The notes beneath the pieces are model-generated. The model was not told the origin of the DNA and did not search any database. It was given only the letters and a program-made list of their open reading frames with translations. Of a stretch of 64,000 nt of DNA, positions 1 to 64,000 are shown one piece after another; position 1 is the first letter of the stretch, and each line of letters opens with the position of its first letter. The stretch is from an uncultured Acidobacteriota bacterium. Its GTDB lineage: Bacteria > Acidobacteriota > Thermoanaerobaculia > UBA5066 > DATFVB01. A program made the position numbers and the translations under genes. The DNA is taken from NCBI GenBank assembly GCA_963813155.1, contig CAWEYG010000003.1, forward strand, positions 32,001 through 96,000, in the 5' to 3' direction.

Positions 1-1
1 C

Positions 2-556
2 CTTTCGGACCCCCTCGCGGCGCGCGGCAAGATCATTCGGCTTCGCTCGCTCGACGACGAGGATCGCCTCATCGGCTTCTCCGCGATCGAGGACATTCTC
101 CTCGGCCGGAAGCTCGAGCCGAAGCTGACCTTCAGCCGGTCGGCCGGCCAGGGCGAAGTGACGTTTCTCGTGTTGAATTCCTCGCCCGAGTGCTCGGAGC
201 TCTCGAGGCTGAACAACTGGGTCGACCTTCGGATGGAGGGAGGGCGGCTTCTGGACATCCATCCGGGAGACTTCGACCGATTCGAATTTCTCGATGCCGC
301 CGGAAAGCAGTCGATCGCGGCCCGCGCGAGAACGATCCGGTTCTTCGAGAACTTCGTCGCTCCGGGAGAATCGATGACCGCGGGGCCGATTCGCTATTCG
401 GGCAATGCGACGTTCTTCGCCTCGGCGCACGTGACGCTTCCGGACGGGAAAGTTCTCGAGGTCGGCGAGTCGCTCGTCGCCGAGGTGCCGGGCGGCGGTT
501 CGCCGCCTTCAGCCGAGAAGCCGCCGGGCCGCCCGAAGAGCGGCATTCGCCGCTAG
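2..556 (+). CDS. Hypothetical protein, 5'-truncated by the window edge
   Basis: Frame open from position 2 (LSDPLAARGKIIRLRSLDDED...) through the 158..556 ORF to TAG; coding-like codon use; no recognisable motif. Confidence 0.65.
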   Translation, partial: LSDPLAARGKIIRLRSLDDEDRLIGFSAIEDILLGRKLEPKLTFSRSAGQGEVTFLVLNSSPECSELSRLNNWVDLRMEGGRLLDIHPGDFDRFEFLDAAGKQSIAARARTIRFFENFVAPGESMTAGPIRYSGNATFFASAHVTLPDGKVLEVGESLVAEVPGGGSPPSAEKPPGRPKSGIRR

Positions 557-1384
557 CGAAAGACCGTCGAACGCGAACCAGACGGATACGCGTTCCGACG
601 CCAGAACCGGCGGATCGAGCATCACGCGGGTCTCCTCGACGGCCGCGGCCGTGGACGCTCCGCCCGGGGAGGCTCCCCGGGACAATTCCGGAGCGGCGCC
701 GAGACGCCGAATCGCGCTCTTCGCCTCCCGCTCGTTCGCAAATCGCAGGAGGGCCGAGCCGGCGTACCCGTGAAAGACCGCGACCCGGGCGCAAATCGCG
801 GAAATCCGGCACGGGGGGAAGCGGCGCTCGAGCGAGGATCGAACGGCAGTCTCCAGAGATTCCGACGCCCTGTCGCGGAACGCGTTGAAGGCGAGTCTCT
901 CTCCGAAGACGGACGCCTCGGCCGGGCGAAAGTTCAGCGACGCTCCCGCTTGCGCGAAGAGCTCCTCGACGCCGCCGGCTCCGGCTTCGGAGGCGGGCAG
1001 AAGGATCGTGAACGAAGCTTCCGCGGGAAGCGGTTCGATCGCCGCCAGAATCGCAGCGCAGCCCTCGGCCGCGGGTGGCTCGTCGGCGACGTCGAACATC
1101 GGAATGCCGGCCGCGGAGGCGAGAGCCTTGCATTCGGCGTCCGCGGGCGAGCCCGCCAGGATCACGAGGTCGAGATCGCCGATCGACTCGCGGGTGGGGC
1201 CCTGCAGGACCTCCGCCTCTCCGTCGATCTCCCAGAGCTTGCCCGCCTCTTCGGCGTGCCCCAGCGGGACGAATCGGGACACGGGAAGGGAGTTCTCGTG
1301 AAAGACCTCGCGGAGCTGCCGGGCGAGCGGGCCCTTCGGATCGGTCAGGCCAATTCGGAGCTTGCGCTCGGCGGGACGCGTCAC
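509..1384 (-). CDS. Asd/ArgC-dimerisation-domain protein (degenerate aspartate-semialdehyde dehydrogenase/USG-like)
   Basis: GTG start overlaps pssA stop (GTGA); Asd-like segments 'ASEAGAGGVEEL', 'VFGERLAFN', 'CARVAVFHG'; Rossmann glycine motif and catalytic residues degenerate. Confidence 0.7.
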   Translation of the reverse strand: MTRPAERKLRIGLTDPKGPLARQLREVFHENSLPVSRFVPLGHAEEAGKLWEIDGEAEVLQGPTRESIGDLDLVILAGSPADAECKALASAAGIPMFDVADEPPAAEGCAAILAAIEPLPAEASFTILLPASEAGAGGVEELFAQAGASLNFRPAEASVFGERLAFNAFRDRASESLETAVRSSLERRFPPCRISAICARVAVFHGYAGSALLRFANEREAKSAIRRLGAAPELSRGASPGGASTAAAVEETRVMLDPPVLASERVSVWFAFDGLSLAANAALRAARRLLG

Positions 1385-2130
1385 GCGGACTTCTTGAACC
1401 GGGCGCGCACGAACGCGAAGGCTCGCGTCGCCGGGCCGGACAGGGCGAACACCGCGGAGACCGTCACGAGAGAAAACGCCGGGCGGAACCCGACGAGCGC
1501 CATCACGAGCGCGATGACGAGGAGGACGCCGACGGGCCGCTTCCTCTTGAGATCCAGGTCTTTGAAAGACCGGTATCGGATCGTCGAAACCATGAGGTAC
1601 GACAGCGCCGCCGTCATGGCGAGGAGAAGGAAGACGCCGACTCTCGTCAGGTGAGCCCCGGGCTGGGCGAGAACGAGGCCTGCGGGAACGGCGGCGGCCA
1701 TGGGGATCGGAAGACCGACGAAATAGCGCTTGTCGACGACGTGCGTCTGGATGTTGAAACGCGCGAGCCGCATCGAACCGCAGACGACGAACAGAAACGA
1801 GATCATGAAGCCCAGGCGTTTGAAGTCGGGGTCTCCCGAGAGCCCCCAGAAGTAGAGCAGGATGGCCGGAGCCATCCCGAACGAAATCACGTCGGCCAGC
1901 GAGTCGTATTGCTCGCCGAATTCCGACGCGGTGTTCGTCAGGCGGGCCACCCGGCCGTCGAGGCCGTCGAGCAGCGCGGCAATGAAGATGAGGCCGGCCG
2001 CCCATTCGAACGACGCATTGATCGAGTTCCACACCGACAGATATCCGCAAAAGAGGTTGCCGACCGTGAAAAGGGTCGGAAGAACATACAGACCGCGGCG
2101 CGAGAGCCGGCGCTTTTCCGCGACGGTCAA
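1381..2130 (-). CDS. pssA: CDP-diacylglycerol--serine O-phosphatidyltransferase
   Basis: CDP-alcohol phosphotransferase motif DGLDGRVAR...GEQYDSLADVISFG; 'RLARFN'; adjacent to psd. Confidence 0.93.
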   Translation of the reverse strand: MTVAEKRRLSRRGLYVLPTLFTVGNLFCGYLSVWNSINASFEWAAGLIFIAALLDGLDGRVARLTNTASEFGEQYDSLADVISFGMAPAILLYFWGLSGDPDFKRLGFMISFLFVVCGSMRLARFNIQTHVVDKRYFVGLPIPMAAAVPAGLVLAQPGAHLTRVGVFLLLAMTAALSYLMVSTIRYRSFKDLDLKRKRPVGVLLVIALVMALVGFRPAFSLVTVSAVFALSGPATRAFAFVRARFKKSA

Positions 2131-2768
2131 TTCGATCCCGCCGTCCGCGCGATGACGCTCAGGCCCGCCTTGACCTTGTCGCCCTCGCGAACCGCGACGG
2201 CGGCCTCTTCGGGAAGGAAGAGGTCGACGCGGGAGCCGAAGCGGATCATGCCGATCCGCTCGCCGCGAGCCAGCGTGTCTCCGGGCTTCTTCCGGAAGAC
2301 GATTCGGCGCGCGAGCGCTCCGGCGATCTGCTTGAAAACGACGCGCCGGCCGTCGCCGGTCACCTCGATGCGGTTCTGCTCGTTTTCGAACGAGGCCTTG
2401 GGGGAGAAGGCCGCGAGCTTCTTGCCCGGCGAATAGGAATACGAGGTCACCGCGCCGGAGATCGGCGAGCGGTTCACGTGGCAGTTGACGACGGACATGA
2501 AGATGACGATCTTTTTCGGCAACCCCTTCGGCGTTTCGTTCGGTTCGGCCTGCCCGATCGACAGGATCGTTCCGTCGGCCGGGGAAAGAACGGCGTCGTC
2601 GGGGGCGGAGCTCGAGCGCTCCGGATCCCGGAAAAATTGAACGAGAAACGCCGTGACCATGAAAAAGGCGGCCGCCACCCAGATCGGAAGTGTTGCGGCC
2701 GCCAGAACCGTCAGGACGAGGGGCGGGACGATGAAGGCCCAGCCGCCTCGGGCGATCGGGAGTCTCAC
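2127..2768 (-). CDS. psd: Phosphatidylserine decarboxylase proenzyme
   Basis: FFRDPER, SPADG, HVNRSP and FGSRVD self-cleavage motif. Confidence 0.93.
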   Translation of the reverse strand: MRLPIARGGWAFIVPPLVLTVLAAATLPIWVAAAFFMVTAFLVQFFRDPERSSSAPDDAVLSPADGTILSIGQAEPNETPKGLPKKIVIFMSVVNCHVNRSPISGAVTSYSYSPGKKLAAFSPKASFENEQNRIEVTGDGRRVVFKQIAGALARRIVFRKKPGDTLARGERIGMIRFGSRVDLFLPEEAAVAVREGDKVKAGLSVIARTAGSN

Positions 2769-2986
2769 GCGGTTGCGGTTTCGCGGTACCTGCGCAGGAT
2801 CGCCTCCATCTGGTCTTTCAAAGCGAGTTTTTCCTTTTTCAGACGCTTTTCTTCGAAGTCCTCTTCCTCGGTGAGATGGCCTTTCTCCGCGAGCTGGTGG
2901 AGAAGCTGTTCGTGCTCCTGATGAAGATGCGCGAGCCTCTGGTACTGTTCGTCCTGGACGAGCTCCATCGGTACCTCTCTCTCCAT
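2765..2986 (-). CDS. DUF465/YdcH-like small coiled-coil protein
   Basis: 73 aa with 'H...LKKEKLALKD' pattern; strong SD (AAAGGAG) upstream. Confidence 0.75.
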   Translation of the reverse strand: MEREVPMELVQDEQYQRLAHLHQEHEQLLHQLAEKGHLTEEEDFEEKRLKKEKLALKDQMEAILRRYRETATA

Positions 2987-3052
2987 TACCGACTCTCCTT
3001 TCCGTTTTGGATTTCGCGCCGGGGGGAAGAAACCGGGTTCACGGCAGGGATT

Positions 3053-3550
3053 TTATCGGGAGCGAACCCCCAGATCAAGGAGCGACAACATCATGACCAT
3101 CGCGTCTTCGCCGTCCTTGTAATACCGGCGGCGTCGCCCGATCTCGATGAAACCAAACCCCGAATAGAATCGGATGGCGAGCGCGTTCGAAAGGCGCACC
3201 TCGAGAACGATCGAGCTCGCGAGCTGCGACCGGCCCGCCGAGATGGCGTCGTTCATGAGGCGGGTGCCGTGTCCCTCGCCGCGGACGGCGGGGTCTGTCG
3301 CGATTTTGTTGATGTGGAATTCGTCGAAAAGCGTGACGGCAAAAAGGTAACCGCCGAGCCGGGGAGAGCCGCCGATCTGCCGGTCGAGGACGCGGTGGTA
3401 GCGATGGGAATCGCGCAACTCGCCCGCGAAAAATTCGCGCCGCCACGGAACGGGAAACGACGACGCCTCTATGGCGGCGATCGCGTCGAGGTCCCCTTCG
3501 TCCGCCGGCCGGAGGCGGTAGAGCGAGAATTCAGGGCGTGCCGAGGCCAC
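3053..3550 (-). CDS. rimI: Ribosomal protein S18 alanine N-acetyltransferase (GNAT)
   Basis: 'SFPVPW', 'RGEGHG', 'LEVRLSN..AIRFY..FGF...GRRRRYY..GEDA'; GTG start after GAGGAG; follows tsaB. Confidence 0.88.
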   Translation of the reverse strand: MASARPEFSLYRLRPADEGDLDAIAAIEASSFPVPWRREFFAGELRDSHRYHRVLDRQIGGSPRLGGYLFAVTLFDEFHINKIATDPAVRGEGHGTRLMNDAISAGRSQLASSIVLEVRLSNALAIRFYSGFGFIEIGRRRRYYKDGEDAMVMMLSLLDLGVRSR

Positions 3551-4169
3551 GGTACTCCTCCGCCGCGGACAGGCGGACATACGACGCCCGGGGCGTGTCG
3601 GTCGCCGGCCCGGGCGAGCGCAGGATCGCGCGGGCGGCGGCGAGAGCGGGAAGGTCGATTCCCGTCCTGCCGGCGGCGTCGAGGTTCACGAGCGGGAAGC
3701 CGGGGGAACACGCGGCGGACAGCGATTCCCGGAGACGGAGCGCTGGAGGCTTCAGTTCGCGCGCTCGGGACGCTTCGAGGTCGTATTCCCCGAAATACAC
3801 CTCATCGCGCTCGGCGTCGAACGACGCGTACGCGCGGGTTGCCCCCGATTCGCGGGCGAGCTCCGCGACCGCCTCCAGCGAGCCGAACGTCTCGATCGGG
3901 ATCGAACGCGCCCGCGACAAACCCCAGGCGGTCGCGAGGCCGACCCGGATTCCCGTGAAGGATCCCGGGCCGGAACAGACGGCGAGGCGTCCGATGTCGG
4001 CGAGGCGAAGCCGCGCCGCCGAGAGAATCGATTCGAGAACCGGAAGCAAGGCTTCCGAAGACTGGCGCCCGGTCGGGAGCGGCGCCTGGCGTTCGAGGCG
4101 CTCTCCCGCGAGCGCGAGGCCGGGCAACGGGGTCGCGGTGTCGATTGCCAGAACCCACATCGGCTTCAC
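3531..4169 (-). CDS. tsaB: tRNA threonylcarbamoyladenosine biosynthesis protein TsaB
   Basis: 'LAIDTAT', 'GPGSFTGIRVG', 'DAERDEVY'. Confidence 0.9.
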   Translation of the reverse strand: MKPMWVLAIDTATPLPGLALAGERLERQAPLPTGRQSSEALLPVLESILSAARLRLADIGRLAVCSGPGSFTGIRVGLATAWGLSRARSIPIETFGSLEAVAELARESGATRAYASFDAERDEVYFGEYDLEASRARELKPPALRLRESLSAACSPGFPLVNLDAAGRTGIDLPALAAARAILRSPGPATDTPRASYVRLSAAEEYRGLGTP

Positions 4170-4201
4170 GTCCTTTCGTATGTTACCATCGCCGCCCTTC
4201 C

Positions 4202-6787
4202 ATGAGCAGCGCCAACCCGAGGCTCACACCCATGCTCCAGCAATATTTCGAGGCGAAGTCTCGCGCCGGCGACGCGATTCTTCTCTACCGGATGGGCGAT
4301 TTCTTCGAGCTCTTCTTCGAGGACGCGACGCTGGCGGCGCCGCTGCTCGGGCTGACGTTGACTTCGCGCAACAAGGATTCCGACATCGAAGCCCCGATGT
4401 GCGGGATGCCGCACCACGCCGTCGAGGGATACATCGCCCAGCTCGTGGCGGCCGGCCACCGCGTCGCGGTGTGCGACCAGGTCGAAGACGCGCGCAAGGC
4501 CAAGGGCCTCGTCCGGCGCGAGATCACGCGGATCGTCAGCCCCGGCACCGTGACGGAGCCGGAATCGCTGACCCCCGCCGCGAACTATCTCGCCGCCGCG
4601 GTTTTCGAGAAGGAATCGGCCGGAATCGCCCTCCTGGACCTTTCGACGGGGGAGTTTCGGGCGGGGACGTTTCCCGCCGCCGACGTCGGTGACGTGCTCG
4701 CGACGTACGGGGCGCGCGAGCTGCTGATTCCCGAGAGCGCGTCCGGGGATGGGTTCCGGGTCATCACGACGAGACGGCCCGACTCGGTCTTCTCGCGCGC
4801 GGCGGGCGAGAAGAAGCTTCGCGAGACGTTCCGCGTCGCCTCCGTCGAAGCCCTCGGATTCGCGCCGGGCGATCCGAGCCTCGGCGCCTGCAACGCGGCC
4901 CTCGAGTACGCCCGGGAGAACCGGCGGGCCGACACGCTCCACATCGCGGCGCCGGCGCCGCTTTCTCCGGGCCGGCATCTTCGCCTGGACGCGGCCACCC
5001 TCTCGCACCTGGAAGTCTTCGAGGGTTCCGATCCGCGGTCGAAAGCGAACCTCTTCTCGGTCCTCGACTGCTGCTCTTCGCCGATGGGATCGCGGGCGCT
5101 TCGCGAGTTCCTCGCGCGTCCCCTTCGCGATTCGGCGGAAATCGCCCGCCGGCTCGACGCCATCGAGGAGCTCGCCTCGGATTCCGGGGCGCGCGCTGCC
5201 CTGCGAGCGGGCCTTTCGGGGGTCGGCGATCTCGCCCGCAAGGTCTCGCGAATCGCGCTCCAGTGCGCGGGACCGAGGGAAGTGGAGGGGCTGCGCCTGT
5301 CGCTTTCGCGCGTGGGGCCGATCCGCGAGTCCCTCTCCGGCCTTCGGTCGGAACTGGCGGCCGCGCTCTTTCGGAGATTTCCGGAATGGAAGGACCTCGA
5401 AGCGCGAATCGGGGAAACACTCGGCGAAAATCCGCCGGCCGTGATTTCCGCCGGAGGCGCGATTCGCGACGAGGCCGACCCCGAGCTCGCCGAGCTGCGG
5501 GCGATCCAGCGCGACGGCCGGGGAGCGCTCATCCGGTTCGAGGCGCGCGAAAAGGAACGCACGGGCATTTCCACGCTGAAGGTCCGCTACAACCGCGTGT
5601 TCGGCTATTCGATCGAGGTCTCGCGGGGCCAGCGGGAAAAGGCTCCTGCCGACTACGTGCGCCGGCAGACTCTCGCGAACGCCGAGCGGTTCACGACCGC
5701 CGAGCTGGGGGACCTCGAATCGAAGATTCTCGGCGCGGAGGAGAAGATCCTCGAGATCGAGGTCCGGATCTTCGATGCGCTCGCCTCGCACCTCGCGTCG
5801 GAGGCCGGGCGGCTCGCGGACATCGCCCGCGTTCTCGCCGAGACGGACCTTTATTGTTCCCTCGCGGAGACGGCCGTCGCGAGGAACTACACGCGGCCCG
5901 CCCTCTCCGAGAGCCCCGTCATCCGCATCGTCGAGGGCCGCCACCCGGTCGTCGAGGCGTTTCGGAAGGATGACCCTTTCGTTCCGAACGACACGGCGCT
6001 TTCCGACGAGAGCCGGATCGTCGTTCTGACCGGGCCCAACATGGGCGGAAAATCCACGTATCTCCGGCAGACCGCGCTGATCGCCCTGCTCGCCCGCGCC
6101 GGGTCCTTCGTGCCGGCCCGCGAGGCCGAAATCGGGCCGATCGACAGGATCTTCACCCGCGTCGGAGCCGCCGACCACCTGGCCCGGGGCGAGTCGACGT
6201 TCATGGTCGAGATGATCGAGGCGGCGAACATCCTGCGCAATGCGACGCCCGAAAGCCTCGTGATCCTGGACGAAGTGGGGCGCGGCACCTCGACGTTCGA
6301 CGGCCTGTCGCTCGCGTGGGCGATCGTCGAAGAGCTCCGGGACAACCCGGCGAGGCGCGCGTTCACGCTCTTTGCGACCCACTACCACGAGATGACGGAG
6401 CTGGCGGCGACGGCGCCGGGGGTCGCGAACTTCACGATGGCGGTTCGCGAATGGGAGGGCCGGGTCGTCTTTCTCCGGAAAGTGATTCCGGGGGGCGCGG
6501 ACCGTTCGTACGGCATCCACGTTGCCGAGCTCGCCGGAATCCCGCCGGCCGTCATCTCCCGCGCGAAGGAGATCCTCGCGAACCTCGAGCGGCAGGAGCT
6601 GGACGTCCACGGGCTGCCGAAATTCGCGCGCAAGGAGGGGGAGGAGAGCGGCTCGGGGCAATACGCGCTCTTTTCCGGCGCCGACGAGATGGTGCTCGAA
6701 AAACTCCGCCAGGCCGACCTGAACCAGATGACGCCCGTTTCGGCGCTTTCCCTGCTCGCGACGCTGCAGGACCGACTCCAGAAGTGA
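4202..6787 (+). CDS. mutS: DNA mismatch repair protein MutS
   Basis: 'TPMLQQY', 'RMGDFFELF', Walker A 'TGPNMGGKST', 'STFMVEM', 'DEVGRGTST', 'FATHYHE'. Confidence 0.97.
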   Translation: MSSANPRLTPMLQQYFEAKSRAGDAILLYRMGDFFELFFEDATLAAPLLGLTLTSRNKDSDIEAPMCGMPHHAVEGYIAQLVAAGHRVAVCDQVEDARKAKGLVRREITRIVSPGTVTEPESLTPAANYLAAAVFEKESAGIALLDLSTGEFRAGTFPAADVGDVLATYGARELLIPESASGDGFRVITTRRPDSVFSRAAGEKKLRETFRVASVEALGFAPGDPSLGACNAALEYARENRRADTLHIAAPAPLSPGRHLRLDAATLSHLEVFEGSDPRSKANLFSVLDCCSSPMGSRALREFLARPLRDSAEIARRLDAIEELASDSGARAALRAGLSGVGDLARKVSRIALQCAGPREVEGLRLSLSRVGPIRESLSGLRSELAAALFRRFPEWKDLEARIGETLGENPPAVISAGGAIRDEADPELAELRAIQRDGRGALIRFEAREKERTGISTLKVRYNRVFGYSIEVSRGQREKAPADYVRRQTLANAERFTTAELGDLESKILGAEEKILEIEVRIFDALASHLASEAGRLADIARVLAETDLYCSLAETAVARNYTRPALSESPVIRIVEGRHPVVEAFRKDDPFVPNDTALSDESRIVVLTGPNMGGKSTYLRQTALIALLARAGSFVPAREAEIGPIDRIFTRVGAADHLARGESTFMVEMIEAANILRNATPESLVILDEVGRGTSTFDGLSLAWAIVEELRDNPARRAFTLFATHYHEMTELAATAPGVANFTMAVREWEGRVVFLRKVIPGGADRSYGIHVAELAGIPPAVISRAKEILANLERQELDVHGLPKFARKEGEESGSGQYALFSGADEMVLEKLRQADLNQMTPVSALSLLATLQDRLQK

Positions 6788-7791
6788 AGGCGTCCCGTTT
6801 CTTCCTCGTGGGAGTGGAGGCGGAGTCGCTGAGCGGGCGCGAGCGCGAATTGTTCGGCCGGTATCCGCCGGGCGGGGTCGTGCTGTTCGCGAGGAACATG
6901 GTCTCGGCCTCCGGGCTCCTTTCGCTCGCCGTCGAGCTGCGGGATCGGATTCCGGGCGTCTGGCTGTGCGTGGATCAGGAGGGCGGCCCGGTCGATCGCT
7001 TCCGGGCGATCGCGGGAAGCTCGATATCGGCGGCGTGCGCGGCGCGAAACGGAATTTCGCGGGCGGCGGGCGAGGCGGCCGGAGCGCTCTGCGCGTCGTT
7101 CGGAATCGACCTCGACCTGGCCCCGGTCGTCGACCGCGCGGTACCCGCGGCCGGCGGCGTCGTGTTGACGGAGAGGGTCGTCGCCGAAAATCCCGAAGAG
7201 GTCGCCGCGGCGGCCCGCGAGTTTCTCGGGGGGCTGGCGGAATTCGGGGTCGCCGGTTGCCTGAAACATTTTCCGGGCCTCGGGCGGGGCGCCGTGGACT
7301 CGCACTTTCTCCTCCCGGTGATCGACGAGGACGCCCGCCAGTTGAAGGCCGACCTGTCGCCCTTCGCGGCGTTGAGAGAAGTGCCGGCCGTGATGGTGTC
7401 GCATGCGGCGATCGGCCGCGAAGGTCTGCCCGCTTCGCTCTCGAGCGCGATCGCGAGGGACCTTCTTCGCGGCGAAGTCGGATTCGCGGGCGCGGCGATC
7501 TCGGACGATCTCGAAATGGGCGCGCTCTCCGCCTTCGGCTCGCTCGCGAACCGAGCCGCCGCCGCCTTCGCCGCGGGCTGCGATCTTCTGTGCGTGGGAA
7601 AGGACAACGCGTCCCTGCCGGAGGCCGCGGAGGCGATCGAGCGGATGGTTCCGGCCCGGCGAATGGCGGAAGCGGACGAGAGGCTGGACCGATTCCGGGG
7701 AGATCTGACGCGGATTCGGGGGCAGGCTCGGCGCGAGCCACCCCCGCTCGACGAGGTCATCGCGTCGATCGAAGAGCTGCGAAACCTCTAA
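6784..7791 (+). CDS. nagZ: Beta-N-acetylhexosaminidase (GH3)
   Basis: 'VDQEGG', 'KHFPGLG....DSH' NagZ signature, 'SDDLEM'; GTG overlaps mutS stop. Confidence 0.88.
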   Translation: MKASRFFLVGVEAESLSGRERELFGRYPPGGVVLFARNMVSASGLLSLAVELRDRIPGVWLCVDQEGGPVDRFRAIAGSSISAACAARNGISRAAGEAAGALCASFGIDLDLAPVVDRAVPAAGGVVLTERVVAENPEEVAAAAREFLGGLAEFGVAGCLKHFPGLGRGAVDSHFLLPVIDEDARQLKADLSPFAALREVPAVMVSHAAIGREGLPASLSSAIARDLLRGEVGFAGAAISDDLEMGALSAFGSLANRAAAAFAAGCDLLCVGKDNASLPEAAEAIERMVPARRMAEADERLDRFRGDLTRIRGQARREPPPLDEVIASIEELRNL

Positions 7792-7799
7792 AACGGCGT

Positions 7800-8216
7800 C
7801 TAGAAGGGCACGTCGTCGTCGTCGTCCGGGGTGCCGGCGGGGGCGACAGCCTGCGGGAATTCACCGCGCGCGGCTCCGTCGACCCGGGGAGAGAGCATCA
7901 GAACATTGTTCGCCTTGATCTCGGTCTTGTAGCGCTTTTGCCCGCTCGCGTCGTCCCACGACCGTGTCTGCAGGCTTCCCTCGACGTAAACCATTTTTCC
8001 CTTGTGAAGGTACTCGCCGCAGATCTGGGCGAGCTTGTCCCACGCGACGATCGAATGCCATTCCGTCCGCTCCTGACGTTCGCCGGTCGTGCGGTCCTTC
8101 CACGTGTCGGTCGTGGCGATGCGGAATTTCGCGAGGGCGGTGCCGCCCTGCGTCGTCGAAATTTCGGGATCCGCTCCGAGGTGGCCGATCAGGATGACTT
8201 TGTTGACGCTTGCCAT
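7800..8216 (-). CDS. ssb: Single-stranded DNA-binding protein
   Basis: 'SVNKVILIG', 'TEWH', acidic tail DDDDDVPF. Confidence 0.97.
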
Positions 8217-8265
8217 GTCTTCTTCCTCCTCATGTTGTAAGGCGAAATCTTAACCCGAAACGCGA

Positions 8266-8400
8266 TCGCTCGGACTGCTCGGGTTTAGCCCCAGCGCCGG
8301 CTCGGCAAATCTCTTCGACCCTCGGCCGCAGTTCGCTTCCCTCGGGATCTCAGAGATCAGCCTGCGCCGACGCGTTGACCCGACCCCTCGCTCCGAGCGA
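8266..8400. repeat. Structured intergenic element, copy 1 (long imperfect hairpin; core 8287-8380 shared with 62006-62100)
   Basis: Core matches copy 2 with 10 substitutions and 1 indel; outer arms TCGCTCGGA (8266-8274)/TCCGAGCGA (8392-8400) also pair. Confidence 0.85.
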
Positions 8401-8415
8401 GCTTACAATCTCGGG

Positions 8416-9972
8416 GTGACATCCCCGCTCAAGACGCTCTCCCGCGAGACGGCCGTGTACGGCCTTTCGACCGTCATCGGACGCTTTCTGAATTTCCTGC
8501 TCGTGCCGTTCTACGTGAACGTGCTTCGCACGCGGGTCGAATTCGGAATGCAGACGACGCTGTATGCCTACATGGCTTTTCTTTCGGTCGTCCTGCCGCT
8601 CGGGCTGGAGGGGGCGTATTTTCGATACGCGGCCCGCGCGGAGGGCGAGGCTCCCGAGCGGGAGCGGGAGCGGCGGCTCTTCGGGACGCCGTTCTGGACG
8701 ATTTTCCTGTTCGGCCTGCCGGCGGCCGTCGCCCTGTTTCTTCTCGCGCCTTCGATCGCGATTCCCGTCTTCGCGGACCCCTCGCACGACCTGTCCGCCT
8801 TCCTGCCGACCCTCATTCGCATCTTGCGGCTCGCTTCGGGGATCCTGCTGTTCGACGCGCTCGCCGTCGTTCCCTTTGCGGCGCTGCGGCTGGAGCATCG
8901 CGCGAAAGCGTTCACGGCGCTGAAACTCGGCAACATCGCGCTCACGCTCGCGCTCAACTTTCTCTTCGTCCTGAGATGGCGGGCCGGAGTCGAGGGGATC
9001 TTCCGGGCGAACCTGATCGCATCGGCCGCGACGCTCGCGGCGGTCCTCGGGATCTGCGCGTCGAAAGTCGCGTTCCGTTTCGATCGTTCGATCTTTCTCC
9101 GCATGCTCCCGTTCGGCCTCGGCAACGTTCCCGCTTACCTCGGGGCGATGATGGTGCAGGTCATCGACCGGCCGATCGTCCAGCGCCTGAAGGGCCTCGA
9201 CGAGGCCGGCGTCTACCAGGCCAACTACCGCATGGGGATCGCGATGATGGTCCTCGTTTCCATGTTCGACTACGCGTGGCGGCCGTTTTTTCTGCGCCAG
9301 CACGCGACGCACGGAAACGCCGCGAAGCCCCTCTTCGCGCGCGTCTTCACGTACTCCGTCCTCGTCCTGATGCTCGCCTTCCTGGGGATGTCGTTCTTTC
9401 TGCCGTGGTTCGTCGGCGTGCGCCTTCCCTTCGTTCGCCGTTCGCTGCTGCGGGCGGACTACCTCTCCGGAACCGGCGTCATCCCGATCGTGCTTTTCGC
9501 CTACGTGTTCCAGGGCTTCTACACGAATTTCATCGTCGGGGTCTATGTCCGCGAGAGGACGCGCTGGCTGCCGGTCGCGACGGGCCTCGCGGCGGCCGTC
9601 AACGTCATTACGAACCTCTGGTGGATTCCCCGATGGGGGATCCTCGGGGCGGCCGCCGCCACGCTCGCGGCCTACGTTGTCATGGCCGCGACTCTCTACG
9701 CGGTGTCCCGGCGCATCTATCCGATCGAGTACGAATGGGGAAGGGTGCTCAAGATCTTCGTGATCGTGCTCGGGGCGTACTTCGGCGCCCTCGCGATCGG
9801 GGCTCCCTGGGCGAAGGTCGCGGCGTTCGGCGCGGCGATCGCGCTCCTCTTCGCGACCGGGTTCTTTCACGCCGGCGAGCTCGAGGCGCTCAAGTCTCTC
9901 TTTCGAGCGAGGAGGGCGATCGAGCCCGCGGATCCCGTCGCCTATGCGACGGAGCGAAGGGAAGACGTGTGA
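8416..9972 (+). CDS. Wzx/MOP-family oligosaccharide flippase
   Basis: Polytopic membrane protein; 'ETAVYGLSTVIGRFLNFLLVPFY', 'AGVYQANY', 'GILGAAAAT'. Confidence 0.85.
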   Translation: MTSPLKTLSRETAVYGLSTVIGRFLNFLLVPFYVNVLRTRVEFGMQTTLYAYMAFLSVVLPLGLEGAYFRYAARAEGEAPERERERRLFGTPFWTIFLFGLPAAVALFLLAPSIAIPVFADPSHDLSAFLPTLIRILRLASGILLFDALAVVPFAALRLEHRAKAFTALKLGNIALTLALNFLFVLRWRAGVEGIFRANLIASAATLAAVLGICASKVAFRFDRSIFLRMLPFGLGNVPAYLGAMMVQVIDRPIVQRLKGLDEAGVYQANYRMGIAMMVLVSMFDYAWRPFFLRQHATHGNAAKPLFARVFTYSVLVLMLAFLGMSFFLPWFVGVRLPFVRRSLLRADYLSGTGVIPIVLFAYVFQGFYTNFIVGVYVRERTRWLPVATGLAAAVNVITNLWWIPRWGILGAAAATLAAYVVMAATLYAVSRRIYPIEYEWGRVLKIFVIVLGAYFGALAIGAPWAKVAAFGAAIALLFATGFFHAGELEALKSLFRARRAIEPADPVAYATERREDV

Positions 9973-10940
9973 CGGCGCGCCTGCCCGCGTCCTTCCGGAT
10001 CGGGCACTGGACCGATTCGACCCGCCGAACCGGCTGCACGGTCGTCCTCGCGGGAGGGCCCTGCGCCGGAGCGGCGGACGTTCGCGGGGGAGCTCCGGGC
10101 ACCCGGGAGACGCAGCTCTTCACGCCGGGGAACCTCGTTTCCCGGATCGACGCGGTCGTTCTCTGCGGCGGAAGCGCGTTTGGGCTCGCCGCGGCCGGCG
10201 GCGTCGCGCGCTATCTGCGGGAGCGGGGGATCGGCTACGCGGTCGGGCCCGCCGTCGTTCCGATTGTGTCGGCGGCCGTGCTCTTCGATCTCGCCGTCGG
10301 AGATCCGGAGGCGTATCCGGACGAGGCGGCCGGCTACTCCGCGTCCGGCGGCGCATTGGCCGAAACGCCGGACGAGGGAGCCGTCGGCGCCGGCGCCGGG
10401 GCCACGGTCGGAAAGCTCTTCGGCGTCGGGCGATCCAGTCCCGGCGGAGTCGGCTATGCCTCGGTTTCCGTCGGCGGAGGCGAAGTCGCGGCGGTCGCCG
10501 CGGTCAACGCGTTCGGGGACGTGACCGGCGACGACGGGGCAATCTTCGCGGGCGCGCGCGATTCCTCCGGCGCGTGGGCCGGAACCTCCGCGCGTCTCCT
10601 CAACGGCGACCTGGACGGCTCGCCGCTCGCGGGTCCGGCCGGCGGGGCCGCGGGCTCGAACACGACGCTCGTCTGCGTCCTGACGGACATTCCGTTCGAT
10701 TCGGGTTCCTTGCGCCGCGTCGCGATCGAAGCGCACGACGGGATCTCCCGGGCGGTGCGGCCGGTCCACACGCTCGTCGACGGAGACGCCGTGTTTGCGA
10801 TGGCGCCGGAAGGCTCTCCGCCGGACCTTCTCACGCGGCTGCGGGTCGGGGCCGCGGCGGCGGAGGCGACCGCGCGGGCGATCCGCAGAGCGGTTACAGC
10901 TGGTACGTCTTCGGTGTCTTCTGCGGCGGCGCGGGCGTGA
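9969..10940 (+). CDS. P1/DmpA (peptidase S58) family protein
   Basis: 'GHWTD', 'DVRGGAPGTRET', 'GGSAFGL', 'GAGAGATVGK', 'NTTL', 'PVHTLVDGD'. Confidence 0.9.
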   Translation: MTARLPASFRIGHWTDSTRRTGCTVVLAGGPCAGAADVRGGAPGTRETQLFTPGNLVSRIDAVVLCGGSAFGLAAAGGVARYLRERGIGYAVGPAVVPIVSAAVLFDLAVGDPEAYPDEAAGYSASGGALAETPDEGAVGAGAGATVGKLFGVGRSSPGGVGYASVSVGGGEVAAVAAVNAFGDVTGDDGAIFAGARDSSGAWAGTSARLLNGDLDGSPLAGPAGGAAGSNTTLVCVLTDIPFDSGSLRRVAIEAHDGISRAVRPVHTLVDGDAVFAMAPEGSPPDLLTRLRVGAAAAEATARAIRRAVTAGTSSVSSAAARA

Positions 10941-11803
10941 CGACGCGGATCGGCACGGGCGTGAAGCACAGGACGAACACCGCGAGGCAGGCGAGCGCGA
11001 GCAGCCTGCGCTTCGGGTCGAGCTTCTCGGAGGCGTCGGCGGTCGGAGGGTGCGCGATCCCCATGACGAGCACGATGACGGCCCACACGAGCCATCCGGG
11101 CCAGAGAACCGCGAGCCCGAGGAGCGCGGCGAAGAGCACGTAGCCGATCGGGCGCTGCAGCTTTCCCACCGCGGCGTAGAGGATGTGGCCGCCGTCGAGC
11201 TGCGCGAGCGGCAGCAGATTCAGCGCCGTCACGAGCAGGCCGAACCACGCGGCGAATCCCGGCGGAGACAGCGACAGGTCGGCGCCGTGCCGCGTCGCCG
11301 GGACGAGCAGCGTGCTCCGCCCAGCGGAACAGGAGGGGCTCGCCGAAATCGAAATACTCGCCTGTGGGCCGAAGCGTCGTCGCATGTGAGCTCGTGACGC
11401 CCCACCAGAGAATCGGGAGGCACGCGACGAACCCGGCGAGCGGCCCGGCAGCTCCGACGTCGAAGAGGATCTTCTTCCGCGTGATCGGCGCTCGGATGCT
11501 GATCACGGCGCCGAAAGTCCCGATGCCGACCGGCGCGGGAATGAAGTAAGGCAGCGTCGCGGGCAGGCCGTAGCGCCGGCACGCGATCGTGTGGCCGAGC
11601 TCGTGGATTCCGAGAATCGTGAGCAGGGGAATTGAAAACGCGAGCCCGGATCTCCAGACGGCCGGGTCGGCGACCGCGAGGGCGAGGGAACGGTCGGAGA
11701 AGAGGCCGAACCCCCCGAAAAACGTTGTCGTCGCAAGAGTCAGGACGAAGAGAAGGAGGTGAAAAAGCGGGTGAGTGGGGAGCCGATGGAACGGGTTTGC
11801 CAA
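10894..11803 (-). CDS. Site-2 protease (M50) family membrane metalloprotease, one frameshift near 11310-11330
   Basis: HELGH and 'GTFGAVI' in frame 10454..11803; 'NLLPLAQLDGGH' in frame 10894..11385. Confidence 0.85.
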
Positions 11804-11804
11804 A

Positions 11805-12098
11805 TCAGGAAGCCGGTGCCGCCGTGTCGTCGCGCATGTCCCGCAGCTCCTTGCCCGGTTTGAACCGGATCGTGTTTCCCGGGGGGATCGCGACCTCGAC
11901 GCCCGTTTTCGGGTTTCGGCCGATACCGCGCTTGCGTTTCTTAACCTCGAAAACGCCGAACCCGCGCAACTCGATTCGGTCCCCGGATCCCAGGGCCTGC
12001 CTCAACGCGTCAATGACGGTCTCGACCGCCGTGATCGCCTTCGGGCGCGGAATTGACGCCTCCTCGAACAGCCGGTCCACGATGTCCGCTTTGATCAT
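11805..12098 (-). CDS. HU/IHF family DNA-binding protein
   Basis: 'IELRGFGVF', 'GRNPKTG', 'FKPGKEL'. Confidence 0.93.
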   Translation of the reverse strand: MIKADIVDRLFEEASIPRPKAITAVETVIDALRQALGSGDRIELRGFGVFEVKKRKRGIGRNPKTGVEVAIPPGNTIRFKPGKELRDMRDDTAAPAS

Positions 12099-12144
12099 CT
12101 CGTGTATCCCTCGACTCTCGTTCGACTTCTACCGGATTCGGCGC

Positions 12145-12174
12145 AGTCTATTCCACGGTCCGGCGGGGGGTCAA
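12145..12174 (-). promoter_or_regulatory. Sigma70-type promoter of the HU gene
   Basis: Minus strand TTGACC (12174-12169), 18-nt spacer, TAGACT (12150-12145). Confidence 0.55.
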
Positions 12175-13445
12175 GCCGGGTCCCGCCGGTCCCGCTGGCT
12201 CAGAATCAGGGCCGCGAACCCTTCCGCCATGGCTCCCGCCAGCCGATGGAGGGACGTGACCTCGCCGGGAGTAAGGGCCGATTCGCTCGGCTCGACCATC
12301 AGAAAGGCCACGACCCGCTTCTTCAGCACGACCGGAAAGAGGGCGCAACGTTCGGGGCGCCTCCCGAGGGCCGCGACCAGCGGTTCGTGCGCCGGGAGGG
12401 CCGGAAACAGGCCCTGGTAGAAGGCGGTCGACACGTGGACGTTCAGGAAGAGGGAGGGCTCCGAAAACGGGATCCGGAGCGACTGGAAGGCGGCCGGCGC
12501 GACGCCGTCGCCGCGGACTTTCCACCCGATCGCGTCTTCTTTTCGCGCGATGAAGAGCGCGACGAGGGGGTACTTGCCTTCGAGGCAGGCCAGGGCCGCA
12601 TCGGCGATCTCGTTGCGGGAATCGGCGTGGCGCATTCTGGCCGCGGCCTCGTCGATGGACATTGGCGCGGGCGCGCCGCTGGCGGGGCCTTCCTCCTCCT
12701 CGGGCGTGTACTCGAGCTCCAGCGAGGGAACTGCGGGCGCCACGGCGGGGAGCGGGGTGGGGCGGCCCCGGGGCGCGGGTTTCCAGGTCGAAATCTCGAT
12801 CTCGTCGGCTCCGGAAGCAGGGGAATCGGTCTTCCAGACGTCCGAGAGCCGGCTTGCGCCGCTCCTCCCGGTCGGGACTGCCGCCGCCTTCGCCGGTTCG
12901 GATCCTCCGAAAATCTGGGGTGGAGGGGGCGGGGGCTGCGCGACGCGGGGGCCGGCGTCGGCCGAACGGATCATCGCGCGGTCGATCTTGTCGGAGAGGA
13001 GGCGAAATCGGGCGGTCCGCTGTTTTCCGTAGAACCGTTCCAGCGCCTCGAGAATGCGGAACTCGGCCATCACGCACGGTTCGATCCTTCGCCCGGTCAC
13101 GAACCCGATCTCGTCCTCGGTCGCAAGGTCGTTCGGGTCGAGCATGGCAACCTTCAGGACCCGTCCCTGCCGGGAGAAGGGGATCGCGAGGGACCGCAAC
13201 GCGATCTTCGGCGGCAGCAGCGAGACGATCTCGCTCGGAGTCGCCCGCACGATCTCCCAGTGGGCGTACTCCCGGCCGGTGGCCTTCCCGAGCGCCCGGG
13301 CGAGAGTCTGCTCCGAAATCAGCCCCTGTTCGAGGAGCACGGTCCCGAGGCGTCCGCCGGACGCCTTCTGCACTTCGAGAGCGCGATTCAGCGCGGCCGG
13401 GGTCACGGCGCCCACCTCGAGAAGAGCCTGTCCAAGCTTCGGCAC
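12171..13445 (-). CDS. MshEN/T2SSE_N domain protein without ATPase domain
   Basis: Tandem MshEN-like motifs KLGQALLEVGAVTPAALNRALEVQ / RLGTVLLEQGLISEQTLARAL; 'VAMLDPND'; Pro-rich linker; no Walker A. Confidence 0.8.
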   Translation of the reverse strand: MPKLGQALLEVGAVTPAALNRALEVQKASGGRLGTVLLEQGLISEQTLARALGKATGREYAHWEIVRATPSEIVSLLPPKIALRSLAIPFSRQGRVLKVAMLDPNDLATEDEIGFVTGRRIEPCVMAEFRILEALERFYGKQRTARFRLLSDKIDRAMIRSADAGPRVAQPPPPPPQIFGGSEPAKAAAVPTGRSGASRLSDVWKTDSPASGADEIEISTWKPAPRGRPTPLPAVAPAVPSLELEYTPEEEEGPASGAPAPMSIDEAAARMRHADSRNEIADAALACLEGKYPLVALFIARKEDAIGWKVRGDGVAPAAFQSLRIPFSEPSLFLNVHVSTAFYQGLFPALPAHEPLVAALGRRPERCALFPVVLKKRVVAFLMVEPSESALTPGEVTSLHRLAGAMAEGFAALILSQRDRRDPA

Positions 13446-13519
13446 GCGGCCATTATCGCGGAGATCCGGCGGCGACGGAAGCGGAAGAAGCGGAGATTCT
13501 CGCGTGTTATTGTCAGCGA

Positions 13520-15449
13520 ATGCTTGGAGCCTGCGCCCTCTTCCTTCTCCTCGCCGCGCCGTCGCCGGCCGCCCCGGACCTGGAAGTGCGCCGGGAATTC
13601 CTGGCGGCGAAGATGGCGCAGGCCGACGGGCGACTCAAGGAGGCCGCTTCGCATTTTCAGAGCGCGATCGGGATGCGGCCGGAGGACCCGATCCTCGAGT
13701 TTGAATACGCGGTGCTTCTCCAGCAGCTCGATCTCGACGACGAGGCCCGGTCGCACGCGAAGCGCTCGGCCGAGCTCGACCCGAATTTCGACTCCGCCTG
13801 GGCGCTCGCGGGCGCGATGGACCTGGCGTCGGCGGAGAAGATCTCCGAAAAGAGCGCGGACCGGCCCGACGAGAAGAGCGTCGAGAAGACGCAGGAGATC
13901 GTCAGCCGGGCCGTCGACGAGCTCGACCGCGCCCACCGTCTCGCCCCCCAGAACCCGTCGACCGTCGTCGCCCTCGGTCGCGCCGAGCTGCTGAACGGAC
14001 GTCCCGACCGGGCTCGGGCGGTCCTCGACGAGATCTCCGGGCTCGCGGACAATCCCGGGGTCCTGAAGATCCGGGCCCAGGCGGACGACCGCCGTGGCGC
14101 CGACGCGGATGCGGCGAAAGACTACGACCGCTGGGTGCGAAGCGATCCGGGAGACCGCGACGCCGCGGCTTCCGCGATCGAGTTCTTCGAATCCCGACGC
14201 GACTTCAAGCGCGCGCTCGAGTTGCTGCGCGGCCTTCGCGTCGTCGATCCGGACAACGTGATGATCGCGGATCGAATCGCGCTCGACCGGTTGCGGAGCG
14301 GCGATTTCGACGGCGCCGAGCGCGAAGCTCGGTCCCTCTCGGCCGCCCGTCCGGAGGACCGGGCCGCGCGGCGGACGCTCGCGGCCGTCCTCTACCAGAA
14401 GGGGCGCGACGAAGAGTCGGTGAAGATGCTGCGCCGGCTGGTGGAAGAGGATGCGGACGATCCCGCCGCCGCGCTCACGCTCGCGCTCCAGCTGACTTCC
14501 GGCGGGAAGGATTCGGAGGCCGTTTCGATTCTGGAAAATCTTTCGAAGAAGGCCGCCGAGAACCCCGGGAAAACGGAGCTTCGAAGGGAGATCGATGCCC
14601 AGATCGCCTCGATCCGTTACCGGGCCCGCGATCTGGCCTCGGCGAAGCGGATCGCGGCGGCGGCGGCCGTCGCGAAGGACTCCGTTTCCGATCGCCTCGT
14701 GGACCTGCTGCTGCAGATCGCGCGCGACGAGAAGAAGCCCCAGGAGGGCCTGGACTGGGCGAAGAAGGCTGCCGCCGTGGAACCGAAGAACACGGACTTC
14801 GCCGCGGCGGTCGCGGAATTCCAGATTCGCGCCAACCTCCCGCAGGAGGGCAAGGCGACTCTCGAGAAGCTCGCCGCTTCCGGGATCGCGTCGGACGTCC
14901 TCGCAGCGTCGGATGCCGAGGGTCGGCTGAAGAACTTTGCCGAGTCCGCGCGAATGGCCTCCGACGCGCTGCCTCGCTTCGCGGGCAACCTGGACCTCCT
15001 GTTCCGGAAAGGCTCCGCTCTGGAGCGGGAGGGAAAGCTCGAAGAGGCCGGGAAGGTTTTCCTGGAGCTCCTCCGGGCCCGAAAGGACGACGCCCAGACC
15101 CTCAACTATCTGGGGTACATGTACGCGGAGCACGGAATCCATCTGCCGGAGGCCCGAAAGCTGATCGAGCGCGCGGTCGAACTGGAGCCCCAGAACGGAG
15201 CGTACCTGGATTCCCTCGGATGGGTCCGGTTCCGGCTCGAACGATCTCGAGGGCGCGAAAGCGGCCTTGCTGCGCGCGGCCGAGCGCATGCCGAGCGATC
15301 CGACCGTTCAGGAGCACCTGGGCGACATTCAGGCGAAGCTCGGCCGGAAGACCGAGGCGGTTGCGCTCTGGCGCAAGTCGCTGACGCTCTCTCCCGACGA
15401 GCCCGAGAAGATCGAAAAAAAGATTCATGAGCTGGGCTCCGCGCCCTGA
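13520..15449 (+). CDS. Exported tetratricopeptide-repeat protein, frameshift near 15245
   Basis: Signal peptide; TPRs; 'TLNYLGYMYAE...AYLDSLGWV' continuing as 'DPTVQEHLGDI' in another frame. Confidence 0.85.
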
Positions 15450-16143
15450 AATCCGCCGGTCCGCGAAGCTCGCGGCCGGAATCCTTGCGTTCCTTCTCGT
15501 CCAGTCGTGCGCGACGCGGCCGCCGGCCCGCCCGGCGACGGCGGAAGAGTCCGGGAAACTTCTCGCGGCGTGGGGCGACTACCGCCGCGCGGCGCTCTCC
15601 CGGGGGCCAATGGAGCTTTTCTACGACGCCGAGGTTTCGCGCAGTGTCGTCACGATGTCCGGAACGCTCGCCGTGCGCGACGACCCGGGGAAGACGCTGG
15701 CGCTGCGCGTGGAGGGGCCGCTCGGGCTCCCGGTTGCCCGGGCGGACTGGAACGGCCAGGAGACGAAGATCGTCGTCTCGGGGTCGCACAAGGGAGAGAG
15801 AACGATCGCGGGGGACGCGGACCTGAGCCGGGAGCTCGGCTTTCCCGTGACGGCGGCCGAGCTCTCGCTGCTGCTCTACGGCCTGCCGGATTCGGGGAGT
15901 CCCGAAAAGACGGAGCTCGCGGGGACGAGAGCCTGGTTCTCCTGGAAGGGCGGAGCGCTCCGCTGCGATTTCGATCCGTCGTCGGGCCGGGTCGGGACCG
16001 TCATCTCCCGCGGCGAGCGCGATTCCGTGGAAGTCCGATTTCTCGATTGGAGCGCCGGACTGCCCTCGCGGATCCAGATCAAGACCTCGCGCGGAGGAGG
16101 CGCCTTGCTCGCGTTGCGTTCCGCCGACGCCGGTTCCGGATAG
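15427..16143 (+). CDS. Lipoprotein, LolB-like/DUF4292-like
   Basis: Lipobox 'LLVQSC'; 'LRVEGPLG', 'RELGFPV....LLLYG'; TPR-X-ispE position typical of lolB. Confidence 0.65.
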   Translation: MSWAPRPEIRRSAKLAAGILAFLLVQSCATRPPARPATAEESGKLLAAWGDYRRAALSRGPMELFYDAEVSRSVVTMSGTLAVRDDPGKTLALRVEGPLGLPVARADWNGQETKIVVSGSHKGERTIAGDADLSRELGFPVTAAELSLLLYGLPDSGSPEKTELAGTRAWFSWKGGALRCDFDPSSGRVGTVISRGERDSVEVRFLDWSAGLPSRIQIKTSRGGGALLALRSADAGSG

Positions 16144-16153
16144 CGTTCCGGCC

Positions 16154-17023
16154 ATGATTCTGAAGGCCGAAGCATTCGCGAAGACGAACCGCTCGCTCAT
16201 CGTCCGGGGAAAGCGGCCCGACGGTTACCACGAGATCGACACGGTGTTTCAGTCGATTGACCTGACCGATGAGCTCGAGGTGTCCCTCGCCCCGTCGATC
16301 GAGCTCGAGTGCGACGACCCTTCGCTCCCCGCGGGGCCCGGGAATCTCGTCTTTCGGGCCGCGGAGCGTCTCGCGAAGGTTTACGCGGTCCGGACCGGGG
16401 CGCGGATCCGGCTGACGAAGAGAATTCCGACGGGAGCGGGGCTCGGGGGAGGCTCTTCCGACGCGGCGATCGCGCTCGCTCTGCTCGCGCGGCTCTGGAA
16501 GACCGGCGCGAATCTCGATTCGCTCTCGAAGATCGGAGGCGAGATCGGGAGCGACGTCCCGTTTTTTTTCTTCGGCGGCGCGGCGAGGGGTCGCGGCCGA
16601 GGCGAGATCCTGACTCCTCATCGCGACGAGGAGGACCGGCGCCTGATTCTCGTCGTGCCTCCGTTTCCGATCGCGACAGCCGCGGTTTACGCGCGCTGGA
16701 GAGCCTCCGAAGCTTCCGGGGAGGGAGCCGGCCGGAACTATTTCGGATCGAACGACTTGGCATCGGCTGTGCTTCAAACAGAGCCTGAGATGGCTCGCTA
16801 CCTGGAAACCGTCGCGAAGTCCTTTCCGGACTGCCAGATCTCGGGCTCCGGCTCTTCGATCGTCGCGGCGGTTTCCGAAGCGGCCGCTTCCGATTTCGAC
16901 AGCGTGAGGAATGACCTGCCCGGCGCGAAGGTTTACGTCTTGAGAACCGTGTCGCGCGAGGAATATCGGCGGCGCTCGGCCCTCGACGCTTTCGACTTGC
17001 CAGAGGAGGTCCGAGAGCAATGA
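16154..17023 (+). CDS. ispE: 4-diphosphocytidyl-2-C-methyl-D-erythritol kinase
   Basis: 'AKTN', 'RPDGYHEI', GHMP motif 'KRIPTGAGLGGGSSDAA', 'GSDVPFF'. Confidence 0.94.
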   Translation: MILKAEAFAKTNRSLIVRGKRPDGYHEIDTVFQSIDLTDELEVSLAPSIELECDDPSLPAGPGNLVFRAAERLAKVYAVRTGARIRLTKRIPTGAGLGGGSSDAAIALALLARLWKTGANLDSLSKIGGEIGSDVPFFFFGGAARGRGRGEILTPHRDEEDRRLILVVPPFPIATAAVYARWRASEASGEGAGRNYFGSNDLASAVLQTEPEMARYLETVAKSFPDCQISGSGSSIVAAVSEAAASDFDSVRNDLPGAKVYVLRTVSREEYRRRSALDAFDLPEEVREQ

Positions 17024-17316
17024 ACATCACCGAGGTCAAGGTTCATCCCGTCGATCAGGAGAAGCTCAAGGCCTATGTCTCGATCGTCCTGGACGACTGC
17101 TTTCTCGTTTCCGACATCAAGATCATCTCCGGTCCGACGGGGCTGTTCGTGTCGATGCCTTCGAAGCGGAAAAAGACGGGAGAGTTCAAGGATGTCGCCC
17201 ATCCCCTCAACCGCGAGACGCGCCAGTGGATGGAGGAGCGGATCCTCGGCGAATACGACCGGTCGATTCACCTCCCGTCTCCGAGCCAGCACAGCGAGGC
17301 AGCCGGGGAATCCTGA
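17020..17316 (+). CDS. spoVG: SpoVG family nucleic-acid-binding protein
   Basis: 'MNITEVKV', 'LKAYVSIVLDDCF', 'GLFVSMPS', 'FKDVAHPLN'. Confidence 0.9.
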   Translation: MNITEVKVHPVDQEKLKAYVSIVLDDCFLVSDIKIISGPTGLFVSMPSKRKKTGEFKDVAHPLNRETRQWMEERILGEYDRSIHLPSPSQHSEAAGES

Positions 17317-17363
17317 CCGGACCGGATTTCGTTACAATCGAGCGAAATCGGGAGGACTTACCC

Positions 17364-17604
17364 ATGTCGAACACGAAAATCCAGGTCCGCAAGAACGGAC
17401 CTCTTCGCATCGAGGGCACGGACATCGAGATCGTCGATGCCGAGGGCCGGCGGTTCGACCTCGCGGGCCGCACCGTCATTTCGCTCTGCCGCTGCGGGCA
17501 TTCGCAGAACAAGCCCTTCTGCGACGGCTCCGCACGACCGCACGGGGTTCGAATCCGATTGCCCGGCCCGCGCGCTGCCGCCGCCGGTGCCGAAGCCGGC
17601 CTAG
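17364..17604 (+). CDS. CDGSH iron-sulfur domain protein, frameshift near 17530
   Basis: 'NGPL', 'LCRCGHSQNKPFCDGS'; removing one C gives CDGSH...PKPA-TAG(17602-17604); SD GGAGG upstream. Confidence 0.85.
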
Positions 17605-20600
17605 GTTGGAAGCGGCAGGTCGTAGGGCTTGCCGTTCCGCGCGGACAGAACGCACAGGCGGACGACCCGGACGCCGAGGAGCATGAGCCCGCGGGCATAT
17701 TCTGAGAGTTGTGGCGCGTACGTCTCGAAATGGGAACGAATCGCGCTCTCCTCTCCTCGAAACTGGTCGATGCGGTCCGTCTTGTAATCGACCACGGTCC
17801 ACCCTTCCGGACCTTCGGCGAGAAGGTCGATTTTTCCCTCCACGAGGGCGCCGTCCTCCGGACTTCGAAAGAGGATCGGAAATTCCGCGAGTTTTCGCGA
17901 AGGACGGGTCACGATCGGCGACGCCGTGAGCGCGTCCACCATCGCGGCGATCTCGGCGTGACGCCGAACGCCCAGATCCCACTCGGCCGCCGCCGCGGCG
18001 ACGGCGGATTGCGGCGTCTCCCCGTGCATCACTCGTTCCATGGCGTCGTGAAGCGCGCATCCGATCCGGGCGGCGAGTCCGGGCTGCTCGGCTCGGGCGT
18101 CGGAGGATGGTTCGTCCTCCGACTGCGGTTGCCGACCCCCGGCGCGGCGCAGGAGATCGCACCGGGTTGACGCGAGGAGCGCCGGGCGTGCGGCGATCGC
18201 GGCGATCTCGTCTCGCAGAGCGGCGGCTGGAGAAGCCAGCTCCTTGCGGGGCCGTTTGACCGCCCGCCGGAGTTCGGGGTAGTTCGTTCGGCGTTCGACG
18301 AAGATGTCGATCGGTTCCGACGGTTGAACGGGTCCCAGCGCGGCGAGCGGGGTTCGTTCGAACGTATCGGCGACGCCCTTTTTCGAGTCCGTGATTTTTC
18401 GCCAGCGAGACAGGAAGAACCAGTCGCGCGCGCGCGTGGCGCCGACATAGAGGAGGCGGCGAGTCTCGGCCGCTTCGCGCTCGTCGTCGGCCCGGCGAAT
18501 GGACGCGAAATCCGGACTCGAGATCGTTCCGGCGCCGACCTTGATTGAAACTCCCCAGGGCCCGTCGCGACGTGGGGCCAGAAGGCCGTCCGAGGCCGGC
18601 CGCGCGAGCCCGCCGAACCCCGCGAGGACGACGACCGGGAATTCCAGACCCTTTGCCTTGTGAACCGTCAAAATGCGGACGGCGTCGGTGGACTCTTCGA
18701 AAGCCCGGGGCTCGGAGGCGTCGGCGCTTCCGATCGACGCGAGCCCGCGAACGACGGCTCCAAACGAGGGGGCGGAGGCTTCGATCTCCCGCGCCAGGCT
18801 GACGATCTGATGAAGGTTGGCCTGCGCTTGAAGTCCCCCAACCCGCCTGGCTCGCGCCTTGACGAGCGCCCCGGTCGCCGAGAGGAGATCGAGGACGGTT
18901 TCCGAGGCGGGCCGATCTTCCCGGCTGCGGTAGAGGAGAGAAAGAAGGTCGAGAGCCTCGCGCAGCGGCCCCGACGCCGATTCCGCGCGCCGGTGGTCGA
19001 AGAAAGCGCCAGATTCCCGCGCGAGAAAGAGGTCCTCGTCAGACAGCGCGAAAAGAAAGGACTTCAACGTCGCGTAGAGCGCGATGCGGTCGTCCGGGTT
19101 CTCGATCGCGCGGAGCGCCGCGAGGACGGCAGCCGGCTCTTCCCGCCGGAAGAAGTCGAGCCCCCCTTCGATGACGGCATCGATGCCGACTCGAGCGAAC
19201 GCCTCCTGAAAAAGCCCGACGCTCTCGTTGCTTCGGACGAGCACGGCGACGTCGCCCGATCTCGCCGGACGGCCGCTCTCGACCTCGAGAGTGCCGCGCC
19301 CGATCGCGTCCGCGAGCAGTCCGGCGATCCCTTCCGCTTCGCTCTTTCGCCAGCTCTCCTCGTCGGCTCGCCAGTCGGTGGGAGGGTCGAGATACACGAC
19401 CCGTTTCTCCCCCGGCACGGGCCGGTCGCCCCACGGTTCGAGAGGGGAATAGGAGGCTTCGAACGGTTGCACGGGCGGCGCCATCGCTTCTCCGAAGACG
19501 GCGTTGACCCATTCGAGTATTGGCGGAACGCTTCGACGATTCGCCACGAAGATCTCGCGGTCGGCCTGCAGGAGCTCGCCGACGAGGGAGTACGTCTCGA
19601 TATCGGCCCGGCGAAAGCGATAGATCGACTGCTTGGGATCGCCGACGAGAAGGAGCCTTCCCGGCTCGGGAGCGAGCTCCGTCCAATCCTCGCCGCCGCC
19701 TTCGCCATGCGCAAGGCGCAGGAAGATCTCCATCTGAATCGGATCCGTGTCCTGAAATTCGTCGACGACCAGAAGCGCGTACCGTTCCCGGAAGTGGCGC
19801 CTCGCCGACCCGGAAGATCGGAGGAGCTCCCGGGTCACGAGGAGGAGGTCGTCGAAATCCATCAGGCTTTGCCGCCGCTTGAGCTTCGCGACGGTCTTCA
19901 GATATCCCCCGGGCTCGAGGGTCAGGCGGCGGAGCAGATTCACGAGGACGGGCCAGCCGGGCGCGTCCTCGAGGGTTTCCAGGAACTTCTTGTATTCTTT
20001 TTCCCGCCATCTTTCGACCTCGTCGAGTTTCCCGCCGGACCGGAAAGAGATCACGGGAGCGGTCGCGCGGAAGGAGCGAAGGGCGTCGAGGTCGTCGGGC
20101 ACCGCGCCCAGCCAGGCGACGATCTCCGCGAGCGTTCCGGCGACGGGATGACCGGCGGATTCGGCGACCCGGCGGAGATCGCGCGCCTGGTCCCGCAGGC
20201 GCGCAGCCGTCGAAAGTATGGTCGCCGCGTCCGCGTCGGGCAGATGGGCGTCGTCCAGGCGGGCCCTCTTCTCGTAGAGTTCGGCCGCGAGCGTGCGGAG
20301 CGTCGTTTCCTTCTCGCCTCCCGCGATCTTCATTCCGGCGAGAAGCGCCCGACCGAGCGCCCCGTCGGGGCGTTCGGCCGCCTCCTGCCGCCACCACTCC
20401 TCCCAGACCTCACTCGCGAGCGCGGACGAGGCCTCGGGAAGAATCATCGTGAACGCGGGGATCAATCCGGCCTCGATCGGCCGCTCGCGCAGGAGCGACG
20501 AGCAGAACGCGTGAATCGTTCCCACCTGCGCCCGGTCGATTTCTTCCAGGCTCTCGCGGGCGGCGCAGCGTATCCGATCTGGCTCGTTTGACGAGAGGAG

Positions 20601-20834
20601 GGCTTCCAAGCGCGAGCGAAGGCGTTTTTGGAGATCTCCCGCGGCCTTCTCGGTGAACGTCACGGCCGCGATGCGGGTGAGCGGAACTCGGGGCTCGCGG
20701 CGAACGCAGACCTCGGTGATGGCCTCGACGATCGCGTGAGTCTTCCCGGTGCCCGCCGAGGCCTCGACGAAGATCGACCGGTCGCGGCCGGCGACGACTC
20801 TTTCCCGCGCGTCGCGATCGGGAGGAGGGTTCAC
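17601..20834 (-). CDS. addA: UvrD-like helicase/nuclease, AddA subunit
   Basis: 'ASAGTGKT', 'TFTEKAA', 'VDEFQDTD', 'VGDPKQSIYRFRRAD', 'TVHKAKGLEF', C-terminal 'GKIDLL..VDYKT'. Confidence 0.9.
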   Translation of the reverse strand: MNPPPDRDARERVVAGRDRSIFVEASAGTGKTHAIVEAITEVCVRREPRVPLTRIAAVTFTEKAAGDLQKRLRSRLEALLSSNEPDRIRCAARESLEEIDRAQVGTIHAFCSSLLRERPIEAGLIPAFTMILPEASSALASEVWEEWWRQEAAERPDGALGRALLAGMKIAGGEKETTLRTLAAELYEKRARLDDAHLPDADAATILSTAARLRDQARDLRRVAESAGHPVAGTLAEIVAWLGAVPDDLDALRSFRATAPVISFRSGGKLDEVERWREKEYKKFLETLEDAPGWPVLVNLLRRLTLEPGGYLKTVAKLKRRQSLMDFDDLLLVTRELLRSSGSARRHFRERYALLVVDEFQDTDPIQMEIFLRLAHGEGGGEDWTELAPEPGRLLLVGDPKQSIYRFRRADIETYSLVGELLQADREIFVANRRSVPPILEWVNAVFGEAMAPPVQPFEASYSPLEPWGDRPVPGEKRVVYLDPPTDWRADEESWRKSEAEGIAGLLADAIGRGTLEVESGRPARSGDVAVLVRSNESVGLFQEAFARVGIDAVIEGGLDFFRREEPAAVLAALRAIENPDDRIALYATLKSFLFALSDEDLFLARESGAFFDHRRAESASGPLREALDLLSLLYRSREDRPASETVLDLLSATGALVKARARRVGGLQAQANLHQIVSLAREIEASAPSFGAVVRGLASIGSADASEPRAFEESTDAVRILTVHKAKGLEFPVVVLAGFGGLARPASDGLLAPRRDGPWGVSIKVGAGTISSPDFASIRRADDEREAAETRRLLYVGATRARDWFFLSRWRKITDSKKGVADTFERTPLAALGPVQPSEPIDIFVERRTNYPELRRAVKRPRKELASPAAALRDEIAAIAARPALLASTRCDLLRRAGGRQPQSEDEPSSDARAEQPGLAARIGCALHDAMERVMHGETPQSAVAAAAAEWDLGVRRHAEIAAMVDALTASPIVTRPSRKLAEFPILFRSPEDGALVEGKIDLLAEGPEGWTVVDYKTDRIDQFRGEESAIRSHFETYAPQLSEYARGLMLLGVRVVRLCVLSARNGKPYDLPLPT

Positions 20835-23800
20835 GGCAGGTCCCTCAGGGCCTTCAGCGCGCGGACCGACGGGTCGGAGTCGTCGTCCTTTTCCTCGAAT
20901 CGCTCGATGTGCCCGGGCCCGCAGACTTCCGAGAATTCGCAAAAGGAACACGGCCATTTGTTGAGACGCGTCGCCGTCCGCGGCGCGAACGTTCCCGATC
21001 CGACAGCCTCCTCCATCCCGCGAAGAAACGTCCTCAGGTGGCCGATGGCCTCGCTCGTCTGATCCGGCGGGAAGGAGACCGCCTCGACTGAGGCCGAGCC
21101 GGGTCCGACGCTCCTCAAGACGAGATATTCGGAAGCAACGCGCTCTCCGGTCGCGAGCGCGTAGATCGGAAGCTGTACCGCTTCGCCGCCGAGGATTCGC
21201 CCCCCGCCGTCGAACGCTTTCTGAAAACCGGAGGCCATCTTCACTTTGTAATCGATCACGCGCGCCGCCCGGCCCTCCCGATCGTCGTCGACGCGGTCTA
21301 TCGAACCCACGAACCGCACCGAAAACGGGCCTGCGTCGACCCGGAACGGAATTTCGGGCGTATCGAGGTTCTTTTCGGCGGCCGCGGGCCGGAGTCCGTC
21401 GCGGCTCCCGGCTTCGTGGGCGAGCCAGGCGTGGATCAGGTCCTCGATTCGCGCGCGCGCGATGCCGCGAACCAGCTCCGGATGCAGGGGAGCCGTCTTT
21501 TCTTCGTGAAGCGCGAGCGCTTCTTCGGCGGCGCGCGCCGCGAGCTCCGCACCCTCGTCTCCCGACGGCGGCCAGGAAGTCGCATAACCGACGATGCGCC
21601 GTGCGGCGTCGTGGAAGGCGTTTCCGAGGTGCAGCGGGCCCAGCTCGGCGGAGCGGTCGAGCTCTTCCCACTCCCGCAGACCCTGGACGTTGTGCAGAAA
21701 GTATCGGTAGGGGCATGCCCCGAACTTCCCGAGCTTCGACGCCGAGAGGGATTCGAGAGCGCTCGGGCGATGGCGCTCGAGCGCCTTCCGGGCCTCCGGG
21801 CCGAGCCTTCCCTCGAACGCCGTCCACCGCGGCGAATGCGAGAGCTCTTGCCGGAGGAGCGATCGGCGAAGCGGCGCGTAGGCCGCGGCGACCGTCGCCG
21901 TACCGGAGCTCTCGAGAACCCGCTCGCAAGCCTCACCCACGGAAACGGCCGGACCGAAAACGACGGCGCGGCCCATTTCCGTGTTTCGCGTGGCCGGCCC
22001 GGCACGGGAGGAGGCGGCGCGCTCGGCGTCCGCGAAGAAGTGGGACGGGAGGCAGTCCCGCGTCAGCGCCTCGTCCCGTCGCGCCGTCGTCAGGACGAGT
22101 CTCCGCGCGGCCGACCCTACGGCGACTCCGAAGAGCAGCCGCTCCTCGGCGGATCGGGACGCGACTTTGAGGGGAACCGGGCGCCCGGTGCGCTCGGCGA
22201 GAACGAGACGCTCGGAATCGAAGAGCAACGGATCGGGCCGCCCGGGGAGCGGGAACTCCCGCTCGACGAGGCGAGCGACAAAGCTCGCCTCGAAAGTCAG
22301 GCCTCGAGTGGCCATCACCGTTCCGATGCAGACTCCATCGACTCCGAGCCTGCCCGAGGCCTCTCGTTGTTTTTCGAGCGCCGCAAAGAACACGTGCCCT
22401 GCCGTCGGCCTCTCGACGGCCACTCCCGATTCGTCGAGGGCCGAGAGTGCCTCGGCTGCGGCGCGAAGGGGATCGGGGACTTCGGCAGGCAGAAAGAGAA
22501 CTTCGAGTCTCCCCGAGAGTTCGTCGGCCCATTCCCTCCAGGATCGCGCTCCGCCGGGCCACGACGACGCCGACGCGATGAGACGCCCGCATTCCTCTGC
22601 GAAGGCGAGGGAGGCGGCGGCTTCCGCCGGCGCCGCGCCGGAAGCGTGACCTTCGAGTCGCTCCTTCCATGCAGTTTCGCCCCGAACGATTCCCGCCTTC
22701 CGCGCGAGAGACCGGGCCGACGGCCGAGAATCGCGTCCGGGAGCGTCGGCGAGGAGATCGAGAAGACCGAGAACGTCCTCGCGCGAGAAGTCGCGCTCCT
22801 CGAGATCCCACCAGAGCCGGACCGCGCGGCCGAGCGTCGAGGACGCGAGGGATCGTCCCCGGATGTCAAAATTCGGAATTCCGAGCCGGGTCAGCTCGCG
22901 CGAGAGGGCCTCGGACCATGAGCTCGATTCCCGGACGATGATGGCCATGCGATGAAGAGGAACGCCGGCTTCCGCCGCAATCAAGATCTCGCGGGCGATC
23001 TCGGCGCGTTCGCCGGATGACGTCGCCGCGGAAACGAGCCTCGCCGGCCCGCCCTCGCCGTCGAACTCCGCGGCGGTGGGCCCTTCGCCCAATCGGAGGC
23101 GAAACGGCTCGAGCGGAGAATTCGCCTCCGGGGCGGCTTCGGGGGAGGCCTCGAGCGTCGAGGCGGTCCAGGCGAGAAAGGGTTCGGCGAAATCTCCCCA
23201 CGAGCCAACCGGCCGCGGAACGAACGCGAAGATCGGGAAGCGACGCGCGAGTGCCGCGAGGAAGTCTTTCTGGGCGCCCGTCGCATCGTAGAAACCGTAC
23301 AGGAACACCGTCTCCGGGGTCGCGGCTCGAGTGGCGCCGGCGGCGCGCCGAAGGAGCCGCCACGACGTTTCGCGGCTGCCGGTACCATTCTCGAGCTCTT
23401 CGTACAGGCGCGCCACCGCTCCGAGGAGCACCCGGCGTTCCGCGGCCAGCGAGGGGTTCTCGGCGAACGACCGGAAGCGGCTCGGGGTGACCCCGGCGTC
23501 AGCGAGGTCGCGGATCGTCGCTTCGAGAGAGGGGACGAAATCGGGCCGCGAGGCGAGGTCTCCGAATGCTCGCGATTCCGGAAGCCTCGCCAGGGCGTCG
23601 GAAAGGATCGCAAATTCCCCGAATTCGGGAAGCGGAACCGGCCCCTGCCCGGCGAGATGTCCTGCGAACTCCTCGAGGTTCGAAAAGGAAATCCCCGCGT
23701 GCGCCGCGGCAAGACCCCGAGACTCGCGCCACTCCAGGTACCGGCGTCGGAGATGGACGCCCAGGAGATTCGACGTGACGATGACCGAGACGCGGCGGAG

Positions 23801-23911
23801 AGGGTCGACCGACTGGTGTTCGGCGAGAGTGCCGAACAGCCGGGGCTCGAGACCGAGGAACGGGCCGGTCACGAGGCGGTGGCGGGACGGATTCGTCCGA
23901 GGTGCGGTCAA
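20831..23911 (-). CDS. addB: AddB-like inactive helicase / PD-(D/E)xK nuclease with Fe-S cysteines
   Basis: 'SASKL..FGACPYRYF', 'GSIDRVD..IDYK', 'CSFCEFSEVC'; coupled to addA. Confidence 0.85.
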   Translation of the reverse strand: MTAPRTNPSRHRLVTGPFLGLEPRLFGTLAEHQSVDPLRRVSVIVTSNLLGVHLRRRYLEWRESRGLAAAHAGISFSNLEEFAGHLAGQGPVPLPEFGEFAILSDALARLPESRAFGDLASRPDFVPSLEATIRDLADAGVTPSRFRSFAENPSLAAERRVLLGAVARLYEELENGTGSRETSWRLLRRAAGATRAATPETVFLYGFYDATGAQKDFLAALARRFPIFAFVPRPVGSWGDFAEPFLAWTASTLEASPEAAPEANSPLEPFRLRLGEGPTAAEFDGEGGPARLVSAATSSGERAEIAREILIAAEAGVPLHRMAIIVRESSSWSEALSRELTRLGIPNFDIRGRSLASSTLGRAVRLWWDLEERDFSREDVLGLLDLLADAPGRDSRPSARSLARKAGIVRGETAWKERLEGHASGAAPAEAAASLAFAEECGRLIASASSWPGGARSWREWADELSGRLEVLFLPAEVPDPLRAAAEALSALDESGVAVERPTAGHVFFAALEKQREASGRLGVDGVCIGTVMATRGLTFEASFVARLVEREFPLPGRPDPLLFDSERLVLAERTGRPVPLKVASRSAEERLLFGVAVGSAARRLVLTTARRDEALTRDCLPSHFFADAERAASSRAGPATRNTEMGRAVVFGPAVSVGEACERVLESSGTATVAAAYAPLRRSLLRQELSHSPRWTAFEGRLGPEARKALERHRPSALESLSASKLGKFGACPYRYFLHNVQGLREWEELDRSAELGPLHLGNAFHDAARRIVGYATSWPPSGDEGAELAARAAEEALALHEEKTAPLHPELVRGIARARIEDLIHAWLAHEAGSRDGLRPAAAEKNLDTPEIPFRVDAGPFSVRFVGSIDRVDDDREGRAARVIDYKVKMASGFQKAFDGGGRILGGEAVQLPIYALATGERVASEYLVLRSVGPGSASVEAVSFPPDQTSEAIGHLRTFLRGMEEAVGSGTFAPRTATRLNKWPCSFCEFSEVCGPGHIERFEEKDDDSDPSVRALKALRDLP

Positions 23912-23987
23912 GCGCCAAGTCTACGGCATCCGTCCGAATGTCCTCCGCGTTCGCGTTCGGATAGGATCGGCGTTTCGTCGGAGGATC

Positions 23988-25670
23988 ATGGCCCAGCAAT
24001 ACATCTTCACGATGCAGAACCTTCGGAAGGTCGTTCCGCCGCACAAGGAGATCCTGCGCGGGGTGTGGCTGTCGTTCTTTCCCGGCGCGAAAATCGGCGT
24101 CCTCGGCCTGAACGGCTCCGGGAAGTCGACGGTGCTTCGCATCATGGCGGGCACCGAGAAGGAGTTTCAGGGCGAGGCGTTTCCGGCGGAAGGAACGCGG
24201 ATCGGCTTTCTCGAACAGGAACCGAAGCTCGACGCCGCGAAGGACGTCCTCGGCAACGTCGAGATGGGAGTCGCCGGAACGCGGAAGCTCCTGCAAAAAT
24301 TCGACGAGCTGAACGAGAAGCTCGGCGCCGAGCTCTCGGACGCCGAGATGGAAAAAGTGATGGCCGAGCACGGAAGAGTGCAGGACGCGATCGACGCGTC
24401 GGGGGGATGGGACCTCGACAAGACGCTCGAGATCGCGATGGACGCGCTGCGCTGTCCTCCCCCCGACGCGGCCGTTTCGAAGATCTCGGGAGGGGAGAAA
24501 CGGCGCGTCGCGCTGTGCCGCGTTCTGCTCGAGAAGCCGGACCTCCTGTTGCTCGACGAGCCGACGAACCATCTCGACGCGGAGTCCGTCGCCTGGCTCG
24601 AGCGCTACCTCGCGGAATATCCCGGCACCGTCGTCGCGGTGACGCACGACCGCTATTTCCTCGACAACGTCGCGCAGTGGATCCTGGAGCTCGACCGCGG
24701 CGCCGGGATTCCGTGGAAGGGGAACTACTCCTCCTGGCTCGAACAGAAAGAGGCGCGGCTCCAGCAGGAGGAAAAGCAGGAGTCCGCGAAACGCCGGCAG
24801 CTTCAGAGAGAACTGGAATGGGTGCGGATGGCTCCTCGCGCGCGGCATGCGAAGAGCAAAGCGCGCCTGCAGGCGTACGAAGAGCTGCTTTCCGACCAGG
24901 GGCCCGAATCCCGCAACGAAACCCAGGAAATCTACATTCCGCCGGGGCCGCGGCTGGGCGACGTGGTCGTCAAGGCGGACGGCGTCCGGAAGAGCTTCGG
25001 CGACCGCCTGCTGATGGAGAACATGAGCTTCGACCTGCCGCGCGGCGGCATCGTGGGAGTCATCGGGCCGAATGGCGCGGGGAAAACGACGCTCTTTCGA
25101 ATGATCATGGGGGAAGAGAAACCGGACGCCGGCGTCCTGAAGGTGGGAGAGACCGTCGTCGTCTCCTACGTCGACCAGAACCGGGAACGCCCCGAGGGGT
25201 CCAAGACCGTGCACGACGAGCTCTCGGAAGGGCAGGACCTCGTCGTTCTCGGCAAGCGCTCGATCCCCTCGCGCGCGTATTGCGCGATGTTCAACTTCAA
25301 GGGCGCCGACCAGCAGAAGCGCGTCGCGGATCTCTCGGGCGGAGAGATGAACCGGCTCCACCTCGCGCGAACGCTGAAGAAGGGCGGAAACCTGCTGCTG
25401 CTCGACGAGCCGACGAACGACCTCGACGTCGAAACCCTCCGGGCCCTCGAGGACGCCATTCTGAATTTCGGCGGTTGCGCCGTCGTGATCTCGCACGACC
25501 GCTGGTTTCTCGACCGCATCGCGACGCACATCCTCGCCTTCGAAGGCGACTCGCAGACCGTCTGGTTCGAGGGCAACTTCGCGGACTACGAAGCCGACCG
25601 CAAGCGGCGCCTCGGGGCGGAGGCCGACCGCCCCCACCGGATCAAGTACAAGAAGCTGACGCGGACCTGA
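23988..25670 (+). CDS. ettA: Energy-dependent translational throttle protein (ABC-F)
   Basis: 'LSFFPGAKIGVLGLNGSGKST', two ABC domains, 'ELEWVR', C-terminal 'PHRIKYKKL'. Confidence 0.95.
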   Translation: MAQQYIFTMQNLRKVVPPHKEILRGVWLSFFPGAKIGVLGLNGSGKSTVLRIMAGTEKEFQGEAFPAEGTRIGFLEQEPKLDAAKDVLGNVEMGVAGTRKLLQKFDELNEKLGAELSDAEMEKVMAEHGRVQDAIDASGGWDLDKTLEIAMDALRCPPPDAAVSKISGGEKRRVALCRVLLEKPDLLLLDEPTNHLDAESVAWLERYLAEYPGTVVAVTHDRYFLDNVAQWILELDRGAGIPWKGNYSSWLEQKEARLQQEEKQESAKRRQLQRELEWVRMAPRARHAKSKARLQAYEELLSDQGPESRNETQEIYIPPGPRLGDVVVKADGVRKSFGDRLLMENMSFDLPRGGIVGVIGPNGAGKTTLFRMIMGEEKPDAGVLKVGETVVVSYVDQNRERPEGSKTVHDELSEGQDLVVLGKRSIPSRAYCAMFNFKGADQQKRVADLSGGEMNRLHLARTLKKGGNLLLLDEPTNDLDVETLRALEDAILNFGGCAVVISHDRWFLDRIATHILAFEGDSQTVWFEGNFADYEADRKRRLGAEADRPHRIKYKKLTRT

Positions 25671-26022
25671 GGCGCGCCAGCGCGGCGATACATCGATCGA
25701 ATACGGGCGCGTCTCGCCGCGCCTGATCCGTCCAGACGAAACGAACCGCGAGGGTCGCGAAGAGAAAATTGAGAGCTCCAAAGAGGATCCAGACGGCAAT
25801 CGTTGCAGGCCTGCCGCCTGCTTCGATGCGCAGTCCCGCCCGCATGCAGGCCCACGCGAACACGAGAAGGATCGCAACGATCTCGTAGGCGATCCGGAGA
25901 ACTCGCAGGGACAAAACGCCGCCGATCGCGCGGCCCGTCAACCTCCTGAGTAGCCACACCAGCGGCACGAGCAGCGCCGGCAGCAGGTACGAGGTGAACA
26001 CAGCTTCGACGAACTGTTTCAT
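25642..26022 (-). CDS. Hypothetical membrane protein
   Basis: Three hydrophobic segments from ATG 26022; no motif. Confidence 0.45.
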   Translation of the reverse strand: MKQFVEAVFTSYLLPALLVPLVWLLRRLTGRAIGGVLSLRVLRIAYEIVAILLVFAWACMRAGLRIEAGGRPATIAVWILFGALNFLFATLAVRFVWTDQARRDAPVFDRCIAALARLRSASASCT

Positions 26023-26080
26023 CTGGTGCAGCAGTCGGATCAACATTGAAATCAGTATAAGAGACCGGCATACTTCCGCC

Positions 26081-26302
26081 ATGAAAAACGCACACTGGCT
26101 CGGCAGGGCGCTCCTGTTCGGTTTCGGGTGGATTTTCTTTTCCGCGATCGTCTACGTGCTCCTGGACGCTTTCGGTGTCTGGCCGGCGATTCCCCGGGGC
26201 CTGGCTGAGGCGTTCGAGGTTCTGACTGGCGCCGTGCTCGTCTTCGAGCTCTTCGGACATCTCGTGCTCTCGGCCGGGGGCGCGCGCTCGCTGCCTTCCT
26301 GA
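26081..26302 (+). CDS. Small hypothetical membrane protein
   Basis: 73 aa, two TM segments; CATACT 6 nt before the ATG. Confidence 0.5.
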   Translation: MKNAHWLGRALLFGFGWIFFSAIVYVLLDAFGVWPAIPRGLAEAFEVLTGAVLVFELFGHLVLSAGGARSLPS

Positions 26303-26311
26303 ATTTTTGGC

Positions 26312-26361
26312 TTGCATTTATTCCGGCGTCAGGTTACGGTTTTAATCAAGTCTTAAGGAGG
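26312..26361 (+). promoter_or_regulatory. Putative promoter and RBS of the cupredoxin-cyc2-cco operon
   Basis: TTGCAT (26312-26317), 17-nt spacer, TACGGT (26335-26340); AAGGAGG SD before ATG 26366; AT-rich. Confidence 0.45.
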
Positions 26362-26365
26362 CCTG

Positions 26366-27103
26366 ATGCCGCTTACTCGAACCCTTTGGACTCCTACCCG
26401 TTGCCTGATGGCGGTTCTCGCGCTCTTCGTGGTCCGACCGGCGGCTTCTTACGAGGCCGAAAAGGTGACAAACGGCGGCTCCATCGCCGGAGCAGTCAAG
26501 CTCGCGGGCGCGGCGCCGGCGGTCGCGCCGATCAAGACAACGAAAAATCAGGACTACTGCGGTATGAGCCTCGCCAACCCTCTCTACGAGGTGGGACCCG
26601 GCGGCGGGCTGGCCAACGTCGAGGTGTACATCAAGGACATCGCGAAGGGAAAGGCGAAGCCGGCCGATCCGATCGTTCTGACCAACGACCATTGCATGTT
26701 CAGCCCGCGCGTTCAGGGAGCTGTCGTCGGGCAGCAGATCAAGATCGTGTCCGACGATCCGATCCTCCACAATACACACCCGCAGATCGCGGCGACGAAC
26801 GCGACGCTTTACAACGTCGCCTTGCCTTTCAAAGGCTTTTCGGTCTTGAAGCCCCTTCTTCCGCAGGCGGGGTTGCTCAGGGTCAAGTGCGACGTGCACG
26901 AGTGGATGCGCGCCTGGATCCTCGAGCTCGACAATCCCTACTTCACGACGACCGACAAGAGCGGAAGCTTCACTCTCAAGGACGTTCCTCCGGGGACCTA
27001 TACGGTCATTGCGTGGCACGAAGTGATGGGCGAAAAAACGGGGACCGTTACGGTGGCTGCGGGCAAACCGGCTGCCCTGAATTTTCAGTTCGCCGCGAAG
27101 TAA
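26366..27103 (+). CDS. Periplasmic cupredoxin-like protein with C-terminal carboxypeptidase-regulatory-like beta-sandwich
   Basis: Signal peptide; 'CMFSPRVQ', 'DPILHNTH' and amicyanin-type C-x2-H-x2-M loop 'KCDVHEWM'; 'DVPPGTYTVIAWHE'. Confidence 0.8.
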   Translation: MPLTRTLWTPTRCLMAVLALFVVRPAASYEAEKVTNGGSIAGAVKLAGAAPAVAPIKTTKNQDYCGMSLANPLYEVGPGGGLANVEVYIKDIAKGKAKPADPIVLTNDHCMFSPRVQGAVVGQQIKIVSDDPILHNTHPQIAATNATLYNVALPFKGFSVLKPLLPQAGLLRVKCDVHEWMRAWILELDNPYFTTTDKSGSFTLKDVPPGTYTVIAWHEVMGEKTGTVTVAAGKPAALNFQFAAK

Positions 27104-27123
27104 CAGACGTCAGGAGGTGACCC

Positions 27124-28443
27124 ATGGGTCGACTCGGGTTCAAACTCGGCTCGGGACTCTGGCTTGCCATCGTCGTCGCGCTGTTCAGCGCTCCCGCCTA
27201 CGGAATCCCGGCGTTCGCCCGCAAGACCGGGCTTCGTTGCACGAGCTGCCATGAATCCTGGCCGGTTCTGAACGACTTCGGCCGGGCCTACCGGGACAAC
27301 GGCTATCAGCTTCGCCTGGGGAAGGACGATCCCACGACGACGCCGCCGGGCTACTGGCCGGTCGCGATCCGGGTCACCCCCCATTACGAATACAACACGC
27401 TCTCGAATCAGGACACGGATCAGGGTTTGAAGAACTTCAAGACGGGCGGTGTGGCGGACGGCGCCATGGATCTCCTCACCGCCGGCACGGTGACGAACAA
27501 TGTGTCGTTTCTCGTCGTGCCGACAGGCTTCGCCTCGGACGGCTCCGTGAGTCTCGAGTCGTACTGGATTTACCTGACACGTTTCCTCTTCAAGTCCGAC
27601 TGGTTCAACGTTCGGATCGGGAAGCATGAAGTGGACCTCCCGGTTTCGGCGCACCGTTCGATCAACCTCACGAATGGCTACCTGATCTACGGGTACCACC
27701 CGGGGGCCGATTCCGACGCCGGGGCTCCGTTCGACCTCGGAGCCAATCAACGGGGCGTCGAGTTCACCGGGCATGACCGAGGCTCGATGACGCGGTACAA
27801 CTTCACGGTCTTCAATGCGAACGACTCGAGCTCTTCGCGCAACGCGTTTGACTCGGCATCGTTCTACGGACACGTCCAGAAATACTGGCAGTTCGATTCG
27901 ACTGCTCTCTCGGAAGTCGAAGTCGGAGCTTTCGGCGCGTGGGCGAACTATCCGACGACCGCATTCACGTCGGGCGGTGAACCGATTGCCGGGGAGGGCG
28001 GAAATCTCAAGACCACGTCGCGCTATGGAGCCGAGGCCCAGTTCTGGCTCGGGCCTTCCGCCACGCCACTGCACTTCGAGCTTGTCGCGGCACACGGCAG
28101 CGACGAGAGGGGCCTCTACGGCGGAAACGCGAGCCGCAACGGGACCTGGAACGGCGGCTTTCTCGAAGCGGTCTGGGTGCCGGCGAAAGACCTGCTGCAC
28201 TGGGGTCTCTTCGGCCGCTACGACCTGATCCGCAATTCGAATCAACCGATCCCCGGCACTCCAAAGGACTTCGACGACCAGGACCAGATCACCGGCGGAA
28301 TCAAGTACACCTTCAACTACAACAATCGGGCGGAATACGCGCTCCATGCCGAATATCAGACGAACCGGATGAAAAAGATCGCGTCCGACGGATCCGACGT
28401 TCGCGCAAATACCGTTTTCGTGGGCATCGACTTCGCCTTTTGA
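27124..28443 (+). CDS. cyc2: Cyc2-type fused monohaem cytochrome c-porin
   Basis: Signal peptide then IPAFARKTGLRCTSCHESWPVLNDFGRAYRDNGY (PxFAR..CxxCH..P.L..FGR...NGY Cyc2 signature); beta-strand-rich body; C-terminal Phe (GIDFAF). Confidence 0.85.
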   Translation: MGRLGFKLGSGLWLAIVVALFSAPAYGIPAFARKTGLRCTSCHESWPVLNDFGRAYRDNGYQLRLGKDDPTTTPPGYWPVAIRVTPHYEYNTLSNQDTDQGLKNFKTGGVADGAMDLLTAGTVTNNVSFLVVPTGFASDGSVSLESYWIYLTRFLFKSDWFNVRIGKHEVDLPVSAHRSINLTNGYLIYGYHPGADSDAGAPFDLGANQRGVEFTGHDRGSMTRYNFTVFNANDSSSSRNAFDSASFYGHVQKYWQFDSTALSEVEVGAFGAWANYPTTAFTSGGEPIAGEGGNLKTTSRYGAEAQFWLGPSATPLHFELVAAHGSDERGLYGGNASRNGTWNGGFLEAVWVPAKDLLHWGLFGRYDLIRNSNQPIPGTPKDFDDQDQITGGIKYTFNYNNRAEYALHAEYQTNRMKKIASDGSDVRANTVFVGIDFAF

Positions 28444-28453
28444 GGAGGTACCG

Positions 28454-29220
28454 ATGAATCGCTTCGGACAACGAATTCTCGTTCTGGCGATCGGATCTCT
28501 CCTGGTGGGCTCGCTCGCTCTCGCAGCCTTGGGGGCTTCCGGCGATCCGGGGCGCGGCAAGCTCGTGTACCAGCGCTATTGCCTGTCCTGTCACGGCGAG
28601 GCCGGAAACGGAGCGGGTGAGTACGCGGAGTGGACGACCCCGAAGCCGCGGGATTACCGGCAGGGCACGTTCAAGTGGCGGTCGACGCCTTCGGGATCTC
28701 TGCCGACCGACGCCGATCTCGAGAAAACGCTCGAGGGTGGCCTGTACGGAACGGCGATGCCCACCTGGTTCGCGATCGGCCACCGTTCTCGGATGGACGT
28801 GATCTCGTACATCAAGACCTTTTCCGATCGCTGGCAGAAGGAGAAGCCTCAGGCATCGATCGTGATTCCTTCGGAGCCGGCCAACGATTCGGCTTCGATC
28901 GAGCGCGGGAAGGCGCTCTACGTGAAGTATCAGTGCGTTCAGTGCCACGGCGAGAAGGGGCTGGGAGACGGCGCGTCCTCGCACGAGCTCAAGGACGACT
29001 GGGGCAACCCGATCGTCCCGTACAACCTGACGGAGGGGCACATCAAGTGCGGAGACACGCGCAGCGGACATCTACCGCGTATTCATCACCGGGCTGAGCG
29101 GAACTCCGATGCCTTCGTACGCCGATTCCATCAATCAAGGACGACGCCTGGGACCTGGCGCACTTCATCCTCAGCCTGGGCCCTCCTGGTCCGCGGAGGA
29201 CTCCCAAGCAGGGACCCTAG
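28454..29220 (+). CDS. Dihaem class I cytochrome c, frameshifts near 29050 and 29135
   Basis: Signal/anchor; CLSCH + 'GTAMP', CVQCH + 'GTPMP'; reconstructed end '...DAWDLAHFILSLG...QGP' TAG 29218-29220. Confidence 0.85.
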
Positions 29221-29234
29221 GGCAGGGGAGCGCG

Positions 29235-29396
29235 ATGCCATCACCGAAAGTGGAAAACGATGAGGTTCACCGGTACGAGTCTTCCGGAATCGAGGAACGG
29301 CAGGGAAAGATTCCGGCGTGGCTGATTGGGGTGATCGTCGCGCTGACGATCTGGATGGTGTACTACCTTCTTCGTTTCTGGACGCCGCCGCTGTGA
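29235..29396 (+). CDS. Stand-alone CcoP N-terminal (FixP_N-like) membrane microprotein, 53 aa
   Basis: 'VHRYESSGIEERQGKIPAWLIGVIVALTIWMVYY' resembles the CcoP anchor (H.xDGI.E....P.W......TI.W...Y); SD GGGGAG. Confidence 0.65.
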   Translation: MPSPKVENDEVHRYESSGIEERQGKIPAWLIGVIVALTIWMVYYLLRFWTPPL

Positions 29397-29412
29397 GCGG
29401 AACTCGACGCCG

Positions 29413-30832
29413 ATGAGCGAGACGGCGACGAAGGTTCCCGGCGACGAGCTGGTCGATCAGCGAGTCGTCCTCCAATTTCTCCTTTCGGGAGCTTTCTGGC
29501 TCGTCTTCGCTCCCACGATCGGAGTTATTCTCTCGATCAAGTTCAATTACTACGACTTTCTCGGCGGGATTTCGTGGCTGACCTGGGGAAGGCTACGGCC
29601 CGTGCACGTGATGGGCGTGGTTTTCGGCGCCTTCACGACCACGATTTTCGGCCTGACCTATTACATGGTGCCGCGCCTCTGCGGCGTGCGGATGTACAGG
29701 GAAAACTGGAGCCGATGGATTTTCTGGATCTGGAACCTGGGATTCACGGCGGCTCTCGTGTCGCTGCCGCTCGGTCAGAATCTCGGTATCGAGGCGGGAG
29801 AGTTCCCGACCTGGGCGAACATCCTCGTCGAGATCGTCTTCGCGATGATCACGGTTCAGGTGGTCATGACGGTGATCCGGCGCAAAGAGAAGCTTATTTA
29901 CGTCACACTCTGGTACCTGACCGCGGCCTACATCTGGACGACCTTCAACTACGCTTTCGGGCACTTTCTCCTTCCGTTCCATTTCGCCGGCATCAACAAC
30001 GCCGCGATGCACGGTCTCTACATCCACTACGTCGTGGGTTTGTGGATCACGCCGGCCGGGCTCGCGGTGATCTATTACTTTCTTCCGCTCGCGGCGAAGA
30101 CAGCCGCTCTACAGCCACAGGCTCTCGTTGATCGGCTTCTGGTCTCTGGCGTTCTTCTATCCTTTCGTCGGCACCCATCACTACATCTACAGCCCGATTC
30201 CCTACTGGACGCAGACCATCGCGATCGTCGCATCGATGATGCTGATCATTCCGGTGTGGACCGTGATCCAGAACTTCTACGGAACGATGGTCGGGAATTG
30301 GAAGCGCTTCCAGGAGTCGTACACGGCGAAGTTCCTGATCGTCGGCGCGTTTTTCTATCTGTTGGGCTGTTTTCAGGGATCGACGGAGGCCCTCCGCGAG
30401 GTTCAGCGGCTCACGCACTTCACGGATTTCGTGATCGCCCACTCGCATCTGACGGTCTTCGGTACTTTCATTCTCTGGGTCACGGCGGGCCTCTACTATG
30501 TGATCCCGCGCCTTTCGGGCCGTGAGCTCTATTCGAAGAAAGCTGGCCCAGTGGCACTACTGGCTGACGGTCGGAGGGTTCTCGGTCATGGCGGCGACTT
30601 TGACCCTGCAGGGACTCCTTCAGGGCACCGATGCTTCAGGGAGGGGCGGACTTCGTCGACTCGATGGTGGCGATGAAGCCCTACTGGTTCACGCGCACGC
30701 TGGCCGGAATGACGATGGATATCGGCGCATTCTCGGGCATGTGGAATCTCTACCGGACTGCGATGGAGGGAACGCCGATCTCGCGACGCGCAGGCCGTCG
30801 GCGTGTTGGCGCCGGAGCCGCGTTGGACATAG
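29413..30832 (+). CDS. ccoN: cbb3-type (C-family) haem-copper oxidase subunit I, several frameshifts
   Basis: 'WGRLRPVH', 'YIHYVVGLW', 'YPFVGTHHY', 'HFTDFVIAHSHL' across frames 29413, 30128, 30522, 30631; probable stop TAG 30830-30832. Confidence 0.85.
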
Positions 30833-30837
30833 CGCCG

Positions 30838-32584
30838 ATGAAGAGAATCGAGCCGATCATCCTCATCGCAGCGCTCGGCTTCTATGCGCTCGCGATGACG
30901 AGCCAGGGATCCTTCTGCGTGGTTGGAAAAGAAGACGACGCGGCCGGGAACGGTCCGCACGACTCACGGGGGACGATCGTGGCCTCTCCGCGCGCGCACG
31001 CCGTCGGAAGAGAGCGGCCGGAAGATCTACATCCGCGAGGGCTGCTGGTACTGCCATTCGCAATTCATCCGCCCGGTGAATCGCGACACGGACAAATGGG
31101 GCCCGGTTTCGCAGGCGGGGGAAATGGCGTTACGACTTGCCACAGATGCTCGGGACCCGTCGAATCGGGCCCGAGCTCTCGCGCGAAGGGCAACCGGCGA
31201 TCCGACGAGTGGCACTATGCGCACCACTGGAATCCGCGCGCGGTCGAGCCGGAATCGATCATGCCGTCCTTCGACATGGCTTTACCGGAGCGATCCCGCA
31301 CACGATCGGCGGGTGCTCGGGATTTCATCCGAGAAGTTCGACGCGAACCACGACGGCCGTGTAACGAAGAGCGAGCTCGACAAGAACGGCGACGGCAGCG
31401 TGACGCCGGACGAGCTCCCGCCGGACTGGAAACAGCTGGACGTCTGGCCGGTGAACGCCGACGGCACGGTCGGGGACGGAGTCGTCGATATGCACGACTA
31501 CGGCCCGTCAGCCCACAGAGGAGATGGTCGGCGTCGAGGCGTATCTTCAGAAGATCGGAACGTCGATCGGAGACTGGCGAGTCTGGGAGCCGTGGCCGAC
31601 CCAGCGAGCGGCCCGCGCCGACCGAGCCGCTCGCGCTTCGCCTCTCGCGCGGGAAGGTTGATCTTCGAGAAGAAGTGCTCAGGGCTGCCACGGCCTCTTC
31701 GGAAACGGGCGGCTCTGACCGCGGACGCAAAGACGCTCATCGAACTTCAACGACGCGTACCACTTCCTGAACCCGCAGCCGCGAAACTTCACGTTCGGAG
31801 TTTTCAAGAGCCGAACGACGCCCTCGGGCGCGCTTCCCGCGCGACGAAGACATCTTTCGGACGATCACGCGCGGAGTTCGAAATGGCCAGATCATGCCGG
31901 CATGGGGCAATCCCCAGGACGGACACTTTCTTCCGCAGCAGGATCGCTGGGACCTGGTGGACTACGTCAAGACGTTCTCGGATCGGTTCAAGAGGAGCGG
32001 TGATCCCGCCGCCCATCGCGATTCCGGTTCCTCCGTTTCCCACGGTGAAGGAGGCTCCGCCGGAAGTGCTGGGCGAAGGGCGAAGGGTCTTTCGAATTCT
32101 TCAATGCTGGGGCTGTCACGGAATGACGGGAAGGGGAGACGGCCCGTCGGCCTCCGCTCTTCTGGACGACTGGGAGGTTCCGATCCGGCCATTCGATTTC
32201 ACGACGGGGAACTTCAAGTTCGGCGATTCTCCCGCCGACGTCTATCGGACCTTCAACACCGGCTTGAACGGCACGCCGATGCCCTCGTACTACGATTCGA
32301 TCCTCTTTCCCCGCGAAGCCCTTTCCGACATGGGACCGTTTCGGCAGGTTTTCCGCGGAAGGCCCGTTTTTTCCGAAGCGGAGATCGAGGAGCTGAAATC
32401 ATACGTCGCAACCATCCCGACGTCCGAGGAGCTTTCGAAAATGAGCGATCTGGAAAAAGGTGCTCTTGCCGATCGCCGCCGCTGGGCCCTCGTCTACTAT
32501 GCGCTTTCGCTTGCGCGTCCGGCGGGGGCTCCTCCGGTTCCGACCTCCGCGGGATTCCCGGTTCTTGCCTCGAGGAAGAAATAA
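30838..32584 (+). CDS. ccoO: cbb3-type oxidase subunit II fused to an EF-hand insert and a dihaem cytochrome c module, many frameshifts
   Basis: 'GRKIYIREGCWYCHSQFIRP', 'GTRRIGPELSREG', 'WHYAHHWNPR...PESIMP'; DANHDGRVTKSEL/DKNGDGSVTPDEL; CS(G)CH and CWGCH with Met ligands. Confidence 0.8.
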
Positions 32585-32755
32585 ATGGACGTCACGATCT
32601 ATCTGTTCTTCATGGCGCTCCTCATGGCTCTCGCGGCCTGGTGCATCTTTCTCTGGGCGATTCGCGACGGCCAGTTCGGGGACATCGAGGAGCCGAAATA
32701 TCAGATCGTGCCGAGGCCTCCGGCTCCCTCCGGAACAACGCCACCGGTAGGATGA
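32585..32755 (+). CDS. ccoS: cbb3 oxidase maturation protein CcoS/FixS
   Basis: MDVTIYLFFMALLMALAAWCIFLWAIRDGQFGDIEEP, matching the 'FxWAxxxGQFxDxE' signature; not in the ORF track (56 aa). Confidence 0.85.
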   Translation: MDVTIYLFFMALLMALAAWCIFLWAIRDGQFGDIEEPKYQIVPRPPAPSGTTPPVG

Positions 32756-32764
32756 ACCGTCGCC

Positions 32765-33481
32765 TTGCACCATAGCCTTCCCGTATCCGGAGATCTCGGC
32801 CTCGTCTTCCTCGCGTCACTTCTCGGAGGCGTCCACTGTGCCGGGATGTGCGGCCCCTATGTTGCCATTTGCTCGTCCCGAATCGTCGGGCCGAACGCCT
32901 CTTCGCGCCGGGTGAGGAATGCCCTGCGGCTCCTCTTCAATGCCGGTCGGGTTACGACGTACGTCTCGATCGGCGTTCTGGCGGGCGCGTTCGGCCAGAT
33001 CGCTGGAGCCGTCGGCCAGGCGAGAGGCTATCCGGGAGGCGTCGCGATCGCGGCGGGGGTGTTCGCGCTGTTCTTCGCCCTCTCGCTCGCGGGCGCCGCT
33101 CCCTCGGTCGAGAGCCTTGCCGCGAGCCTCGGGCTCAACCGGCTGCTGCGAGCGGGGAGTCTCGAGGCTTTTCATGCCCCACCGTATCTATCGGCATTTC
33201 TTCTCGGAAATCTCCAGGGGCTCTTTCCGTGCGCACTCGTTTACGCAGGCGCGAGCCGTGCGGCCGCCTCAGCATCGCCGGGGAGGGGAGCGCTCACGAT
33301 GTTGGTGTTCGGTCTCGGAACGCTCCCGGCGCTCCTCGCGCTGACCTTCGCTTCGAAGGCCGTGCCGGAATGGATGCGTTCGCGGCGAGGTGCCGCGGGC
33401 CTGGTGGGGGCGCTGGGAATCCTCCTCGTGCTGCGCGGCCTCGCGGGATGGGGACTGATTCCGCACACCCGCCTCTGGTGA
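32765..33481 (+). CDS. DsbD_2 / TauE-SafE-like membrane protein commonly linked to cco clusters
   Basis: 'GGVHCAGMCGP', 'FNAGRVTTY', 'GLFPCALVY', 'FGLGTLPALL'. Confidence 0.85.
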   Translation: MHHSLPVSGDLGLVFLASLLGGVHCAGMCGPYVAICSSRIVGPNASSRRVRNALRLLFNAGRVTTYVSIGVLAGAFGQIAGAVGQARGYPGGVAIAAGVFALFFALSLAGAAPSVESLAASLGLNRLLRAGSLEAFHAPPYLSAFLLGNLQGLFPCALVYAGASRAAASASPGRGALTMLVFGLGTLPALLALTFASKAVPEWMRSRRGAAGLVGALGILLVLRGLAGWGLIPHTRLW

Positions 33482-33509
33482 CTCTTCCGCGCCATATGAT
33501 CATCGGTCG

Positions 33510-34368
33510 ATGAGACTTGCGCTGCCTTCCCGCCTCTCGTCCGGCCTCCCGCTGCTCCTCGATTCCGGAATGGGAACCGAGCTGGAGCGGCGGGGGATGG
33601 AGCTCGATCTCCCGCTGTGGTCGGCGAGGGCGCTTCTTGAGAAGCCGGATCTCGTGCGGGATATCCATCGCGACAACGTCGCGGCCGGCGCCGACATCCT
33701 CACGGCGAACACGTTTCGGACGCAGCGGGGGACCCTGCGCGCCGCGGGTATCGACGAGAGCCGCGCGGGAGCGCTCACGCGATTGGCGGTCTCGCTCGCG
33801 CGAGATGCCGCCCGCGAAGCCGGGCGAGAGGTCTTCGTGGCGGGGTCGGTCGCGCCGCTGGCCGACTGCTACCGGCCCGACCTCGTCGCGGATCGCGCGA
33901 CGTTGGAACGGGAACACGCGGCGCACGTCGAAAATCTGCTGGAGTCGGGCGTCGACCTGATCCTCGTCGAGACCATGAACACCGTCCGCGAGGCCCGATC
34001 GGCGGCCGCCGCGGCGGACGAGCGCGTCCCCGTCATCGTGTCGTTCGTCACGAACGGGTACGGCGCCCTCCTGTCGGGAGAGCCTCTCGCGGACGGGGTA
34101 GGAGCGATTCTGCCCGTCCGGCCCGTCGCGATCGGCGTGAATTGCGTTCCTTTTCCAGCGATTGGAAGCGGAGGTCGGCCGTCTCTCGGCCGCAGCTCCC
34201 GGCGTTCCGATCTCCGTGTACGCGAACACGCTCTCCGGCGACACGACGCCGGAGGCGTACGCGAGCGCTGCGAGGGACTGGGTGCGCGCGGGTGCCCGCA
34301 TCGTGGGCGGATGCTGCGGCACGACACCGGAGCACGTTCGGGCGATTCGCGTCGGAGCGGCCGCGTGA
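33510..34368 (+). CDS. Homocysteine S-methyltransferase family protein, frameshift near 34160
   Basis: 'LDSGMGTEL', 'AGADILTANTF', 'ETM', 'GVNC', then 'YAN...VGGCCGTTPEH' in frame 34162..34368. Confidence 0.85.
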
Positions 34369-34817
34369 GACGCACGCTCGGTTTCCAGGAGCCCGGATCG
34401 CAGCAGACACTTCGCGAGGGCCTGGCGGAATTTCGGGCATCGCTTTCCGACGAAGACCGGCAGGACGGCGCTCTCGCCCGGGATCTTTTGCTTCACGACG
34501 CCTGTCACGTCGTCTTCGGCCTCGGGACGTCGGTCTCGGACGACGCCGTCGTCGACGCCTGGATCGTGTTCGGGACGGACGTTCACGCGCGAAGTTACCT
34601 CCGCGCGCTCTGGAACAGTCGGGCGCTCGGGACGCTCGTCGAGCGCGACGGCGTCGCGCGGGTCGTCGCCGGGCTCGTTCGGGCCATTCCGAGGGTTGTC
34701 TCGACGCTCCGGCGCGCGCGCAAGATGCCCAGAAAATGGCCCTGGTCCGGCGCCGACCGCTATCTCGATTCGCCCCTCGTCGAGATCCGGTCGGAATACG
34801 GGATTCGACTGACGTGA
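34365..34817 (+). CDS. Hypothetical protein with Coq4-like HDxxH motif
   Basis: 'HDACHVVFGLGTSVSDD', 'YLDSPLVEIRSEYGI'; GTG overlaps previous stop. Confidence 0.65.
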   Translation: MRRTLGFQEPGSQQTLREGLAEFRASLSDEDRQDGALARDLLLHDACHVVFGLGTSVSDDAVVDAWIVFGTDVHARSYLRALWNSRALGTLVERDGVARVVAGLVRAIPRVVSTLRRARKMPRKWPWSGADRYLDSPLVEIRSEYGIRLT

Positions 34818-36068
34818 AAATCTCCGACCTGCGTCGCGAAGGTGAGGCGCGCGTCGCGGCGACGGTCGTCTGGGAGGATTCGGATCGGCCGAAACCTCGA
34901 GTTGTTCTTCGAAACGGATCCCGAGTTCGGCGCCGATCTGGAGGCGGACCCGAACGCGTTTCTGGCGGCCGCCTGTTTTCCGGCGATCCGACACGGCGAA
35001 GAACGCATCGCGCTCGAAGGCCCGATCAGTCCGGAACTGCGCGACGGGCTCGGCGCGGTGGCCGGGCTCTTCCGCTCCTGGTACGGCGAAGATCGCCGTC
35101 CGATTCGCATCGAGTCGGACCGGGACGCGGCGGCGTTGTACCCGCGGACGCCGCCGAGGGCTGCCGCGTTTCTCTCCGGCGGGATCGACTCGCTGTTCAC
35201 GCTGAGGTCCAACCGGCTCGGGATTCCCCGGGATCACCCCGCTTCGATTTGCGATCTCGTGTGGCTCGTCGGCAGGGAATTCCCGGGAACCGAGGACTCC
35301 TCCCGGGCCGTCGCGCATGCCCGGCGCCTGCGGGAGAGTCTTGCGGACGTCGCGAGGGATGCCGGAGCGACCCTCGTGCCGGTTCGGACCAACGCGAGGC
35401 GTCTCGAGCCGGATCTCCTGTTCTTCGGATATGAATTCCAGGGCGCGTACGTGGCGAGCGCGGCTCACGTCTTGCGCCGTCGCTTCGACGTCATCTCCTT
35501 CTCTTCCGGGTGGGACATGGCGCATCTGATCCCGTGGGGAACGCACCCCCTGGTCGATCCGAGTCTCGGGACGGAGGCGGTCAGGATCCGGCACGAGGGA
35601 GTCGCCTACGGAAGGGCCGAGAAGCTCTCGCGCCTGGCCGATTGGGACGCCGCGATCCGAAACCTCGTCGTCTGCAACGAGAATCCCTCCGGCGACGCGC
35701 CGAACTGCGGCGAATGCTTCAAGTGCGTCGAGACGATGACCCTGCTCGTTTCCCGGGGCCTCTTCGGGAGCGCGAAACAGTTTCCCGCCTCCGAGATCCG
35801 CGCGGGAATGATCGCGAATCTCACGCTCGCTCCGAACCTCCGGTCGTCGTTTTCCGACTACTCTGCGTTCTGGGAAGCGATGGTTCCCGACCTGGAAGCC
35901 CGCGGGCGAGGGGATCTCGTCCAGGCGATCCGGGACAAGCTGGCCGAGGCGCGGCGCCTGGAGGCGTGGCTTCGCGAACGCGACTGGAAAGGGGTGCTCA
36001 AACGGGCCGATCGCCGCTTCGCCGGAGGTCTGGGGCTTCGGGCGTTGCGGGCGATCCGAAGACGTTAA
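34814..36068 (+). CDS. PP-loop (adenine nucleotide alpha-hydrolase) protein with Cys cluster, frameshift near 34890
   Basis: 'FLSGGIDS', 'PWGTHP', 'VC-x10-CGECFKC'; N-terminus VKISDLRREGEARVAATVVWEDS in a second frame. Confidence 0.7.
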
Positions 36069-37069
36069 AGCCTCTCCGCGACCGCCGTGGCGAACTCTTT
36101 CGTTCCTGCCGATCCGCCGAGGTCCTTCGTCCGGATTCCCGCCGCGTAGGTTTCCTGGAGGGCGGACTCGATCCGGGAGGCGACCTCCGGGGCGCCGAGA
36201 TGCGACAGCATCATCATGGCCGAAAGGAGCATCGCGGTGGGATTGGCCAGGTTCTTTCCGGCGATGTCGGGCGCGGAGCCGTGCACCGCCTCGAACACCG
36301 CGAACTCCTCCCCGAGGTTCGCGCTTCCGACGATCCCGAGGCCTCCCACGAGGCCGGCGGCCAGGTCCGACACGATGTCGCCGTACAGGTTCTCGAGCAG
36401 GAGGACGTCGTAGGTTTCGGGGCGAAGGACGAGGTCCATGCAGAGGGCGTCGACGATCCTCTCGTCGGCGCGGATCTCGGGATATTCGGCCGCGACGCGC
36501 CGGACACAGTCGAGGAAGAGGCCGTCGGAGAGCTTCATGATGTTCGCCTTGTGGATCGCGGTCACGCGCTTGCGTCCGAAACGGCGCGCGTATTCGAACG
36601 CGAATCGCGCGATCCGGGTGGAAGCCCGTTCCGTGATGATCTTGAGCGATTCCACGACGCCGGGCACGACGACGTGCTCGAGCCCGGAGTAGAGGTCCTC
36701 GGTGTTTTCGCGGACGACGATGAGGTCGACGTCCCCGAAGCGGGAGGGCACGTTGGGGAAATTCTTGACGGGCCGCAGGTTCGCGTACAGGTCCAGCGAC
36801 TGGCGCAGGCGCACGTTGACGGACTTGAAGCCCCCGCCCACCGGAGTCGTCAGAGGACCCTTCAGCGCCGTGCCGTTTTTCCGCACGGAGTCGAGAACGG
36901 ACGGCGGCAGGGGATCGCCGTTGGCGCGGAGCGATTCGAGGCCCGCGCTGACCTCCACGAACTCGACCGGCGCGCCGGCGCGCTCGAGAATGCGGAGGAC
37001 CGCGTCGGTGATTTCCGGGCCGACGCCGTCGCCGCGGAGGAGCGTGACGGTCTTTCTGAGTTCGTTCAT
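36065..37069 (-). CDS. NAD-dependent isocitrate/isopropylmalate dehydrogenase family protein
   Basis: 'GDGVGPEI', 'KGPLTTPVGGGFKSVNV', 'RENTEDLY', 'HKANIMK', 'NLYGDIVSD', 'EAVHGSAPDIAG'. Confidence 0.93.
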   Translation of the reverse strand: MNELRKTVTLLRGDGVGPEITDAVLRILERAGAPVEFVEVSAGLESLRANGDPLPPSVLDSVRKNGTALKGPLTTPVGGGFKSVNVRLRQSLDLYANLRPVKNFPNVPSRFGDVDLIVVRENTEDLYSGLEHVVVPGVVESLKIITERASTRIARFAFEYARRFGRKRVTAIHKANIMKLSDGLFLDCVRRVAAEYPEIRADERIVDALCMDLVLRPETYDVLLLENLYGDIVSDLAAGLVGGLGIVGSANLGEEFAVFEAVHGSAPDIAGKNLANPTAMLLSAMMMLSHLGAPEVASRIESALQETYAAGIRTKDLGGSAGTKEFATAVAERL

Positions 37070-38355
37070 CGGGTTTCCTCTTCGACGACGGCCGCCGCCC
37101 TCTTGCGCGGCAGGATCATCTTCACGCGTTTGATCGCCGTGCGCGTGGCGTCGAGCACGACGTATTCCGCCTGTCGCCCGCGCAGCCGGTCGCCCTTGCG
37201 GGGAATACGCCCGAACCGCTGCAGAAGAAGGCCCGCGACCGTCTCCGCCTGGGCGTTGGGATACTTGAGGCCGAAACGGTCCTCGAGCTCTTCCAGCCGG
37301 AACGCGCCGTCGAGAGTGTAGGTGAGGTCGTCGACCCGCGAAAATCCGGGCGACTCCTCGTCGTATTCGTCCTGGATGGACCCGAGCAGCGTCTCGATCG
37401 CGTCCTCGATCGTGACGAGCCCCGCCGTCCCCCCGTACTCGTCGATGACGATGGCCATGTGCTGCTTGCGGCGGCGCATCTCGCGAAAGAGCTCCTCGAC
37501 GCGCTTGAATTCCGGCACGAGATAAGGGGCTTCGATGTAGCTCTCGGGCCGAAACGTCTTTTCCTGCTCGTCCGTGAGATCGAAGAGATCCTTGGCCTTC
37601 AAAATTCCGACGACGTTGTCCAGGGTGTCCCGGTAGACGGGGACGCGGGAGAATTTGTGGGTCGCGAGAAGGCTTCGAACCTCCGCGAAGGGGGCCCCTT
37701 CGGCGATCGCGACGATCCTCGGCCGCGGAACCATGACCTCGGAGACGCGCCGCTCGCCGAATTCGAGAACGCGGACCATTCGTTCCCGCTCTTCGCTGTG
37801 AATGAGGCCTTCCGCGTGCCCGAGGTTGATCACCGCCTTCATTTCCTCTTCGGTCATCGCCGGCCGGCTCTGCGGGAAACCGAGGAGCCGCAGGAGGCGC
37901 TGGACGAGGTAGATGACGACCGTCGCGATGGGCCCGACGATTTTCGAAAAGATCTCGAACGGCCGGGCGATCGCGAGCGCGACCCGGGACGGAGAGGCGG
38001 CGGCCAGCGACTTGGGCGCCATTTCGCCGAACGAGAAGAGCAACAGGGTCGAAGCGATGACGGCGATCGCGATCCCGCTCCGGGGCCCGAAGAAGCTTCC
38101 CGCGGCGACGGTCGCCACGGCGGAGGCCGCGGAGTTCGCGAGGTTTTGTCCGATGAGCGCGGCCGACAACAGGCGCGTGGGAGACGCCTTCAGCCGCTCG
38201 ATCGTTTCGGAGCCGCGAACGGAGCGGTCGCGCATCCGGGCGAGCTCGATCCGTCCGAGGGCGACGAGGGCGGTCTCGGAGGCGGCGAAGAACGCCGAAA
38301 CGAGAAGAAAAAAGAAGAAGAGGAGAAGCATCAGCGAGGTTCCCGCGGGAATCAT
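37066..38355 (-). CDS. HlyC/CorC (CNNM-CBS) family transporter
   Basis: 'FFAASETAL', 'GEMAPK', 'VMVPR', 'FSRVPVY', 'IDEYGGTAGLVTIED'. Confidence 0.9.
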   Translation of the reverse strand: MIPAGTSLMLLLFFFFLLVSAFFAASETALVALGRIELARMRDRSVRGSETIERLKASPTRLLSAALIGQNLANSAASAVATVAAGSFFGPRSGIAIAVIASTLLLFSFGEMAPKSLAAASPSRVALAIARPFEIFSKIVGPIATVVIYLVQRLLRLLGFPQSRPAMTEEEMKAVINLGHAEGLIHSEERERMVRVLEFGERRVSEVMVPRPRIVAIAEGAPFAEVRSLLATHKFSRVPVYRDTLDNVVGILKAKDLFDLTDEQEKTFRPESYIEAPYLVPEFKRVEELFREMRRRKQHMAIVIDEYGGTAGLVTIEDAIETLLGSIQDEYDEESPGFSRVDDLTYTLDGAFRLEELEDRFGLKYPNAQAETVAGLLLQRFGRIPRKGDRLRGRQAEYVVLDATRTAIKRVKMILPRKRAAAVVEEETR

Positions 38356-38362
38356 GGAGCTC

Positions 38363-38757
38363 TCACTTCCTGAAGAGCTCTCCACGATCGGCCGGTCCGC
38401 TTCCGGCATCGTCGCCGGATCCAGCTCGCGGATCGGCTGCCACCGCCAGACGACCGCCGCGTGGAGAGGGTCTTCGTCGATTTCGCACAGGTACGCGAGG
38501 AGGAGCACGGTTTTTTCGGGGTACGCATGATGAGCGAACTGGAAAGGCCGGAACCGGGAAATCTCGAGGCCGAGCTCTTCGCGAACCTCGCGAACGAGAG
38601 CCGCGTCGGGCGCTTCTCCCGGCTCGACCTTGCCGCCGGGAAACTCCCAGAGGCCCGCCAGGTGCGAGCCGGGCGGCCGCCGGGAGAGCAGGACCTGGCC
38701 GTCCCGGACCAGGATTCCGGCGGCGACGAGCAGGGGCGGCGCGGGAGTCTCGCTCAA
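38363..38757 (-). CDS. mutT: MutT/NudG-type Nudix (d)NTP pyrophosphohydrolase
   Basis: Nudix box 'WEFPGGKVEPGEAPDAALVREVREELG'; as given it runs in frame into corC, probably through a missing base. Confidence 0.8.
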
Positions 38758-39761
38758 TTCGATTCCGCGCCCAGGCGGCGGACCGCGGCCGCCGCCTGGG
38801 CGGACGCCGCCGGATGCCGGGAGGCCGCGATCCGTTGGAGGGCGGGAAGCAGGTCTTTCCGGTTCCGGGACTCCGCGACCGCGGCGGCGTTCCGGCGGAG
38901 CCCCGCCGGACCGGCCCGAGAGAGGGGCGTGTCCCGGAGGCGCCGCTTCCATTCGGAGGCGCCCATTCCGAGGAGCTCGGCGAGGTCCGAGGGGCGGCGC
39001 TCGAGCGGTGCCGTCTCGATCGCCCGGTTGTACGGGCAGGCTTCCTGGCACACGTCGCAACCGAACACCCACCCGCCGAGGCGCGAGACGATCTCTTCCG
39101 GAATTTCGGACCGCTGCTCGATCGTCCAGTAGGAGAGGCAGCGCGTCGCGTCGAGAACTCCGGGCCGCGGGAAAGCCGATGTCGGGCACGCGTCGAGGCA
39201 CCTCGTGCAGGAGCCGCACCGTTCGTCGACCGGCGCGTCGGCGGGGAGCTCGGCGTCGGTCAGGATCTCGCAGAGGAGAAAATAACTCCCCTCGTCGTTG
39301 AGGACCATTCCGTTCTTGCCGATCCACCCGATTCCCGCGGCGGCGGCGAAGTCTCTCTCCGCGAGCGGCGCGGAGTCGACGCAAACGCGGTGCCGCATCG
39401 CCGTCCCGGTTTCCGCTTTCCAGGCCTCGACGAGCGATTCGCATTTCGCCCGAAGCGTGCGGTGGTAGTCCTCGGCGAGCGCGTACCGCGCGGTCCGGGT
39501 CCCGTCCGGCGCCGCCGGCTCGGCCGCGGAGTAAGGCATCGCCAGGACGACGACCGACCGGGCTCCCGCGAGGAGGGTCCGGGGATCGCTCCGGAGCTCC
39601 CGCGTCTTCTCGAGGTACGCCATCGAGCCGTGCCGCCCGTCGGAGATCCACTGGCGGAATTCGGAATCGTGAGGGGGCGGCGTGGCGCGCGCGACCCCGA
39701 TCCGGGAAAAACCACGTGCTTTTGCAAGGCTTTCGAGCATGTCCCGGAGCGGGCGCGACAT
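38754..39761 (-). CDS. queG: tRNA epoxyqueuosine(34) reductase
   Basis: 'GRHGSMAYL', 'DYH', 'VDSAPLAER', 'GWIGKN', 'CGSCTRCLDACPT', 'FGCDVCQEACPYN'. Confidence 0.94.
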   Translation of the reverse strand: MSRPLRDMLESLAKARGFSRIGVARATPPPHDSEFRQWISDGRHGSMAYLEKTRELRSDPRTLLAGARSVVVLAMPYSAAEPAAPDGTRTARYALAEDYHRTLRAKCESLVEAWKAETGTAMRHRVCVDSAPLAERDFAAAAGIGWIGKNGMVLNDEGSYFLLCEILTDAELPADAPVDERCGSCTRCLDACPTSAFPRPGVLDATRCLSYWTIEQRSEIPEEIVSRLGGWVFGCDVCQEACPYNRAIETAPLERRPSDLAELLGMGASEWKRRLRDTPLSRAGPAGLRRNAAAVAESRNRKDLLPALQRIAASRHPAASAQAAAAVRRLGAESN

Positions 39762-39783
39762 CGAGCCGATGCTATCATTCCGC
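39762..39783. promoter_or_regulatory. Overlapping divergent -10 elements between queG and the AI-2E gene
   Basis: Minus TGaTAGCAT 7 nt before the queG ATG; plus TGcTATCAT 5 nt before ATG 39784. Confidence 0.6.
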
Positions 39784-40839
39784 ATGACCGAGCCCCGAAC
39801 CCCGCGAGCCTTCACGATCGTGGCGGGCGCGCTCCTCGCCTATCTGCTCTGGCGAATTCTTTCGCCGTTTCTCGATCCGATTCTGTGGGCGGCCGTTCTG
39901 GCTTTCGTGCTGGCTCCCGGGCATCGATGGCTTCTGCGCCGGGTGCGGAACCGGAACGTTGCGGCCATGCTGGCGACCGCCCTCGCGCTGCTCCTCGTGG
40001 TCGTGCCGGCGGTGCTCCTGACGCTCGCCCTGATCTCCCAGGGAACGCACCTCTATTCCCTCGCCTCCTCTTTCGTCACGCGCCATCAGGTGGCCTCGAT
40101 CTCCGACTTCATCGGGATGCCGTCGGTTCGGAAGTTCGCCGACCGGATTGCGGCCATCCTTCCCCTCACGGCGGAAGACCTCCGCGGGTGGGCGGAGACG
40201 AATCTCAAGACCGTGGCGGGTCGCATCGGCGGGTTCCTCTCGCAACTCGCCGTCGGAATCCTCGGCTTCGTTGCCTCCTTTCTCATCATGCTGTTCACGC
40301 TCTTCTTTCTCTTCCGGGACGGAGAAGACCTGTGGAAGCGGCTCGTCGACGCGATTCCGCTCGAACGGTCGCGGACCGTGTTTCTCGTCCACCGTCTCGA
40401 TTCGGTCCTCCAGGCGGTGCTCGCGGGCACTCTGCTCACGGCGCTCCTCCAGGGCATCCTCGGCGGAATCGGTTTCGCGATCTTCGGCCTTCCGTCTCCG
40501 GTCGTCTTCGGAGCGATGATGGCGGTTCTCTCGCTCCTGCCGATCGGCGGCACGGCGTTCGTCTGGCTCCCCGCCGCCCTCTTCCTCCTCGCCCAGGGCC
40601 ACTGGGGCCGCGGCGTGGGACTGGCCGCGTGGGGGATCCTCATCGTCGGGCTCGCGGACAACTGGTTCAAGCCGATGATCATTTCGGGGCGGTCGGACCT
40701 GAACACGCTGCCCGTGTTCTTCGGAGTTCTCGGCGGCCTCGCCGCCTTCGGCTTTCTCGGTCTCTTCATCGGACCGCTCGTCGTCGCGCTCGGGATCACC
40801 GCGTGGGAAACTGCGACGGCCCGGCCGGCGCCCGATTGA
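39784..40839 (+). CDS. AI-2E family transporter
   Basis: 'PILWAAVLA', 'FFLFRDG', 'QGILGGIGF', 'DNWFKP', 'FGFLGLFIGP'. Confidence 0.9.
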   Translation: MTEPRTPRAFTIVAGALLAYLLWRILSPFLDPILWAAVLAFVLAPGHRWLLRRVRNRNVAAMLATALALLLVVVPAVLLTLALISQGTHLYSLASSFVTRHQVASISDFIGMPSVRKFADRIAAILPLTAEDLRGWAETNLKTVAGRIGGFLSQLAVGILGFVASFLIMLFTLFFLFRDGEDLWKRLVDAIPLERSRTVFLVHRLDSVLQAVLAGTLLTALLQGILGGIGFAIFGLPSPVVFGAMMAVLSLLPIGGTAFVWLPAALFLLAQGHWGRGVGLAAWGILIVGLADNWFKPMIISGRSDLNTLPVFFGVLGGLAAFGFLGLFIGPLVVALGITAWETATARPAPD

Positions 40840-40874
40840 TGGAGCCGGGCGGCTCGCGTATATTCGCCTTCCAA

Positions 40875-41988
40875 ATGTCGGAAAAGCACGGAGATCCGGG
40901 GCTCGAAGGAGCGCTCGCCGAGGAAATTCGCCGCGGGATCGGTGAAGATCCGGGTCCCGCCGCGTCGATGTTCCCTCCCGGGGTCTGGGATCGCGCCGAG
41001 ACGGTTCGTCGTGCCGTCGGTCGAACCTGGCGCGTCGTTTCCCCGGATCAAGAAATTTCTGCTCCGGATCCTGCGCGTCGCGACGCGAAGCCAGGGGTCG
41101 TTCAACGCGATCGCCCTCGAGGGGATGCGCCAGCTGGACGAGAATGTTGCGGCGGTCGATCGGGAGAACGCGCGGCGCTCGCGCATTTTCGAGCAGCTCC
41201 GGGAGGAATCGGCGCGGCTCCGGCGGGACCTCGAGAGAATCGGCCACGACTACGACATCATTCAGGCCCGGCTCTCGGCCGCCGAGAGACCCGCCCCGGC
41301 GCGAACCGCGGAACCGGTTTCCCGGGCGCCGGCGAGCGGGTTTCCAGACGGGTTCTACCTTCGCTTCGAAGAGGTCTTCCGGGGACCGGAAGAGGCGATC
41401 CGCGAGCGCCAGAGGGCCTATGTCGACTCGTTTCGATCCGTTCCCGGAGTCGTTCTCGATTGCGGCTGCGGCCGCGGCGAATTTCTCGGCGTGTTGAAGG
41501 AATCGGGAGTCGACTCCTACGGCGTCGACTCCAACCCCGTCGCGGTCGAGATGGCTCGAGCCCGGGGAGTCGAGGCGCGGGCGGAAGACGCGTTCGAGCA
41601 TCTTCGCGCGATTGACGGAAAGCTCGGGGGAATTTCGGCCCTGCAGTTCGTGGAGCACCTTTCTCCCGAGGCGGTCTACGAGTTTCTCGGACTGTGCCGC
41701 AGGGCCCTTTCGCCCGGCGGCAGGCTGCTGCTCGAGACGATCAACCCCGATTCCGTCTACGCGATGCGCGCCTACCGGCTCGATCCCACCCATCGCTGGC
41801 CGGTGCCGGCGGCGACGCTCGACCTCATGGCGCGCGAGGTGGGTTTCGAGGAGCGCGAGACTCGCTGGCTTTCTCCCGTTCCGCGCGACGAAGTCCTCGA
41901 GGAGCGATCCGACAACGACCGCAAGGTGAATCGCTGGCTCTTCGGCCCGCAGGACTACGCGCTTCTGGCCGTTTGCCCGCGCCCATGA
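40875..41988 (+). CDS. Coiled-coil + class I SAM methyltransferase (glycan-modifying type), frameshift near 41000
   Basis: 'YLRFEEVFRGPEE', 'VLDCGCGRGEFL', 'QFVEHL', 'ETINP', 'LDPTH', 'GPQDYA'. Confidence 0.8.
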
Positions 41989-43034
41989 GACGCCCCAGGG
42001 TCGTCGTCGCCGCCGTGCAGTCCCCGTTTCTCTCCGGCGGTGCGGAAAAGCACGTCGATCGGCTGACCGAGGAGCTTCGGGCGCGCGGCGTCGACGCCGA
42101 AAAGGTCACTCTCCCGTTTTTCGAGAACACCCACTTCGAGGTCGTCCAGAGCGCGCTGGCCTGGAGACTCGGGGAGTTCGAGCGGTTCGGGCGCGCGAAA
42201 GTCGACGCGCTGATCGCGACGCGATTTCCGAGTTATCTCGCGCGCCATCGGCGCAAAGTCGTCTGGCTGATCCACCAGTACCGCGTCGTGTACGACCAGT
42301 TCGGAACCGCTTACAGCGATTTCACCGGATCTCCGGAGGACCGCCGCATCCGGGAAATGGTCCGCCACATGGATACCCGGAGCCTCTCGGAGGCGAGGAG
42401 GGTCTTCGCGAACTCCCGCAACGTCGCGGAGCGCCTGAGGAAATACAACGGCGTGGCGAGCGAAGCGCTGTACCACCCGCCGCCCCTCTCCGGCCGGTAT
42501 CGCGGAGGCGCTCCGGGGGAGTCGTGTCTCTGGGTCGGACGGCTCGAGCGGTGGAAGCGCCCGGGACTCGCGATCGGGGCGCTCGCCCACGCGCCGCGGG
42601 CGAAACTGAAGGTCGTCGGGGACGGCCCGGAGCTCGCCGCGCTGCGGACATACGCGCGCAGCCTCGGCGTGGAAGCCCGCTGCGAATTCCTCGGCCGGGT
42701 GTCGGACGACGATCTCCTCGAGCTTTTCTCCCGGGCGCGGCTCGTGCTCGCGACGGCCGCCGACGAAGACTACGGGTACGTCCCGCTGGAGGCCTACCTG
42801 TCGGGCAAGGCGGTCGTCACGGTTTCCGACGCGGGAGGGCCGCTGGAGTTCGTCCGGAACGAGGACTCGGGGTACGTCGCGGAACCGACTCCGGAGGCCC
42901 TCGGAGCGCTGCTCGAACGCGTCTGGGATCGTCCGGCCGAGCACGCGCGGATGGCCGATCGGGGGCGCGCGGAGGTCGAGAAGATCAATTGGGACCACGT
43001 GATCGATTCCCTGCTCGGTGCGGCGGGCGTGTGA
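41985..43034 (+). CDS. Glycosyltransferase family 4
   Basis: 'GGAEKH', 'KVVWLIHQYR', 'GRLERWKRP', 'EDYGYVPLEA'. Confidence 0.9.
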   Translation: MRRPRVVVAAVQSPFLSGGAEKHVDRLTEELRARGVDAEKVTLPFFENTHFEVVQSALAWRLGEFERFGRAKVDALIATRFPSYLARHRRKVVWLIHQYRVVYDQFGTAYSDFTGSPEDRRIREMVRHMDTRSLSEARRVFANSRNVAERLRKYNGVASEALYHPPPLSGRYRGGAPGESCLWVGRLERWKRPGLAIGALAHAPRAKLKVVGDGPELAALRTYARSLGVEARCEFLGRVSDDDLLELFSRARLVLATAADEDYGYVPLEAYLSGKAVVTVSDAGGPLEFVRNEDSGYVAEPTPEALGALLERVWDRPAEHARMADRGRAEVEKINWDHVIDSLLGAAGV

Positions 43035-43249
43035 AAGAGCTTCCGGAGGTGGACGCCCGGCTCGCCCGCGAGCTCGGGAAGGCGCTCGGGGAGCTCGGGG
43101 GCCGTCGCGACGATCCGTGGATCGGGCGGCTCGCGCGGGCCCTCCGGGAGTTCCTGCCCCCTTCAGACGGTCCGGCGGGATCGAAGCGCCGCGCGGGCGG
43201 AGAGCAGGCCGGCGAGGATCCCGTCTTCGAATTGAAACGCGGCGTGTGA
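43031..43249 (+). CDS. Possible small hypothetical protein
   Basis: GTG overlapping the GT4 stop; overlaps the convergent ORF by ~87 nt. Confidence 0.3.
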   Translation: MKELPEVDARLARELGKALGELGGRRDDPWIGRLARALREFLPPSDGPAGSKRRAGGEQAGEDPVFELKRGV

Positions 43250-43390
43250 GGCGAGCCGGGGGTGGTCGTGGGGCTGCAGCAGATCGTCTTCGATCAGCGC
43301 GGGGTCGATTCGCCGGGCGAGCTCCGCGATTTTCTTTCGCTGCCCGTCGATGAGCTCGTCGAGAATCGAATCCGCGGTCTCTCCGCTCAT
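43163..43390 (-). CDS. Small hypothetical protein
   Basis: MSGETADSILDELIDGQRKK...DDLLQPHDHP.L...FQFEDGILAGL; ATG overlaps the thioredoxin stop. Confidence 0.7.
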   Translation of the reverse strand: MSGETADSILDELIDGQRKKIAELARRIDPALIEDDLLQPHDHPRLASHAAFQFEDGILAGLLSARAALRSRRTV

Positions 43391-43818
43391 CGCGGAGAGG
43401 GGGAGGGCTCCCGGGACGCGTCGATGATTCCCCGGGCTTTCGCGGCGAATTCCGGGGCCGGCAGGAATCCGATGATCTGCCCGGCGACGCTTCCCGAGGG
43501 AGCCAGGAACAGGAGCGTCGGAAAACCGTCGACGCCGTAGCGCTGCGCGAGGGCGGATCCCTCGCGCTCCGCGTCGACTCGGACGTACACGACCCGCGAC
43601 AGCTGCCCCGCGACGGCCGGGTCGGGGTACACCTCGCGCTCGAGCTTCCGGCACCAGCCGCACCAGTCGGTCGTGAAGTCGACGAGCAGCAGGGTTCCCC
43701 GGCGGGCGGCGAGACGTGCGGCCCGGTCGTACGGAGTGCGCAACTCGTCGTTGGTGAGACCCGCGAGACACAGCACCAGGACGGCGGCGAGCGTCGTGGC
43801 GGAGAGGGTTCTCGTCAC
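43387..43818 (-). CDS. Exported thioredoxin-fold protein
   Basis: Signal peptide; 'VDFTTDWCGWCRKL', 'YGVDGFPT'. Confidence 0.85.
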   Translation of the reverse strand: MTRTLSATTLAAVLVLCLAGLTNDELRTPYDRAARLAARRGTLLLVDFTTDWCGWCRKLEREVYPDPAVAGQLSRVVYVRVDAEREGSALAQRYGVDGFPTLLFLAPSGSVAGQIIGFLPAPEFAAKARGIIDASREPSPSPR

Positions 43819-44897
43819 GAAATCACGATAACACGGTTGCGGCCCTCCTCCTTCGCCCGGTAGAGGGCCGTGTCCGCTCGTTCCAGCACGGACTCGATTC
43901 GTTCTCCCGGCTGAATCTCCGTTACGCCGATCGACACCGTGAGCGCGATCGGCCGGTCCTCCCAGAGAAGCGGCTCGCTCTCCAGGCGCCCGCGAATCCG
44001 CTCGCAGACGATCTGGGCCGGCACGGCTCGCGTCTCCGGAAAGAATGCGCCGAATTCTTCGCCGCCGCGGCGGCCGCAGAGGTCCTGTTCCCGAAGCCCT
44101 TCCTGGAGGATTCTCGCGAAGCGCCGGATCGCTTCGTCCCCGGCCGCGTGGCCGTGCCGGTCGTTCAACTCCTTGAAGCGGTCCAGGTCGAACACGGCGA
44201 CCGACAGCGCGCGGCGATAGCGATCGGCGCGCGTGACCTCGTTTCGGAGACGGGCGTCGAAATACCGGCGGGCGAAGAGATTGGACAGGCCGTCGCGGGC
44301 CGCGAGGCGGAAGTTCCGTTCGGAAGACACCGCGCTCGTCAGGGAGCGATAGATCGCGCGCAGTCGATCGATGTCCGTCGCCGAAAGAGGAGCGCCGAAT
44401 TCGATCTCCCAGTATCCGACTGGATGGCTCCCCGCATACAGCGGGAGATAGAACTTTTTCTGGCCGCGCCCGGGGATCTGCAAATGGAGCGGAGCGAAAG
44501 AATGGGCCGTTTCCGTTCCGGTGAGACGGTCGAGCTGCTCGCGTTGGAAGTTGGACTGGATCTTCGGGTGCGAAACGGCGGCGCGAGGCGGGGCGGCGGC
44601 GTCTCCGGCCGGAGACTCCCAGATTTCTCTCACGCGGTCTTCTTCGTCGAAGAGAAAGAGCTCGAATTTCTCCAACGCCCCGAGCCTCGTCATCGCGTCG
44701 TGGGCACACGCCGCGATGGCGGCGACGTCAGAGGCCTCCGCGAACGCGTGCGCGAGGTTCTCCATATCGCGAAATCGCTCGCCGGCCCGTCGCTCGCGCC
44801 GGCGGGAGCGCAGGAGCTCGATTCCGAAGAGCGCCGCCAGGAGCGCCAGGGCGCCCTCGAGGATCGGGAAGCGGGGCGGCGGAAGGCCGAAGATCAT
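43815..44897 (-). CDS. Membrane-anchored sensor diguanylate cyclase
   Basis: 'DGLSNL', 'DLDRFKELNDRHGHAAGD', I-site REQD, GGEEF, 'ADTALYRAKEEGRN'. Confidence 0.9.
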   Translation of the reverse strand: MIFGLPPPRFPILEGALALLAALFGIELLRSRRRERRAGERFRDMENLAHAFAEASDVAAIAACAHDAMTRLGALEKFELFLFDEEDRVREIWESPAGDAAAPPRAAVSHPKIQSNFQREQLDRLTGTETAHSFAPLHLQIPGRGQKKFYLPLYAGSHPVGYWEIEFGAPLSATDIDRLRAIYRSLTSAVSSERNFRLAARDGLSNLFARRYFDARLRNEVTRADRYRRALSVAVFDLDRFKELNDRHGHAAGDEAIRRFARILQEGLREQDLCGRRGGEEFGAFFPETRAVPAQIVCERIRGRLESEPLLWEDRPIALTVSIGVTEIQPGERIESVLERADTALYRAKEEGRNRVIVIS

Positions 44898-44930
44898 AAA
44901 AAAAAGGGCGCGACGAGCGCGCCCTTTTTT
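44898..44930 (-). terminator. Intrinsic (bidirectional-type) terminator
   Basis: A8-GGGCGCG-acgag-CGCGCCC-T6, downstream of the lipoprotein gene. Confidence 0.85.
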
Positions 44931-44945
44931 CCAGAGAAAGGTGGC

Positions 44946-45218
44946 TTACTTGGAGGTCGTGGCCGTCGTCGCGGTCGTCGTGGTCGCGGTCGACGTGGTC
45001 GCCGTGCCCGTGGCGGCGGGAGTCTCGGTGCTGGTGGACATCGTCGTGGTCGTCGTGGTCGCCGTCGAACCGGTCTCTTCCACGACCTTCGGCTGCTCGG
45101 TGGTGGTCGTCGTGGTCGACGTCTCCGTCGAGGACTCTTCCGCCTTCTTGCAGCCGCCGAGGAACAACAGAGCGGTGGCGGTGGCGGCCATCAGGAACAG
45201 GGCAAGGGACTTCTTCAT
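44946..45218 (-). CDS. Small Thr-rich lipoprotein
   Basis: MKKSLALFLMAATATALLFLGGC lipobox; mature part mostly Thr/Ser/Glu; SD AAGGAG. Confidence 0.85.
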   Translation of the reverse strand: MKKSLALFLMAATATALLFLGGCKKAEESSTETSTTTTTTEQPKVVEETGSTATTTTTTMSTSTETPAATGTATTSTATTTTATTATTSK

Positions 45219-45305
45219 CGGTCGATCTCCTTCTTCATAAATCGAAATTCGAAATTTTCGAAATTCGTCAGTAACCCCCGGTAACTCTCCCGTAAAGACC
45301 CCGCA

Positions 45306-45333
45306 ATCATACATAAACCTCGAATGCTGTCAA
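45306..45333 (-). promoter_or_regulatory. Near-consensus sigma70 promoter of the lipoprotein gene
   Basis: TTGACA (45333-45328), 16-nt spacer, TATGAT (45311-45306). Confidence 0.65.
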
Positions 45334-45437
45334 CCGATTCCATAGCGTTCGATAGGGTTTGCGAAAAAGGTGCCAATCGGGTTAACCTAATGAGTTTTCG
45401 CGGCCGGGTCGGCTCGCGATCGAATAGGGGAGTGACG

Positions 45438-46790
<1,353 letters not shown>

Positions 46791-46815
46791 GAGAATTTCG
46801 AACCAAGGAGAAAGC

Positions 46816-47059
46816 ATGTTGAAAATCCGTCTCCGTCGAACCGGAACCCGAAATCGCCCCTACTACCGCATCGTCGTCTCGGGCTCGCGGCGCACCCCCG
46901 GCTCCGAAATCGTGGAAGAGCTCGGGTTCTACGACGCGGTCCCGAACCCTCCCGTCGTGTCGTTCAACCGGGAGCGCGCCCGCGACTGGATCGCGAAGGG
47001 CGCCCGGCCGTCCACGACGATTCGCTCGCTCCTGGACCGCGAAGGAAGCGGTTTCGTGA
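46816..47059 (+). CDS. rpsP: 30S ribosomal protein S16 (as given, in frame with downstream KhpA)
   Basis: 'MLKIRLRRTG...PYYRIVV', 'GARPS'; probable stop TGA near 47057-47059 if one A is spurious. Confidence 0.9.
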
Positions 47060-47286
47060 AGGAGCTGGTCGAGACCGTCGCCCGCGCGCTCGCGACTCAA
47101 CCCGAATCGGTCGCCGTTCTGGAAACCGAAGAGGGAGACACGACGACCGTCGATCTGACTCTCGCCTCCGAGGATCTGGGCCGGATCATCGGCCGGGAGG
47201 GCCGCACGGCCCGGGCCCTGCGCGCTCTCGCCTCCGCGGCCGGCCGGAAGCAGAACCGGCGTGTCGTTGTCCGAATCCGCAGCTGA
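47056..47286 (+). CDS. khpA: KH-domain RNA-binding protein KhpA/YlqC
   Basis: 'VKELVETVARAL', 'DLGRIIGREGRTARALR'; conserved rpsP-khpA-rimM order. Confidence 0.88.
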   Translation: MKELVETVARALATQPESVAVLETEEGDTTTVDLTLASEDLGRIIGREGRTARALRALASAAGRKQNRRVVVRIRS

Positions 47287-47791
47287 ACGAAAGCTGCGGG
47301 TCGGCGCGATCAAGCGCCCCCACGGCCTTCGGGGCGAGATCGCGGTGGAACCTCTCGGCGACTTTCCGGAGCGGCTCGAGCCCGGCTCCCGGTTGACCGC
47401 TCGAACGGGCGACCGGGAACGGGCGCTCACCGTCGCGAGCGCTCGCCGCCACGGCACGCACGTGCTCCTTCGATTCGAGGGCTTCGAGACCGTCGAAGCC
47501 GCGGACACGCTGAAGGGAGGCGATCTCTACGCCGATCGCGAGCTGCTGACCCCTCCTTCGCCGGATTTCATCTTCGACGACGAGGTCTCGCGGTTTCTTT
47601 GCGTTTCGGTCGCGGGGGAGCCGCTCGGGCAGGCCGTCGCGTTCGAGCGGTTCGGCGAGAACTGCTGCCTGCGCGTCGAAAGGGCCGGCAAGGCGGTGCT
47701 CGTTCCCTTCTCGCGCCCGATCGTGCGCGAAGTTTCGCGCGATCGCGGCATCATCGTGCTCGACCCTCCCGAGGGTCTTTTCGAGCTCTGA
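47261..47791 (+). CDS. rimM: Ribosome maturation factor RimM
   Basis: 'VGAIKRPHGLRGE', 'LVPF', 'DPPEGL'. Confidence 0.9.
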   Translation: MSLSESAAERKLRVGAIKRPHGLRGEIAVEPLGDFPERLEPGSRLTARTGDRERALTVASARRHGTHVLLRFEGFETVEAADTLKGGDLYADRELLTPPSPDFIFDDEVSRFLCVSVAGEPLGQAVAFERFGENCCLRVERAGKAVLVPFSRPIVREVSRDRGIIVLDPPEGLFEL

Positions 47792-47797
47792 ACCGAA

Positions 47798-48508
47798 TTG
47801 CGATTCGACGTCCTCACGATCTTTCCGCGGTTCTTCGACTCCCCGCTGTCGGAGAGCCTCCTCGGCAAGGCGAGGGAGAAGAAGATCGTGGAGGTCTTCG
47901 TCCACGACATTCGAGCCTTCTCCGCGGACCCTCATCGAAAGGTGGACGACGAGGCGTTCGGCGGAGGCCCCGGGATGGTGATGATGGCTCCCGTCGTCGC
48001 CGGCGCGATCGAGGCCGTGCGGGATCTGCCGGGAGTCGAGCGCGGAAAGACGATCCTGCTGACTCCGGCGGGACGGCCGCTGGACCACGCGCTGGCCCGG
48101 GAGATCTCTTCCTTCGGCCGCTCGATCCTCGTCTGCGGGCGCTACGAGGGAATCGATCATCGGGTCTCGGAGGCCGGCCTCTACGACCTGGAAGTTTCTC
48201 TCGGCGACTTCGTCCTCTCGGGGGGCGAAGTCGCGGCCCTCGCGGTCATCGAAGCCTCCGCCCGGCTGGCGCCCGGGTTCGTGAAGGAAATCGGGTCGGT
48301 CGAGAACGATTCGTTCTACGGCGGCCTGCTCGACTACCCCCATTACACGCGCCCGCGCGAATGGCGCGGGATCTCGGTTCCGGACGTTTTGCTCTCCGGG
48401 CACCACGAAGAGATCCGAAAATGGCGCCAGCGGCGCGCCGAGGAGATGACCCGCGAGCGCCGGCCCGACCTGCTGGCCGGTCACCGGACCCCGCCTTCGA
48501 AAGATTAG
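47798..48508 (+). CDS. trmD: tRNA (guanine37-N1)-methyltransferase
   Basis: 'VDDEAFGGGPGMV', 'CGRYEGID', 'SLGDFVLSGGE', 'YTRP', 'LLSGHH'. Confidence 0.96.
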   Translation: MRFDVLTIFPRFFDSPLSESLLGKAREKKIVEVFVHDIRAFSADPHRKVDDEAFGGGPGMVMMAPVVAGAIEAVRDLPGVERGKTILLTPAGRPLDHALAREISSFGRSILVCGRYEGIDHRVSEAGLYDLEVSLGDFVLSGGEVAALAVIEASARLAPGFVKEIGSVENDSFYGGLLDYPHYTRPREWRGISVPDVLLSGHHEEIRKWRQRRAEEMTRERRPDLLAGHRTPPSKD

Positions 48509-48521
48509 GAGGTCGCCCGGT

Positions 48522-48551
48522 TTGCCTCTCGGGGAGCGGTTCTCGTATAAT
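48522..48551 (+). promoter_or_regulatory. Sigma70 promoter upstream of rplS
   Basis: TTGCCT (48522-48527), 18-nt spacer, TATAAT (48546-48551). Confidence 0.6.
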
Positions 48552-48619
48552 CCTCCGCCGAAAGGGCTTTCCGGGAGCGATCTCTCTCGAAAGTCAGCGA
48601 CTTACGTTAGGAGCGCATC

Positions 48620-48970
48620 ATGACTGACATTCTGCGCGAGGCAGAGAAGCTTTCGCTTCGCGGCGATCGCCCGGCGTTCGGGCCGGGAGATACCGTCCGC
48701 GTTCACGTGAAGGTGAAAGAAGGGGAGAAGGAGCGGATCCAGGTCTTCGCGGGCATCGTGATCGCCCGCCGCGGGGGCGGATCGCGTGAGACCTTTACCG
48801 TTCGCAAGATTTCCGGTGGCGTCGGGGTGGAGCGAGTGTTCCCTCTCCACTCGCCGATCATCGAACGTGTGGACGTCGATCGCCGCGGCGAAGTCCGGCG
48901 GGCCAAGCTCTACTATTTGAGAGATTTGAAGGGCAAGGCTGCTCGAATTGAGGAAAAGCGCGCCGACTGA
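48620..48970 (+). CDS. rplS: 50S ribosomal protein L19
   Basis: '[19 protein letters not shown]', '[14 protein letters not shown]', '[10 protein letters not shown]'. Confidence 0.97.
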
Positions 48971-49649
48971 GCGCGCCCGCGCAGGCACAGCGGCCGACAC
49001 CTGGATGGCCGCACTGTTCGCCGAGCTCGGGCGGCTGACATTGCTCTCCGAGCCGGAGAAGATGCTCCGCGACCGCGGGTTCCGGCGGATCGCCGGAACG
49101 GACGAAGTGGGCCGCGGTTGCCTGGCGGGGCCGGTCGTCGCCGCCGCCGTGATTCTGCCGGAAGGATTCTGGTGGCCCGGCATCGACGACTCCAAGAAAC
49201 TCGATGCCGGCGAAAGATTCGAGATCGCCGACGAGTTGCGCCGCCGCGCGGTCGCCTACGCGATCTCGGTCGTGTCCGTCCGGGAGATCGAGGACACCGA
49301 CATTCGGCTTGCGTCCCTCTCCGCGATGCGCCGGTCGCTCGAAGCGCTCGACCCGGCGCCGGAAATCGTCCTTTCGGACGCCTTCGCCGTTCCGGGATTC
49401 GCGAAACCCCAGGTCCCGATCGTGCACGGCGACGCGTGCTCGATTTCGATTGCCGCCGCGTCGATTCTCGCGAAGGTCCATCGCGACCAGCTCATGGACG
49501 ATCTTGCGCTCCGCTACCCGGCTTACGCGTTCGAGAAGCACAAGGGTTACGCGGTTGCCGAGCACCGGGAAGCCCTGATGAGGGTCGGACCCTGTCCCGA
49601 GCACCGGATGACGTTCCGCGGAGTCCTGCCCGAAGCGGAGCTCTGCTGA
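48948..49649 (+). CDS. rnhB: Ribonuclease HII
   Basis: '[14 protein letters not shown]', 'DDSKKL', '[11 protein letters not shown]', 'HKGY'; start may be ATG 49005. Confidence 0.93.
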
Positions 49650-52231
49650 TGGCGATCAAGAGGGACGCCGCCCTCGCGGCCGCCGAGAAGCTCATGGCCC
49701 GGGGAAAGTACGACGCCGCGCTCAAGGAATACGGGTATCTCCTCGCAGAGAACCCCCACGACATTCTCGTCCTCAACAAGATGGGCGACATTTGCGTGCT
49801 CCTGAACCGGCCGGCCGATTCGATCGGCTTTTTCGTGAAGATCGCCGACCGCTACACGAGAGACGGCTTCTTCCTCAAGGCGATCGCGATCTACAAGAAG
49901 ATCAACAAACTGGATCCCTCGAAGCTCGAGATCTACGGAGCGCTGGCCGATCTCTACCACAAGCAGGGTCTCGTGCCGGAAGCCCGCGCGCAGTATCAGG
50001 TTCTGGCCGACCACTACCTGAAACAGAACCAGACGGGAGAAGCGGTCGCCGTCTACCGCAAGATGGCCGCCGTGGACCCGAACGACATCAAGGTGCCGGT
50101 TCGCCTCGCCGATCTCCTCACGGCCGTCGGACAGACGGACCAGGCGTTGATGCAGTACGCCGTCGTCGGATCGATGCTCGTCAAACGCGGCGCGCTCGAC
50201 GAGGCGGTCGCCGTCTATCAGAAGGCGCTGAAGATCCGCCCCGGCGACAAGAAGACCCTTCGCGATCTCGTTCGGTCGATGCTCGAGCACAAGGACGCGG
50301 AAGCCGCCGTGCTCCTTCTCAAGGCGCAGCCGCGCGACGCGGAGACGATGTCTCTGCTGGCGGACTCGCTGGCGGCGACGGGCCGCCGCGAAGAGGCGCG
50401 CCAGGCGGCCGAGGGGGCGATCGCGTTCGATCCCGCCCACGAAGGAGCCCGGCATTTCCTCGCGCGCGCGGCCGTCGAACGAAGCGATCCCGCCGCGGCT
50501 TTCGAGGCGCTGCGGCCGATCATCGAGCACGCGGTTCGGATGGGCGAAGTCAAGAGGGCGGTCGGGGAGCTCTCGCCGATCGCCGCGCTCGCCCCGGGGT
50601 TCGCTCCCGTCCACGAGAAGCTCCTGGAGCTCTTTCGCCTCGGCGACGACCGGGCGGGCGCCGTCGAGTCGCTCCTCGCGCTCGCGCGGATCGCGGACGC
50701 GAAGAAGGACTCCGCTTCGTCCGCTGCGTACCGCCGCCAGATCCTCGAGCTCGATCCGGAGAACGCCGAGGCGCGCGCGTTCCCGCGGCCCGGCACGCCG
50801 GCCCAACCGCCGCCCGCCCCCGCCGCCGCGCCCGCTCCTCCTCCCTCGCCGCCGGCCGCCCGGCCTCCGGAGCCCGCGTCTCCCTGGGGGCCCGCCGCGA
50901 TCCCGCCGGTGGACGAATCGGCGGGCGATCTGATGATGCTCGACCTGGACGACTCGCTCCTCGCCGACGCGTCCCCGACGCCGCCTTCGCCGCTGGGCGA
51001 CTGGGGGCCGCGCTCGGTTCCCATGGCTTCCCCCGTTTCGCCGATCTCCCCGCCTCCGCTCGATTCCCCGTCGTTCGACGACACGGCGATGCGCCGGAAG
51101 GCCGCCGACGACGCGCAGTGGAGAGACTCGATTACCGAGGCCGAGGTGTTCGTGAAGTACGGCCTCCTGGAGAAGGCGCTCGAGAAATACCGCGCGATGC
51201 TGCGGCGCCGGAAAGACGATGTCGACGTCCGCCACCGTTATGTGGAATTGCTCGCGGAGTCGAAGTCCCCCGCGCTTCTCGAGGAAGCCGCGACGCTGGC
51301 CGGCGAATACCGGAGGCTCGACCGGCCGGAAGAAGCGGAGAGGATCCTCGAGCGCTTCCTCCCCACGGCGCCCGAATCCCCGGCGGCCCTTCCCTCCGCG
51401 CCGGAAGACGCTCTCGAATTCGACGACTTTTCGACCGGCCCGCAGCCGGTCGCGGCGCCGGATCCGCTCGCCCGGCCCGAAGCCGTCCCGCCGCCGCTCG
51501 TGGCGGAGCCCGCCGCGGGGCTCGGTTTTCCCGACAGCGTCCCGGCGACGCCTTCGGTTTCCCCCGTCGACCTCGAGTACGCCTTCGAGAAGGGACTGGG
51601 CCGAGCGCTCGACGACGAAATGTCGAAGTTTTCGACGACCCTTTCCGAACCTCCGCCGCCGGCTCCGCCGGTCGACGAGATGTCGCTCTTTTCGGACGAG
51701 CAGCGGTTCTTCAACCTCGCGGCCGAGCTGGAGAAGGAGCTCGAGGACGAGGACGAGGCGCCGAGCTCGCCGGTCGTCCAGGGATCGGGAGAAGAGGTGT
51801 CGCTGGAGGAGATCTTCCGCGAGTTCAAGCGCGGGGTCGAGCAGCAGCTGAGCCCGGAGGACTACGAGACGCACTACAACCTGGGAATTGCTTACAAAGA
51901 AATGGGGCTTCTCGACGAGGCGCTCGGAGAATTCCAGATCGCCGCAAAGGACCCCGCGCGGGCCGTGGAGTGCTGCAGCATGCTGGGCCTTTGCTTCGTG
52001 GAGAAGGGCCTTCCTCAACTCGCCATCCAGTGGTTCCAGAAGGGGCTCGAATCCCCGGCGATCACGCCCGAGGAGAAACGCGGCCTGAGCTACGACCTCG
52101 CCTCGCTCCACGAGCAGAACGGCGACGCCGAACGCGCGTACCGCATCTACCTGGAGATCTATGGAGAAAACACGAACTACCGCGACGTCGCCGATCGGGT
52201 GAAGAGCCTGGAAAACGCGCTCGGGCGCTGA
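49649..52231 (+). CDS. Large multi-TPR protein (SgmX-like architecture)
   Basis: N-terminal TPRs ('DGFFLKAIAIYKKI'), Pro-rich linker, central 'EAEVFVKYGL', C-terminal 'ETHYNLGIAYKEMGL' TPRs. Confidence 0.85.
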   Translation: MAIKRDAALAAAEKLMARGKYDAALKEYGYLLAENPHDILVLNKMGDICVLLNRPADSIGFFVKIADRYTRDGFFLKAIAIYKKINKLDPSKLEIYGALADLYHKQGLVPEARAQYQVLADHYLKQNQTGEAVAVYRKMAAVDPNDIKVPVRLADLLTAVGQTDQALMQYAVVGSMLVKRGALDEAVAVYQKALKIRPGDKKTLRDLVRSMLEHKDAEAAVLLLKAQPRDAETMSLLADSLAATGRREEARQAAEGAIAFDPAHEGARHFLARAAVERSDPAAAFEALRPIIEHAVRMGEVKRAVGELSPIAALAPGFAPVHEKLLELFRLGDDRAGAVESLLALARIADAKKDSASSAAYRRQILELDPENAEARAFPRPGTPAQPPPAPAAAPAPPPSPPAARPPEPASPWGPAAIPPVDESAGDLMMLDLDDSLLADASPTPPSPLGDWGPRSVPMASPVSPISPPPLDSPSFDDTAMRRKAADDAQWRDSITEAEVFVKYGLLEKALEKYRAMLRRRKDDVDVRHRYVELLAESKSPALLEEAATLAGEYRRLDRPEEAERILERFLPTAPESPAALPSAPEDALEFDDFSTGPQPVAAPDPLARPEAVPPPLVAEPAAGLGFPDSVPATPSVSPVDLEYAFEKGLGRALDDEMSKFSTTLSEPPPPAPPVDEMSLFSDEQRFFNLAAELEKELEDEDEAPSSPVVQGSGEEVSLEEIFREFKRGVEQQLSPEDYETHYNLGIAYKEMGLLDEALGEFQIAAKDPARAVECCSMLGLCFVEKGLPQLAIQWFQKGLESPAITPEEKRGLSYDLASLHEQNGDAERAYRIYLEIYGENTNYRDVADRVKSLENALGR

Positions 52232-52242
52232 CGGCTTCCGAC

Positions 52243-53211
52243 TTGGAACCGACTCTTTCCCTCGAGAAGCTGACGGTCGACCTCGGCGGCTCGCCCGGGA
52301 TCTGCCCGGTCCTGGAGGACGTCGATCTCGAATGCGGAAAGGGAGAGTCGGTCGCGCTCGTCGGGGAGAGCGGCGGCGGCAAGACGATGCTCGCGAGATC
52401 GATCGTGAGGCTCCTGCCGCCGGCGGCTCGCATTCGGGCGGGGGCGATCCGGCTTCGCGGCCTCGACCTGACCCGGCTCGATGAGACGGAAATGCGCTCG
52501 GTCCGGGGAGGCCGGATCGGCTTCGTTTTCCAGGATCCTTCCGCGGCGCTCGATCCGGTTCAATCTGTCGGCGGCGCTCTCCGCGAGGCCCTGCGGCTTC
52601 CGGCGCCGCTGTCGTCCCGGGAGGCCCGTCGCCGCTCGATCGAGCTCCTCGACGAGGTCGGGCTCGCCGGCGGGGAAAGAATGCTCTCGGAATACCCTCA
52701 TCGCCTGTCGGGCGGAATGCGGCAGCGGGTCATGATCGCGATCGCCCTCGCGAGCCGCCCCGAGCTGCTGCTCGCGGACGAGCCGACGGCCTCGCTCGAC
52801 CGCCCTCGGGAAAACGAAATCCTCGATCTCCTCGACCGATTGCGACGGGAACGAGGCCTCTCGATCCTTCTGATCACGCATGATCTTCGCGTCGCGTCCC
52901 GCGGGTGCGAGCGAATTGCGGTTCTGTACGCGGGCAGGATCGTGGAGGAGGGAGACGCGGCGGCCGTCCTTCGCTCCCCGAGCCATCCCTACACGGCGGC
53001 GCTCCTCGCCTGCGCGGGACGCCGTCTTTCCGGAAATCCGCCGAGGGTCCCGTCGATTCCGGGAACGGCGCCCGGCCTGCGCGCGCGCCCGCGTCATTCC
53101 TGCGCGTTCGCTCCGCGCTGTCCCGAGGTCTTCGACCGGTGCCGGAGCGAAAGCCCCGGCGTGACCGCCTCGGGGCCGGCCCGAGTGCGTTGCTTCCTGC
53201 GCCAGTCTTGA
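52243..53211 (+). CDS. Oligo/dipeptide ABC transporter ATP-binding protein (OppD/DppD-like)
   Basis: 'VGESGGGKT', 'FQDP', 'YPHRLSGGMRQRV', 'HPYT', C-terminal Cys motif. Confidence 0.9.
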   Translation: MEPTLSLEKLTVDLGGSPGICPVLEDVDLECGKGESVALVGESGGGKTMLARSIVRLLPPAARIRAGAIRLRGLDLTRLDETEMRSVRGGRIGFVFQDPSAALDPVQSVGGALREALRLPAPLSSREARRRSIELLDEVGLAGGERMLSEYPHRLSGGMRQRVMIAIALASRPELLLADEPTASLDRPRENEILDLLDRLRRERGLSILLITHDLRVASRGCERIAVLYAGRIVEEGDAAAVLRSPSHPYTAALLACAGRRLSGNPPRVPSIPGTAPGLRARPRHSCAFAPRCPEVFDRCRSESPGVTASGPARVRCFLRQS

Positions 53212-53966
53212 CCGAGCCGCGTCTTCTCGAAGTCGATCGGGTCTCGAAAAGCTACCGGGGGCCTTGCCTTGCCCTGGATGGAGTTTCGCTGCGCGTCGGT
53301 CGGGCGGAAACGTTCGGGCTGCTCGGAGAGTCGGGCTCGGGGAAAACGACTCTCGCGAGGATCCTTCTTCGGTTCGAGGAGGCGAGCGCCGGGACCGTGA
53401 CTCTCGCGGGCCTCGACTGGCTTTCGCTCTCCGGCGAGGAGCTCCGGCGGGCGCGCCGGAAGATCCAGATCGTCTTTCAGGATGCATCTTCGTCGCTGTC
53501 TCCCCGGTTGACCGCGGGAGCTTCGATCGCCGAACCTCTTCGGGGTTGCCTTGGCCTCGGGAAGCGGGATCTTCGCGACCGGGTGGGGGAGCTCCTTCTC
53601 CAGGTCGGGCTTTCTCCGGAGGACGCGAATCGTTATCCTCACGAATTTTCGGGCGGACAGCGCCAGCGAATCGCGATCGCCCGCGCGATCGCTCCGGGCC
53701 CGGAGCTGATCGTCTGCGACGAGCCGGTCTCCTCTCTCGACGTCTCGATTTCCGGCCAGATCCTGAATCTTTTTCGCGAGATCCAGGAGCAAACGGGCGT
53801 GGCATACCTGTTCATTTCGCACGATCCGGGCGCGGTGGCCGCCGTCGCGGATCGAATCGGGGTGATGCGAGGCGGACGGATCGTCGAGGAAGGCCCCGCT
53901 TCGGACCTTTTGGCGAAGCCGCAAACGGCCTATACTGCGTCGCTGCTCCGGGGAATGGGCTCGTGA
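53208..53966 (+). CDS. Oligo/dipeptide ABC transporter ATP-binding protein (OppF/DppF-like, short)
   Basis: 'LGESGSGKTT', 'YPHEFSGGQRQRI', 'CDEPVSSLDVS'. Confidence 0.9.
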   Translation: MTEPRLLEVDRVSKSYRGPCLALDGVSLRVGRAETFGLLGESGSGKTTLARILLRFEEASAGTVTLAGLDWLSLSGEELRRARRKIQIVFQDASSSLSPRLTAGASIAEPLRGCLGLGKRDLRDRVGELLLQVGLSPEDANRYPHEFSGGQRQRIAIARAIAPGPELIVCDEPVSSLDVSISGQILNLFREIQEQTGVAYLFISHDPGAVAAVADRIGVMRGGRIVEEGPASDLLAKPQTAYTASLLRGMGS

Positions 53967-54045
53967 AGTGACAGAAAACTCGAAACTTTCGATGGGAAAC
54001 TGCGTAAACGATATCGACGCGGATCAAGAGCGAGGAGAATTGCAG

Positions 54046-55752
54046 ATGAAGAGATTCAAGGGGTTCTGGAAGGCACTGTGCTTCACGGCGTTTGCGGCGC
54101 CCGTCCTGGCTCAGACCGCGCCTCCACCGCCGCCGCAGGTTTCGTCCCCGCCGGCTCCGGAAAAGCCGGAAGTCTCGGTCACGATTTCGGCCCGGGCGAG
54201 CCAGCGGCAGGAAAAGCCGCTTCCGCCGGCCGCGAACGACGGGGTCGCGCTTTCCCTCAAAGACGCGATCGAGCTGGCGCTCGCAAACAACGTCGACCTG
54301 CGGGTCTCCGTCGCGGGCGACGAGCAGGGGAGATTCGGCGTCCTTCAGGCGAAGGGCATCTACGACCCGCTCGTCGCGGCGTTCGTCCAGGCGCGCGATG
54401 AACAGAGCCCGAACTCGAACCAGCTCGCCGGCGCCGCCGTGACCGAATCGCGGATCGACGACGCGAATGTGTCCGTTTCTCAGCTCATTCCCTTCGGCGG
54501 GACGGTGTCGCTCGGCCTGAACAATGAGAAAGTCAATACGAACTCTTCCTTCTACTTCATCAACCCCAGCTATGCCGTGAGCGACTTCCTCAGCTTGAAG
54601 CAGCCCCTGCTTCGCAATTTCGGGATCACGCCCACGGAGCGCTTCATCCTCGTGGCGAAATTCACCCGCGGAATCGACGACCAGACGTTCCTCCAGAGCG
54701 TGCAGACGACGGTGACGGCGGTCGAGCAGGCGTACTGGAACCTCGTCTATGCGCGCGAGAACCTGAAGGTCAAAGTCGAATCGAGGGACCTCGCCGTCGA
54801 GCTGAATCGAATCACGAAAATCAAGATCGACGTCGGATCCCAGGCCCCGATCGACATCGTTCAGACGGAATCGGGCGTTGCGGCGCGGGAGCTCGACATC
54901 ATCACGGCCCGTGCCGCGGTGGGGGATGCCGAGGATCAGCTCAAACGGCTGCTCAACTTCGCGTCGGCCGGGCGCTGGAACGACCACGTGATCCCGACGG
55001 ACGAAGTGCGCGTCGAGGCGGTCAAGATCGACCTGGAGTCCGGCGTCTCGGCCGCGCTGGAGAACCGCCCGGAGGTCCGGACGGCGAAGTTCAACGCCGC
55101 CACCGCGAAGGTGACCTACGACTACTGGAGAAACCAGCTGTTGCCCCAGCTCGACCTGAACGCGAGCTACGGGTACGCGGGACTCGGCGGGCCGAACCAT
55201 CTCGTCGACCCGGTCACCGGAAACCCGACGGGCGTCGTCGTCCCTGGGGGCTATTCCGACGCGTTTTCCCAGGTCACCCACCGGGATTTTCACAACTGGA
55301 CCGTGGGCTTGAACTTTTCCTTCCCGATTCTGAATCGGGCGGCGCGGGGCGCCAAGGGCACCGCGCTCTGGGGGCTCCAGTCTTCGCTCGCGACCCTCGA
55401 TCAGCTGGAGCAGAACGTCACGGTCGGCGTGCGTTCCGCGGCGAGGGCCATCGACACGGCTCGCCAGTCCATCGAGGCCGCCGGCAAGGCCCGCGAGCTG
55501 GCCGAGCGCAATGTCGACGCCGAGAAGAAGAAATACGACAACGGGCTCGTGACGTCGTTCGAAGTGCTCTCCGTTCAAAACGATCTGGCCACCGCGCGGA
55601 GCGCGGAGCTCCAGGCCCTCACGCAGTACCGCAACGCGGTCGTCGCCTACCACCAGGCGATCGGCGATCTTCTCACCTGGAAGGACGTCAAGGTCGACGG
55701 CCTGTCGGCTGACCCGGTGCCGTCGGTCGAGGGATGGAAGGCGGCGAATTGA
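54046..55752 (+). CDS. TolC family outer-membrane protein
   Basis: Signal peptide; '[14 protein letters not shown]', 'QPLLRNFG', 'VEQAYWNL', 'NRPE', 'LLPQLDL'. Confidence 0.88.
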
Positions 55753-55780
55753 ACGATCGGGTTCCCGGAGGAATTTCGCG

Positions 55781-56533
55781 ATGGCTTTGATCGAAATGAC
55801 GGGCATCACGAAGGTGTACCGAATGGGCGACGAGGACGTGCAGGCTCTGCGCGGAGTGTCGCTCTCGATCCAGAAGGGCGAGTACATCGCGATCATGGGG
55901 CCGTCGGGATCCGGCAAATCGACTCTCATGAACCTCATCGGATGCCTCGACACTCCGACCGACGGCTCCTACCAGCTCAACGCCCACGAAGTGGCGCGGA
56001 TGTCGGACGATGATCTCGCCGCCGTTCGAAACCGCGAGATCGGGTTCGTTTTTCAGACGTTCAACCTCCTGCCGAGGACGAGCGCCGTCGCCCAGGTCGA
56101 GCTCCCTCTCGTCTATTCGGGCGTCCCGAAGAAGGAGCGGTACGACAGGGCGGTCGAAGCGCTCAAGGCCGTCGGCCTCTCCGATCGGATGAGCCACCAC
56201 CCGAGCGAGCTCTCCGGCGGCCAGAGGCAGCGAGTCGCGGTCGCGCGCGCCCTCATCAACCGCCCGAGCCTCATTCTCGCCGACGAGCCGACCGGCAACC
56301 TGGATTCGAAGACGGGCGCCGACATCATGGCCCTGTTCGACACGTTGAACCGGCAGGGGAACACGATCGTGCTCGTCACCCACGAAGAGGACATTGCGGC
56401 CCACGCGAGGCGAGTGGTCCGGTTGCTGGACGGCAGGATCGTGGACGACCGCAAGGGAGCCGGGATCGTTCCCCCGATCCCTCACGGAGCGGCGGCGCCC
56501 GCTCCCGCGACCGCAGAGCCCGCGCCCCGCTAG
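55781..56533 (+). CDS. MacB/LolD-type ABC ATP-binding protein
   Basis: '[12 protein letters not shown]', '[11 protein letters not shown]', 'LSGGQRQRV', 'ADEPTGNLD'. Confidence 0.9.
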
Positions 56534-56549
56534 TTTCCAATCCGTCCGC

Positions 56550-57572
56550 TTAGACGATCAGCATCGCGTCCCCGTAGGAATAGAAAAAATACTCTCTCTC
56601 CGCGGCCTCGCGGTACGCGGCGAGGATGTTTTCGCGCCCGGCGAACGCGCTGACGAGCATCAGGAGCGTCGAGCGCGGGAGATGGAAATTCGTGAGGAGC
56701 GCATCGACGGCCCGGAACTCGAAGCCGGGGAGGATGAAGAGATCTGTCCGGAAGTCTCTGAGGGGGTTCCGCGCCCAGGCCTCGAGGGCCCGCGTGACCG
56801 TCGTGCCGACCGCCACGACGCGCCCGCCGCGGGAACGCGCCTCCTCGACGCCTGCGACGGTCGATTCCGGGATGGAGACGGACTCTGCTTCCATCCGGTG
56901 GCCGTCCGTGTCTTGCTCCGTCACGGGCCGGAATGTTCCCGACCCGATCCGAAGCGAGAGGTCGGCGATCGCGACGCCTCTCTCTCGGACACCCTTCAGG
57001 ATCTCCTCCGTGAAATGGAGCCCGGCCGTGGGCGCCGCGACCGCTCCGTTCGACCTCGCGAAAACCGTCTGGTAGCGGTCCCGGTCGGCGGGCGAGTCGG
57101 GCCGCCGGATGTACGGCGGAATCGGCATGTGGCCGATCCTCTCGAGCCGTTCGTAGTCGACGGGGGGCGAGAAAGACACTCTTCGCCTCCCGTCCGCGAG
57201 GACCTCGTCGACGCTCGCGGAGACCGACTCGGGGAACGCGAGGGCGGCTCCCGGCTTCGCCCGCCGGCCCGGGCGGGCGAGGCACGTCCATCGCCCGTCG
57301 TCCTCGCGTTCGAGCAGCAGGAGCTCGACCGGCCGGCCGCCGGTGCCCGTGTCCCCGCGCGTTTCGCCGAGCAGACGCGCGGGAAACACGCGGGCGTCGT
57401 TGCGCACGAGCAGATCGCCGGGGCGCAGGTACTCCGGCAGGTCGCGGAATCGCCGGTGCTCGACCTCCCCGGTCTGGCGCGACAGGACGAGGAGGCGAGA
57501 CCCGCCCCGCGGTCCCGGAGACTGCGCGATTCGAGCCGCGGGAAGCTCGTAATCGAACAGGTCGACAAGCAC
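56550..57572 (-). CDS. queA: S-adenosylmethionine:tRNA ribosyltransferase-isomerase
   Basis: 'FDYELP', 'PIPPYI', 'YQTVFA', 'AAPTAGLHF', 'VGTTVTRALE', 'TNFHLPRS', 'SYGDAM'. Confidence 0.96.
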   Translation of the reverse strand: MLVDLFDYELPAARIAQSPGPRGGSRLLVLSRQTGEVEHRRFRDLPEYLRPGDLLVRNDARVFPARLLGETRGDTGTGGRPVELLLLEREDDGRWTCLARPGRRAKPGAALAFPESVSASVDEVLADGRRRVSFSPPVDYERLERIGHMPIPPYIRRPDSPADRDRYQTVFARSNGAVAAPTAGLHFTEEILKGVRERGVAIADLSLRIGSGTFRPVTEQDTDGHRMEAESVSIPESTVAGVEEARSRGGRVVAVGTTVTRALEAWARNPLRDFRTDLFILPGFEFRAVDALLTNFHLPRSTLLMLVSAFAGRENILAAYREAAEREYFFYSYGDAMLIV

Positions 57573-57610
57573 GCGGGGATCATAGTAGAGTCCGATTTTG
57601 ATGTCGCCGT

Positions 57611-57666
57611 TCCCGAGGAGAAGAGCCGATTCCCCGCGAGGGGAATTTTTTTTCGTTCGCTCGGGA
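57611..57666 (+). promoter_or_regulatory. Putative pyr operon attenuator leader
   Basis: Terminator hairpin ATTCCCC-GCGA-GGGGAAT followed by a T run (57629-57653); TCCCGAG (57611-57617) complementary to CTCGGGA (57660-57666) over the SD. Confidence 0.6.
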
Positions 57667-57673
57667 GGCCCTC

Positions 57674-58228
57674 GTGGCTGAGACGCCCCCGCTCGTCCGG
57701 AAGGCGAAGATCATGGACGCCGACCGAATGGACCGGGCGATCGTGCGAATGGCGCACGAGATCGCGGAAACGGAACGGGACCTCTCGGAGATCGCGCTGG
57801 TCGGGATCCGCACGCGCGGGGTTCCTCTCGCCGAACGCCTCGCGAAATTGCTCGAGAAGAACGAAGGGACTCGCCCGGCGACCGGGTCGCTCGACATCAC
57901 GCTGTACCGCGACGACCTCTCCGCGGGTGCGCAGCCGGTCCTGAAGAAGACGGAGCTCAATTTCGACATCACGCCCCGCGTCGTCATCCTTTGCGACGAC
58001 GTTCTCTACACCGGGCGGACGATTCGCGCCGCGCTCGACGGCCTGATCGACTACGGCCGTGCGAAGGCAATTCGTCTCGCCGTTCTCATCGACCGGGGAC
58101 ACCGGGAGCTTCCGATCGAGGCGAACTACGTCGGAAAGCGAGTGCCGACCTCCTCCCGCGAGCTCATCAAGGTGTTCTTTCAGGAGACCGACGGCGTCGA
58201 CGAAACGTGGATCCTGGAGAGGGCGTGA
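57674..58228 (+). CDS. pyrR: Pyrimidine operon regulator / uracil phosphoribosyltransferase
   Basis: 'RMAHEI', 'GIRTRG', 'LDITLYRDD', '[13 protein letters not shown]', 'DRGHRELPI'. Confidence 0.95.
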
Positions 58229-59175
58229 CGAAGGCGACACTTCGCTCCAAAGACCTGCTCGGCATCGAGAGCCTGGAACCCGACGAAATTCACCTCATCC
58301 TCGACACGGCGGAGTCGATGGCGGAAATCGGCCACCGCGAGATCAAGAAAGTCCCGGCCCTGCGCGGCCGAATGGTCGTCAATCTCTTTTTCGAGGCGTC
58401 CACGCGGACGCGTTTCTCGTTCGAAACGGCGGAGAAGTGGCTTTCGGCCGACACTCTGAATTTTGCGGCGAAGGGGACGTCGGTGGAGAAGGGCGAGTCG
58501 CTGCTGGACACCGCGAAGAACCTCGAGGCGATGTCGCCGGACTTCCTCGTGATCCGCCATTCGTCGCCCGGCGTGCCCCACTTTCTCGCTTCGCAGTTGA
58601 AGACGCGGGTCATCAACGCCGGCGACGGCGCGCACGAGCATCCCACGCAGGCGCTCCTGGACGCGCTGACGATCCGCCAGAAGAAGAAGCGATTCGAGGG
58701 CCTTCGGGTCGCGATCGTCGGCGACGTCGCGCATTCGAGGGTCGTCCGGTCGAACATCTGGTGCCTCACGAAGCTCAAGGCGGATGTGACGATCTGCGCG
58801 CCTCCGACCTTGATGCCGGTCGGCATCGAATCGATGGGCGTTTCCGCGACGTCCGATTTCGAAGAGGCCCTCGCCGGCGCCGATGTCGTGATGATGCTTC
58901 GCGTCCAGATCGAGCGCGGCGGAAAGATGGCGTTTCCCTCGTCCAGGGAATATTTCACGCGATACGGCCTGACGCGCGAGCGACTCGCGCTCGCGCGCCC
59001 CGACGCGATCGTCATGCACCCGGGCCCCATGAACCGTGGAGTCGAGATTTCGTCGGACATCGCGGACGACACGGAACGCTCCGTGATCCTGAGTCAGGTC
59101 GCGAACGGCGTCGCCGTGCGAATGGCGGTGCTTTACCTGCTCGCGGGCGGAAACCCGCAGACGTGGAACTCATGA
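58225..59175 (+). CDS. pyrB: Aspartate carbamoyltransferase catalytic subunit
   Basis: 'FFEASTRT', '[12 protein letters not shown]', 'HSRV', 'MHPGPMNRG'. Confidence 0.96.
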
Positions 59176-60455
59176 GCCTCTTGATCCGGGGAGGGCGCGT
59201 CGTCGATCCCGAAAGCCGGCGCGACGGGCTTCTCGACGTGTTCGTCGAAGACGGGAAAATCTCCCGAATCGGCGAAAACCTCGACGCCGGCGATTCGGAA
59301 GTGCTCGACGCGACCGGGCTTCTCGTGTTTCCCGGTTTCATCGACCTCCACGTCCACCTGCGGGAGCCGGGGTTCGAGTACCGGGAATCGATCTCCTCGG
59401 GCACGGCCGCGGCGGCCGCCGGCGGGTTCACCGCGGTTTGCGCGATGGCGAACACGAGCCCCGTCAACGACCACCACACCGTCACGCGTTGGATCGTCGA
59501 CCGCGCGCGCGAGGCCGGCTCGACGCGCGTCTATCCGATCGGCGCGATCACGAAAGGGCTGCGAGGCGAGGAGCTCGCGGAGTTCGGCGAGATGAAGGAG
59601 GCCGGCGCTGTGGCCGTCTCCGACGACGGGAGATGGGTCGCGAACGGCTCGGTGATGCGGCGCGCTCTCGAGTACGCCGGGCTGTTCGACCTGCCGGTCG
59701 CGACCCACGCGGAGGACGAGACCCTGTCGTGCCGCGCCGCCATGAACGAAGGGGCGGCTTCCACGCGTCTCGGTCTTTCCGCCCAGCCGGCGGAGGCCGA
59801 ATCGACGGCCGTGGCGCGCGACATCGCGCTGTGCTCGCTTGCCGCCGGCCGGCTCCACGTCTGTCACCTGTCAACCGCCGCGTCCGCTGCCCTCGTGCGC
59901 GAGGCGAAGGCGAAGGGCTTGCGCGTGACAGCGGAGGTCACCCCGCACCATCTGTTCCTGACGGACCGGGCGGTCGGGGAGTCGGGGTTCTCGCCGAACA
60001 CGAAGGTGAACCCGCCCCTGCGCTCGGAGCGCGAGGGCGATGCCCTCGTCGCCGCGATCGCCGACGGCACGATCGATGCGATCGCGACGGATCACGCTCC
60101 GCACCATCCGGACGAGAAGGCCGTCGACTACGAATCCGCGCCTTTCGGGGTCATTGGCCTCGAGACGGCGGTCGCGCTCGTCTACACGAAGCTCGTCGCG
60201 ACCGGCCGGATTCCCCTGTCGAGAATGGTCGAGCTGTTCTCGGGCGGCCCGGCCCGAGCCTTCTCGCTTCCGGGGGGAACGCTGGCCGAGGGTCGCGAAG
60301 CCGACATCACGATCTTCGATCCGTCCGCCGAGTTCGAGGTCGATCCCCGGGCGTTCCGGTCCCGGTCGCGCAACACGCCGTTTTCCGGGTGGAAGCTCTC
60401 CGGCCGCGCGGCCGCGACCTTCGTCTCGGGAAGAGAGACTTTCCGCCGGACGTGA
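59172..60455 (+). CDS. pyrC: Dihydroorotase
   Basis: '[10 protein letters not shown]', 'MANT', 'EVTPHH', 'KVNPPLR', 'TDHAPH', 'NTPF'. Confidence 0.95.
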
Positions 60456-60841
60456 TGACTCCTCCGAAGAGGATCGTCATCGTCGACGATTCCGACGCCG
60501 CCTGCGAGATGTTTCGCGAGATCCTGGTGGAGAGGTACGGGGCGGACCGGGTGGCCGTGGAAACCTACATCACGCCGATCCACGCGCTCCCGAAGATCGA
60601 CGACACGATCGATCTCCTGATTGTGGACCTGGAGATGCCGCACATCGACGGAAAGAAATTTCTCCAGTTCGCCATCGAGAAGGGCATCGCCCGGGGCAAG
60701 GTGATCGTCACATCCGGCCGGGACGCCGAAGAGCTCCACAGGATCTTTCCGGCGGGGTCCTGCCTCGCCGTGATGAACAAGACGGAGCCCAAGCAGCGCG
60801 AGGCCTTCACGATGATCCTCGATTCGATCATGAAACGGTGA
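60455..60841 (+). CDS. Single-domain response regulator
   Basis: 'IVIVDD', 'LLIVDLEMPHIDG', 'VTS'. Confidence 0.85.
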   Translation: MTPPKRIVIVDDSDAACEMFREILVERYGADRVAVETYITPIHALPKIDDTIDLLIVDLEMPHIDGKKFLQFAIEKGIARGKVIVTSGRDAEELHRIFPAGSCLAVMNKTEPKQREAFTMILDSIMKR

Positions 60842-60852
60842 GAAGACCCGGA

Positions 60853-61134
60853 TCAGTTGATCCGCGTCGGATCGGGCGGGAAACGTTCGTCGACGATCCT
60901 CGCGAGGCGGGGGCGGATCAGGAGATCGAATTGACGGTGGCTGCCGGGAAAGAGGTTGACGACGGCGGTCTCCGCGCGGCGGATGAGGTCCCGAGCGTCT
61001 TCGAGCGTGAGAGCCGGTTCCTGCGAGAGGACGCTCGCGGTGAGGTCGACGACGAGCCGCAGACGCCTCAGCCGTTTCTGCTCGTCGATCAGCGCCTCGG
61101 GGTCCGCCGAGGGAGCGGGCTGTTCCCCGTCCAC
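60853..61134 (-). CDS. Small hypothetical helical protein
   Basis: 'RLRRLRLVVDL', 'LFPG..RQFDLLIRPRLARI'; GATCAT 6 nt before GTG. Confidence 0.7.
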   Translation of the reverse strand: MDGEQPAPSADPEALIDEQKRLRRLRLVVDLTASVLSQEPALTLEDARDLIRRAETAVVNLFPGSHRQFDLLIRPRLARIVDERFPPDPTRIN

Positions 61135-61202
61135 GCGCCAATGATCGCACGCCCGGGGGGGAATCGCCACAGCGCCGGCCGGGTTTTCCGTGGAGCCACG
61201 CC

Positions 61203-61982
61203 GTGATCGAAGTCGCGACGGCCGCCGCGAAGCGGGCGGGAGAAATTCTGCTGTCGCACTGGCGAAAGCTGCCTCCCGGTTCCGTCGAGGAGAAGGCGAA
61301 GAACGACTTCGTCTCGATCGCGGACCGCGAGAGCGAGCGGGCCATCGTCGAGACGATTCTCCGCTCGTTTCCCGGCGACGGCATCCTCGGCGAGGAAGGG
61401 GCGCGGCGGCCGGGAACGAGCGGGCGCGAGTGGGTGATCGACCCCCTGGACGGAACTTCGAACTTCATCGCGGGATTTCCCTTCTGGTGCGTGTCGATCG
61501 GCGTCCGGCAGGAGGGCGAAAGTCTCGCGGGCGTCGTGTGGGACCCCCTGCGCGAGGAGCTGTACCGGGCCGAGAGGGGGAGCGGCGCGTTTCGCAACGG
61601 CGACCGCCTCGCCGTGTCGCGGCGGCCGTCCGCCGAGGGCGCGTTTCTCGCGACCGGCTTCCCGTTTCGGGAGCATGCGAAGATCGACGAATACCTCGCG
61701 ATCTTCCGCGCGCTCTTTCTCGAGGCGAAGGCGATCCGCCGCGCGGGGAGCGCGGCGCTCGACCTGGCCTGTGTCGCGTCGGGAGTTTTCGACGGATTTT
61801 TCGAGTTCCGCCTCTCTCCGTGGGACATCGCGGCAGGCGCGGTTCTGATCACGGAGGCGGGAGGCGTGCTGCGGGATTTCGGGGGCGGGCAGGACTACTT
61901 CGAGACGGGCGACGTGCTGGCGGGACCGCCGGGTGTCGTCGAGGACATCCTTTCGACAATTCGCAAAATTCGCAGGAGCTAG
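61203..61982 (+). CDS. suhB: Inositol monophosphatase family protein
   Basis: 'WVIDPLDGTSNF', 'RRAGSAALDL', 'PWDIAAG'. Confidence 0.92.
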   Translation: MIEVATAAAKRAGEILLSHWRKLPPGSVEEKAKNDFVSIADRESERAIVETILRSFPGDGILGEEGARRPGTSGREWVIDPLDGTSNFIAGFPFWCVSIGVRQEGESLAGVVWDPLREELYRAERGSGAFRNGDRLAVSRRPSAEGAFLATGFPFREHAKIDEYLAIFRALFLEAKAIRRAGSAALDLACVASGVFDGFFEFRLSPWDIAAGAVLITEAGGVLRDFGGGQDYFETGDVLAGPPGVVEDILSTIRKIRRS

Positions 61983-62005
61983 GACTCGCTCGGCTGGTCG
62001 CAGCC

Positions 62006-62100
62006 AGCCCCAGCGCCCGCTCGGCAAGTCTTCTCGACCCTCGGCCGCAGTTCGCTTTCCCTCGGGATCTCGAAGACCAGCCTGCGCGGGCGCGTTGGCC
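62006..62100. repeat. Structured intergenic element, copy 2
   Basis: Same orientation and core as 8287-8380; lies between the convergent suhB and usp stops; upstream TCGCTCGG also shared (61986-61993). Confidence 0.85.
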
Positions 62101-62122
62101 CCGGGTGCTCTCTGCGGCGCCC

Positions 62123-62950
62123 CTACGGCACGCAGAGAACGGGAACCGGCGAGCGGCGCAGGACGCGCTCGGTCGTCGATCCGAGCACCATCTCCACGAT
62201 CCGCCCGTGGCCGTGGGAGCCGAGCGCCACGAGATCGTGGGCGGGCAGCCGTTTCAGGATTTCTTCGTCCGGGTGCCCGGTCGCGGATTCGAAAGAAACC
62301 TGCACGCCGCCGCCGGCGGCCGCGAGCGCGGCCTTTCGCCTCTTCTCGACTTCCGCGGGGTCGACCTCGACCGTCAGGATGTCGAGCGAGCTGCCCACCT
62401 TCTCGGCGAGGTCCCGCGCGGCGGAAAGCGCCCGCGCGGAACGCTCGGAGGCGTCGAAGGCCGCCAGCGGTCGCGAAAAGCCATCGCCGGCGGCCGGGCA
62501 GACGACAGCCGGAATCGCGAGCTTGCGGAGCAGCGCGTCCGAATGACCGCCCAAAGACTTTCCGCGTTTCGACCCGACGCCAACCGTCCCGAGGAAGATC
62601 GCGTCGGCGTCCTCCGAGGCGCGAAGGAGTTCGTGAACGACGATTCCTTCCCCGACGCGCGCGGAGCCGGCCACGCCCGACGCTTCGAGCTTCGAGCGAA
62701 AGTCCGCCACGACGGTCTCCGCGATCCCCCGCAGAGCCTCGCGCATCTCGCCGGTCAGGTTCAGGAACGGCTGAAAGCCGACCGAGCCCGAAAGGTCCGC
62801 GATGAAGGTCGCGTCCATCATCGCCGTATCGACGATATGAACTCCTTCCACGGCGGCGCCGAGCTTTCCGCCGAGAAAGATCGCGAGGCGGGCCGCGCAG
62901 TCGGAAAACGGGGATCCGTCGAGAGCGACGAGCAGCTTTTTCCAGGCCAT
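62123..62950 (-). CDS. Tandem universal stress protein
   Basis: Two USP domains: 'LVALDGSPFS', 'AFDASERS', 'GSHGHG...LGSTTERVLRRSPVPVL'. Confidence 0.9.
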   Translation of the reverse strand: MAWKKLLVALDGSPFSDCAARLAIFLGGKLGAAVEGVHIVDTAMMDATFIADLSGSVGFQPFLNLTGEMREALRGIAETVVADFRSKLEASGVAGSARVGEGIVVHELLRASEDADAIFLGTVGVGSKRGKSLGGHSDALLRKLAIPAVVCPAAGDGFSRPLAAFDASERSARALSAARDLAEKVGSSLDILTVEVDPAEVEKRRKAALAAAGGGVQVSFESATGHPDEEILKRLPAHDLVALGSHGHGRIVEMVLGSTTERVLRRSPVPVLCVP

Positions 62951-62968
62951 GGAGAAGATTCTATCCGA

Positions 62969-63775
62969 CTAGGCGATGACGACGCCGGCGTATCCGACGA
63001 CGGAGCTCGCGTCGCCGGTCTGGGCGCCGCTGTCGGAGAGCGCGACGACTTCGGCCGAGAGGCCGCCGCGGCGGGCGGCTGCGAAGAGGAGCGCCGTTGC
63101 CGGAAGGAATCCGCACATCGTGATGTCTTCCGAGAGGACCGTGCGGAAGAGGCCCTCGGCGTCGATCGCCCCGATCCGCGCGAGCGCAAGCGCGTTCTTG
63201 CGGTTTCCGATTTCACGGCTTTCATAGTGGTTCATGTCGGACGAGGCGATCAGTTGCATTGGCTCGCCGGACTCCGCGGCGATTTCCGCAAAGGCCTCGC
63301 CGATCTCGCGGCACAGCGGCAGGGAAGGATCTCCGATCGAGATCGGCACGATGGATGCGTCGGGCCGGCAGACCTGCAGAAAGGGGAGCTGCACCTCCAG
63401 CGAGTGTTCGCGGAGATGCGCGCCCGCGTCCTCCCGGAGAGAGGGGCAGCGGTCGAGGAATCGGCTCGCGAGCTGGCGGTCCACGGCCACCGGTCCGAGC
63501 GGAGTCTTCCAGGAGTCGTTCGGGTCGAGCGCCGCGGAGGCGCCGAGGCCCGTGTGGTTCGGGCAGAGGACCACGAGGCTTCGGGCGAGAGCGAGGCGCG
63601 CATAGACCTCGCCCGCCACTTCGCCCGAGTAGACGTAGCCCGCGTGCGGAACGATTGCCCCGAAGGCCGCGCGCTGCTCGCGCTTCGGCAGAAGGCGGCG
63701 AACTTCCGCTTCGAGGGCCCTCGGAGAGGACGGGTAAAACGCGCCAGCGACGGCGGGAGGCCGGATCGAGGGCAC
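62969..63775 (-). CDS. amrB: AmmeMemoRadiSam system protein B (MEMO1 family)
   Basis: 'RPPAVAGAFYP', 'PHAGYVYSG', 'PNHTG', 'EHSLEVQLPF', 'SSDMNHY', 'MCG', 'VVGYA'. Confidence 0.93.
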   Translation of the reverse strand: MPSIRPPAVAGAFYPSSPRALEAEVRRLLPKREQRAAFGAIVPHAGYVYSGEVAGEVYARLALARSLVVLCPNHTGLGASAALDPNDSWKTPLGPVAVDRQLASRFLDRCPSLREDAGAHLREHSLEVQLPFLQVCRPDASIVPISIGDPSLPLCREIGEAFAEIAAESGEPMQLIASSDMNHYESREIGNRKNALALARIGAIDAEGLFRTVLSEDITMCGFLPATALLFAAARRGGLSAEVVALSDSGAQTGDASSVVGYAGVVIA

Positions 63776-63785
63776 GAACCGCCCT

Positions 63786-64000
63786 TCAGTTCACGAGCAC
63801 GGTCGCGCGGGCCGTCTTTCCGCCGAGAGTCCCGGAAACGACGGCGGTGCCCTTCGCGATCGCCGTGACCTTGCCTTCGCCGGAAATCTTCACGAGGTCG
63901 GGGTTCAACGTCGCAAACTGGGCGCCGGCGTCGGGAATCAGGAGCCCTTTCTCGTCGTAGGCGACGGCGGTGAACCGCTGTGTCTCGTTCACTTTCAGGA
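63786..64000 (-). CDS. Ig-like (Big_2) domain protein, start beyond the window edge
   Basis: 'FTAVAYDEKG...GKVTAIAKGTAVVSG' Big_2-like pattern. Confidence 0.6.
   Translation of the reverse strand, partial: LKVNETQRFTAVAYDEKGLLIPDAGAQFATLNPDLVKISGEGKVTAIAKGTAVVSGTLGGKTARATVLVN

Follow-up and report, generated by a model that had tools for sequence, protein, structure and literature searches.

A probable non-autonomous, hairpin-forming interspersed repeat in one genus of Thermoanaerobaculia

Two copies in the window and the structure of the unit

The DNA considered here (the window) is a stretch of 64,000 nucleotides which corresponds to C3:32001-96000 of assembly G000, a genome of 3.81 Mb in 23 contigs with 66% G+C. 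Two copies of a repeat are found in it, one between divergent genes, namely ssb and a polysaccharide-biosynthesis gene, and the other between convergent genes for an inositol monophosphatase family protein and a universal stress protein. A previous reading, made from the letters alone (hereafter the sequence-only reading), had located the copies at 8287-8380 and 62006-62100, and both are indeed present at these coordinates. The length of about 95 nt given there was, however, too short, since the unit extends further on both sides in copy 1 and takes up the entire spacer in copy 2 (Table 1). The gene context was re-checked and is as described; because the copies sit between divergent genes in one case and between convergent genes in the other, the argument that a gene-specific riboswitch is unlikely is correct.

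Table 1. Features of the two copies and of their neighbouring genes, in window positions
Feature	Position	Strand	Evidence
ssb, neighbour of copy 1, directed away from copy 1	7800..8216	-	Pfam SSB, E 5.7e-38
Copy 1, whole unit, 142 nt, rod hairpin	8261..8402	- (better-pairing strand)	Related-strain contigs joining 8260 to 8403 or 8416
Copy 1, left arm of outer shell, begins TCGCTCG	8266..8307		Left-shell profile match C3:40266-40307 and alignment
Copy 1, core (inner stem and near-invariant 40-nt tip)	8308..8356	-	Core profile match C3:40308-40356
Copy 1, right arm of shell, end motif inverted (CGAGCGAG)	8358..8396		Right-shell profile match C3:40358-40396
Polysaccharide-biosynthesis (flippase-type) gene, neighbour of copy 1	8416..9972	+	Pfam Polysacc_synt_3, E 4.2e-11
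Inositol monophosphatase family gene, TAG stop abuts copy 2	61203..61982	+	Pfam Inositol_P, E 7.7e-69
Copy 2, fills spacer between two stop codons	61983..62122	-	Sequence; profile match C3:93986-94105
Copy 2, core, GTCTTC/GAAGAC subfamily	62027..62076	-	Core profile match C3:94027-94076
Universal stress protein (Usp) gene, stop CTA (TAG) abuts copy 2	62123..62950	-	Pfam Usp, E 1.3e-30

Pairwise alignment of 8287-8380 with 62006-62100, counted by eye, gives 10 substitutions and one indel, the same figures as in the sequence-only reading. Eight of the substitutions fall into four double changes by which base pairing is maintained, again as had been proposed: the stem ATCTCT/AGAGAT of copy 1 appears as GTCTTC/GAAGAC in copy 2 (A-T to G-C, C-G to T-A and T-A to C-G), and CCGGC/GCCG appears as CCCGC/GCGG (one double change, G-C to C-G). 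The ninth substitution converts a C.A mismatch, which is a G.U pair on the minus strand, to C-G, also as described. The tenth, GTTGAC to GTTGGC in the outer helix, was absent from that reading and likewise turns a C.A mismatch into C-G, so that the hairpin is kept or improved by all ten. This pattern is beyond chance, since the sequence is one of 43 matches found genome-wide and the same four column pairs covary in an alignment of 30 copies. The pairs in question are 26/100 (CG in 11, GC in 11), 42/85 (CG in 18, UA in 9), 45/84 (UA in 16, CG in 9) and 38/89 (GC in 26, AU in 2).

Each window copy folds into a single hairpin, more stable on the minus strand. In copy 1 the minus strand reaches -53.9 kcal/mol (z -3.64, with none of 200 shuffles as good) and the plus strand -42.6 kcal/mol (z -2.01); the corresponding energies in copy 2 are -57.8 and -49.0 kcal/mol.

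The full unit, of about 142-146 nt, is a rod hairpin in which a near-invariant tip of 40 nt lies within arms that are variable yet complementary. The outermost motif, TCGCTCG, stands at both ends, as a direct repeat in most copies and as an inverted one in 3 of 30. Inward of it come two outer stems whose sequence varies among copies, then a conserved "shell", then an inner stem that exists in two forms (GTCTCT/AGAGAC or GTCTTC/GAAGAC), and finally the tip, whose columns do not vary in 83-87 of 87 copies and which holds two invariant TC/TC internal loops, equivalent to GA/GA on the minus strand. Conservation peaks at the apex and is lowest in the outer arms, which are complementary within a copy and different between copies; on folding, nearly all copies give a rod of 30-45 pairs. 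The shell is present in about 30 copies, and some 8-10 others consist of the tip and inner stems only, with arms that are diverged but complementary. The four bases 5' of the outer stem, read by eye, are CGTC in 5 of 27 copies, GTAG in none and mostly NNTC. The possibility that TCGCTCG is a general intergenic REP was discarded, its enrichment between genes being too mild (0.22 vs 0.15 per kb).

A dispersed family with a covarying, strand-asymmetric fold

The dispersal suggested by the two window copies is borne out genome-wide: 42 matches were obtained in G000 by BLAST and 43 by iterated nhmmer, of which three are allelic duplicates, leaving about 40 loci after merging. Most of the contigs C7-C23 of this assembly are 85-97% identical duplicates of regions in C2, C3, C4 and C6. 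Because small contigs duplicate regions of the large ones at this level of identity, it is suggested that the bin holds a second, related strain, a circumstance that qualifies the copy counts and the completeness figures.

Of 121 genomes of the order, three have the element according to a covariance model (R1), and these belong to genus g1, with 30 matches in G000, 29 in G002 and 5 in G001; the 118 other genomes, which represent 19 other genera, gave none. It is important to note that G002 is an unpublished genome and that every count given for it rests on that assembly. BLAST among 41 related genomes also confines the element to the three g1 genomes, apart from one 28-base match elsewhere (E 7e-4). 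The exact 26-base tip occurs at 26 loci in species-representative genomes (public MAGs), namely 23 in one Thermoanaerobaculia MAG, 2 in an Acidobacteriota MAG and 1 in a MAG labelled Alphaproteobacteria, and a 23-base tip pattern has matches on 22 metagenome contigs. The locus in the MAG labelled Alphaproteobacteria is a short-form copy with a near-identical core, near the start of the locus (L034:583-697, on the 412-kb contig CAVYTN010000002.1), and its flanking ORFs show at most 28% identity to anything in G000. This copy could be due to horizontal transfer, to a chimeric contig end or to a mislabelled MAG.

With regard to described families, cmscan against Rfam yielded no match at gathering thresholds across the 64-kb window, and at E values up to 1, over four loci (12,383 bases), only two weak matches, neither of them on the element. 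A known RNA family or ribozyme was rejected on this basis. In the literature on repeats in Thermoanaerobaculia, no such element was found among the matches listed.

Structural selection had been proposed from only two sequences, and a loss of covariation in a larger alignment would have spoken against it. Two alignments bear on this point. Alignment 1 comprises 30 copies (29 distinct) aligned with MAFFT, with the structure drawn by hand, and alignment 2 (A6) comprises 90 matches (87 distinct) from G000, G001, public MAGs and metagenomes, fitted to the covariance model. In alignment 1, pairing holds for 88.9% of the cells, and both partners have changed in 7 of 33 pairs (35 cells); in alignment 2 the corresponding figures are 89.5% and 23 of 32 pairs (200 cells), so the covariation is kept in the 87 copies. 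The covariation score is 0.088 vs 0.048 shuffled in the former (slid controls pair at 29-52%) and 0.196 vs 0.065 shuffled in the latter (slid controls at most 0.044), and was reached by 0 of 500 shuffles in each, although both figures are inflated and the shuffles overstate the significance, because the copies are related and alignment 2 was fitted to the model. In an independent check, the arms of one and the same copy pair better than arms swapped between copies (mean -47.1 vs -39.2 kcal/mol).

The two strands are not equivalent in this respect. Cells pair in 97.0% of cases on the minus strand vs 88.9% on the plus strand in alignment 1, and in 95.8% vs 89.5% in alignment 2. Variable A.C cells outnumber G.T cells by 31 vs 5 and by 64 vs 24, respectively, when two nearly fixed A.C columns are excluded; counted by columns, the contrast is weaker (19 vs 16). 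With few exceptions, the copies fold more stably on the minus strand, and the difference is often about 10-25 kcal/mol. Tandem G.A pairs or loops, such as those that the minus strand would form at the tip, are stable structures. Taken together, the sequences point to a fold that is read on one strand.

A fold read on one strand could be that of an RNA useful to the host. According to this explanation, the minus-strand hairpin would be transcribed by read-through into 3' untranslated regions and act there as a stabiliser, a processing site or a terminator-like stop, its spread being incidental. Selection on an RNA fold would explain the covariation, the asymmetry fits a G.U pair tolerated on one strand only, and the minus strand has both the tandem GA/GA loops and the more stable folds. 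DNA hairpins, however, are also stabilised by G.T wobble, so that the asymmetry cannot tell RNA from single-stranded DNA.

The tip also carries CCCTCGG twice in direct orientation at a distance of 21 bp, an arrangement that does not vary in 86-87 of 87 copies. Such a two-turn spacing is what a double-stranded binding site of a nucleoid or regulatory protein might show, the palindromic arms being then incidental. A site of this kind predicts neither the strand asymmetry nor the complementarity of the arms, and the position of the copies with respect to promoters is inconsistent, only 4 of 43 lying between divergent genes. We regard this explanation as highly improbable.

Placement, coding insertions, polymorphism and mosaics

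The gene context of all copies was taken from a crude GC3-based gene caller made for this analysis. Among the 43 matches, 13 lie between convergent genes, 4 between divergent genes, 10 and 11 between tandem genes in the two orientations, and 5 overlap gene calls. The host RNA explanation finds some agreement in these figures, namely the excess of convergent over divergent pairs and the 27 of 43 matches at which a same-strand gene ends just upstream of the minus-strand hairpin, and also in the fact that the mRNA corresponds to the minus strand in both coding insertions (see below). The second figure is not significant, however (25 of 40 after merging duplicates by hand, p 0.15), and the tandem pairs show no preferred orientation (10 vs 11). 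No run of T follows the hairpin in the flanks inspected, close strains are without the element at the same genes, and some copies lie between divergent genes or inside ORFs. A host-useful RNA is held to be an unlikely main explanation, albeit one that deserves consideration. For genome annotation, the family explains a recurrent, strongly folding intergenic sequence of this uncultured lineage from soil, and structure alone is no ground for calling a riboswitch or a small RNA at such places.

Stop codons that abut the ends of the element in G000 are TAG in 14 of 23 cases, vs 26% genome-wide (p ~4e-4); the stops at 61980-61982 and 62123-62125 of the window are examples. From the sequences, the element may prefer CTAG or TA sites, or it may carry its own stop codon. 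With respect to GC skew, the copies are oriented 21 vs 17, without bias; a replication-strand bias was discarded for lack of signal, and a lagging-strand mechanism like that of IS608 is consequently not favoured.

In two genes the core is found in frame. In the CtaA/COX15 protein (C1:630334-631368; L072; Pfam E 1.4e-37) it encodes residues 158-182 (..RPEGKRTAAER..), and in a 927-aa multihaem-cytochrome/TPR protein (C17:13938-16721; L071) it encodes residues 643-665 (..RDPEGKRTAAEGRE..), with ..PEGKRTAAE.. as the shared peptide. In both cases, the mRNA strand is the minus strand of the element. The CtaA segment is missing in all three orthologues of genus g2. At the same point of ctaA, a different and shorter insert is present in the unpublished genome G002, and family C, a repeat described below, is present together with a stop codon in G001 (central loop; G001:C11, L084:1940-2010). 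The commoner subfamily of the element contains a TGA in the CtaA-type reading frame, and the GTCTTC subfamily is open in it. An allelic copy, C2:439160-439224, has a 1-base deletion in the core which appears to break the frame.

Comparison of the same sites in different strains shows that the unit is gained or lost as a whole at given sites. At the site of copy 1, contigs of three soil runs have 16-30 other letters instead and in G001:C4 the position is taken by a 17-nt filler; at the site of copy 2, other repeats are found in G001 and in the unpublished G002. C6:221519-221880 is a filled site and C4:3167-3183 its empty counterpart, and at C2:436503 the element is present in one strain and family B (see below) in the second. 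Several further MAG or metagenome loci differ from G000 in presence or absence. The one clean insertion with a short direct repeat is that of metagenome contig L119, in which a 146-nt unit occupies a position where C1:122333 and C1:122334 are contiguous in G000, with the 6-nt direct repeat GGTCCG at both junctions. In one filled/empty pair, the empty site is TTCTAGAG and a TA duplication is possible, while three further sites show the replacement of a few bases and no simple insertion. A uniform TA duplication was rejected, as it was seen at most once and the distance from TAG to TCGCTCG varies between 2 and 10 nt. The "empty" sites could also represent deletions between short repeats.

The repeats differ between the two strains of the G000 bin, and in the fragmented, unpublished G002 many copies are located close to or at the ends of contigs, so that repeats of this sort may interrupt its assembly. 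A separate observation concerns the 5' end of a gene: in L104:1310-1660, on a metagenome contig, compared with G000 C3:783756-783787, a block made of the element and family C replaces 7 bases and seems to provide both the ATG and the first four codons afresh.

The element (family A) is often accompanied by two other repeats, and many spacers have families A, B and C side by side. Family B is a hairpin repeat of about 113-125 nt with some 50 copies in G000 and none in the window (C1:122338-122461, C1:123746-123866, C1:142761-142884 and about 47 more). Its ends are GGGCGGGTGG...CCACCCGCCC and its central part GTCGTAGCAAAG, and it often adjoins the element or sits inside its shell. Family C is a third repeat with GGTGACGGCGGCCAGGGACCCTGCGGAACCCGCAGGCCGCC, found beside several element copies (C6:221560-221700, C10:8080-8160 and C3:496609-496718). 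A further type of nesting was seen at C2:72284-72406 and C1:351318-351440, where about 123 nt derived from a different repeat take the place of the right-hand part of the core, with the same junction in both. An exchange is seen in two strains whose flanks are 91-96% identical: the same shell holds the element core at C4:8022 and the unrelated family B at C6:226854. Seven shell pairs in G000 enclose family B. A shell/core profile search revealed no empty shell in this genome, of the kind that insertion of the core into an existing palindrome would have left.

The swapping of copy interiors, as between C4:8022 and C6:226854, bears on the origin of the double changes. They might arise by template switching at the DNA level within a quasi-palindrome, or by gene conversion between copies, with no structural selection involved. 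Quasi-palindrome correction is an established mutational route. In the same direction, the two main covarying sites occur in every one of their four combinations in alignment 1 (read by eye), which suggests recombination or recurrence. Such mechanisms leave unexplained, however, both the strand bias of the mismatches (64 A.C vs 24 G.T) and the invariance of the tip amid diverging arms, and in low-copy members that have diverged, arms of quite different sequence retain pairing over 30-45 positions. Little credence is given to an origin of the double changes by these routes.

Mobilisation and relation to known repeat systems

The sequence-only reading had also predicted a RAYT or IS200-type transposase as a partner of the element, and none was found: the Y1_Tnp domain (PF01797) is absent from G000 and from both G001 and G002. 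The three carrier genomes are 90.8, 78 and 99% complete, and the Y1 positive controls responded. Y1_Tnp was found in two of three genomes of the sister genus g2, which are without the repeat. The search for a parent insertion sequence in G000 took in the ends of an IS30-family element, DDE_3, TnpB and the IS110 family. Neither DDE_3 (IS630-type) nor TnpB domains were detected, and the single IS110-family gene is located away from the element. The sole multi-copy IS found in G000 is 1.08 kb long and has seven copies (C1:492206-493303, C1:495747-496845, C2:660632-661709, C3:888700-889779, C4:79144-80222, C5:214429-215507 and C8:20202-21277); its transposase, judged by eye from the translation, is of the IS30 family. 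This IS was rejected as the parent because its ends are unrelated to the repeat. A partner gene bracketed by copies was also dismissed, given that the five closest copy pairs enclose housekeeping genes such as der, rnr, sucCD, ndk, relA, secDF and similar ones (translations read by eye).

Of the two readings first offered, a structured non-coding RNA family or a REP-like hairpin element, the second fits, because the element is dispersed, mostly intergenic and restricted to one genus, shows site polymorphism and covariation, and has no Rfam match. The RAYT/IS200-type partner that this reading predicted is the part that did not hold in the three carrier genomes. The preferred interpretation, to which we assign a probability of roughly two in three, is that of an interspersed repeat which is non-autonomous, forms a hairpin and measures about 142-146 nt; it would be of the general kind of REPINs, MITEs and RPEs and specific to one genus of Thermoanaerobaculia (Acidobacteriota). 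Within this general kind, we class it as a new family and place it neither with the REPINs, since no RAYT was found in its three carriers and it has no consistent tag, nor with the classical MITEs, since its terminal repeats appear not to be conserved and no parent IS was found among the families searched in G000.

If the element is such a repeat, the minus strand would form the hairpin, whether in single-stranded DNA or in RNA, and a putative trans-acting enzyme that copies or moves the unit would recognise its invariant tip. Spreading would cease in lineages that have lost the fold or the tip, and this selection would give rise to the compensatory pattern; any benefit to the host, for instance from RNA hairpins at 3' ends, would be secondary. 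A bolder and rather unlikely version of the same idea is that of a REPIN-like replicator without Y1/RAYT, in which a one-strand apex of 40 nt (two tandem G.A loops and a GAACU loop) would be recognised by a non-HUH enzyme of this genus that copies the unit, the apex being a cassette exchangeable with family B inside the same shell.

The systems that invite comparison are, in the first place, the REPINs and RAYTs of Pseudomonas and E. coli. REPINs and the element are both short, non-coding, mostly extragenic and lineage-restricted, with tens of copies; in each, a pair of inverted arms folds, as single-stranded DNA or RNA, into a single long hairpin, and clustering and higher-order arrangements are found in both. 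For REPINs, compensatory changes between the two sides of the hairpin have been reported to be common (PMC3116915). There are also differences. REPINs usually occur with a RAYT, typically flanked by the repeats, whereas no Y1/RAYT gene was found in any of the three element carriers; the invariant part is the apex in the element and, in REPINs, the two terminal REP 16-mers, with a less conserved spacer between them; no consistent tag is seen in place of the GTAG or CGTC of REPINs and REPs; and the copy number is about 40, as against hundreds for REPINs. The element is a further population of hairpin repeats with clear compensatory evolution and no RAYT found in its carriers, unusual in having a conserved apex instead of conserved ends, and it offers a test case for what else can mobilise such elements and for whether it is the DNA or the RNA form of the fold that is read.

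CGTC-tagged REPs are comparable in one respect, as these abundant palindromic repeats are described by Di Nocera et al. (2013; PMC3733652) as having no associated tyrosine transposase. They are, however, single palindromes of 20-40 bp, while the element measures about 145 nt, has a unique conserved apex and shows CGTC in 5 of 27 copies only. The BIMEs of E. coli and the BOX elements of pneumococcus are mosaic repeat clusters, and binding of IHF or gyrase has been reported for BIMEs. What they have in common with the element is modularity, its shell holding either the element core or family B; the sequences are unrelated.

Classical MITEs such as Correia, RUP and Nezha are small, non-coding, hairpin-folding and insertion-polymorphic, as the element is, and the element also shows a possible TA or CTAG bias (TAG in 14 of 23 abutting stops). 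In contrast to them, the element seems to have unconserved terminal inverted repeats, and neither a uniform target-site duplication nor, among the families searched in G000, a parent IS with matching ends was found.

Finally, the RPEs are palindromic repeats which are described (PMC10969869) as occurring not only in intergenic positions but also, in frame, within unrelated genes, to which they contribute a stretch of peptide. Both RPEs and the element are palindromic, of about 100-150 bp, with no known transposase and with in-frame copies in genes, and they are likened here by behaviour and not by sequence. The host phylum of the RPEs is unrelated to that of the element, coding insertions number 2 among about 40 loci as against 44 in R. 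conorii, and the larger subfamily of the element, unlike RPEs, has a TGA in the frame concerned. The in-frame copies in CtaA and in the multihaem cytochrome indicate that repeats of this type can reshape proteins outside Rickettsia.

Follow-up and report, generated by a model that had tools for sequence, protein, structure and literature searches.

A conserved acidobacterial gene cluster predicted to join a Cyc2-type cytochrome-porin to a cbb3-type oxidase

We identified an eight-gene cluster in an uncultured member of the Acidobacteriota that, as a whole, is best explained as a genuine and conserved respiratory operon encoding a chain from a Cyc2-type cytochrome-porin to a cbb3-type oxidase, with the frame-breaking indels in its deposited sequence representing errors of the assembly consensus (rough probability 0.55). 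The likeliest role of this chain is a putative microaerobic oxidation of Fe(II) as an extracellular donor, with the electron path, the donor, and co-transcription of the genes being predicted features.

In the window (the whole 64,000-nucleotide stretch of DNA analyzed), the cluster forms a co-directional block on the + strand, encoding in order a cupredoxin, a Cyc2-type haem-porin, a dihaem cytochrome c, a FixP_N-like microprotein, CcoN, a trihaem CcoO fusion, CcoS, and DsbD_2, with successive intergenic gaps of 20, 10, 14, 16, 5, 0, and 9 nt. The initial annotation had described eight tightly spaced co-directional genes, which is what we found, and the gene identities it gave were recovered with Pfam and NCBIfam models (CarboxypepD_reg, 2 Cytochrom_C, COX1/ccoN, FixO/ccoO, FixS/ccoS, and DsbD_2). 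It had also placed the genes behind a single promoter and Shine-Dalgarno sequence. The latter can be read directly from the sequence as AAGGAGG (26353–26360, + strand), 5 nt ahead of the ATG of the first gene at 26366, but the promoter gained no support, as the scan for sigma-70-like promoters returned a single match (26046–26074, 9/12) against 1.2 expected by chance. The picture of a self-contained, intact operon does not hold for the deposited sequence, in which the dihaem cytochrome c, CcoN, and CcoO genes are not open. On the − strand, divergently transcribed, lies a gene for a small membrane protein of 146 aa (25642–26082) with no Pfam family; it shares 39% identity (E 2e-18) with a 164-aa ORF between the CcoO and DsbD_2 genes of locus L019, and its homologue lies within the cluster in other relatives.

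The first gene (26366–27103, + strand; 245 aa, intact) encodes a cupredoxin whose predicted type-1 copper domain resembles amicyanin and is followed by a C-terminal CarboxypepD_reg-like domain (Pfam match at residues 193–241). Pfam cupredoxin models gave no match to this 245-aa protein itself; Copper-bind (PF00127) does match a paralogue from this genome above its cut-off. The AF2 model (pLDDT 92) has a cupredoxin beta-sandwich fold, for which Foldseek listed amicyanin, plastocyanin, pseudoazurin, and AcoP (E 3e-5 to 1e-3, target TM approximately 0.5–0.75), with the amicyanin match reaching TM 0.71 at an rmsd of 2.3–2.8 A. The candidate ligands read from the sequence (H135, H138, C175, H178, and M181) were invariant in all 26 aligned homologues. 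Their C-x2-H-x2-M spacing, which we take to be amicyanin-like, recurred in 68 of 73 cupredoxin ORFs recovered from 80 Cyc2 loci, some of these ORFs being cut by the end of the locus. Model and motif thus agree with the initial naming of an amicyanin-type copper protein, an amicyanin-like cupredoxin with a putative type-1 copper site.

The second gene (27124–28443, + strand; 439 aa, intact) encodes a Cyc2-type fused monohaem cytochrome-porin, assigned from motifs, AF2, and Foldseek. Published criteria for Cyc2, as given in the available text of Keffer et al. 2021 (PMC8406198), are a signal peptide, a single CXXCH, PXFAR[Q/K][T/Y] upstream and PXL downstream of it, and a length of at least 365 aa. 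In the translation, a hydrophobic N-terminus ends in SAPAYG, with an AF2 helix at residues 4–21; C39 and C42 of the single CXXCH are the only 2 cysteines of the protein; PAFARKT is present upstream; and PVL starts at the fourth residue past the haem His. In the present protein, as in each of the 23 aligned relatives, 3 residues separate PAFARKT from CXXCH, as opposed to the motif "5 amino acids upstream" in the text of Keffer et al. (PMC8406198). Across the alignment of 23 sequences, P29, F31, C39, C42, H43, P47, and L49 were invariant, and A30 and R33 nearly so. The remainder was modeled as a beta-barrel (pLDDT 82, pTM 0.81), with OprP (2o4v, E 6.6e-12) as the top Foldseek match and PorB and OprO (4rjw) also listed; OprP and OprO are the templates named for the 16-strand porin barrel of Cyc2 in that text (PMC8406198). 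The protein had 1583 representative relatives at E ≤ 0.001, and in the nearest Atlas clusters the commonest phylum was Nitrospirota or Acidobacteriota. The porin carries the published Cyc2 sequence signature and a predicted OprP/PorB-like fold, so the Cyc2 cytochrome-porin of the initial annotation is retained.

Downstream follow a predicted periplasmic dihaem class-I cytochrome c in a Cyc1/c4-like position (28454–29220, + strand; broken), with 2 Pfam Cytochrom_C domains and CXXCH at residues 43 and 161, and a single-helix, FixP_N/CcoQ-like microprotein of 53 aa (29235–29396, + strand), identified by a weak FixP_N match below the cut-off (E 2.6e-4) and by its conservation at the equivalent position in 10 of 10 relatives' loci (60–69% identity). 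CcoN, the catalytic subunit of a cbb3-type oxidase (29413–30832, + strand), and CcoO with a fused CcoP-like dihaem domain (30838–32584, + strand) are both frame-broken, the former with COX1 matches on 2 pieces and the latter with FixO pieces in 2 frames. Family scores for both were taken on the intact orthologues of the relative G006. Its CcoN (82–95% identical to the window pieces) matched PF00115 over the full length (E 3.2e-78) and TIGR00780 ccoN (E 1.9e-77, 261 bits against an equivalog cut-off of 583) far ahead of CtaD (1.6e-18), and its CcoO matched FixO (E 3.1e-43) and TIGR00781 (E 1.3e-40, 139.5 bits against a cut-off of 200.65), so that neither reached the NCBIfam equivalog level. The last 2 genes encode the assembly protein CcoS/FixS (32585–32755, + strand; 56 aa; Pfam FixS E 1e-10, TIGR00847 above cut-off) and a DsbD_2 family membrane thiol-reductant transporter (32765–33481, + strand; 238 aa; Pfam DsbD_2 E 2.1e-38).

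The CcoN, CcoO, and CcoS families are those of the canonical CcoNOQP cbb3 oxidase, from which the cluster differs in lacking a separate dihaem CcoP at the locus; CcoO instead carries the 2 cytochrome c domains as a fusion, and the FixP_N-like, anchor-like peptide is encoded alone. A further difference is an EF-hand pair inserted in the FixO domain of the intact G006 protein, which combines FixO with both cytochrome c domains; three haems are present in intact relatives. These family matches identify the enzyme, already called a cbb3 oxidase in the initial annotation, as a predicted C-type (cbb3) haem-copper oxidase with a CcoO-dihaem fusion.

Within the order, 10 of the 41 genomes carry full-length homologues, G000 included. 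The initial annotation had proposed a synteny survey, and in all 6 relatives examined the order cup-cyc2-dihaem-ccoN-ccoO-dsbD was kept, with the DsbD_2 gene at the equivalent place. With the extra bases of the deposited sequence (see below) skipped, all cluster genes gave a dN/dS of 0.04–0.12 against the sister genome (intact Cyc2 0.037, intact cupredoxin 0.109) and are under purifying selection. Given the shared order and low dN/dS, the cluster is genuine and conserved, and its clustering is beyond chance. Across the 80 loci, a dihaem cytochrome lay directly downstream of Cyc2 in 78 and a cupredoxin adjacent to it in 66 (7 upstream, 59 downstream), and Cyc2, dihaem cytochrome c, and cupredoxin form a core module. 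A haem-copper oxidase was encoded on the same strand in 47 loci, with 5 of these being cbb3 and 42 having an A-type COX1 downstream of the core.

In the proposed mechanism, the Cyc2-type outer-membrane cytochrome-porin would accept electrons from a soluble donor outside the cell, for which Fe(II) is the likeliest candidate, and pass them to the periplasmic dihaem cytochrome c and/or the amicyanin-like cupredoxin. These carriers would feed a dedicated cbb3-type oxidase, composed of CcoN, the CcoO-dihaem fusion in place of CcoP, and the small anchor peptide, which would reduce O2 at low oxygen tension, while CcoS and DsbD_2 may serve in maturation of the oxidase and cytochromes. A pathway from Cyc2 through Cyc1 to a cbb3 or aa3 oxidase has precedent in neutrophilic iron oxidizers, according to passages of PMC7029218.

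Less probably, though as the most credible of the alternatives, the chain may be intact and serve another extracellular partner (reduced humic substances, Mn(II), a mineral surface, or a syntrophic partner) or export electrons outward, with the Cyc2-like protein acting as a general outer-membrane electron gate and not as an Fe(II) oxidase. Published Acidobacteriota Cyc2 homologues are placed in cluster 3, and the available text of Keffer et al. (PMC8406198) calls the function of this cluster the most uncertain among the Cyc2 clusters. The hosts are soil heterotroph-like lineages, some genomes have the three-gene core with no oxidase attached (as at locus L031), and in the present genome the core also lies beside a cytochrome b/multihaem cytochrome locus. 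Against this, the 3 biochemically tested members of the family named in that text (A. ferrooxidans Cyc2, Leptospirillum Cyt572, and Mariprofundus Cyc2PV-1) all oxidize Fe(II) (PMC8406198), and the O2 reductase genes directly linked to the core at more than half of the 80 loci favor an inward flow from donor to O2. Fe(II) oxidation thus stays the likeliest role of the chain.

In gene content and order, the cluster can be compared with the rus operon of Acidithiobacillus ferrooxidans, where the gene for an outer-membrane Cyc2 stands together with those for a dihaem cytochrome c, a cupredoxin, and a haem-copper oxidase, in the published order cyc2-cyc1-cup-coxBACD (relevant passage of PMC10654088). 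The cluster described here differs in having a cbb3 instead of an aa3 oxidase, in placing the cupredoxin gene first and adding a CarboxypepD_reg-like domain to its product, and in its host, a soil acidobacterium and not an acidophilic proteobacterium. No rusticyanin gene was found in the window, and its order (cup-cyc2-cyt c-cbb3) is not that of cyc2-cyc1-cup-coxBACD-rus. In the wider family, the rus-operon analogy drawn by the initial annotation proved stronger than claimed, with the three-gene core preceding a same-strand A-type oxidase in the 42 loci counted above and the one locus annotated, L053 (cyc2-cyt c-cupredoxin-COX2-COX1-COX3-COX3-COX4), following the rus order.

The Cyc2-Cyc1-cbb3 pathway of Zetaproteobacteria and Gallionellaceae has an equivalent arrangement in three functional layers, with an oxidase whose high affinity suits Fe(II) oxidation under microoxic conditions, as described in part of PMC7029218; its hosts are autotrophs with Cyc2 of cluster 1, unlike the cluster 3 homologues published for Acidobacteriota. 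Our literature search returned no report of the Cyc2 pathway genes of these 2 groups in one operon with an oxidase. In the Leptospirillum Cyt572-Cyt579-cbb3 chain, a cluster 3 member passes electrons through periplasmic cytochromes to a cbb3 oxidase, as is proposed here for the Cyc2-type porin; Cyt572 falls into one network cluster together with homologues from Acidobacteria and Nitrospira (PMC10654088, in part), and the dihaem cytochrome here weakly matches NCBIfam cytochrome579 below threshold (E 1.4e-8, 34.7 bits against a cut-off of 280). That system differs in having genes described as unclustered (PMC10654088) and in being acidophilic, and its model includes no cupredoxin. AcoP, which partners the oxidase of A. 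ferrooxidans, is a cupredoxin whose gene lies between those for the cytochrome and the oxidase, and it resembles the present protein at the level of fold (7z3g and 7z3f among the fold matches, E approximately 1e-3). The best fold matches here are nevertheless amicyanin and plastocyanin, and the protein has an extra C-terminal beta-sandwich domain.

The deposited sequences of the dihaem cytochrome c, CcoN, and CcoO genes carry approximately 29 frame-breaking indels between 29060 and 31994, almost all of them additional single bases. Two extra bases (approximately 29060 and 29136) break the dihaem cytochrome c, CcoN has 6 phase changes relative to the sister MAG G001 (30101, 30536, 30629, 30787, 30832, and 30838; net +4), and CcoO has 21 (30911 to 31994); at the protein level, tblastn with the intact G006 CcoN as query recovered CcoN as four reading-frame pieces in three frames. 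Compared with G001, the window at 29059–31993 has extra stretches of one base (21), two bases (3), 4 bases (1, coding), and 7 bases (1, intergenic), and lacks 5 stretches of 1–2 bases and 2 longer intergenic ones (3 and 7 bases); none of the extra bases listed with their context fell within a homopolymer. The extra bases are absent from relatives and from independent short-read soil contigs, including one of 9366 nt and approximately 95% identity whose alignment has 30 gaps (among the places listed, 11 of one base and one of two). These contigs derive from an approximately 95% identical relative, a strain other than the source, and so give no strict proof of intact genes in the source cell. 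Once the extra bases were skipped, there were 0 in-frame stops, and dN/dS against the sister genome was 0.103 for the dihaem cytochrome c, 0.051 for CcoN, and 0.065/0.094 for CcoO.

We consider the indels very probably to be assembly consensus errors and not decay, and the genes are predicted to be intact in the source organism. A true pseudogene cluster, with cytochrome c, CcoN, and CcoO inactivated in the strain and the chain dead, would be the face-value reading of the deposited sequence, and the two other intact oxidases and the second Cyc2-like locus of the genome would make loss of the operon tolerable. Such decay is nonetheless quite improbable. Bacterial gene decay is usually deletion-biased, whereas here extra bases predominate, with no large deletions; neither the absence of stops nor the low dN/dS fits it; and the damage ends sharply at borders independent of genes, leaving Cyc2, cupredoxin, CcoS, and DsbD_2 untouched. 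Similar patches break unrelated genes elsewhere, with ORFs broken on the same contig (C3:169–172 kb) and at three other indel-dense places in G001, where the present genome is intact. A local patch of insertion errors would thus lead three of the eight genes to be automatically annotated as pseudogenes or missed, and surveys of the presence or absence of respiratory genes in long-read MAGs like this one may give misleading results.

Also distinctly unlikely is an ordinary cbb3 operon supplied by periplasmic donors of its own, in which the haem-porin would have a non-energy role such as surface Fe(II) detoxification or solute uptake; the cytochrome and cupredoxin adjacencies across the 80 loci point to one functional unit around the porin-cytochrome. 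In favor of an ordinary cbb3 operon, a member of the cupredoxin family is also encoded next to an A-type oxidase at a site without Cyc2 in the vicinity (C1), so the cupredoxin may be a general oxidase partner, and the 90.8%-complete genome yielded no autotrophy marker. RuBisCO in particular was not found there, so autotrophic iron oxidation via the Calvin cycle is not indicated. Together with the two ordinary A-type oxidases of the genome, this makes the host look like an aerobic heterotroph, for which the Cyc2 chain would be at most auxiliary.

Acidobacteriota rank among the commonest bacteria in soil. The initial annotation called them a group not known for Fe(II) oxidation; we know of no demonstrated iron-oxidizing isolate in the phylum, and for isolates the remark stands. 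For genomes it does not, as Cyc2 homologues in Acidobacteriota MAGs have already been published (PMC9671151, PMC13594681, and PMC10654088, each in part).

In MAG surveys, such cyc2 matches are listed as isolated marker genes. In the present cluster, cyc2 lies within a conserved operon together with its putative carriers in the periplasm and a high-affinity oxidase of its own, and in many further soil lineages this core is linked to aa3 oxidases, turning a vague marker match into a concrete pathway open to testing. Tentatively, and with somewhat less than even confidence, Cyc2, dihaem cytochrome c, and cupredoxin may constitute a portable electron-uptake cassette in abundant soil phyla such as Acidobacteriota, Gemmatimonadota, and Myxococcota, plugged into differing acceptors, namely an aa3 oxidase (in rus gene order), a cbb3 oxidase (in the taxonomic order to which this acidobacterium belongs), and perhaps a cytochrome b complex. 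Were this the case, a large number of presumed soil heterotrophs would in fact be cryptic lithoheterotrophs that oxidize Fe(II) and are tuned to differing oxygen levels.

Among the window ORFs, the coding capacity of interest at 26366-33481 lies on the + strand throughout, and the 8 genes listed in the initial annotation were recovered there, with order, strand, spacing, and Pfam/NCBIfam domains all in agreement. From first to last they encode a 245-aa protein whose C-terminal part is a CarboxypepD_reg-like domain, a 439-aa porin to which neither Pfam nor NCBIfam assigns a family, a dihaem cytochrome c, a hydrophobic 53-aa peptide weakly resembling the CcoP N-terminal anchor, CcoN, a long CcoO-like protein, CcoS/FixS, and a DsbD_2 protein, separated by 20, 10, 14, 16, 5, 0, and 9 nt. 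We infer that these genes are co-transcribed. The single promoter and SD sequence proposed for them were borne out in the SD part only, with AAGGAGG located 5 nt upstream of the first ATG, whereas the operon promoter scan returned nothing above chance (1 match vs 1.2 expected). Terminator-like matches numbered 14 against 7.1 expected and fell mostly within genes. The source MAG, G000, comprises 23 contigs and 3.81 Mb (90.8% complete, 3.76% contamination), with the window on contig 3, and its description as a probable acidobacterium is supported by the sister MAG of the same genus, G001, which is Acidobacteriota, and by a porin copy at 55% identity in a Thermoanaerobaculia MAG.

Several further features of the region were observed. 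The operon (26000-32000) has a G+C content of 0.61-0.62 vs approximately 0.67 in its surroundings, and its nucleotide identity to G001 is 80%, the blocks on either side reaching 87-91%. G001 also carries approximately 2.4 kb, missing in the window (25670-26366), that separates the operon from the ABC-F gene and includes an ORF with a DKTGT motif resembling a P-type, possibly copper, ATPase. Downstream (33510-34817 and 34842-36068), the family match of a 435-residue homocysteine S-methyltransferase ORF is confined to residues 15-216, and this gene and the next form a single 710-aa ORF in G001; the ORF of the window may be frame-shifted or fused.

The presence of the 8 genes was upheld, but 3 of them, encoding the dihaem cytochrome c, CcoN, and CcoO, are not open in the deposited sequence. 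Intact proteins of a relative, G006, align to the window in pieces only, with 3 frames needed for the dihaem cytochrome c, 4 pieces across 3 frames for CcoN, and many pieces for CcoO. The window-G001 DNA alignment covers 8 kb at 80.6% identity, and within 29059-31993 the window has 21 single-base and 3 two-base extra stretches, along with one of 4 bases in coding sequence and one intergenic of 7 bases, and it lacks 5 stretches of 1-2 bases as well as 2 longer intergenic ones (3 and 7 bases). None of the extra bases printed with context lies in a homopolymer run. Relative to G001, the dihaem cytochrome gene shows 2 phase changes, the CcoN gene 6 (net +4), and the CcoO gene 21 (net +18), the G001 CcoO itself having one break. 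The microprotein gene shows 2 mutually compensating changes 5 bases apart, the Cyc2-type porin gene none, the CcoS gene 2 within its divergent last codons, and the cupredoxin gene (gene 1) a few, all in the divergent signal-peptide region of an open ORF.

We consider these frame breaks to be assembly errors with a probability of roughly 0.85-0.9, judging from independent contigs, selection, the direction and borders of the damage, and comparable patches elsewhere. Short-read soil-metagenome contigs, one of which (9366 nt) spans 28400-32697 and differs there by 229 substitutions and 30 gaps, lack the extra bases at 29059, 29135, 30099, 30542, 30633, 30734, 30785, 30838, 30961, 30976, 30994, and other positions; 12 of the soil-contig gap places are among those listed (11 of one base and one of two), and 20 are further ones. 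Three sequencing runs of one study contained 0.10-0.15 of the sampled words. These contigs represent a relative approximately 95% identical and a different strain, carrying no evidence on the habitat or the source strain, which leaves some room for the operon of the source strain being a true pseudogene. We regard this as unlikely, given that the soil contigs are without the extra bases and that selection appears maintained. When the window was compared with G001 triplet by triplet in the G001 frame, skipping the extra bases, dN/dS in the broken genes was 0.103 (dihaem cytochrome), 0.051 (CcoN), and 0.065/0.094 (CcoO), with 0 stop codons, and in the intact genes 0.037 (Cyc2) and 0.109 (cupredoxin). 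It would be hard for approximately 29 independent mutations to build up while selection otherwise shows no relaxation. Further, the damage consists nearly throughout of insertions, and its borders are sharp and independent of gene limits. Across 160 kb of contig 3 aligned to G001, we identified further patches dense in frame-breaking indels: in 3 of them the G001 ORFs are shattered and those of G000 whole (counterparts of contig 3 positions 132800-134060, 189500-191000, and 193000-196000), and the opposite holds at 169-172 kb (169000-172000) and in the operon. ORFs are therefore broken in either MAG in different genes, suggesting that both assemblies contain local, patchy consensus errors. Programmed frameshifting and four-base decoding were rejected as causes, since the approximately 29 sites have no common sequence context and the extra bases are missing from relatives that encode these same proteins. 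A caveat on the operon is that its own deposited record is damaged.

Neither Pfam nor NCBIfam returned a family for the porin, because these libraries contain no Cyc2 model and not for want of relatives, which numbered 1583 representatives at E<=0.001. In the text of Keffer et al. 2021 (PMC8406198), Cyc2 proteins are defined as having a signal peptide and a single CXXCH, preceded by a PXFAR[Q/K][T/Y] motif unique to the family and followed by PXL, 365 or more residues, and a 16-strand porin for which OprP/OprO served as models. The porin has a hydrophobic leader, PAFARKT, PVL, and only 2 cysteines, both in its single CXXCH; P29, F31, C39, C42, H43, P47, and L49 are invariant in the porin and 22 relatives, down to 28% identity. 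Its AlphaFold2 model (pLDDT 82, pTM 0.81) predicts a beta-barrel behind a short helical N-terminal part, for which OprP (2o4v) is the best PDB match; PorB and further general porins rank next, and OprO (4rjw) is also among the matches. By these published sequence and modelled features the porin is a Cyc2-family protein, as initially proposed, apart from the motif spacing, which is 3 residues to the CXXCH in the porin and all aligned relatives and "5 amino acids upstream" in the text of PMC8406198. Acidobacteriota Cyc2 homologues are assigned to cluster 3 in a passage of PMC9671151, and the family describers' text calls the function of this cluster the least certain (PMC8406198).

For the gene 1 product, Pfam matched the C-terminal domain only and left the cupredoxin part unmatched. 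A model built from 26 homologues (pLDDT 92) matched amicyanin with a target TM of approximately 0.71 and an rmsd of 2.3-2.8 A over approximately 90 residues, along with plastocyanin, pseudoazurin, and purple cupredoxin, and with AcoP of A. ferrooxidans ranked lower. H135, H138, C175, H178, and M181 are invariant in all 26 aligned sequences, C-x2-H-x2-M occurs in 68 of 73 cupredoxin ORFs recovered from the best 80 loci (some being cut by the locus end), and a paralogue encoded elsewhere in G000 passes the Pfam plastocyanin/azurin model. On its predicted fold and conserved residues the product is a cupredoxin, in line with the amicyanin-type copper protein first suggested. A cupredoxin-CarboxypepD_reg paralogue with 37% identity lies on contig 1 of G000 (approximately 631600-634600, locus L110), directly upstream of an intact A-type COX1 in a neighbourhood that lacks Cyc2; cupredoxins of this family may partner oxidases in general.

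The CcoN of G006 gave a full-length COX1 match and is ccoN-like (TIGR00780 E 1.9e-77 vs CtaD 1.6e-18). Its intact CcoO has a FixO domain with an EF-hand pair followed by 2 cytochrome c domains, and the 3 CXXCH motifs in total agree with the trihaem character ascribed to this protein. The EF-hand pair inside FixO was also seen at 31250-31420 of the window (EF-hand_5 E 2.4e-7) and falls below the Pfam cut-off in G006 CcoO (residues 157-177). No separate CcoP was found in the operon, and the 53-aa peptide is kept in the loci of 10 of 10 relatives. The G006 dihaem cytochrome c (L016:3780-4541), orthologous to 28454-29220, gave a weak, sub-threshold match to the NCBIfam model "cytochrome 579" (E 1.4e-8, 34.7 bits vs a cut-off of 280). 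In Leptospirillum, cytochrome 579 is the periplasmic partner of Cyt572, but the G006 protein is only weakly similar to it, and the resemblance may be generic class-I cytochrome similarity.

Within the order, a porin match of some kind was identified in 22 of 41 genomes (G000 included) and a full-length homologue in 10 of 41, counting the unpublished G002. The arrangement cup-cyc2-dihaem-ccoN-ccoO-dsbD was held in order and strand in all 6 relatives fetched, of 9, and the small membrane protein encoded divergently upstream in the window (25642-26082) lies within the cluster in another relative. A wider pattern scan, with one genome per species, confirmed 543 porin relatives. The best 80 of these 543 loci were kept, all from MAGs, with no known iron oxidiser among them and by title mostly Acidobacteriota/Terriglobia, Gemmatimonadales, and Myxococcales/"Deltaproteobacteria," with a few others. 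The dihaem cytochrome directly follows the porin gene in 78 of these best 80 loci, and a cupredoxin homologue lies directly upstream in 7 and within 2 kb downstream in 59; a cbb3-type CcoN was nearby in 5, and an A-type COX1 lay 2-4 kb downstream in the same orientation in 42, with 6 of the 80 loci having <4.5 kb of downstream sequence. A complete-chromosome example (L053) reads TetR, cyc2, dihaem c, cupredoxin, COX2, COX1, COX3, COX3, COX4, the same gene order as the A. ferrooxidans rus operon, given as cyc2-cyc1-cup-coxBACD in the text of PMC10654088. The core of Cyc2, dihaem cytochrome c, and cupredoxin occurs by itself in a Hyphomicrobiales MAG. A second Cyc2-like gene, P0270 (449 aa, with the canonical PSFARQT...CNGCH...PEL), was seen on contig 3 of G000 (934001-950000, L109). 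Its same-strand neighbours encode a LuxR/PAS regulator, a cupredoxin passing Pfam Copper-bind, a Pyr_redox/4Fe-4S protein, cytochrome b, and multihaem cytochromes c, and the locus might serve as a branch leading to the quinone pool.

Acidobacteriota MAGs with Cyc2 homologues have already been published (PMC9671151, PMC13594681, PMC10654088), and the text of a 2026 review counts Acidobacteria among the lineages that include acidophiles oxidising Fe(II) (PMC13741234). Our literature search, confined to passages of papers, found no description of a cyc2-cytochrome c-cupredoxin-cbb3 operon in Acidobacteriota or of a wide rus-like arrangement in soil phyla. Because of the analogy to tested family members and the accepted model Cyc2 -> Cyc1 -> cbb3/aa3, as stated in the text of PMC7029218, we propose a chain from Fe(II) to O2. 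At the cell surface the porin-cytochrome would oxidise dissolved Fe(II); the electrons would cross the periplasm on the dihaem cytochrome, the cupredoxin, or both, and enter CcoN through the CcoO-dihaem fusion, and CcoN would reduce O2. Our data show the set of parts, their predicted folds, their linkage, and the selection on them, and the donor and electron path are inferred from these. RuBisCO was not found in G000 (90.8% complete), and 2 ordinary oxidases are present; if working, the chain is probably an adjunct to a heterotrophic lifestyle and not a basis for autotrophy.

What the first reader, a model, noticed from the sequence alone, without database searches (positions are those of the whole stretch)
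27124..28443. Cyc2-type monohaem cytochrome-porin
The mature N-terminus IPAFARKTGLRCTSCHESWPVLNDFGRAYRDNGY matches the Cyc2 haem-domain signature. It is followed by ~370 aa of alternating beta-strands ending in a BAM-type terminal Phe. The ORF is intact, unlike its neighbours. Function is best supported for cluster 1 Cyc2; other clusters are less certain, so the oxidase context matters.
Basis: partly seen in the sequence, partly recalled or inferred. Interest (0 to 1): 0.78.

Follow-up and report, generated by a model that had tools for sequence, protein, structure and literature searches.

The report
Cyc2-type cytochrome-porin in an oxidase operon
This intact gene encodes an outer-membrane pore fused to a single-haem cytochrome of the Cyc2 iron-oxidase family, sitting in a conserved operon with the carriers and oxygen reductase it would feed, so it is a credible but not new kind of iron-oxidation module in a soil Acidobacteriota genome.

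Summary
Window 27124-28443 (+) is an intact 439-aa ORF. It has a signal peptide, one CXXCH, the Cyc2-defining PXFAR[Q/K][T/Y]...CXXCH...PXL motif (Keffer 2021) and a terminal Phe. AlphaFold2 gives a confident beta-barrel (pLDDT 84.1, pTM 0.83). Its best solved look-alikes are 16-strand porins, including OprP and OprO.

The family is large: 1583 50%-identity clusters at E<=1e-3. The closest genomes are Acidobacteriota/Thermoanaerobaculia MAGs. The gene evolves under strong constraint (dN/dS about 0.09).

It lies in an operon kept in 4 of 5 related loci: a cupredoxin-like protein, Cyc2, a dihaem cytochrome c, cbb3 oxidase CcoN and CcoO/P, and a CcdA-like protein.

The downstream genes are broken in this window by 22 one- or two-base insertions. 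Ignoring those bases leaves no stops and normal constraint, so I read the breaks as sequence error or very recent damage.

I could not test cluster assignment because no named Cyc2 reference was obtainable. Literature points to Cluster 3, the Cyt572-like group whose function is least certain. Verdict: a new member of a known kind, of moderate interest.

The parts
25994..26302 (+). Small hydrophobic ORF (ATG at 26082) at the head of the cluster; function unknown; possible operon start
   Evidence: ORF and sequence. No Pfam or NCBIfam hit. DNA similarity to L001 and L002 covers it. The only promoter-like site of the region lies at 26046-26074, and one such site is no more than shuffles give.
26366..27103 (+). 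Intact 245-aa secreted protein (P0444): N-terminal cupredoxin-like domain with a candidate type-1 copper site (H135/H138, C175, H178, M181), plus a C-terminal CarboxypepD_reg-type beta-sandwich. Candidate periplasmic electron carrier.
   Evidence: Pfam CarboxypepD_reg at 193-241, E 1.5e-10. The ligand-like residues are invariant in 5 orthologues and in 30 homologues. AF2 pLDDT is 80.4. Best Foldseek matches are cupredoxins, but weakly: E 1.1e-3 to 3e-2, none at or below 0.001. One source names a homologue 'plastocyanin'. Adjacent to the Cyc2 gene in 4 of 5 loci.
27124..28443 (+). Cyc2-family fused monohaem cytochrome-porin, 439 aa (P0001), intact
27124..27204 (+). Signal peptide, residues 1-27 (basic n-region, hydrophobic core, A-Y-G before the cut)
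   Evidence: Read from the sequence. It aligns with AxA sites of relatives in A1. No signal-peptide predictor was run.
27208..27270 (+). Cyc2 signature PAFARKT-GLR-CTSCH-ESW-PVL (residues 29-49): haem c attachment site with flanking family motif
   Evidence: motif definition from Keffer 2021 passages. P29, F31, C39, C42, H43 and P47 are invariant in 35 of 35 sequences. This is the only such motif in the six-frame translation of the window.
27352..28440 (+). Beta-barrel porin domain (about residues 77-439) ending in the ...GIDFAF beta-signal-like C-terminus
   Evidence: DSSP on the AF2 model gives 17 strand segments from 80 to 438. The first two (80-84, 87-98) are nearly contiguous, so there are about 16 strands. 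Foldseek finds 16-strand porins: PorB 1.4e-11, OprP 8.0e-11, OprO 4.2e-8.
28454..29263 (+). Dihaem c-type cytochrome (c4/CcoP-like), the likely periplasmic shuttle. Frame broken by extra bases at 29059 and 29135; the orthologous end is near 29217.
   Evidence: Pfam Cytochrom_C, 2 stretches. tblastn frames run 2 then 3 then 1. Insertions. The orthologue in L002 is an intact 254-aa protein with two cytochrome c domains.
29413..30840 (+). cbb3-type oxidase subunit I (CcoN), broken by extra bases at 30100, 30535 and 30628
   Evidence: Pfam COX1 hits in two frames. NCBIfam best match is TIGR00780 ccoN. tblastn shows four frame segments. Intact in L001, L002, L003 and L005.
30838..32584 (+). Fused CcoO/CcoP-like subunit (FixO + EF-hand-like + two cytochrome c domains), broken by about 16 extra-base events between 30917 and 31994
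   Evidence: The L002 orthologue is 576 aa with FixO at 3.1e-43 plus Cytochrom_C.
32765..33481 (+). DsbD_2 (CcdA-like) membrane protein, the thiol-reductant supplier for cytochrome c maturation; intact
   Evidence: Pfam PF13386, E 2.1e-38. Syntenic in L001, L002, L003 and L005.

Best explanation
The gene encodes a Cyc2-family fused cytochrome-porin. This is an outer-membrane beta-barrel of about 16 strands whose N-terminal 50 or so residues carry one covalently bound haem c. It is the outermost component of a self-contained electron-uptake chain encoded around it.

The proposed path is as follows. A soluble extracellular reductant, most likely Fe(II), is oxidised at the haem of Cyc2. The electron passes to periplasmic carriers: the dihaem cytochrome c encoded immediately downstream, and possibly the cupredoxin-like protein encoded immediately upstream. 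It then reaches a high-affinity cbb3-type oxidase that reduces O2. A CcdA-like protein supports haem attachment.

Shown here: the motif, the fold, the conserved gene order and purifying selection. Inferred: haem attachment, Fe(II) as substrate, the order of carriers and the direction of flow. The frame breaks in the oxidase genes of this window are most likely errors of the sequence, or at most very recent damage, and not old decay.
For: Motif and length criteria of Keffer 2021 are all met.

The AF2 model is a barrel with pLDDT 84.1 and pTM 0.83. Foldseek gives 255 PDB matches at E<=0.001. They are headed by PorB (1.4e-11), with OprP at rank 4 and OprO at rank 30. These are the same porins that Keffer 2021 names for Cyc2 (OprO/OprP) and PMC10654088 names for Cyt572 (PorB).

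The family is deep and the motif is conserved. 1583 representative clusters score E<=1e-3. 247 of 319 stored proteins carry the strict motif, and that set includes fragments and my own reverse-strand translation.

dN/dS against L002 is 0.091.

The gene order P0444 - Cyc2 - dihaem c - CcoN - CcoO/P - DsbD_2 is kept in L001, L002, L003 and L005, down to 51-52% Cyc2 identity in L005.

NCBIfam's best families for the oxidase are ccoN and ccoO.

Published pathway models place Cyc2, then a dihaem Cyc1 or other periplasmic cytochrome, then cbb3 oxidase (PMC7029218 passages). For Leptospirillum the model is Cyt572, then Cyt579, then cbb3 (PMC10654088 passages).

A Cyc2-like gene followed by a dihaem c-type cytochrome also occurs in cultured Caballeronia sp. 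SBC1, next to a HiPIP gene. In Methylocystis sp. MJC1 it is followed by three genes annotated c-type cytochrome.

On the breaks: with the window-specific bases ignored, the three broken genes have 0 stops. Their aa identities to L002 are 85.5, 87.2 and 81.9%, and dN/dS is 0.089-0.113. The intact relatives give 0.056-0.151.
Against: No direct comparison with a biochemically characterised Cyc2 was possible. The three cluster look-ups returned only unnamed or 'hypothetical' MAG proteins, so cluster placement is untested.

Literature suggests Cluster 3. Keffer 2021 calls that cluster's function 'most uncertain'.

No Pfam or NCBIfam family matches the protein, and no solved structure matches by sequence.

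No second His or Met is conserved across the family as a sixth haem ligand. The best candidates are H217 in 30 of 35 sequences, H250 in 26 of 35 and H408 in 25 of 35.

As the sequence stands, the oxidase and the dihaem cytochrome are not translatable.

Many carriers of Cyc2 homologues are not known to oxidise iron (Keffer 2021 passage).

The NCBIfam scores for ccoN and ccoO are below the curated cut-offs (261 vs 583 bits; 139.5 vs 200.65 bits).
Confidence: 0.6

Rival explanations
1. The architecture and electron direction are the same, but the physiological donor is not Fe(II). It could be Mn(II), reduced humic or quinone compounds, or another soluble reductant. Alternatively the module serves Fe(II) detoxification or O2 scavenging and not energy conservation.
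For: Keffer 2021 states that Cyc2 may have additional functions and that much of Clusters 2 and 3 is unverified. Labelled relatives come from groups not known as iron oxidisers: Steroidobacteraceae, Gemmatimonadaceae, Myxococcales, Krumholzibacteria and Eisenbacteria. In Tenderiales, Cyc2 is judged at most auxiliary (preprint passage).
Against: Every Cyc2 homologue assayed so far oxidises Fe(II): A. ferrooxidans Cyc2, Cyt572, Cyc2PV-1 and Cyc2TAG1_1. No other substrate has been shown for the family in the passages I read.
Confidence: 0.2
2. The module is dead in this organism. The cbb3 oxidase and dihaem cytochrome are true pseudogenes, and the intact Cyc2 gene is an orphan remnant or has been recruited to another chain.
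For: 22 frame-disrupting insertions lie between 29059 and 31994. tblastn shows repeated frame changes in all three genes. The Cyc2 and P0444 genes just upstream carry none.
Against: All 22 events are insertions, and 21 of the 22 positions are gaps in all three relatives. None lies in a run of four or more identical bases. With them ignored there are 0 stops, and dN/dS (0.089-0.113) is no higher than in intact relatives. Long decay would not look like this. At the density seen in that block, about 11 events would be expected in the 1320-base Cyc2 gene, where none occurs (my arithmetic). So the block is sharply bounded, as a local sequence-quality problem would be. L001, a related MAG, also has an isolated frame change in ccoO/P.
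Confidence: 0.12
3. The protein exports electrons (extracellular reduction), or is a haem-bearing solute porin or sensor with no respiratory role.
For: The fold is that of a general or anion-selective porin. Direction of electron flow cannot be read from the sequence.
Against: Conserved operon linkage to a terminal oxidase and periplasmic c-type carriers in 4 of 5 loci argues for inward flow to O2. Known electron-export conduits use multihaem proteins in 26-strand barrels (Keffer 2021 passage).
Confidence: 0.05

Closest known systems
Cyc2PV-1 (Mariprofundus ferrooxydans) and Cyc2TAG1_1 (Ghiorsea bivora), Cluster 1 Cyc2
   Same: They share a signal peptide, one CXXCH preceded by the PXFAR[Q/K][T/Y] motif and followed by PXL, and a fused 16-strand porin. 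The proposed hand-over is to periplasmic cytochromes and a cbb3 oxidase.
   Different: The host is a different phylum (Acidobacteriota). The cluster is probably different. In this window the oxidase and carriers are encoded in the same operon.
Cyt572 of Leptospirillum (Cluster 3 Cyc2) with Cyt579 and cbb3 oxidase
   Same: PMC10654088 (passages) says Cyt572 derives from a dense cluster of homologues from Acidobacteria and Nitrospira, and that its model best matches PorB. PorB is also the top fold hit here. Relatives here include Nitrospirota MAG proteins. The pathway ends in a cbb3 oxidase. The dihaem cytochrome orthologue gives a weak NCBIfam hit to 'cytochrome 579' (E 1.4e-8, 34.7 bits against a cut-off of 280).
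   Different: Leptospirillum is an acidophile. Cyt572 has an unusual haem and a long branch. Its pathway genes are not clustered in Leptospirillum. Kinship with this protein was not tested here.
Acidithiobacillus ferrooxidans Cyc2 and its iron-oxidation operon (Cluster 2)
   Same: The logic is the same: an outer-membrane monohaem cytochrome-porin, a dihaem c4-type cytochrome, a copper protein and a terminal oxidase (component list in PMC10654088 passage; Cyc1 role; the operon order is recalled, not read).
   Different: It uses an aa3 oxidase where this operon has cbb3, and rusticyanin where this operon has the P0444 type. The FARQT-type homologue I could fetch (Caballeronia) matches P0001 only over the cytochrome domain: 50% identity over 46 aa, E 2e-12.
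16-strand porins PorB, Omp32, OprP, OprO
   Same: Barrel fold: PorB E 1.4e-11, OprP E 8.0e-11 with TMq 0.56, OprO 4rjw E 4.2e-8. Some family members carry a precomputed Pfam Porin_O_P domain.
   Different: They have no haem domain. Sequence identity is 10-15%, and there is no sequence-level match.
MtoAB / PioAB / MtrCAB porin-cytochrome complexes
   Same: They are outer-membrane conduits for iron redox chemistry.
   Different: They have separate decahaem and 26-strand barrel subunits (Keffer 2021 passage). This protein is a single polypeptide with one haem and a smaller barrel.

Membership tests
Cyc2 fused cytochrome-porin family (criteria of Keffer et al. 2021) | N-terminal signal peptide | tested here: met
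   Residues 1-27 have basic residues (R3, K7), a hydrophobic core and A-Y-G before I28. They align with AxA sites in relatives. This is by inspection only; no predictor was run.
Cyc2 fused cytochrome-porin family (criteria of Keffer et al. 2021) | Exactly one CXXCH haem c-binding motif | tested here: met
   One CXXCH at residues 39-43, and only two Cys in the protein.
Cyc2 fused cytochrome-porin family (criteria of Keffer et al. 2021) | PXFAR[Q/K][T/Y] just upstream of CXXCH, said to be unique to Cyc2 | tested here: met
   PAFARKT at residues 29-35, three residues before C39. The longer form AXPXFAR... has G, not A, at its first position.
Cyc2 fused cytochrome-porin family (criteria of Keffer et al. 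2021) | PXL motif 4 residues after CXCCH-type site (CXXCH) | tested here: met
   H43-E-S-W-P47-V-L49. P47 is invariant and L49 is conserved in at least 90% of 35 sequences.
Cyc2 fused cytochrome-porin family (criteria of Keffer et al. 2021) | Length of at least 365 aa | tested here: met
   439 aa.
Cyc2 fused cytochrome-porin family (criteria of Keffer et al. 2021) | C-terminal 16-strand beta-barrel porin with structural likeness to OprO/OprP | tested here: met
   AF2 pLDDT 84.1, with 17 DSSP strand segments amounting to about 16 strands. OprP 2o4v is rank 4 and OprO 4rjw rank 30 among 16-strand porins. The exact strand count was not verified on coordinates.
Cyc2 fused cytochrome-porin family (criteria of Keffer et al. 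2021) | Placement inside the published Cyc2 tree, or a score above cut-off with a FeGenie Cyc2 HMM | not tested
   Neither the HMMs, the figshare alignment nor any named reference sequence was available. Look-ups returned no named Cyc2.
Cyc2 fused cytochrome-porin family (criteria of Keffer et al. 2021) | Covalently bound haem and Fe(II)-oxidising activity | not testable with these tools
   Requires expression, haem stain, redox titration and an Fe(II) assay, as.
Cyc2 Cluster 3 (Cyt572-like) | Groups with Cluster 3 sequences on the Cyc2 tree | not tested
   Literature lead only. Cyc2 of Acidobacteriota and Gemmatimonadota MAGs were placed in Cluster 3 (PMC9671151 passage). Cyt572 is linked to Acidobacteria/Nitrospira homologues (PMC10654088 passage).
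Cyc2 Cluster 1 (neutrophilic iron oxidisers) | Groups with Zetaproteobacteria/Gallionellaceae/Chlorobi Cyc2 | not tested
   No reference sequences were available. None of the labelled relatives found belongs to those taxa.
cbb3-type (C-family) haem-copper oxidase, for the downstream genes | CcoN and CcoO subunits recognisable by family models | tested here: inconclusive
   Pfam COX1 (76.6 and 124.1 bits against 34.8) and FixO (50.6 against 29.6) pass. NCBIfam's best families are ccoN and ccoO, but the intact L002 orthologues score below the curated cut-offs: 261 against 583 bits and 139.5 against 200.65 bits.
cbb3-type (C-family) haem-copper oxidase, for the downstream genes | Uninterrupted reading frames | tested here: not met
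   In the window CcoN is split over four frame segments and CcoO/P over many. Both are intact in L002, L003 and L005.
Cupredoxin (type-1 copper protein), for upstream P0444 | His...Cys-Xn-His-Xm-Met ligand set | tested here: met
   H135/H138, C175, H178 and M181 are invariant in 30 of 30 sequences. The reading as copper ligands, and the likeness to the amicyanin loop, are my inference and recall.
Cupredoxin (type-1 copper protein), for upstream P0444 | Cupredoxin fold or family-model match | tested here: inconclusive
   Foldseek's best hits are cupredoxins (plastocyanin 7pcy TMt 0.63, E 1.8e-3), but 0 matches reach E<=0.001 and residues 136-150 have pLDDT below 50. There is no copper-protein Pfam hit at E<=1. 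An Atlas cluster named 'Blue (Type 1) copper domain' scores only 0.84.

The most novel reading that the evidence does not exclude
The six-gene block (cupredoxin-like P0444, Cyc2, dihaem cytochrome c, CcoN, CcoO/P, CcdA-like) is a portable, self-sufficient 'Fe(II)-to-O2' respiratory cassette. It has lower GC than its surroundings and close homologues in other phyla. It would let abundant soil heterotrophs such as Thermoanaerobaculia, and possibly Steroidobacteraceae and Gemmatimonadaceae, oxidise iron facultatively. P0444 would be a new class of blue-copper protein fused to a transthyretin-like domain, serving as the dedicated acceptor of Cluster 3 Cyc2. That would give the least understood Cyc2 cluster a defined pathway.
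Probability: 0.3. Interest if true: 0.6.

Novelty: new member of a known kind. Interest (0 to 1): 0.4.

Why it matters
Cyc2 is the most widely used marker for microbial iron oxidation. Its meaning outside Cluster 1 is uncertain (Keffer 2021). Here a Cyc2 homologue of the poorly understood, probably Cluster 3, type is physically tied to its likely electron acceptors and to a high-affinity oxidase, in an operon conserved across Acidobacteriota relatives. Genomic context therefore supports an electron-uptake role, and it names concrete partners to test together: the dihaem cytochrome and the cupredoxin-like protein. If the module works, iron oxidation at low O2 may be a facultative trait of common soil bacteria that are not counted as iron oxidisers. 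The run of insertions next door is also a practical warning. Pathway calls from this assembly would wrongly score the oxidase as absent or pseudogenised.

Tried and rejected
**Finding a named Cyc2 reference for a tree.** This failed.
- Three cluster look-ups of 30 proteins gave only MAG 'hypothetical protein' labels or none.
- A profile search from four distant members (A2) again listed only uncultured sources.
- The single genome-contig scan gave five Acidobacteriota loci.
- Keffer's logo figure S8 is held only as a legend. The figshare tree and alignment are outside the library.

**Family libraries.** Pfam and NCBIfam do not recognise P0001. PDB sequence searches with the protein and with the profile found nothing.

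**Complex prediction.** Cyc2 (residues 28-439) with P0444 (28-245) scored 0.03 against a mark of 0.32. That is no verdict, and I do not use it as evidence either way.

**Opposite-strand ORF.** I rejected the 491-aa ORF at 27085-28560 as a gene, because GC3 and all homology support the + frame.

**Old pseudogenes.** I rejected this reading for the oxidase genes, because constraint is undiminished once the extra bases are ignored.

**Homopolymer slippage.** I rejected it as the cause of the insertions. None lies in a run of 4 or more. By my reading, 8 of the 19 single-base events merely duplicate a neighbouring base, which is about what random insertion would give.

Full report
**1. The observation**

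An ORF of 439 codons runs from ATG 27124 to TGA 28441-28443 on the + strand. AGGAGG lies seven bases upstream of the ATG. The frame has GC3 of 0.79, typical of genes in this 67% GC window. The longer ORF on the opposite strand is a high-GC shadow.

The protein has a single CXXCH (C39-H43) and no other cysteine. It ends in ...GIDFAF. The six-frame translation of the whole window holds only this one PxF[AST][RK]...CxxCH site.

**2. What the protein is**

Pfam and NCBIfam do not recognise it. Neither the protein nor a family profile matches any PDB sequence.

It nevertheless belongs to a very large family.
- The word-indexed search gave 341 proteins at E<=0.001 among 5147 candidates. The 120 listed were 87-55% identical and nearly all 430-470 aa.
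- The exhaustive search of 1.84 billion representatives gave 1583 clusters at E<=1e-3, 271 at E<=1e-10 and 65 at E<=1e-30.
- In an alignment of 35 full-length members (27-87% identical to the query), P29, F31, C39, C42, H43, P47, G53, G60, P79 and G166 are invariant. A30, R33 and L49 are at least 90% conserved.

These invariant positions match the signature that Keffer et al. 2021 define for Cyc2: PXFAR[Q/K][T/Y] before the CXXCH and PXL after it. The paper says the first motif is 'unique to Cyc2' and uses it as an inclusion criterion, together with length of at least 365 aa (passages read).

Of the 319 proteins then in store, 247 carry the strict pattern and 291 a relaxed one. That set includes fragments and my own reverse-strand translation. 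The 28 without the motif are almost all N-terminally truncated pieces.

**3. Fold**

AlphaFold2 on the 35-row alignment gives mean pLDDT 84.1 and pTM 0.83. It shows short helices in residues 29-58, then 17 DSSP strand segments from 80 to 438. The first two segments are nearly contiguous, so there are about 16 strands.

Foldseek against the PDB returns 255 matches at E<=0.001. All the top matches are porins: PorB 1.4e-11, BpsOmp38, OprP (rank 4, 8.0e-11, TMq 0.56), Omp32, and OprO (4rjx rank 24, 4rjw rank 30).

Keffer 2021 reports the same OprO/OprP likeness for Cyc2. PMC10654088 reports PorB as the best match for a Cyt572 model. The 2026 Ghiorsea study describes a 16-strand barrel fused to the haem domain.

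I had no model coordinates, so I could not check whether the haem domain plugs the barrel.

**4. Organism and relatives**

The genome scan found five loci, all in Acidobacteriota or Thermoanaerobaculia MAGs. Their Cyc2 identities are 93, 86, 87, 73 and 51%.

Labelled relatives further out come from Steroidobacteraceae and other Gammaproteobacteria, Gemmatimonadaceae, Nitrospirota, 'Ca. Acidoferrales', Myxococcales, Krumholzibacteria and Eisenbacteria MAGs. All are 'hypothetical protein'.

A profile of four distant members aligns end to end with the query's family (hhalign probability 100).

In the plasmid collection, tblastn found 8 records: 5 Ralstonia, 2 Caballeronia and 1 Methylocystis. The Caballeronia and Methylocystis ORFs carry PAFARQTG...CVACH and PSFARQTG...CATCH respectively, and both end in Phe. 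P0001 matches the Caballeronia protein only over the cytochrome domain: 50% over 46 residues, E 2e-12. This fits the 17-23% between-cluster identities tabulated in Keffer's Figure S7 text.

**5. Cluster assignment was not tested**

No named Cyc2 (PV-1, A. ferrooxidans, Cyt572) could be obtained through the tools. The published HMMs and alignment are outside the library.

Two papers give a lead.
- Kato et al. 2022 placed Cyc2 from Acidobacteriota, Gemmatimonadota and other hot-spring MAGs in Cluster 3 (passage).

I therefore expect Cluster 3. Keffer 2021 regards that cluster as functionally 'most uncertain'.

**6. Context**

The gene sits in a co-directional block:
- a small hydrophobic ORF (25994-26302);
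- P0444 (26366-27103);
- Cyc2 (27124-28443);
- a dihaem cytochrome c (from 28454);
- CcoN (from 29413);
- a fused CcoO/CcoP-like protein (30838-32584);
- a DsbD_2/CcdA-like protein (32765-33481).

The order from P0444 to DsbD_2 is the same in L001, L002, L003 and L005. L004 lacks the P0444 gene upstream and ends inside Cyc2. So linkage holds in 4 of 5 loci, and down to 51-52% Cyc2 identity.

GC is 0.606-0.624 across 26-32 kb, against 0.64-0.71 elsewhere. Together with the cross-phylum relatives, this hints at horizontal acquisition.

The arrangement mirrors published pathway models. One is Cyc2, then dihaem Cyc1 or other periplasmic cytochromes, then cbb3 oxidase (PMC7029218 passages). The other is Cyt572, then Cyt579, then cbb3 in Leptospirillum, where the genes are not clustered.

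**7. The upstream protein**

P0444 is a secreted 245-aa protein. Only its last 50 residues match a family (CarboxypepD_reg).

H109-C110-M111, H135, H138, C175, H178 and M181 are invariant in 5 orthologues and in 30 homologues at 58-84% identity. The H...C-x2-H-x2-M pattern looks like a type-1 copper site. The amicyanin comparison is from recall.

The AF2 model (pLDDT 80.4) finds cupredoxins as its best partners:
- NirK domain, E 1.1e-3;
- plastocyanin, E 1.8e-3, TMt 0.63;
- the purple cupredoxin, amicyanin and AcoP.

The C-terminal domain matches the rhamnogalacturonan-lyase beta-sandwich. No match reaches E<=0.001, and the loop 136-150 is modelled poorly.

One source calls a homologue 'plastocyanin'. 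An Atlas cluster named 'Blue (Type 1) copper domain' scores 0.84, which is a lead only.

By my reading of the two listings, 9 of the 120 listed P0444 homologues share their longest-contig length with one of the 120 listed Cyc2 homologues. This suggests the pair travels together. I rate the cupredoxin reading at about 0.6.

**8. The broken neighbours**

Against L001, L002 and L003, the window has 22 extra one- or two-base stretches between 29059 and 31994 (19 single, 3 double). At 21 of the 22 positions all three relatives have a gap.

They split the dihaem cytochrome (2 events), CcoN (3) and CcoO/P (about 16). One further event lies just before the CcoO/P start codon.

None occurs from 26436 to 29058 or from 31995 to 32565. 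All are insertions, and none lies in a homopolymer of 4 or more.

Reading only the alignment columns where L002 has a base gives these results for the three genes:

| Gene | Stops | aa identity to L002 | dN/dS |
|---|---|---|---|
| dihaem cytochrome c | 0 | 85.5% | 0.105 |
| CcoN | 0 | 87.2% | 0.089 |
| CcoO/P | 0 | 81.9% | 0.113 |

These values cannot be told apart from those of the intact L001 and L003 copies, whose dN/dS is 0.056-0.151. Natural decay long enough to collect 22 indels would also show deletions, stops and relaxed dN/dS.

I conclude that the breaks are local sequence or assembly error, or at most very recent. The operon should be treated as probably functional. Only the reads can settle this.

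L002, L003 and L005 are fully intact. L001 has one frame change in ccoO/P. Elsewhere in the window, Pfam scans of 59 ORFs showed one other likely split, a Peptidase_M50 gene near 11250.

**9. Mechanism**

Shown: family signature, barrel fold, strong purifying selection on Cyc2 (dN/dS 0.091), and conserved operon.

Inferred:
- haem c is attached at C39/C42 with H43 as ligand;
- Fe(II) is oxidised at the barrel-held haem;
- electrons pass to the dihaem cytochrome and/or P0444 and then to the cbb3 oxidase;
- the CcdA-like protein supports cytochrome maturation.

An open point is the sixth haem ligand. No second His or Met is conserved family-wide as a candidate. The best candidates are H217 in 30 of 35 sequences, H250 in 26 of 35 and H408 in 25 of 35. 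The Ghiorsea enzyme is low-spin with two axial ligands.

**10. Novelty**

Cyc2 homologues are catalogued in the thousands; Keffer's tree holds 1593. They have already been reported in Acidobacteriota MAGs, so the protein is a new member of a known kind.

I found no paper describing this operon or the P0444 partner. The searches were 'Cyc2 + Thermoanaerobaculia' (1 paper), 'Cyc2 + Acidobacteriota + cbb3 + iron oxidation' (12), 'Cyc2 + cupredoxin + cbb3 + gene cluster' (4) and 'Thermoanaerobaculia + iron oxidation' (3). I read only passages of five of the papers they listed. The library lacks most subscription journals, and bioRxiv supplements were closed.

**11. What I saw of each paper**
- PMC8406198: passages, the supplement list, the S8 legend and the S7 text.
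- PMC7029218, PMC9671151, PMC12442345, PMC13692758, PMC10654088 and preprint 10.1101/2022.05.06.490989: passages only.
- All other titles: search listings only.

Noticed in passing
window 29059-31994: A sharply bounded block of 22 window-specific one- or two-base insertions relative to three related genomes. All are insertions and none lies in a long homopolymer. They break three respiratory genes that otherwise show full purifying selection. The pattern looks technical (an insertion-biased error stretch), not evolutionary.
   Followed up: yes
window 10454-11803 (-) and 10894-11385 (-): A Peptidase_M50 (RseP-like) gene appears split over two frames. Profile positions 1-106 fall in one ORF and 162-200 in another. 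This suggests one more frameshift near 11250.
   Followed up: no
window 26001-32000: The Cyc2/oxidase block has GC 0.606-0.624, against 0.64-0.71 in the rest of the window. Cyc2 relatives at 55-58% identity occur in Gammaproteobacteria MAGs. Both are hints of horizontal acquisition.
   Followed up: partly
window 26366-27103: The upstream protein P0444 has an invariant H...C-x2-H-x2-M pattern and a weakly cupredoxin-like predicted fold, fused to a CarboxypepD_reg beta-sandwich. It also has an invariant H109-C110-M111 triplet of unknown role. Its family has at least 771 members at E<=0.001.
   Followed up: partly
L006 3941-5281 (Caballeronia sp. SBC1 plasmid pSBC1_3): The RefSeq CDS named 'cytochrome C' (WP_206366205.1) starts at locus position 4073, just after the CXXCH. 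The open frame from 3941 includes a signal peptide and the Cyc2 motif, so the annotated start looks wrong. The gene is flanked by a HiPIP gene and a dihaem c-type cytochrome gene.
   Followed up: partly
L001 about 12660-12770: The related MAG L001 has a single frame change inside its ccoO/P gene (frame 3 to frame 1), while L002, L003 and L005 are intact. This shows that isolated indels occur in this kind of assembly.
   Followed up: no
window 37066-39651 (-): One long ORF joins a NUDIX domain to a CNNM/CBS/CorC transporter in the same frame and overlaps a QueG-like ORF (38754-39815). It may be two genes or an over-extended start.
   Followed up: no
window 27124-28443 (P0001), family alignment A1: No second His or Met is conserved across the family as a sixth haem ligand. 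The best candidate is H217, present in 30 of 35 sequences and located in the barrel domain.
   Followed up: partly
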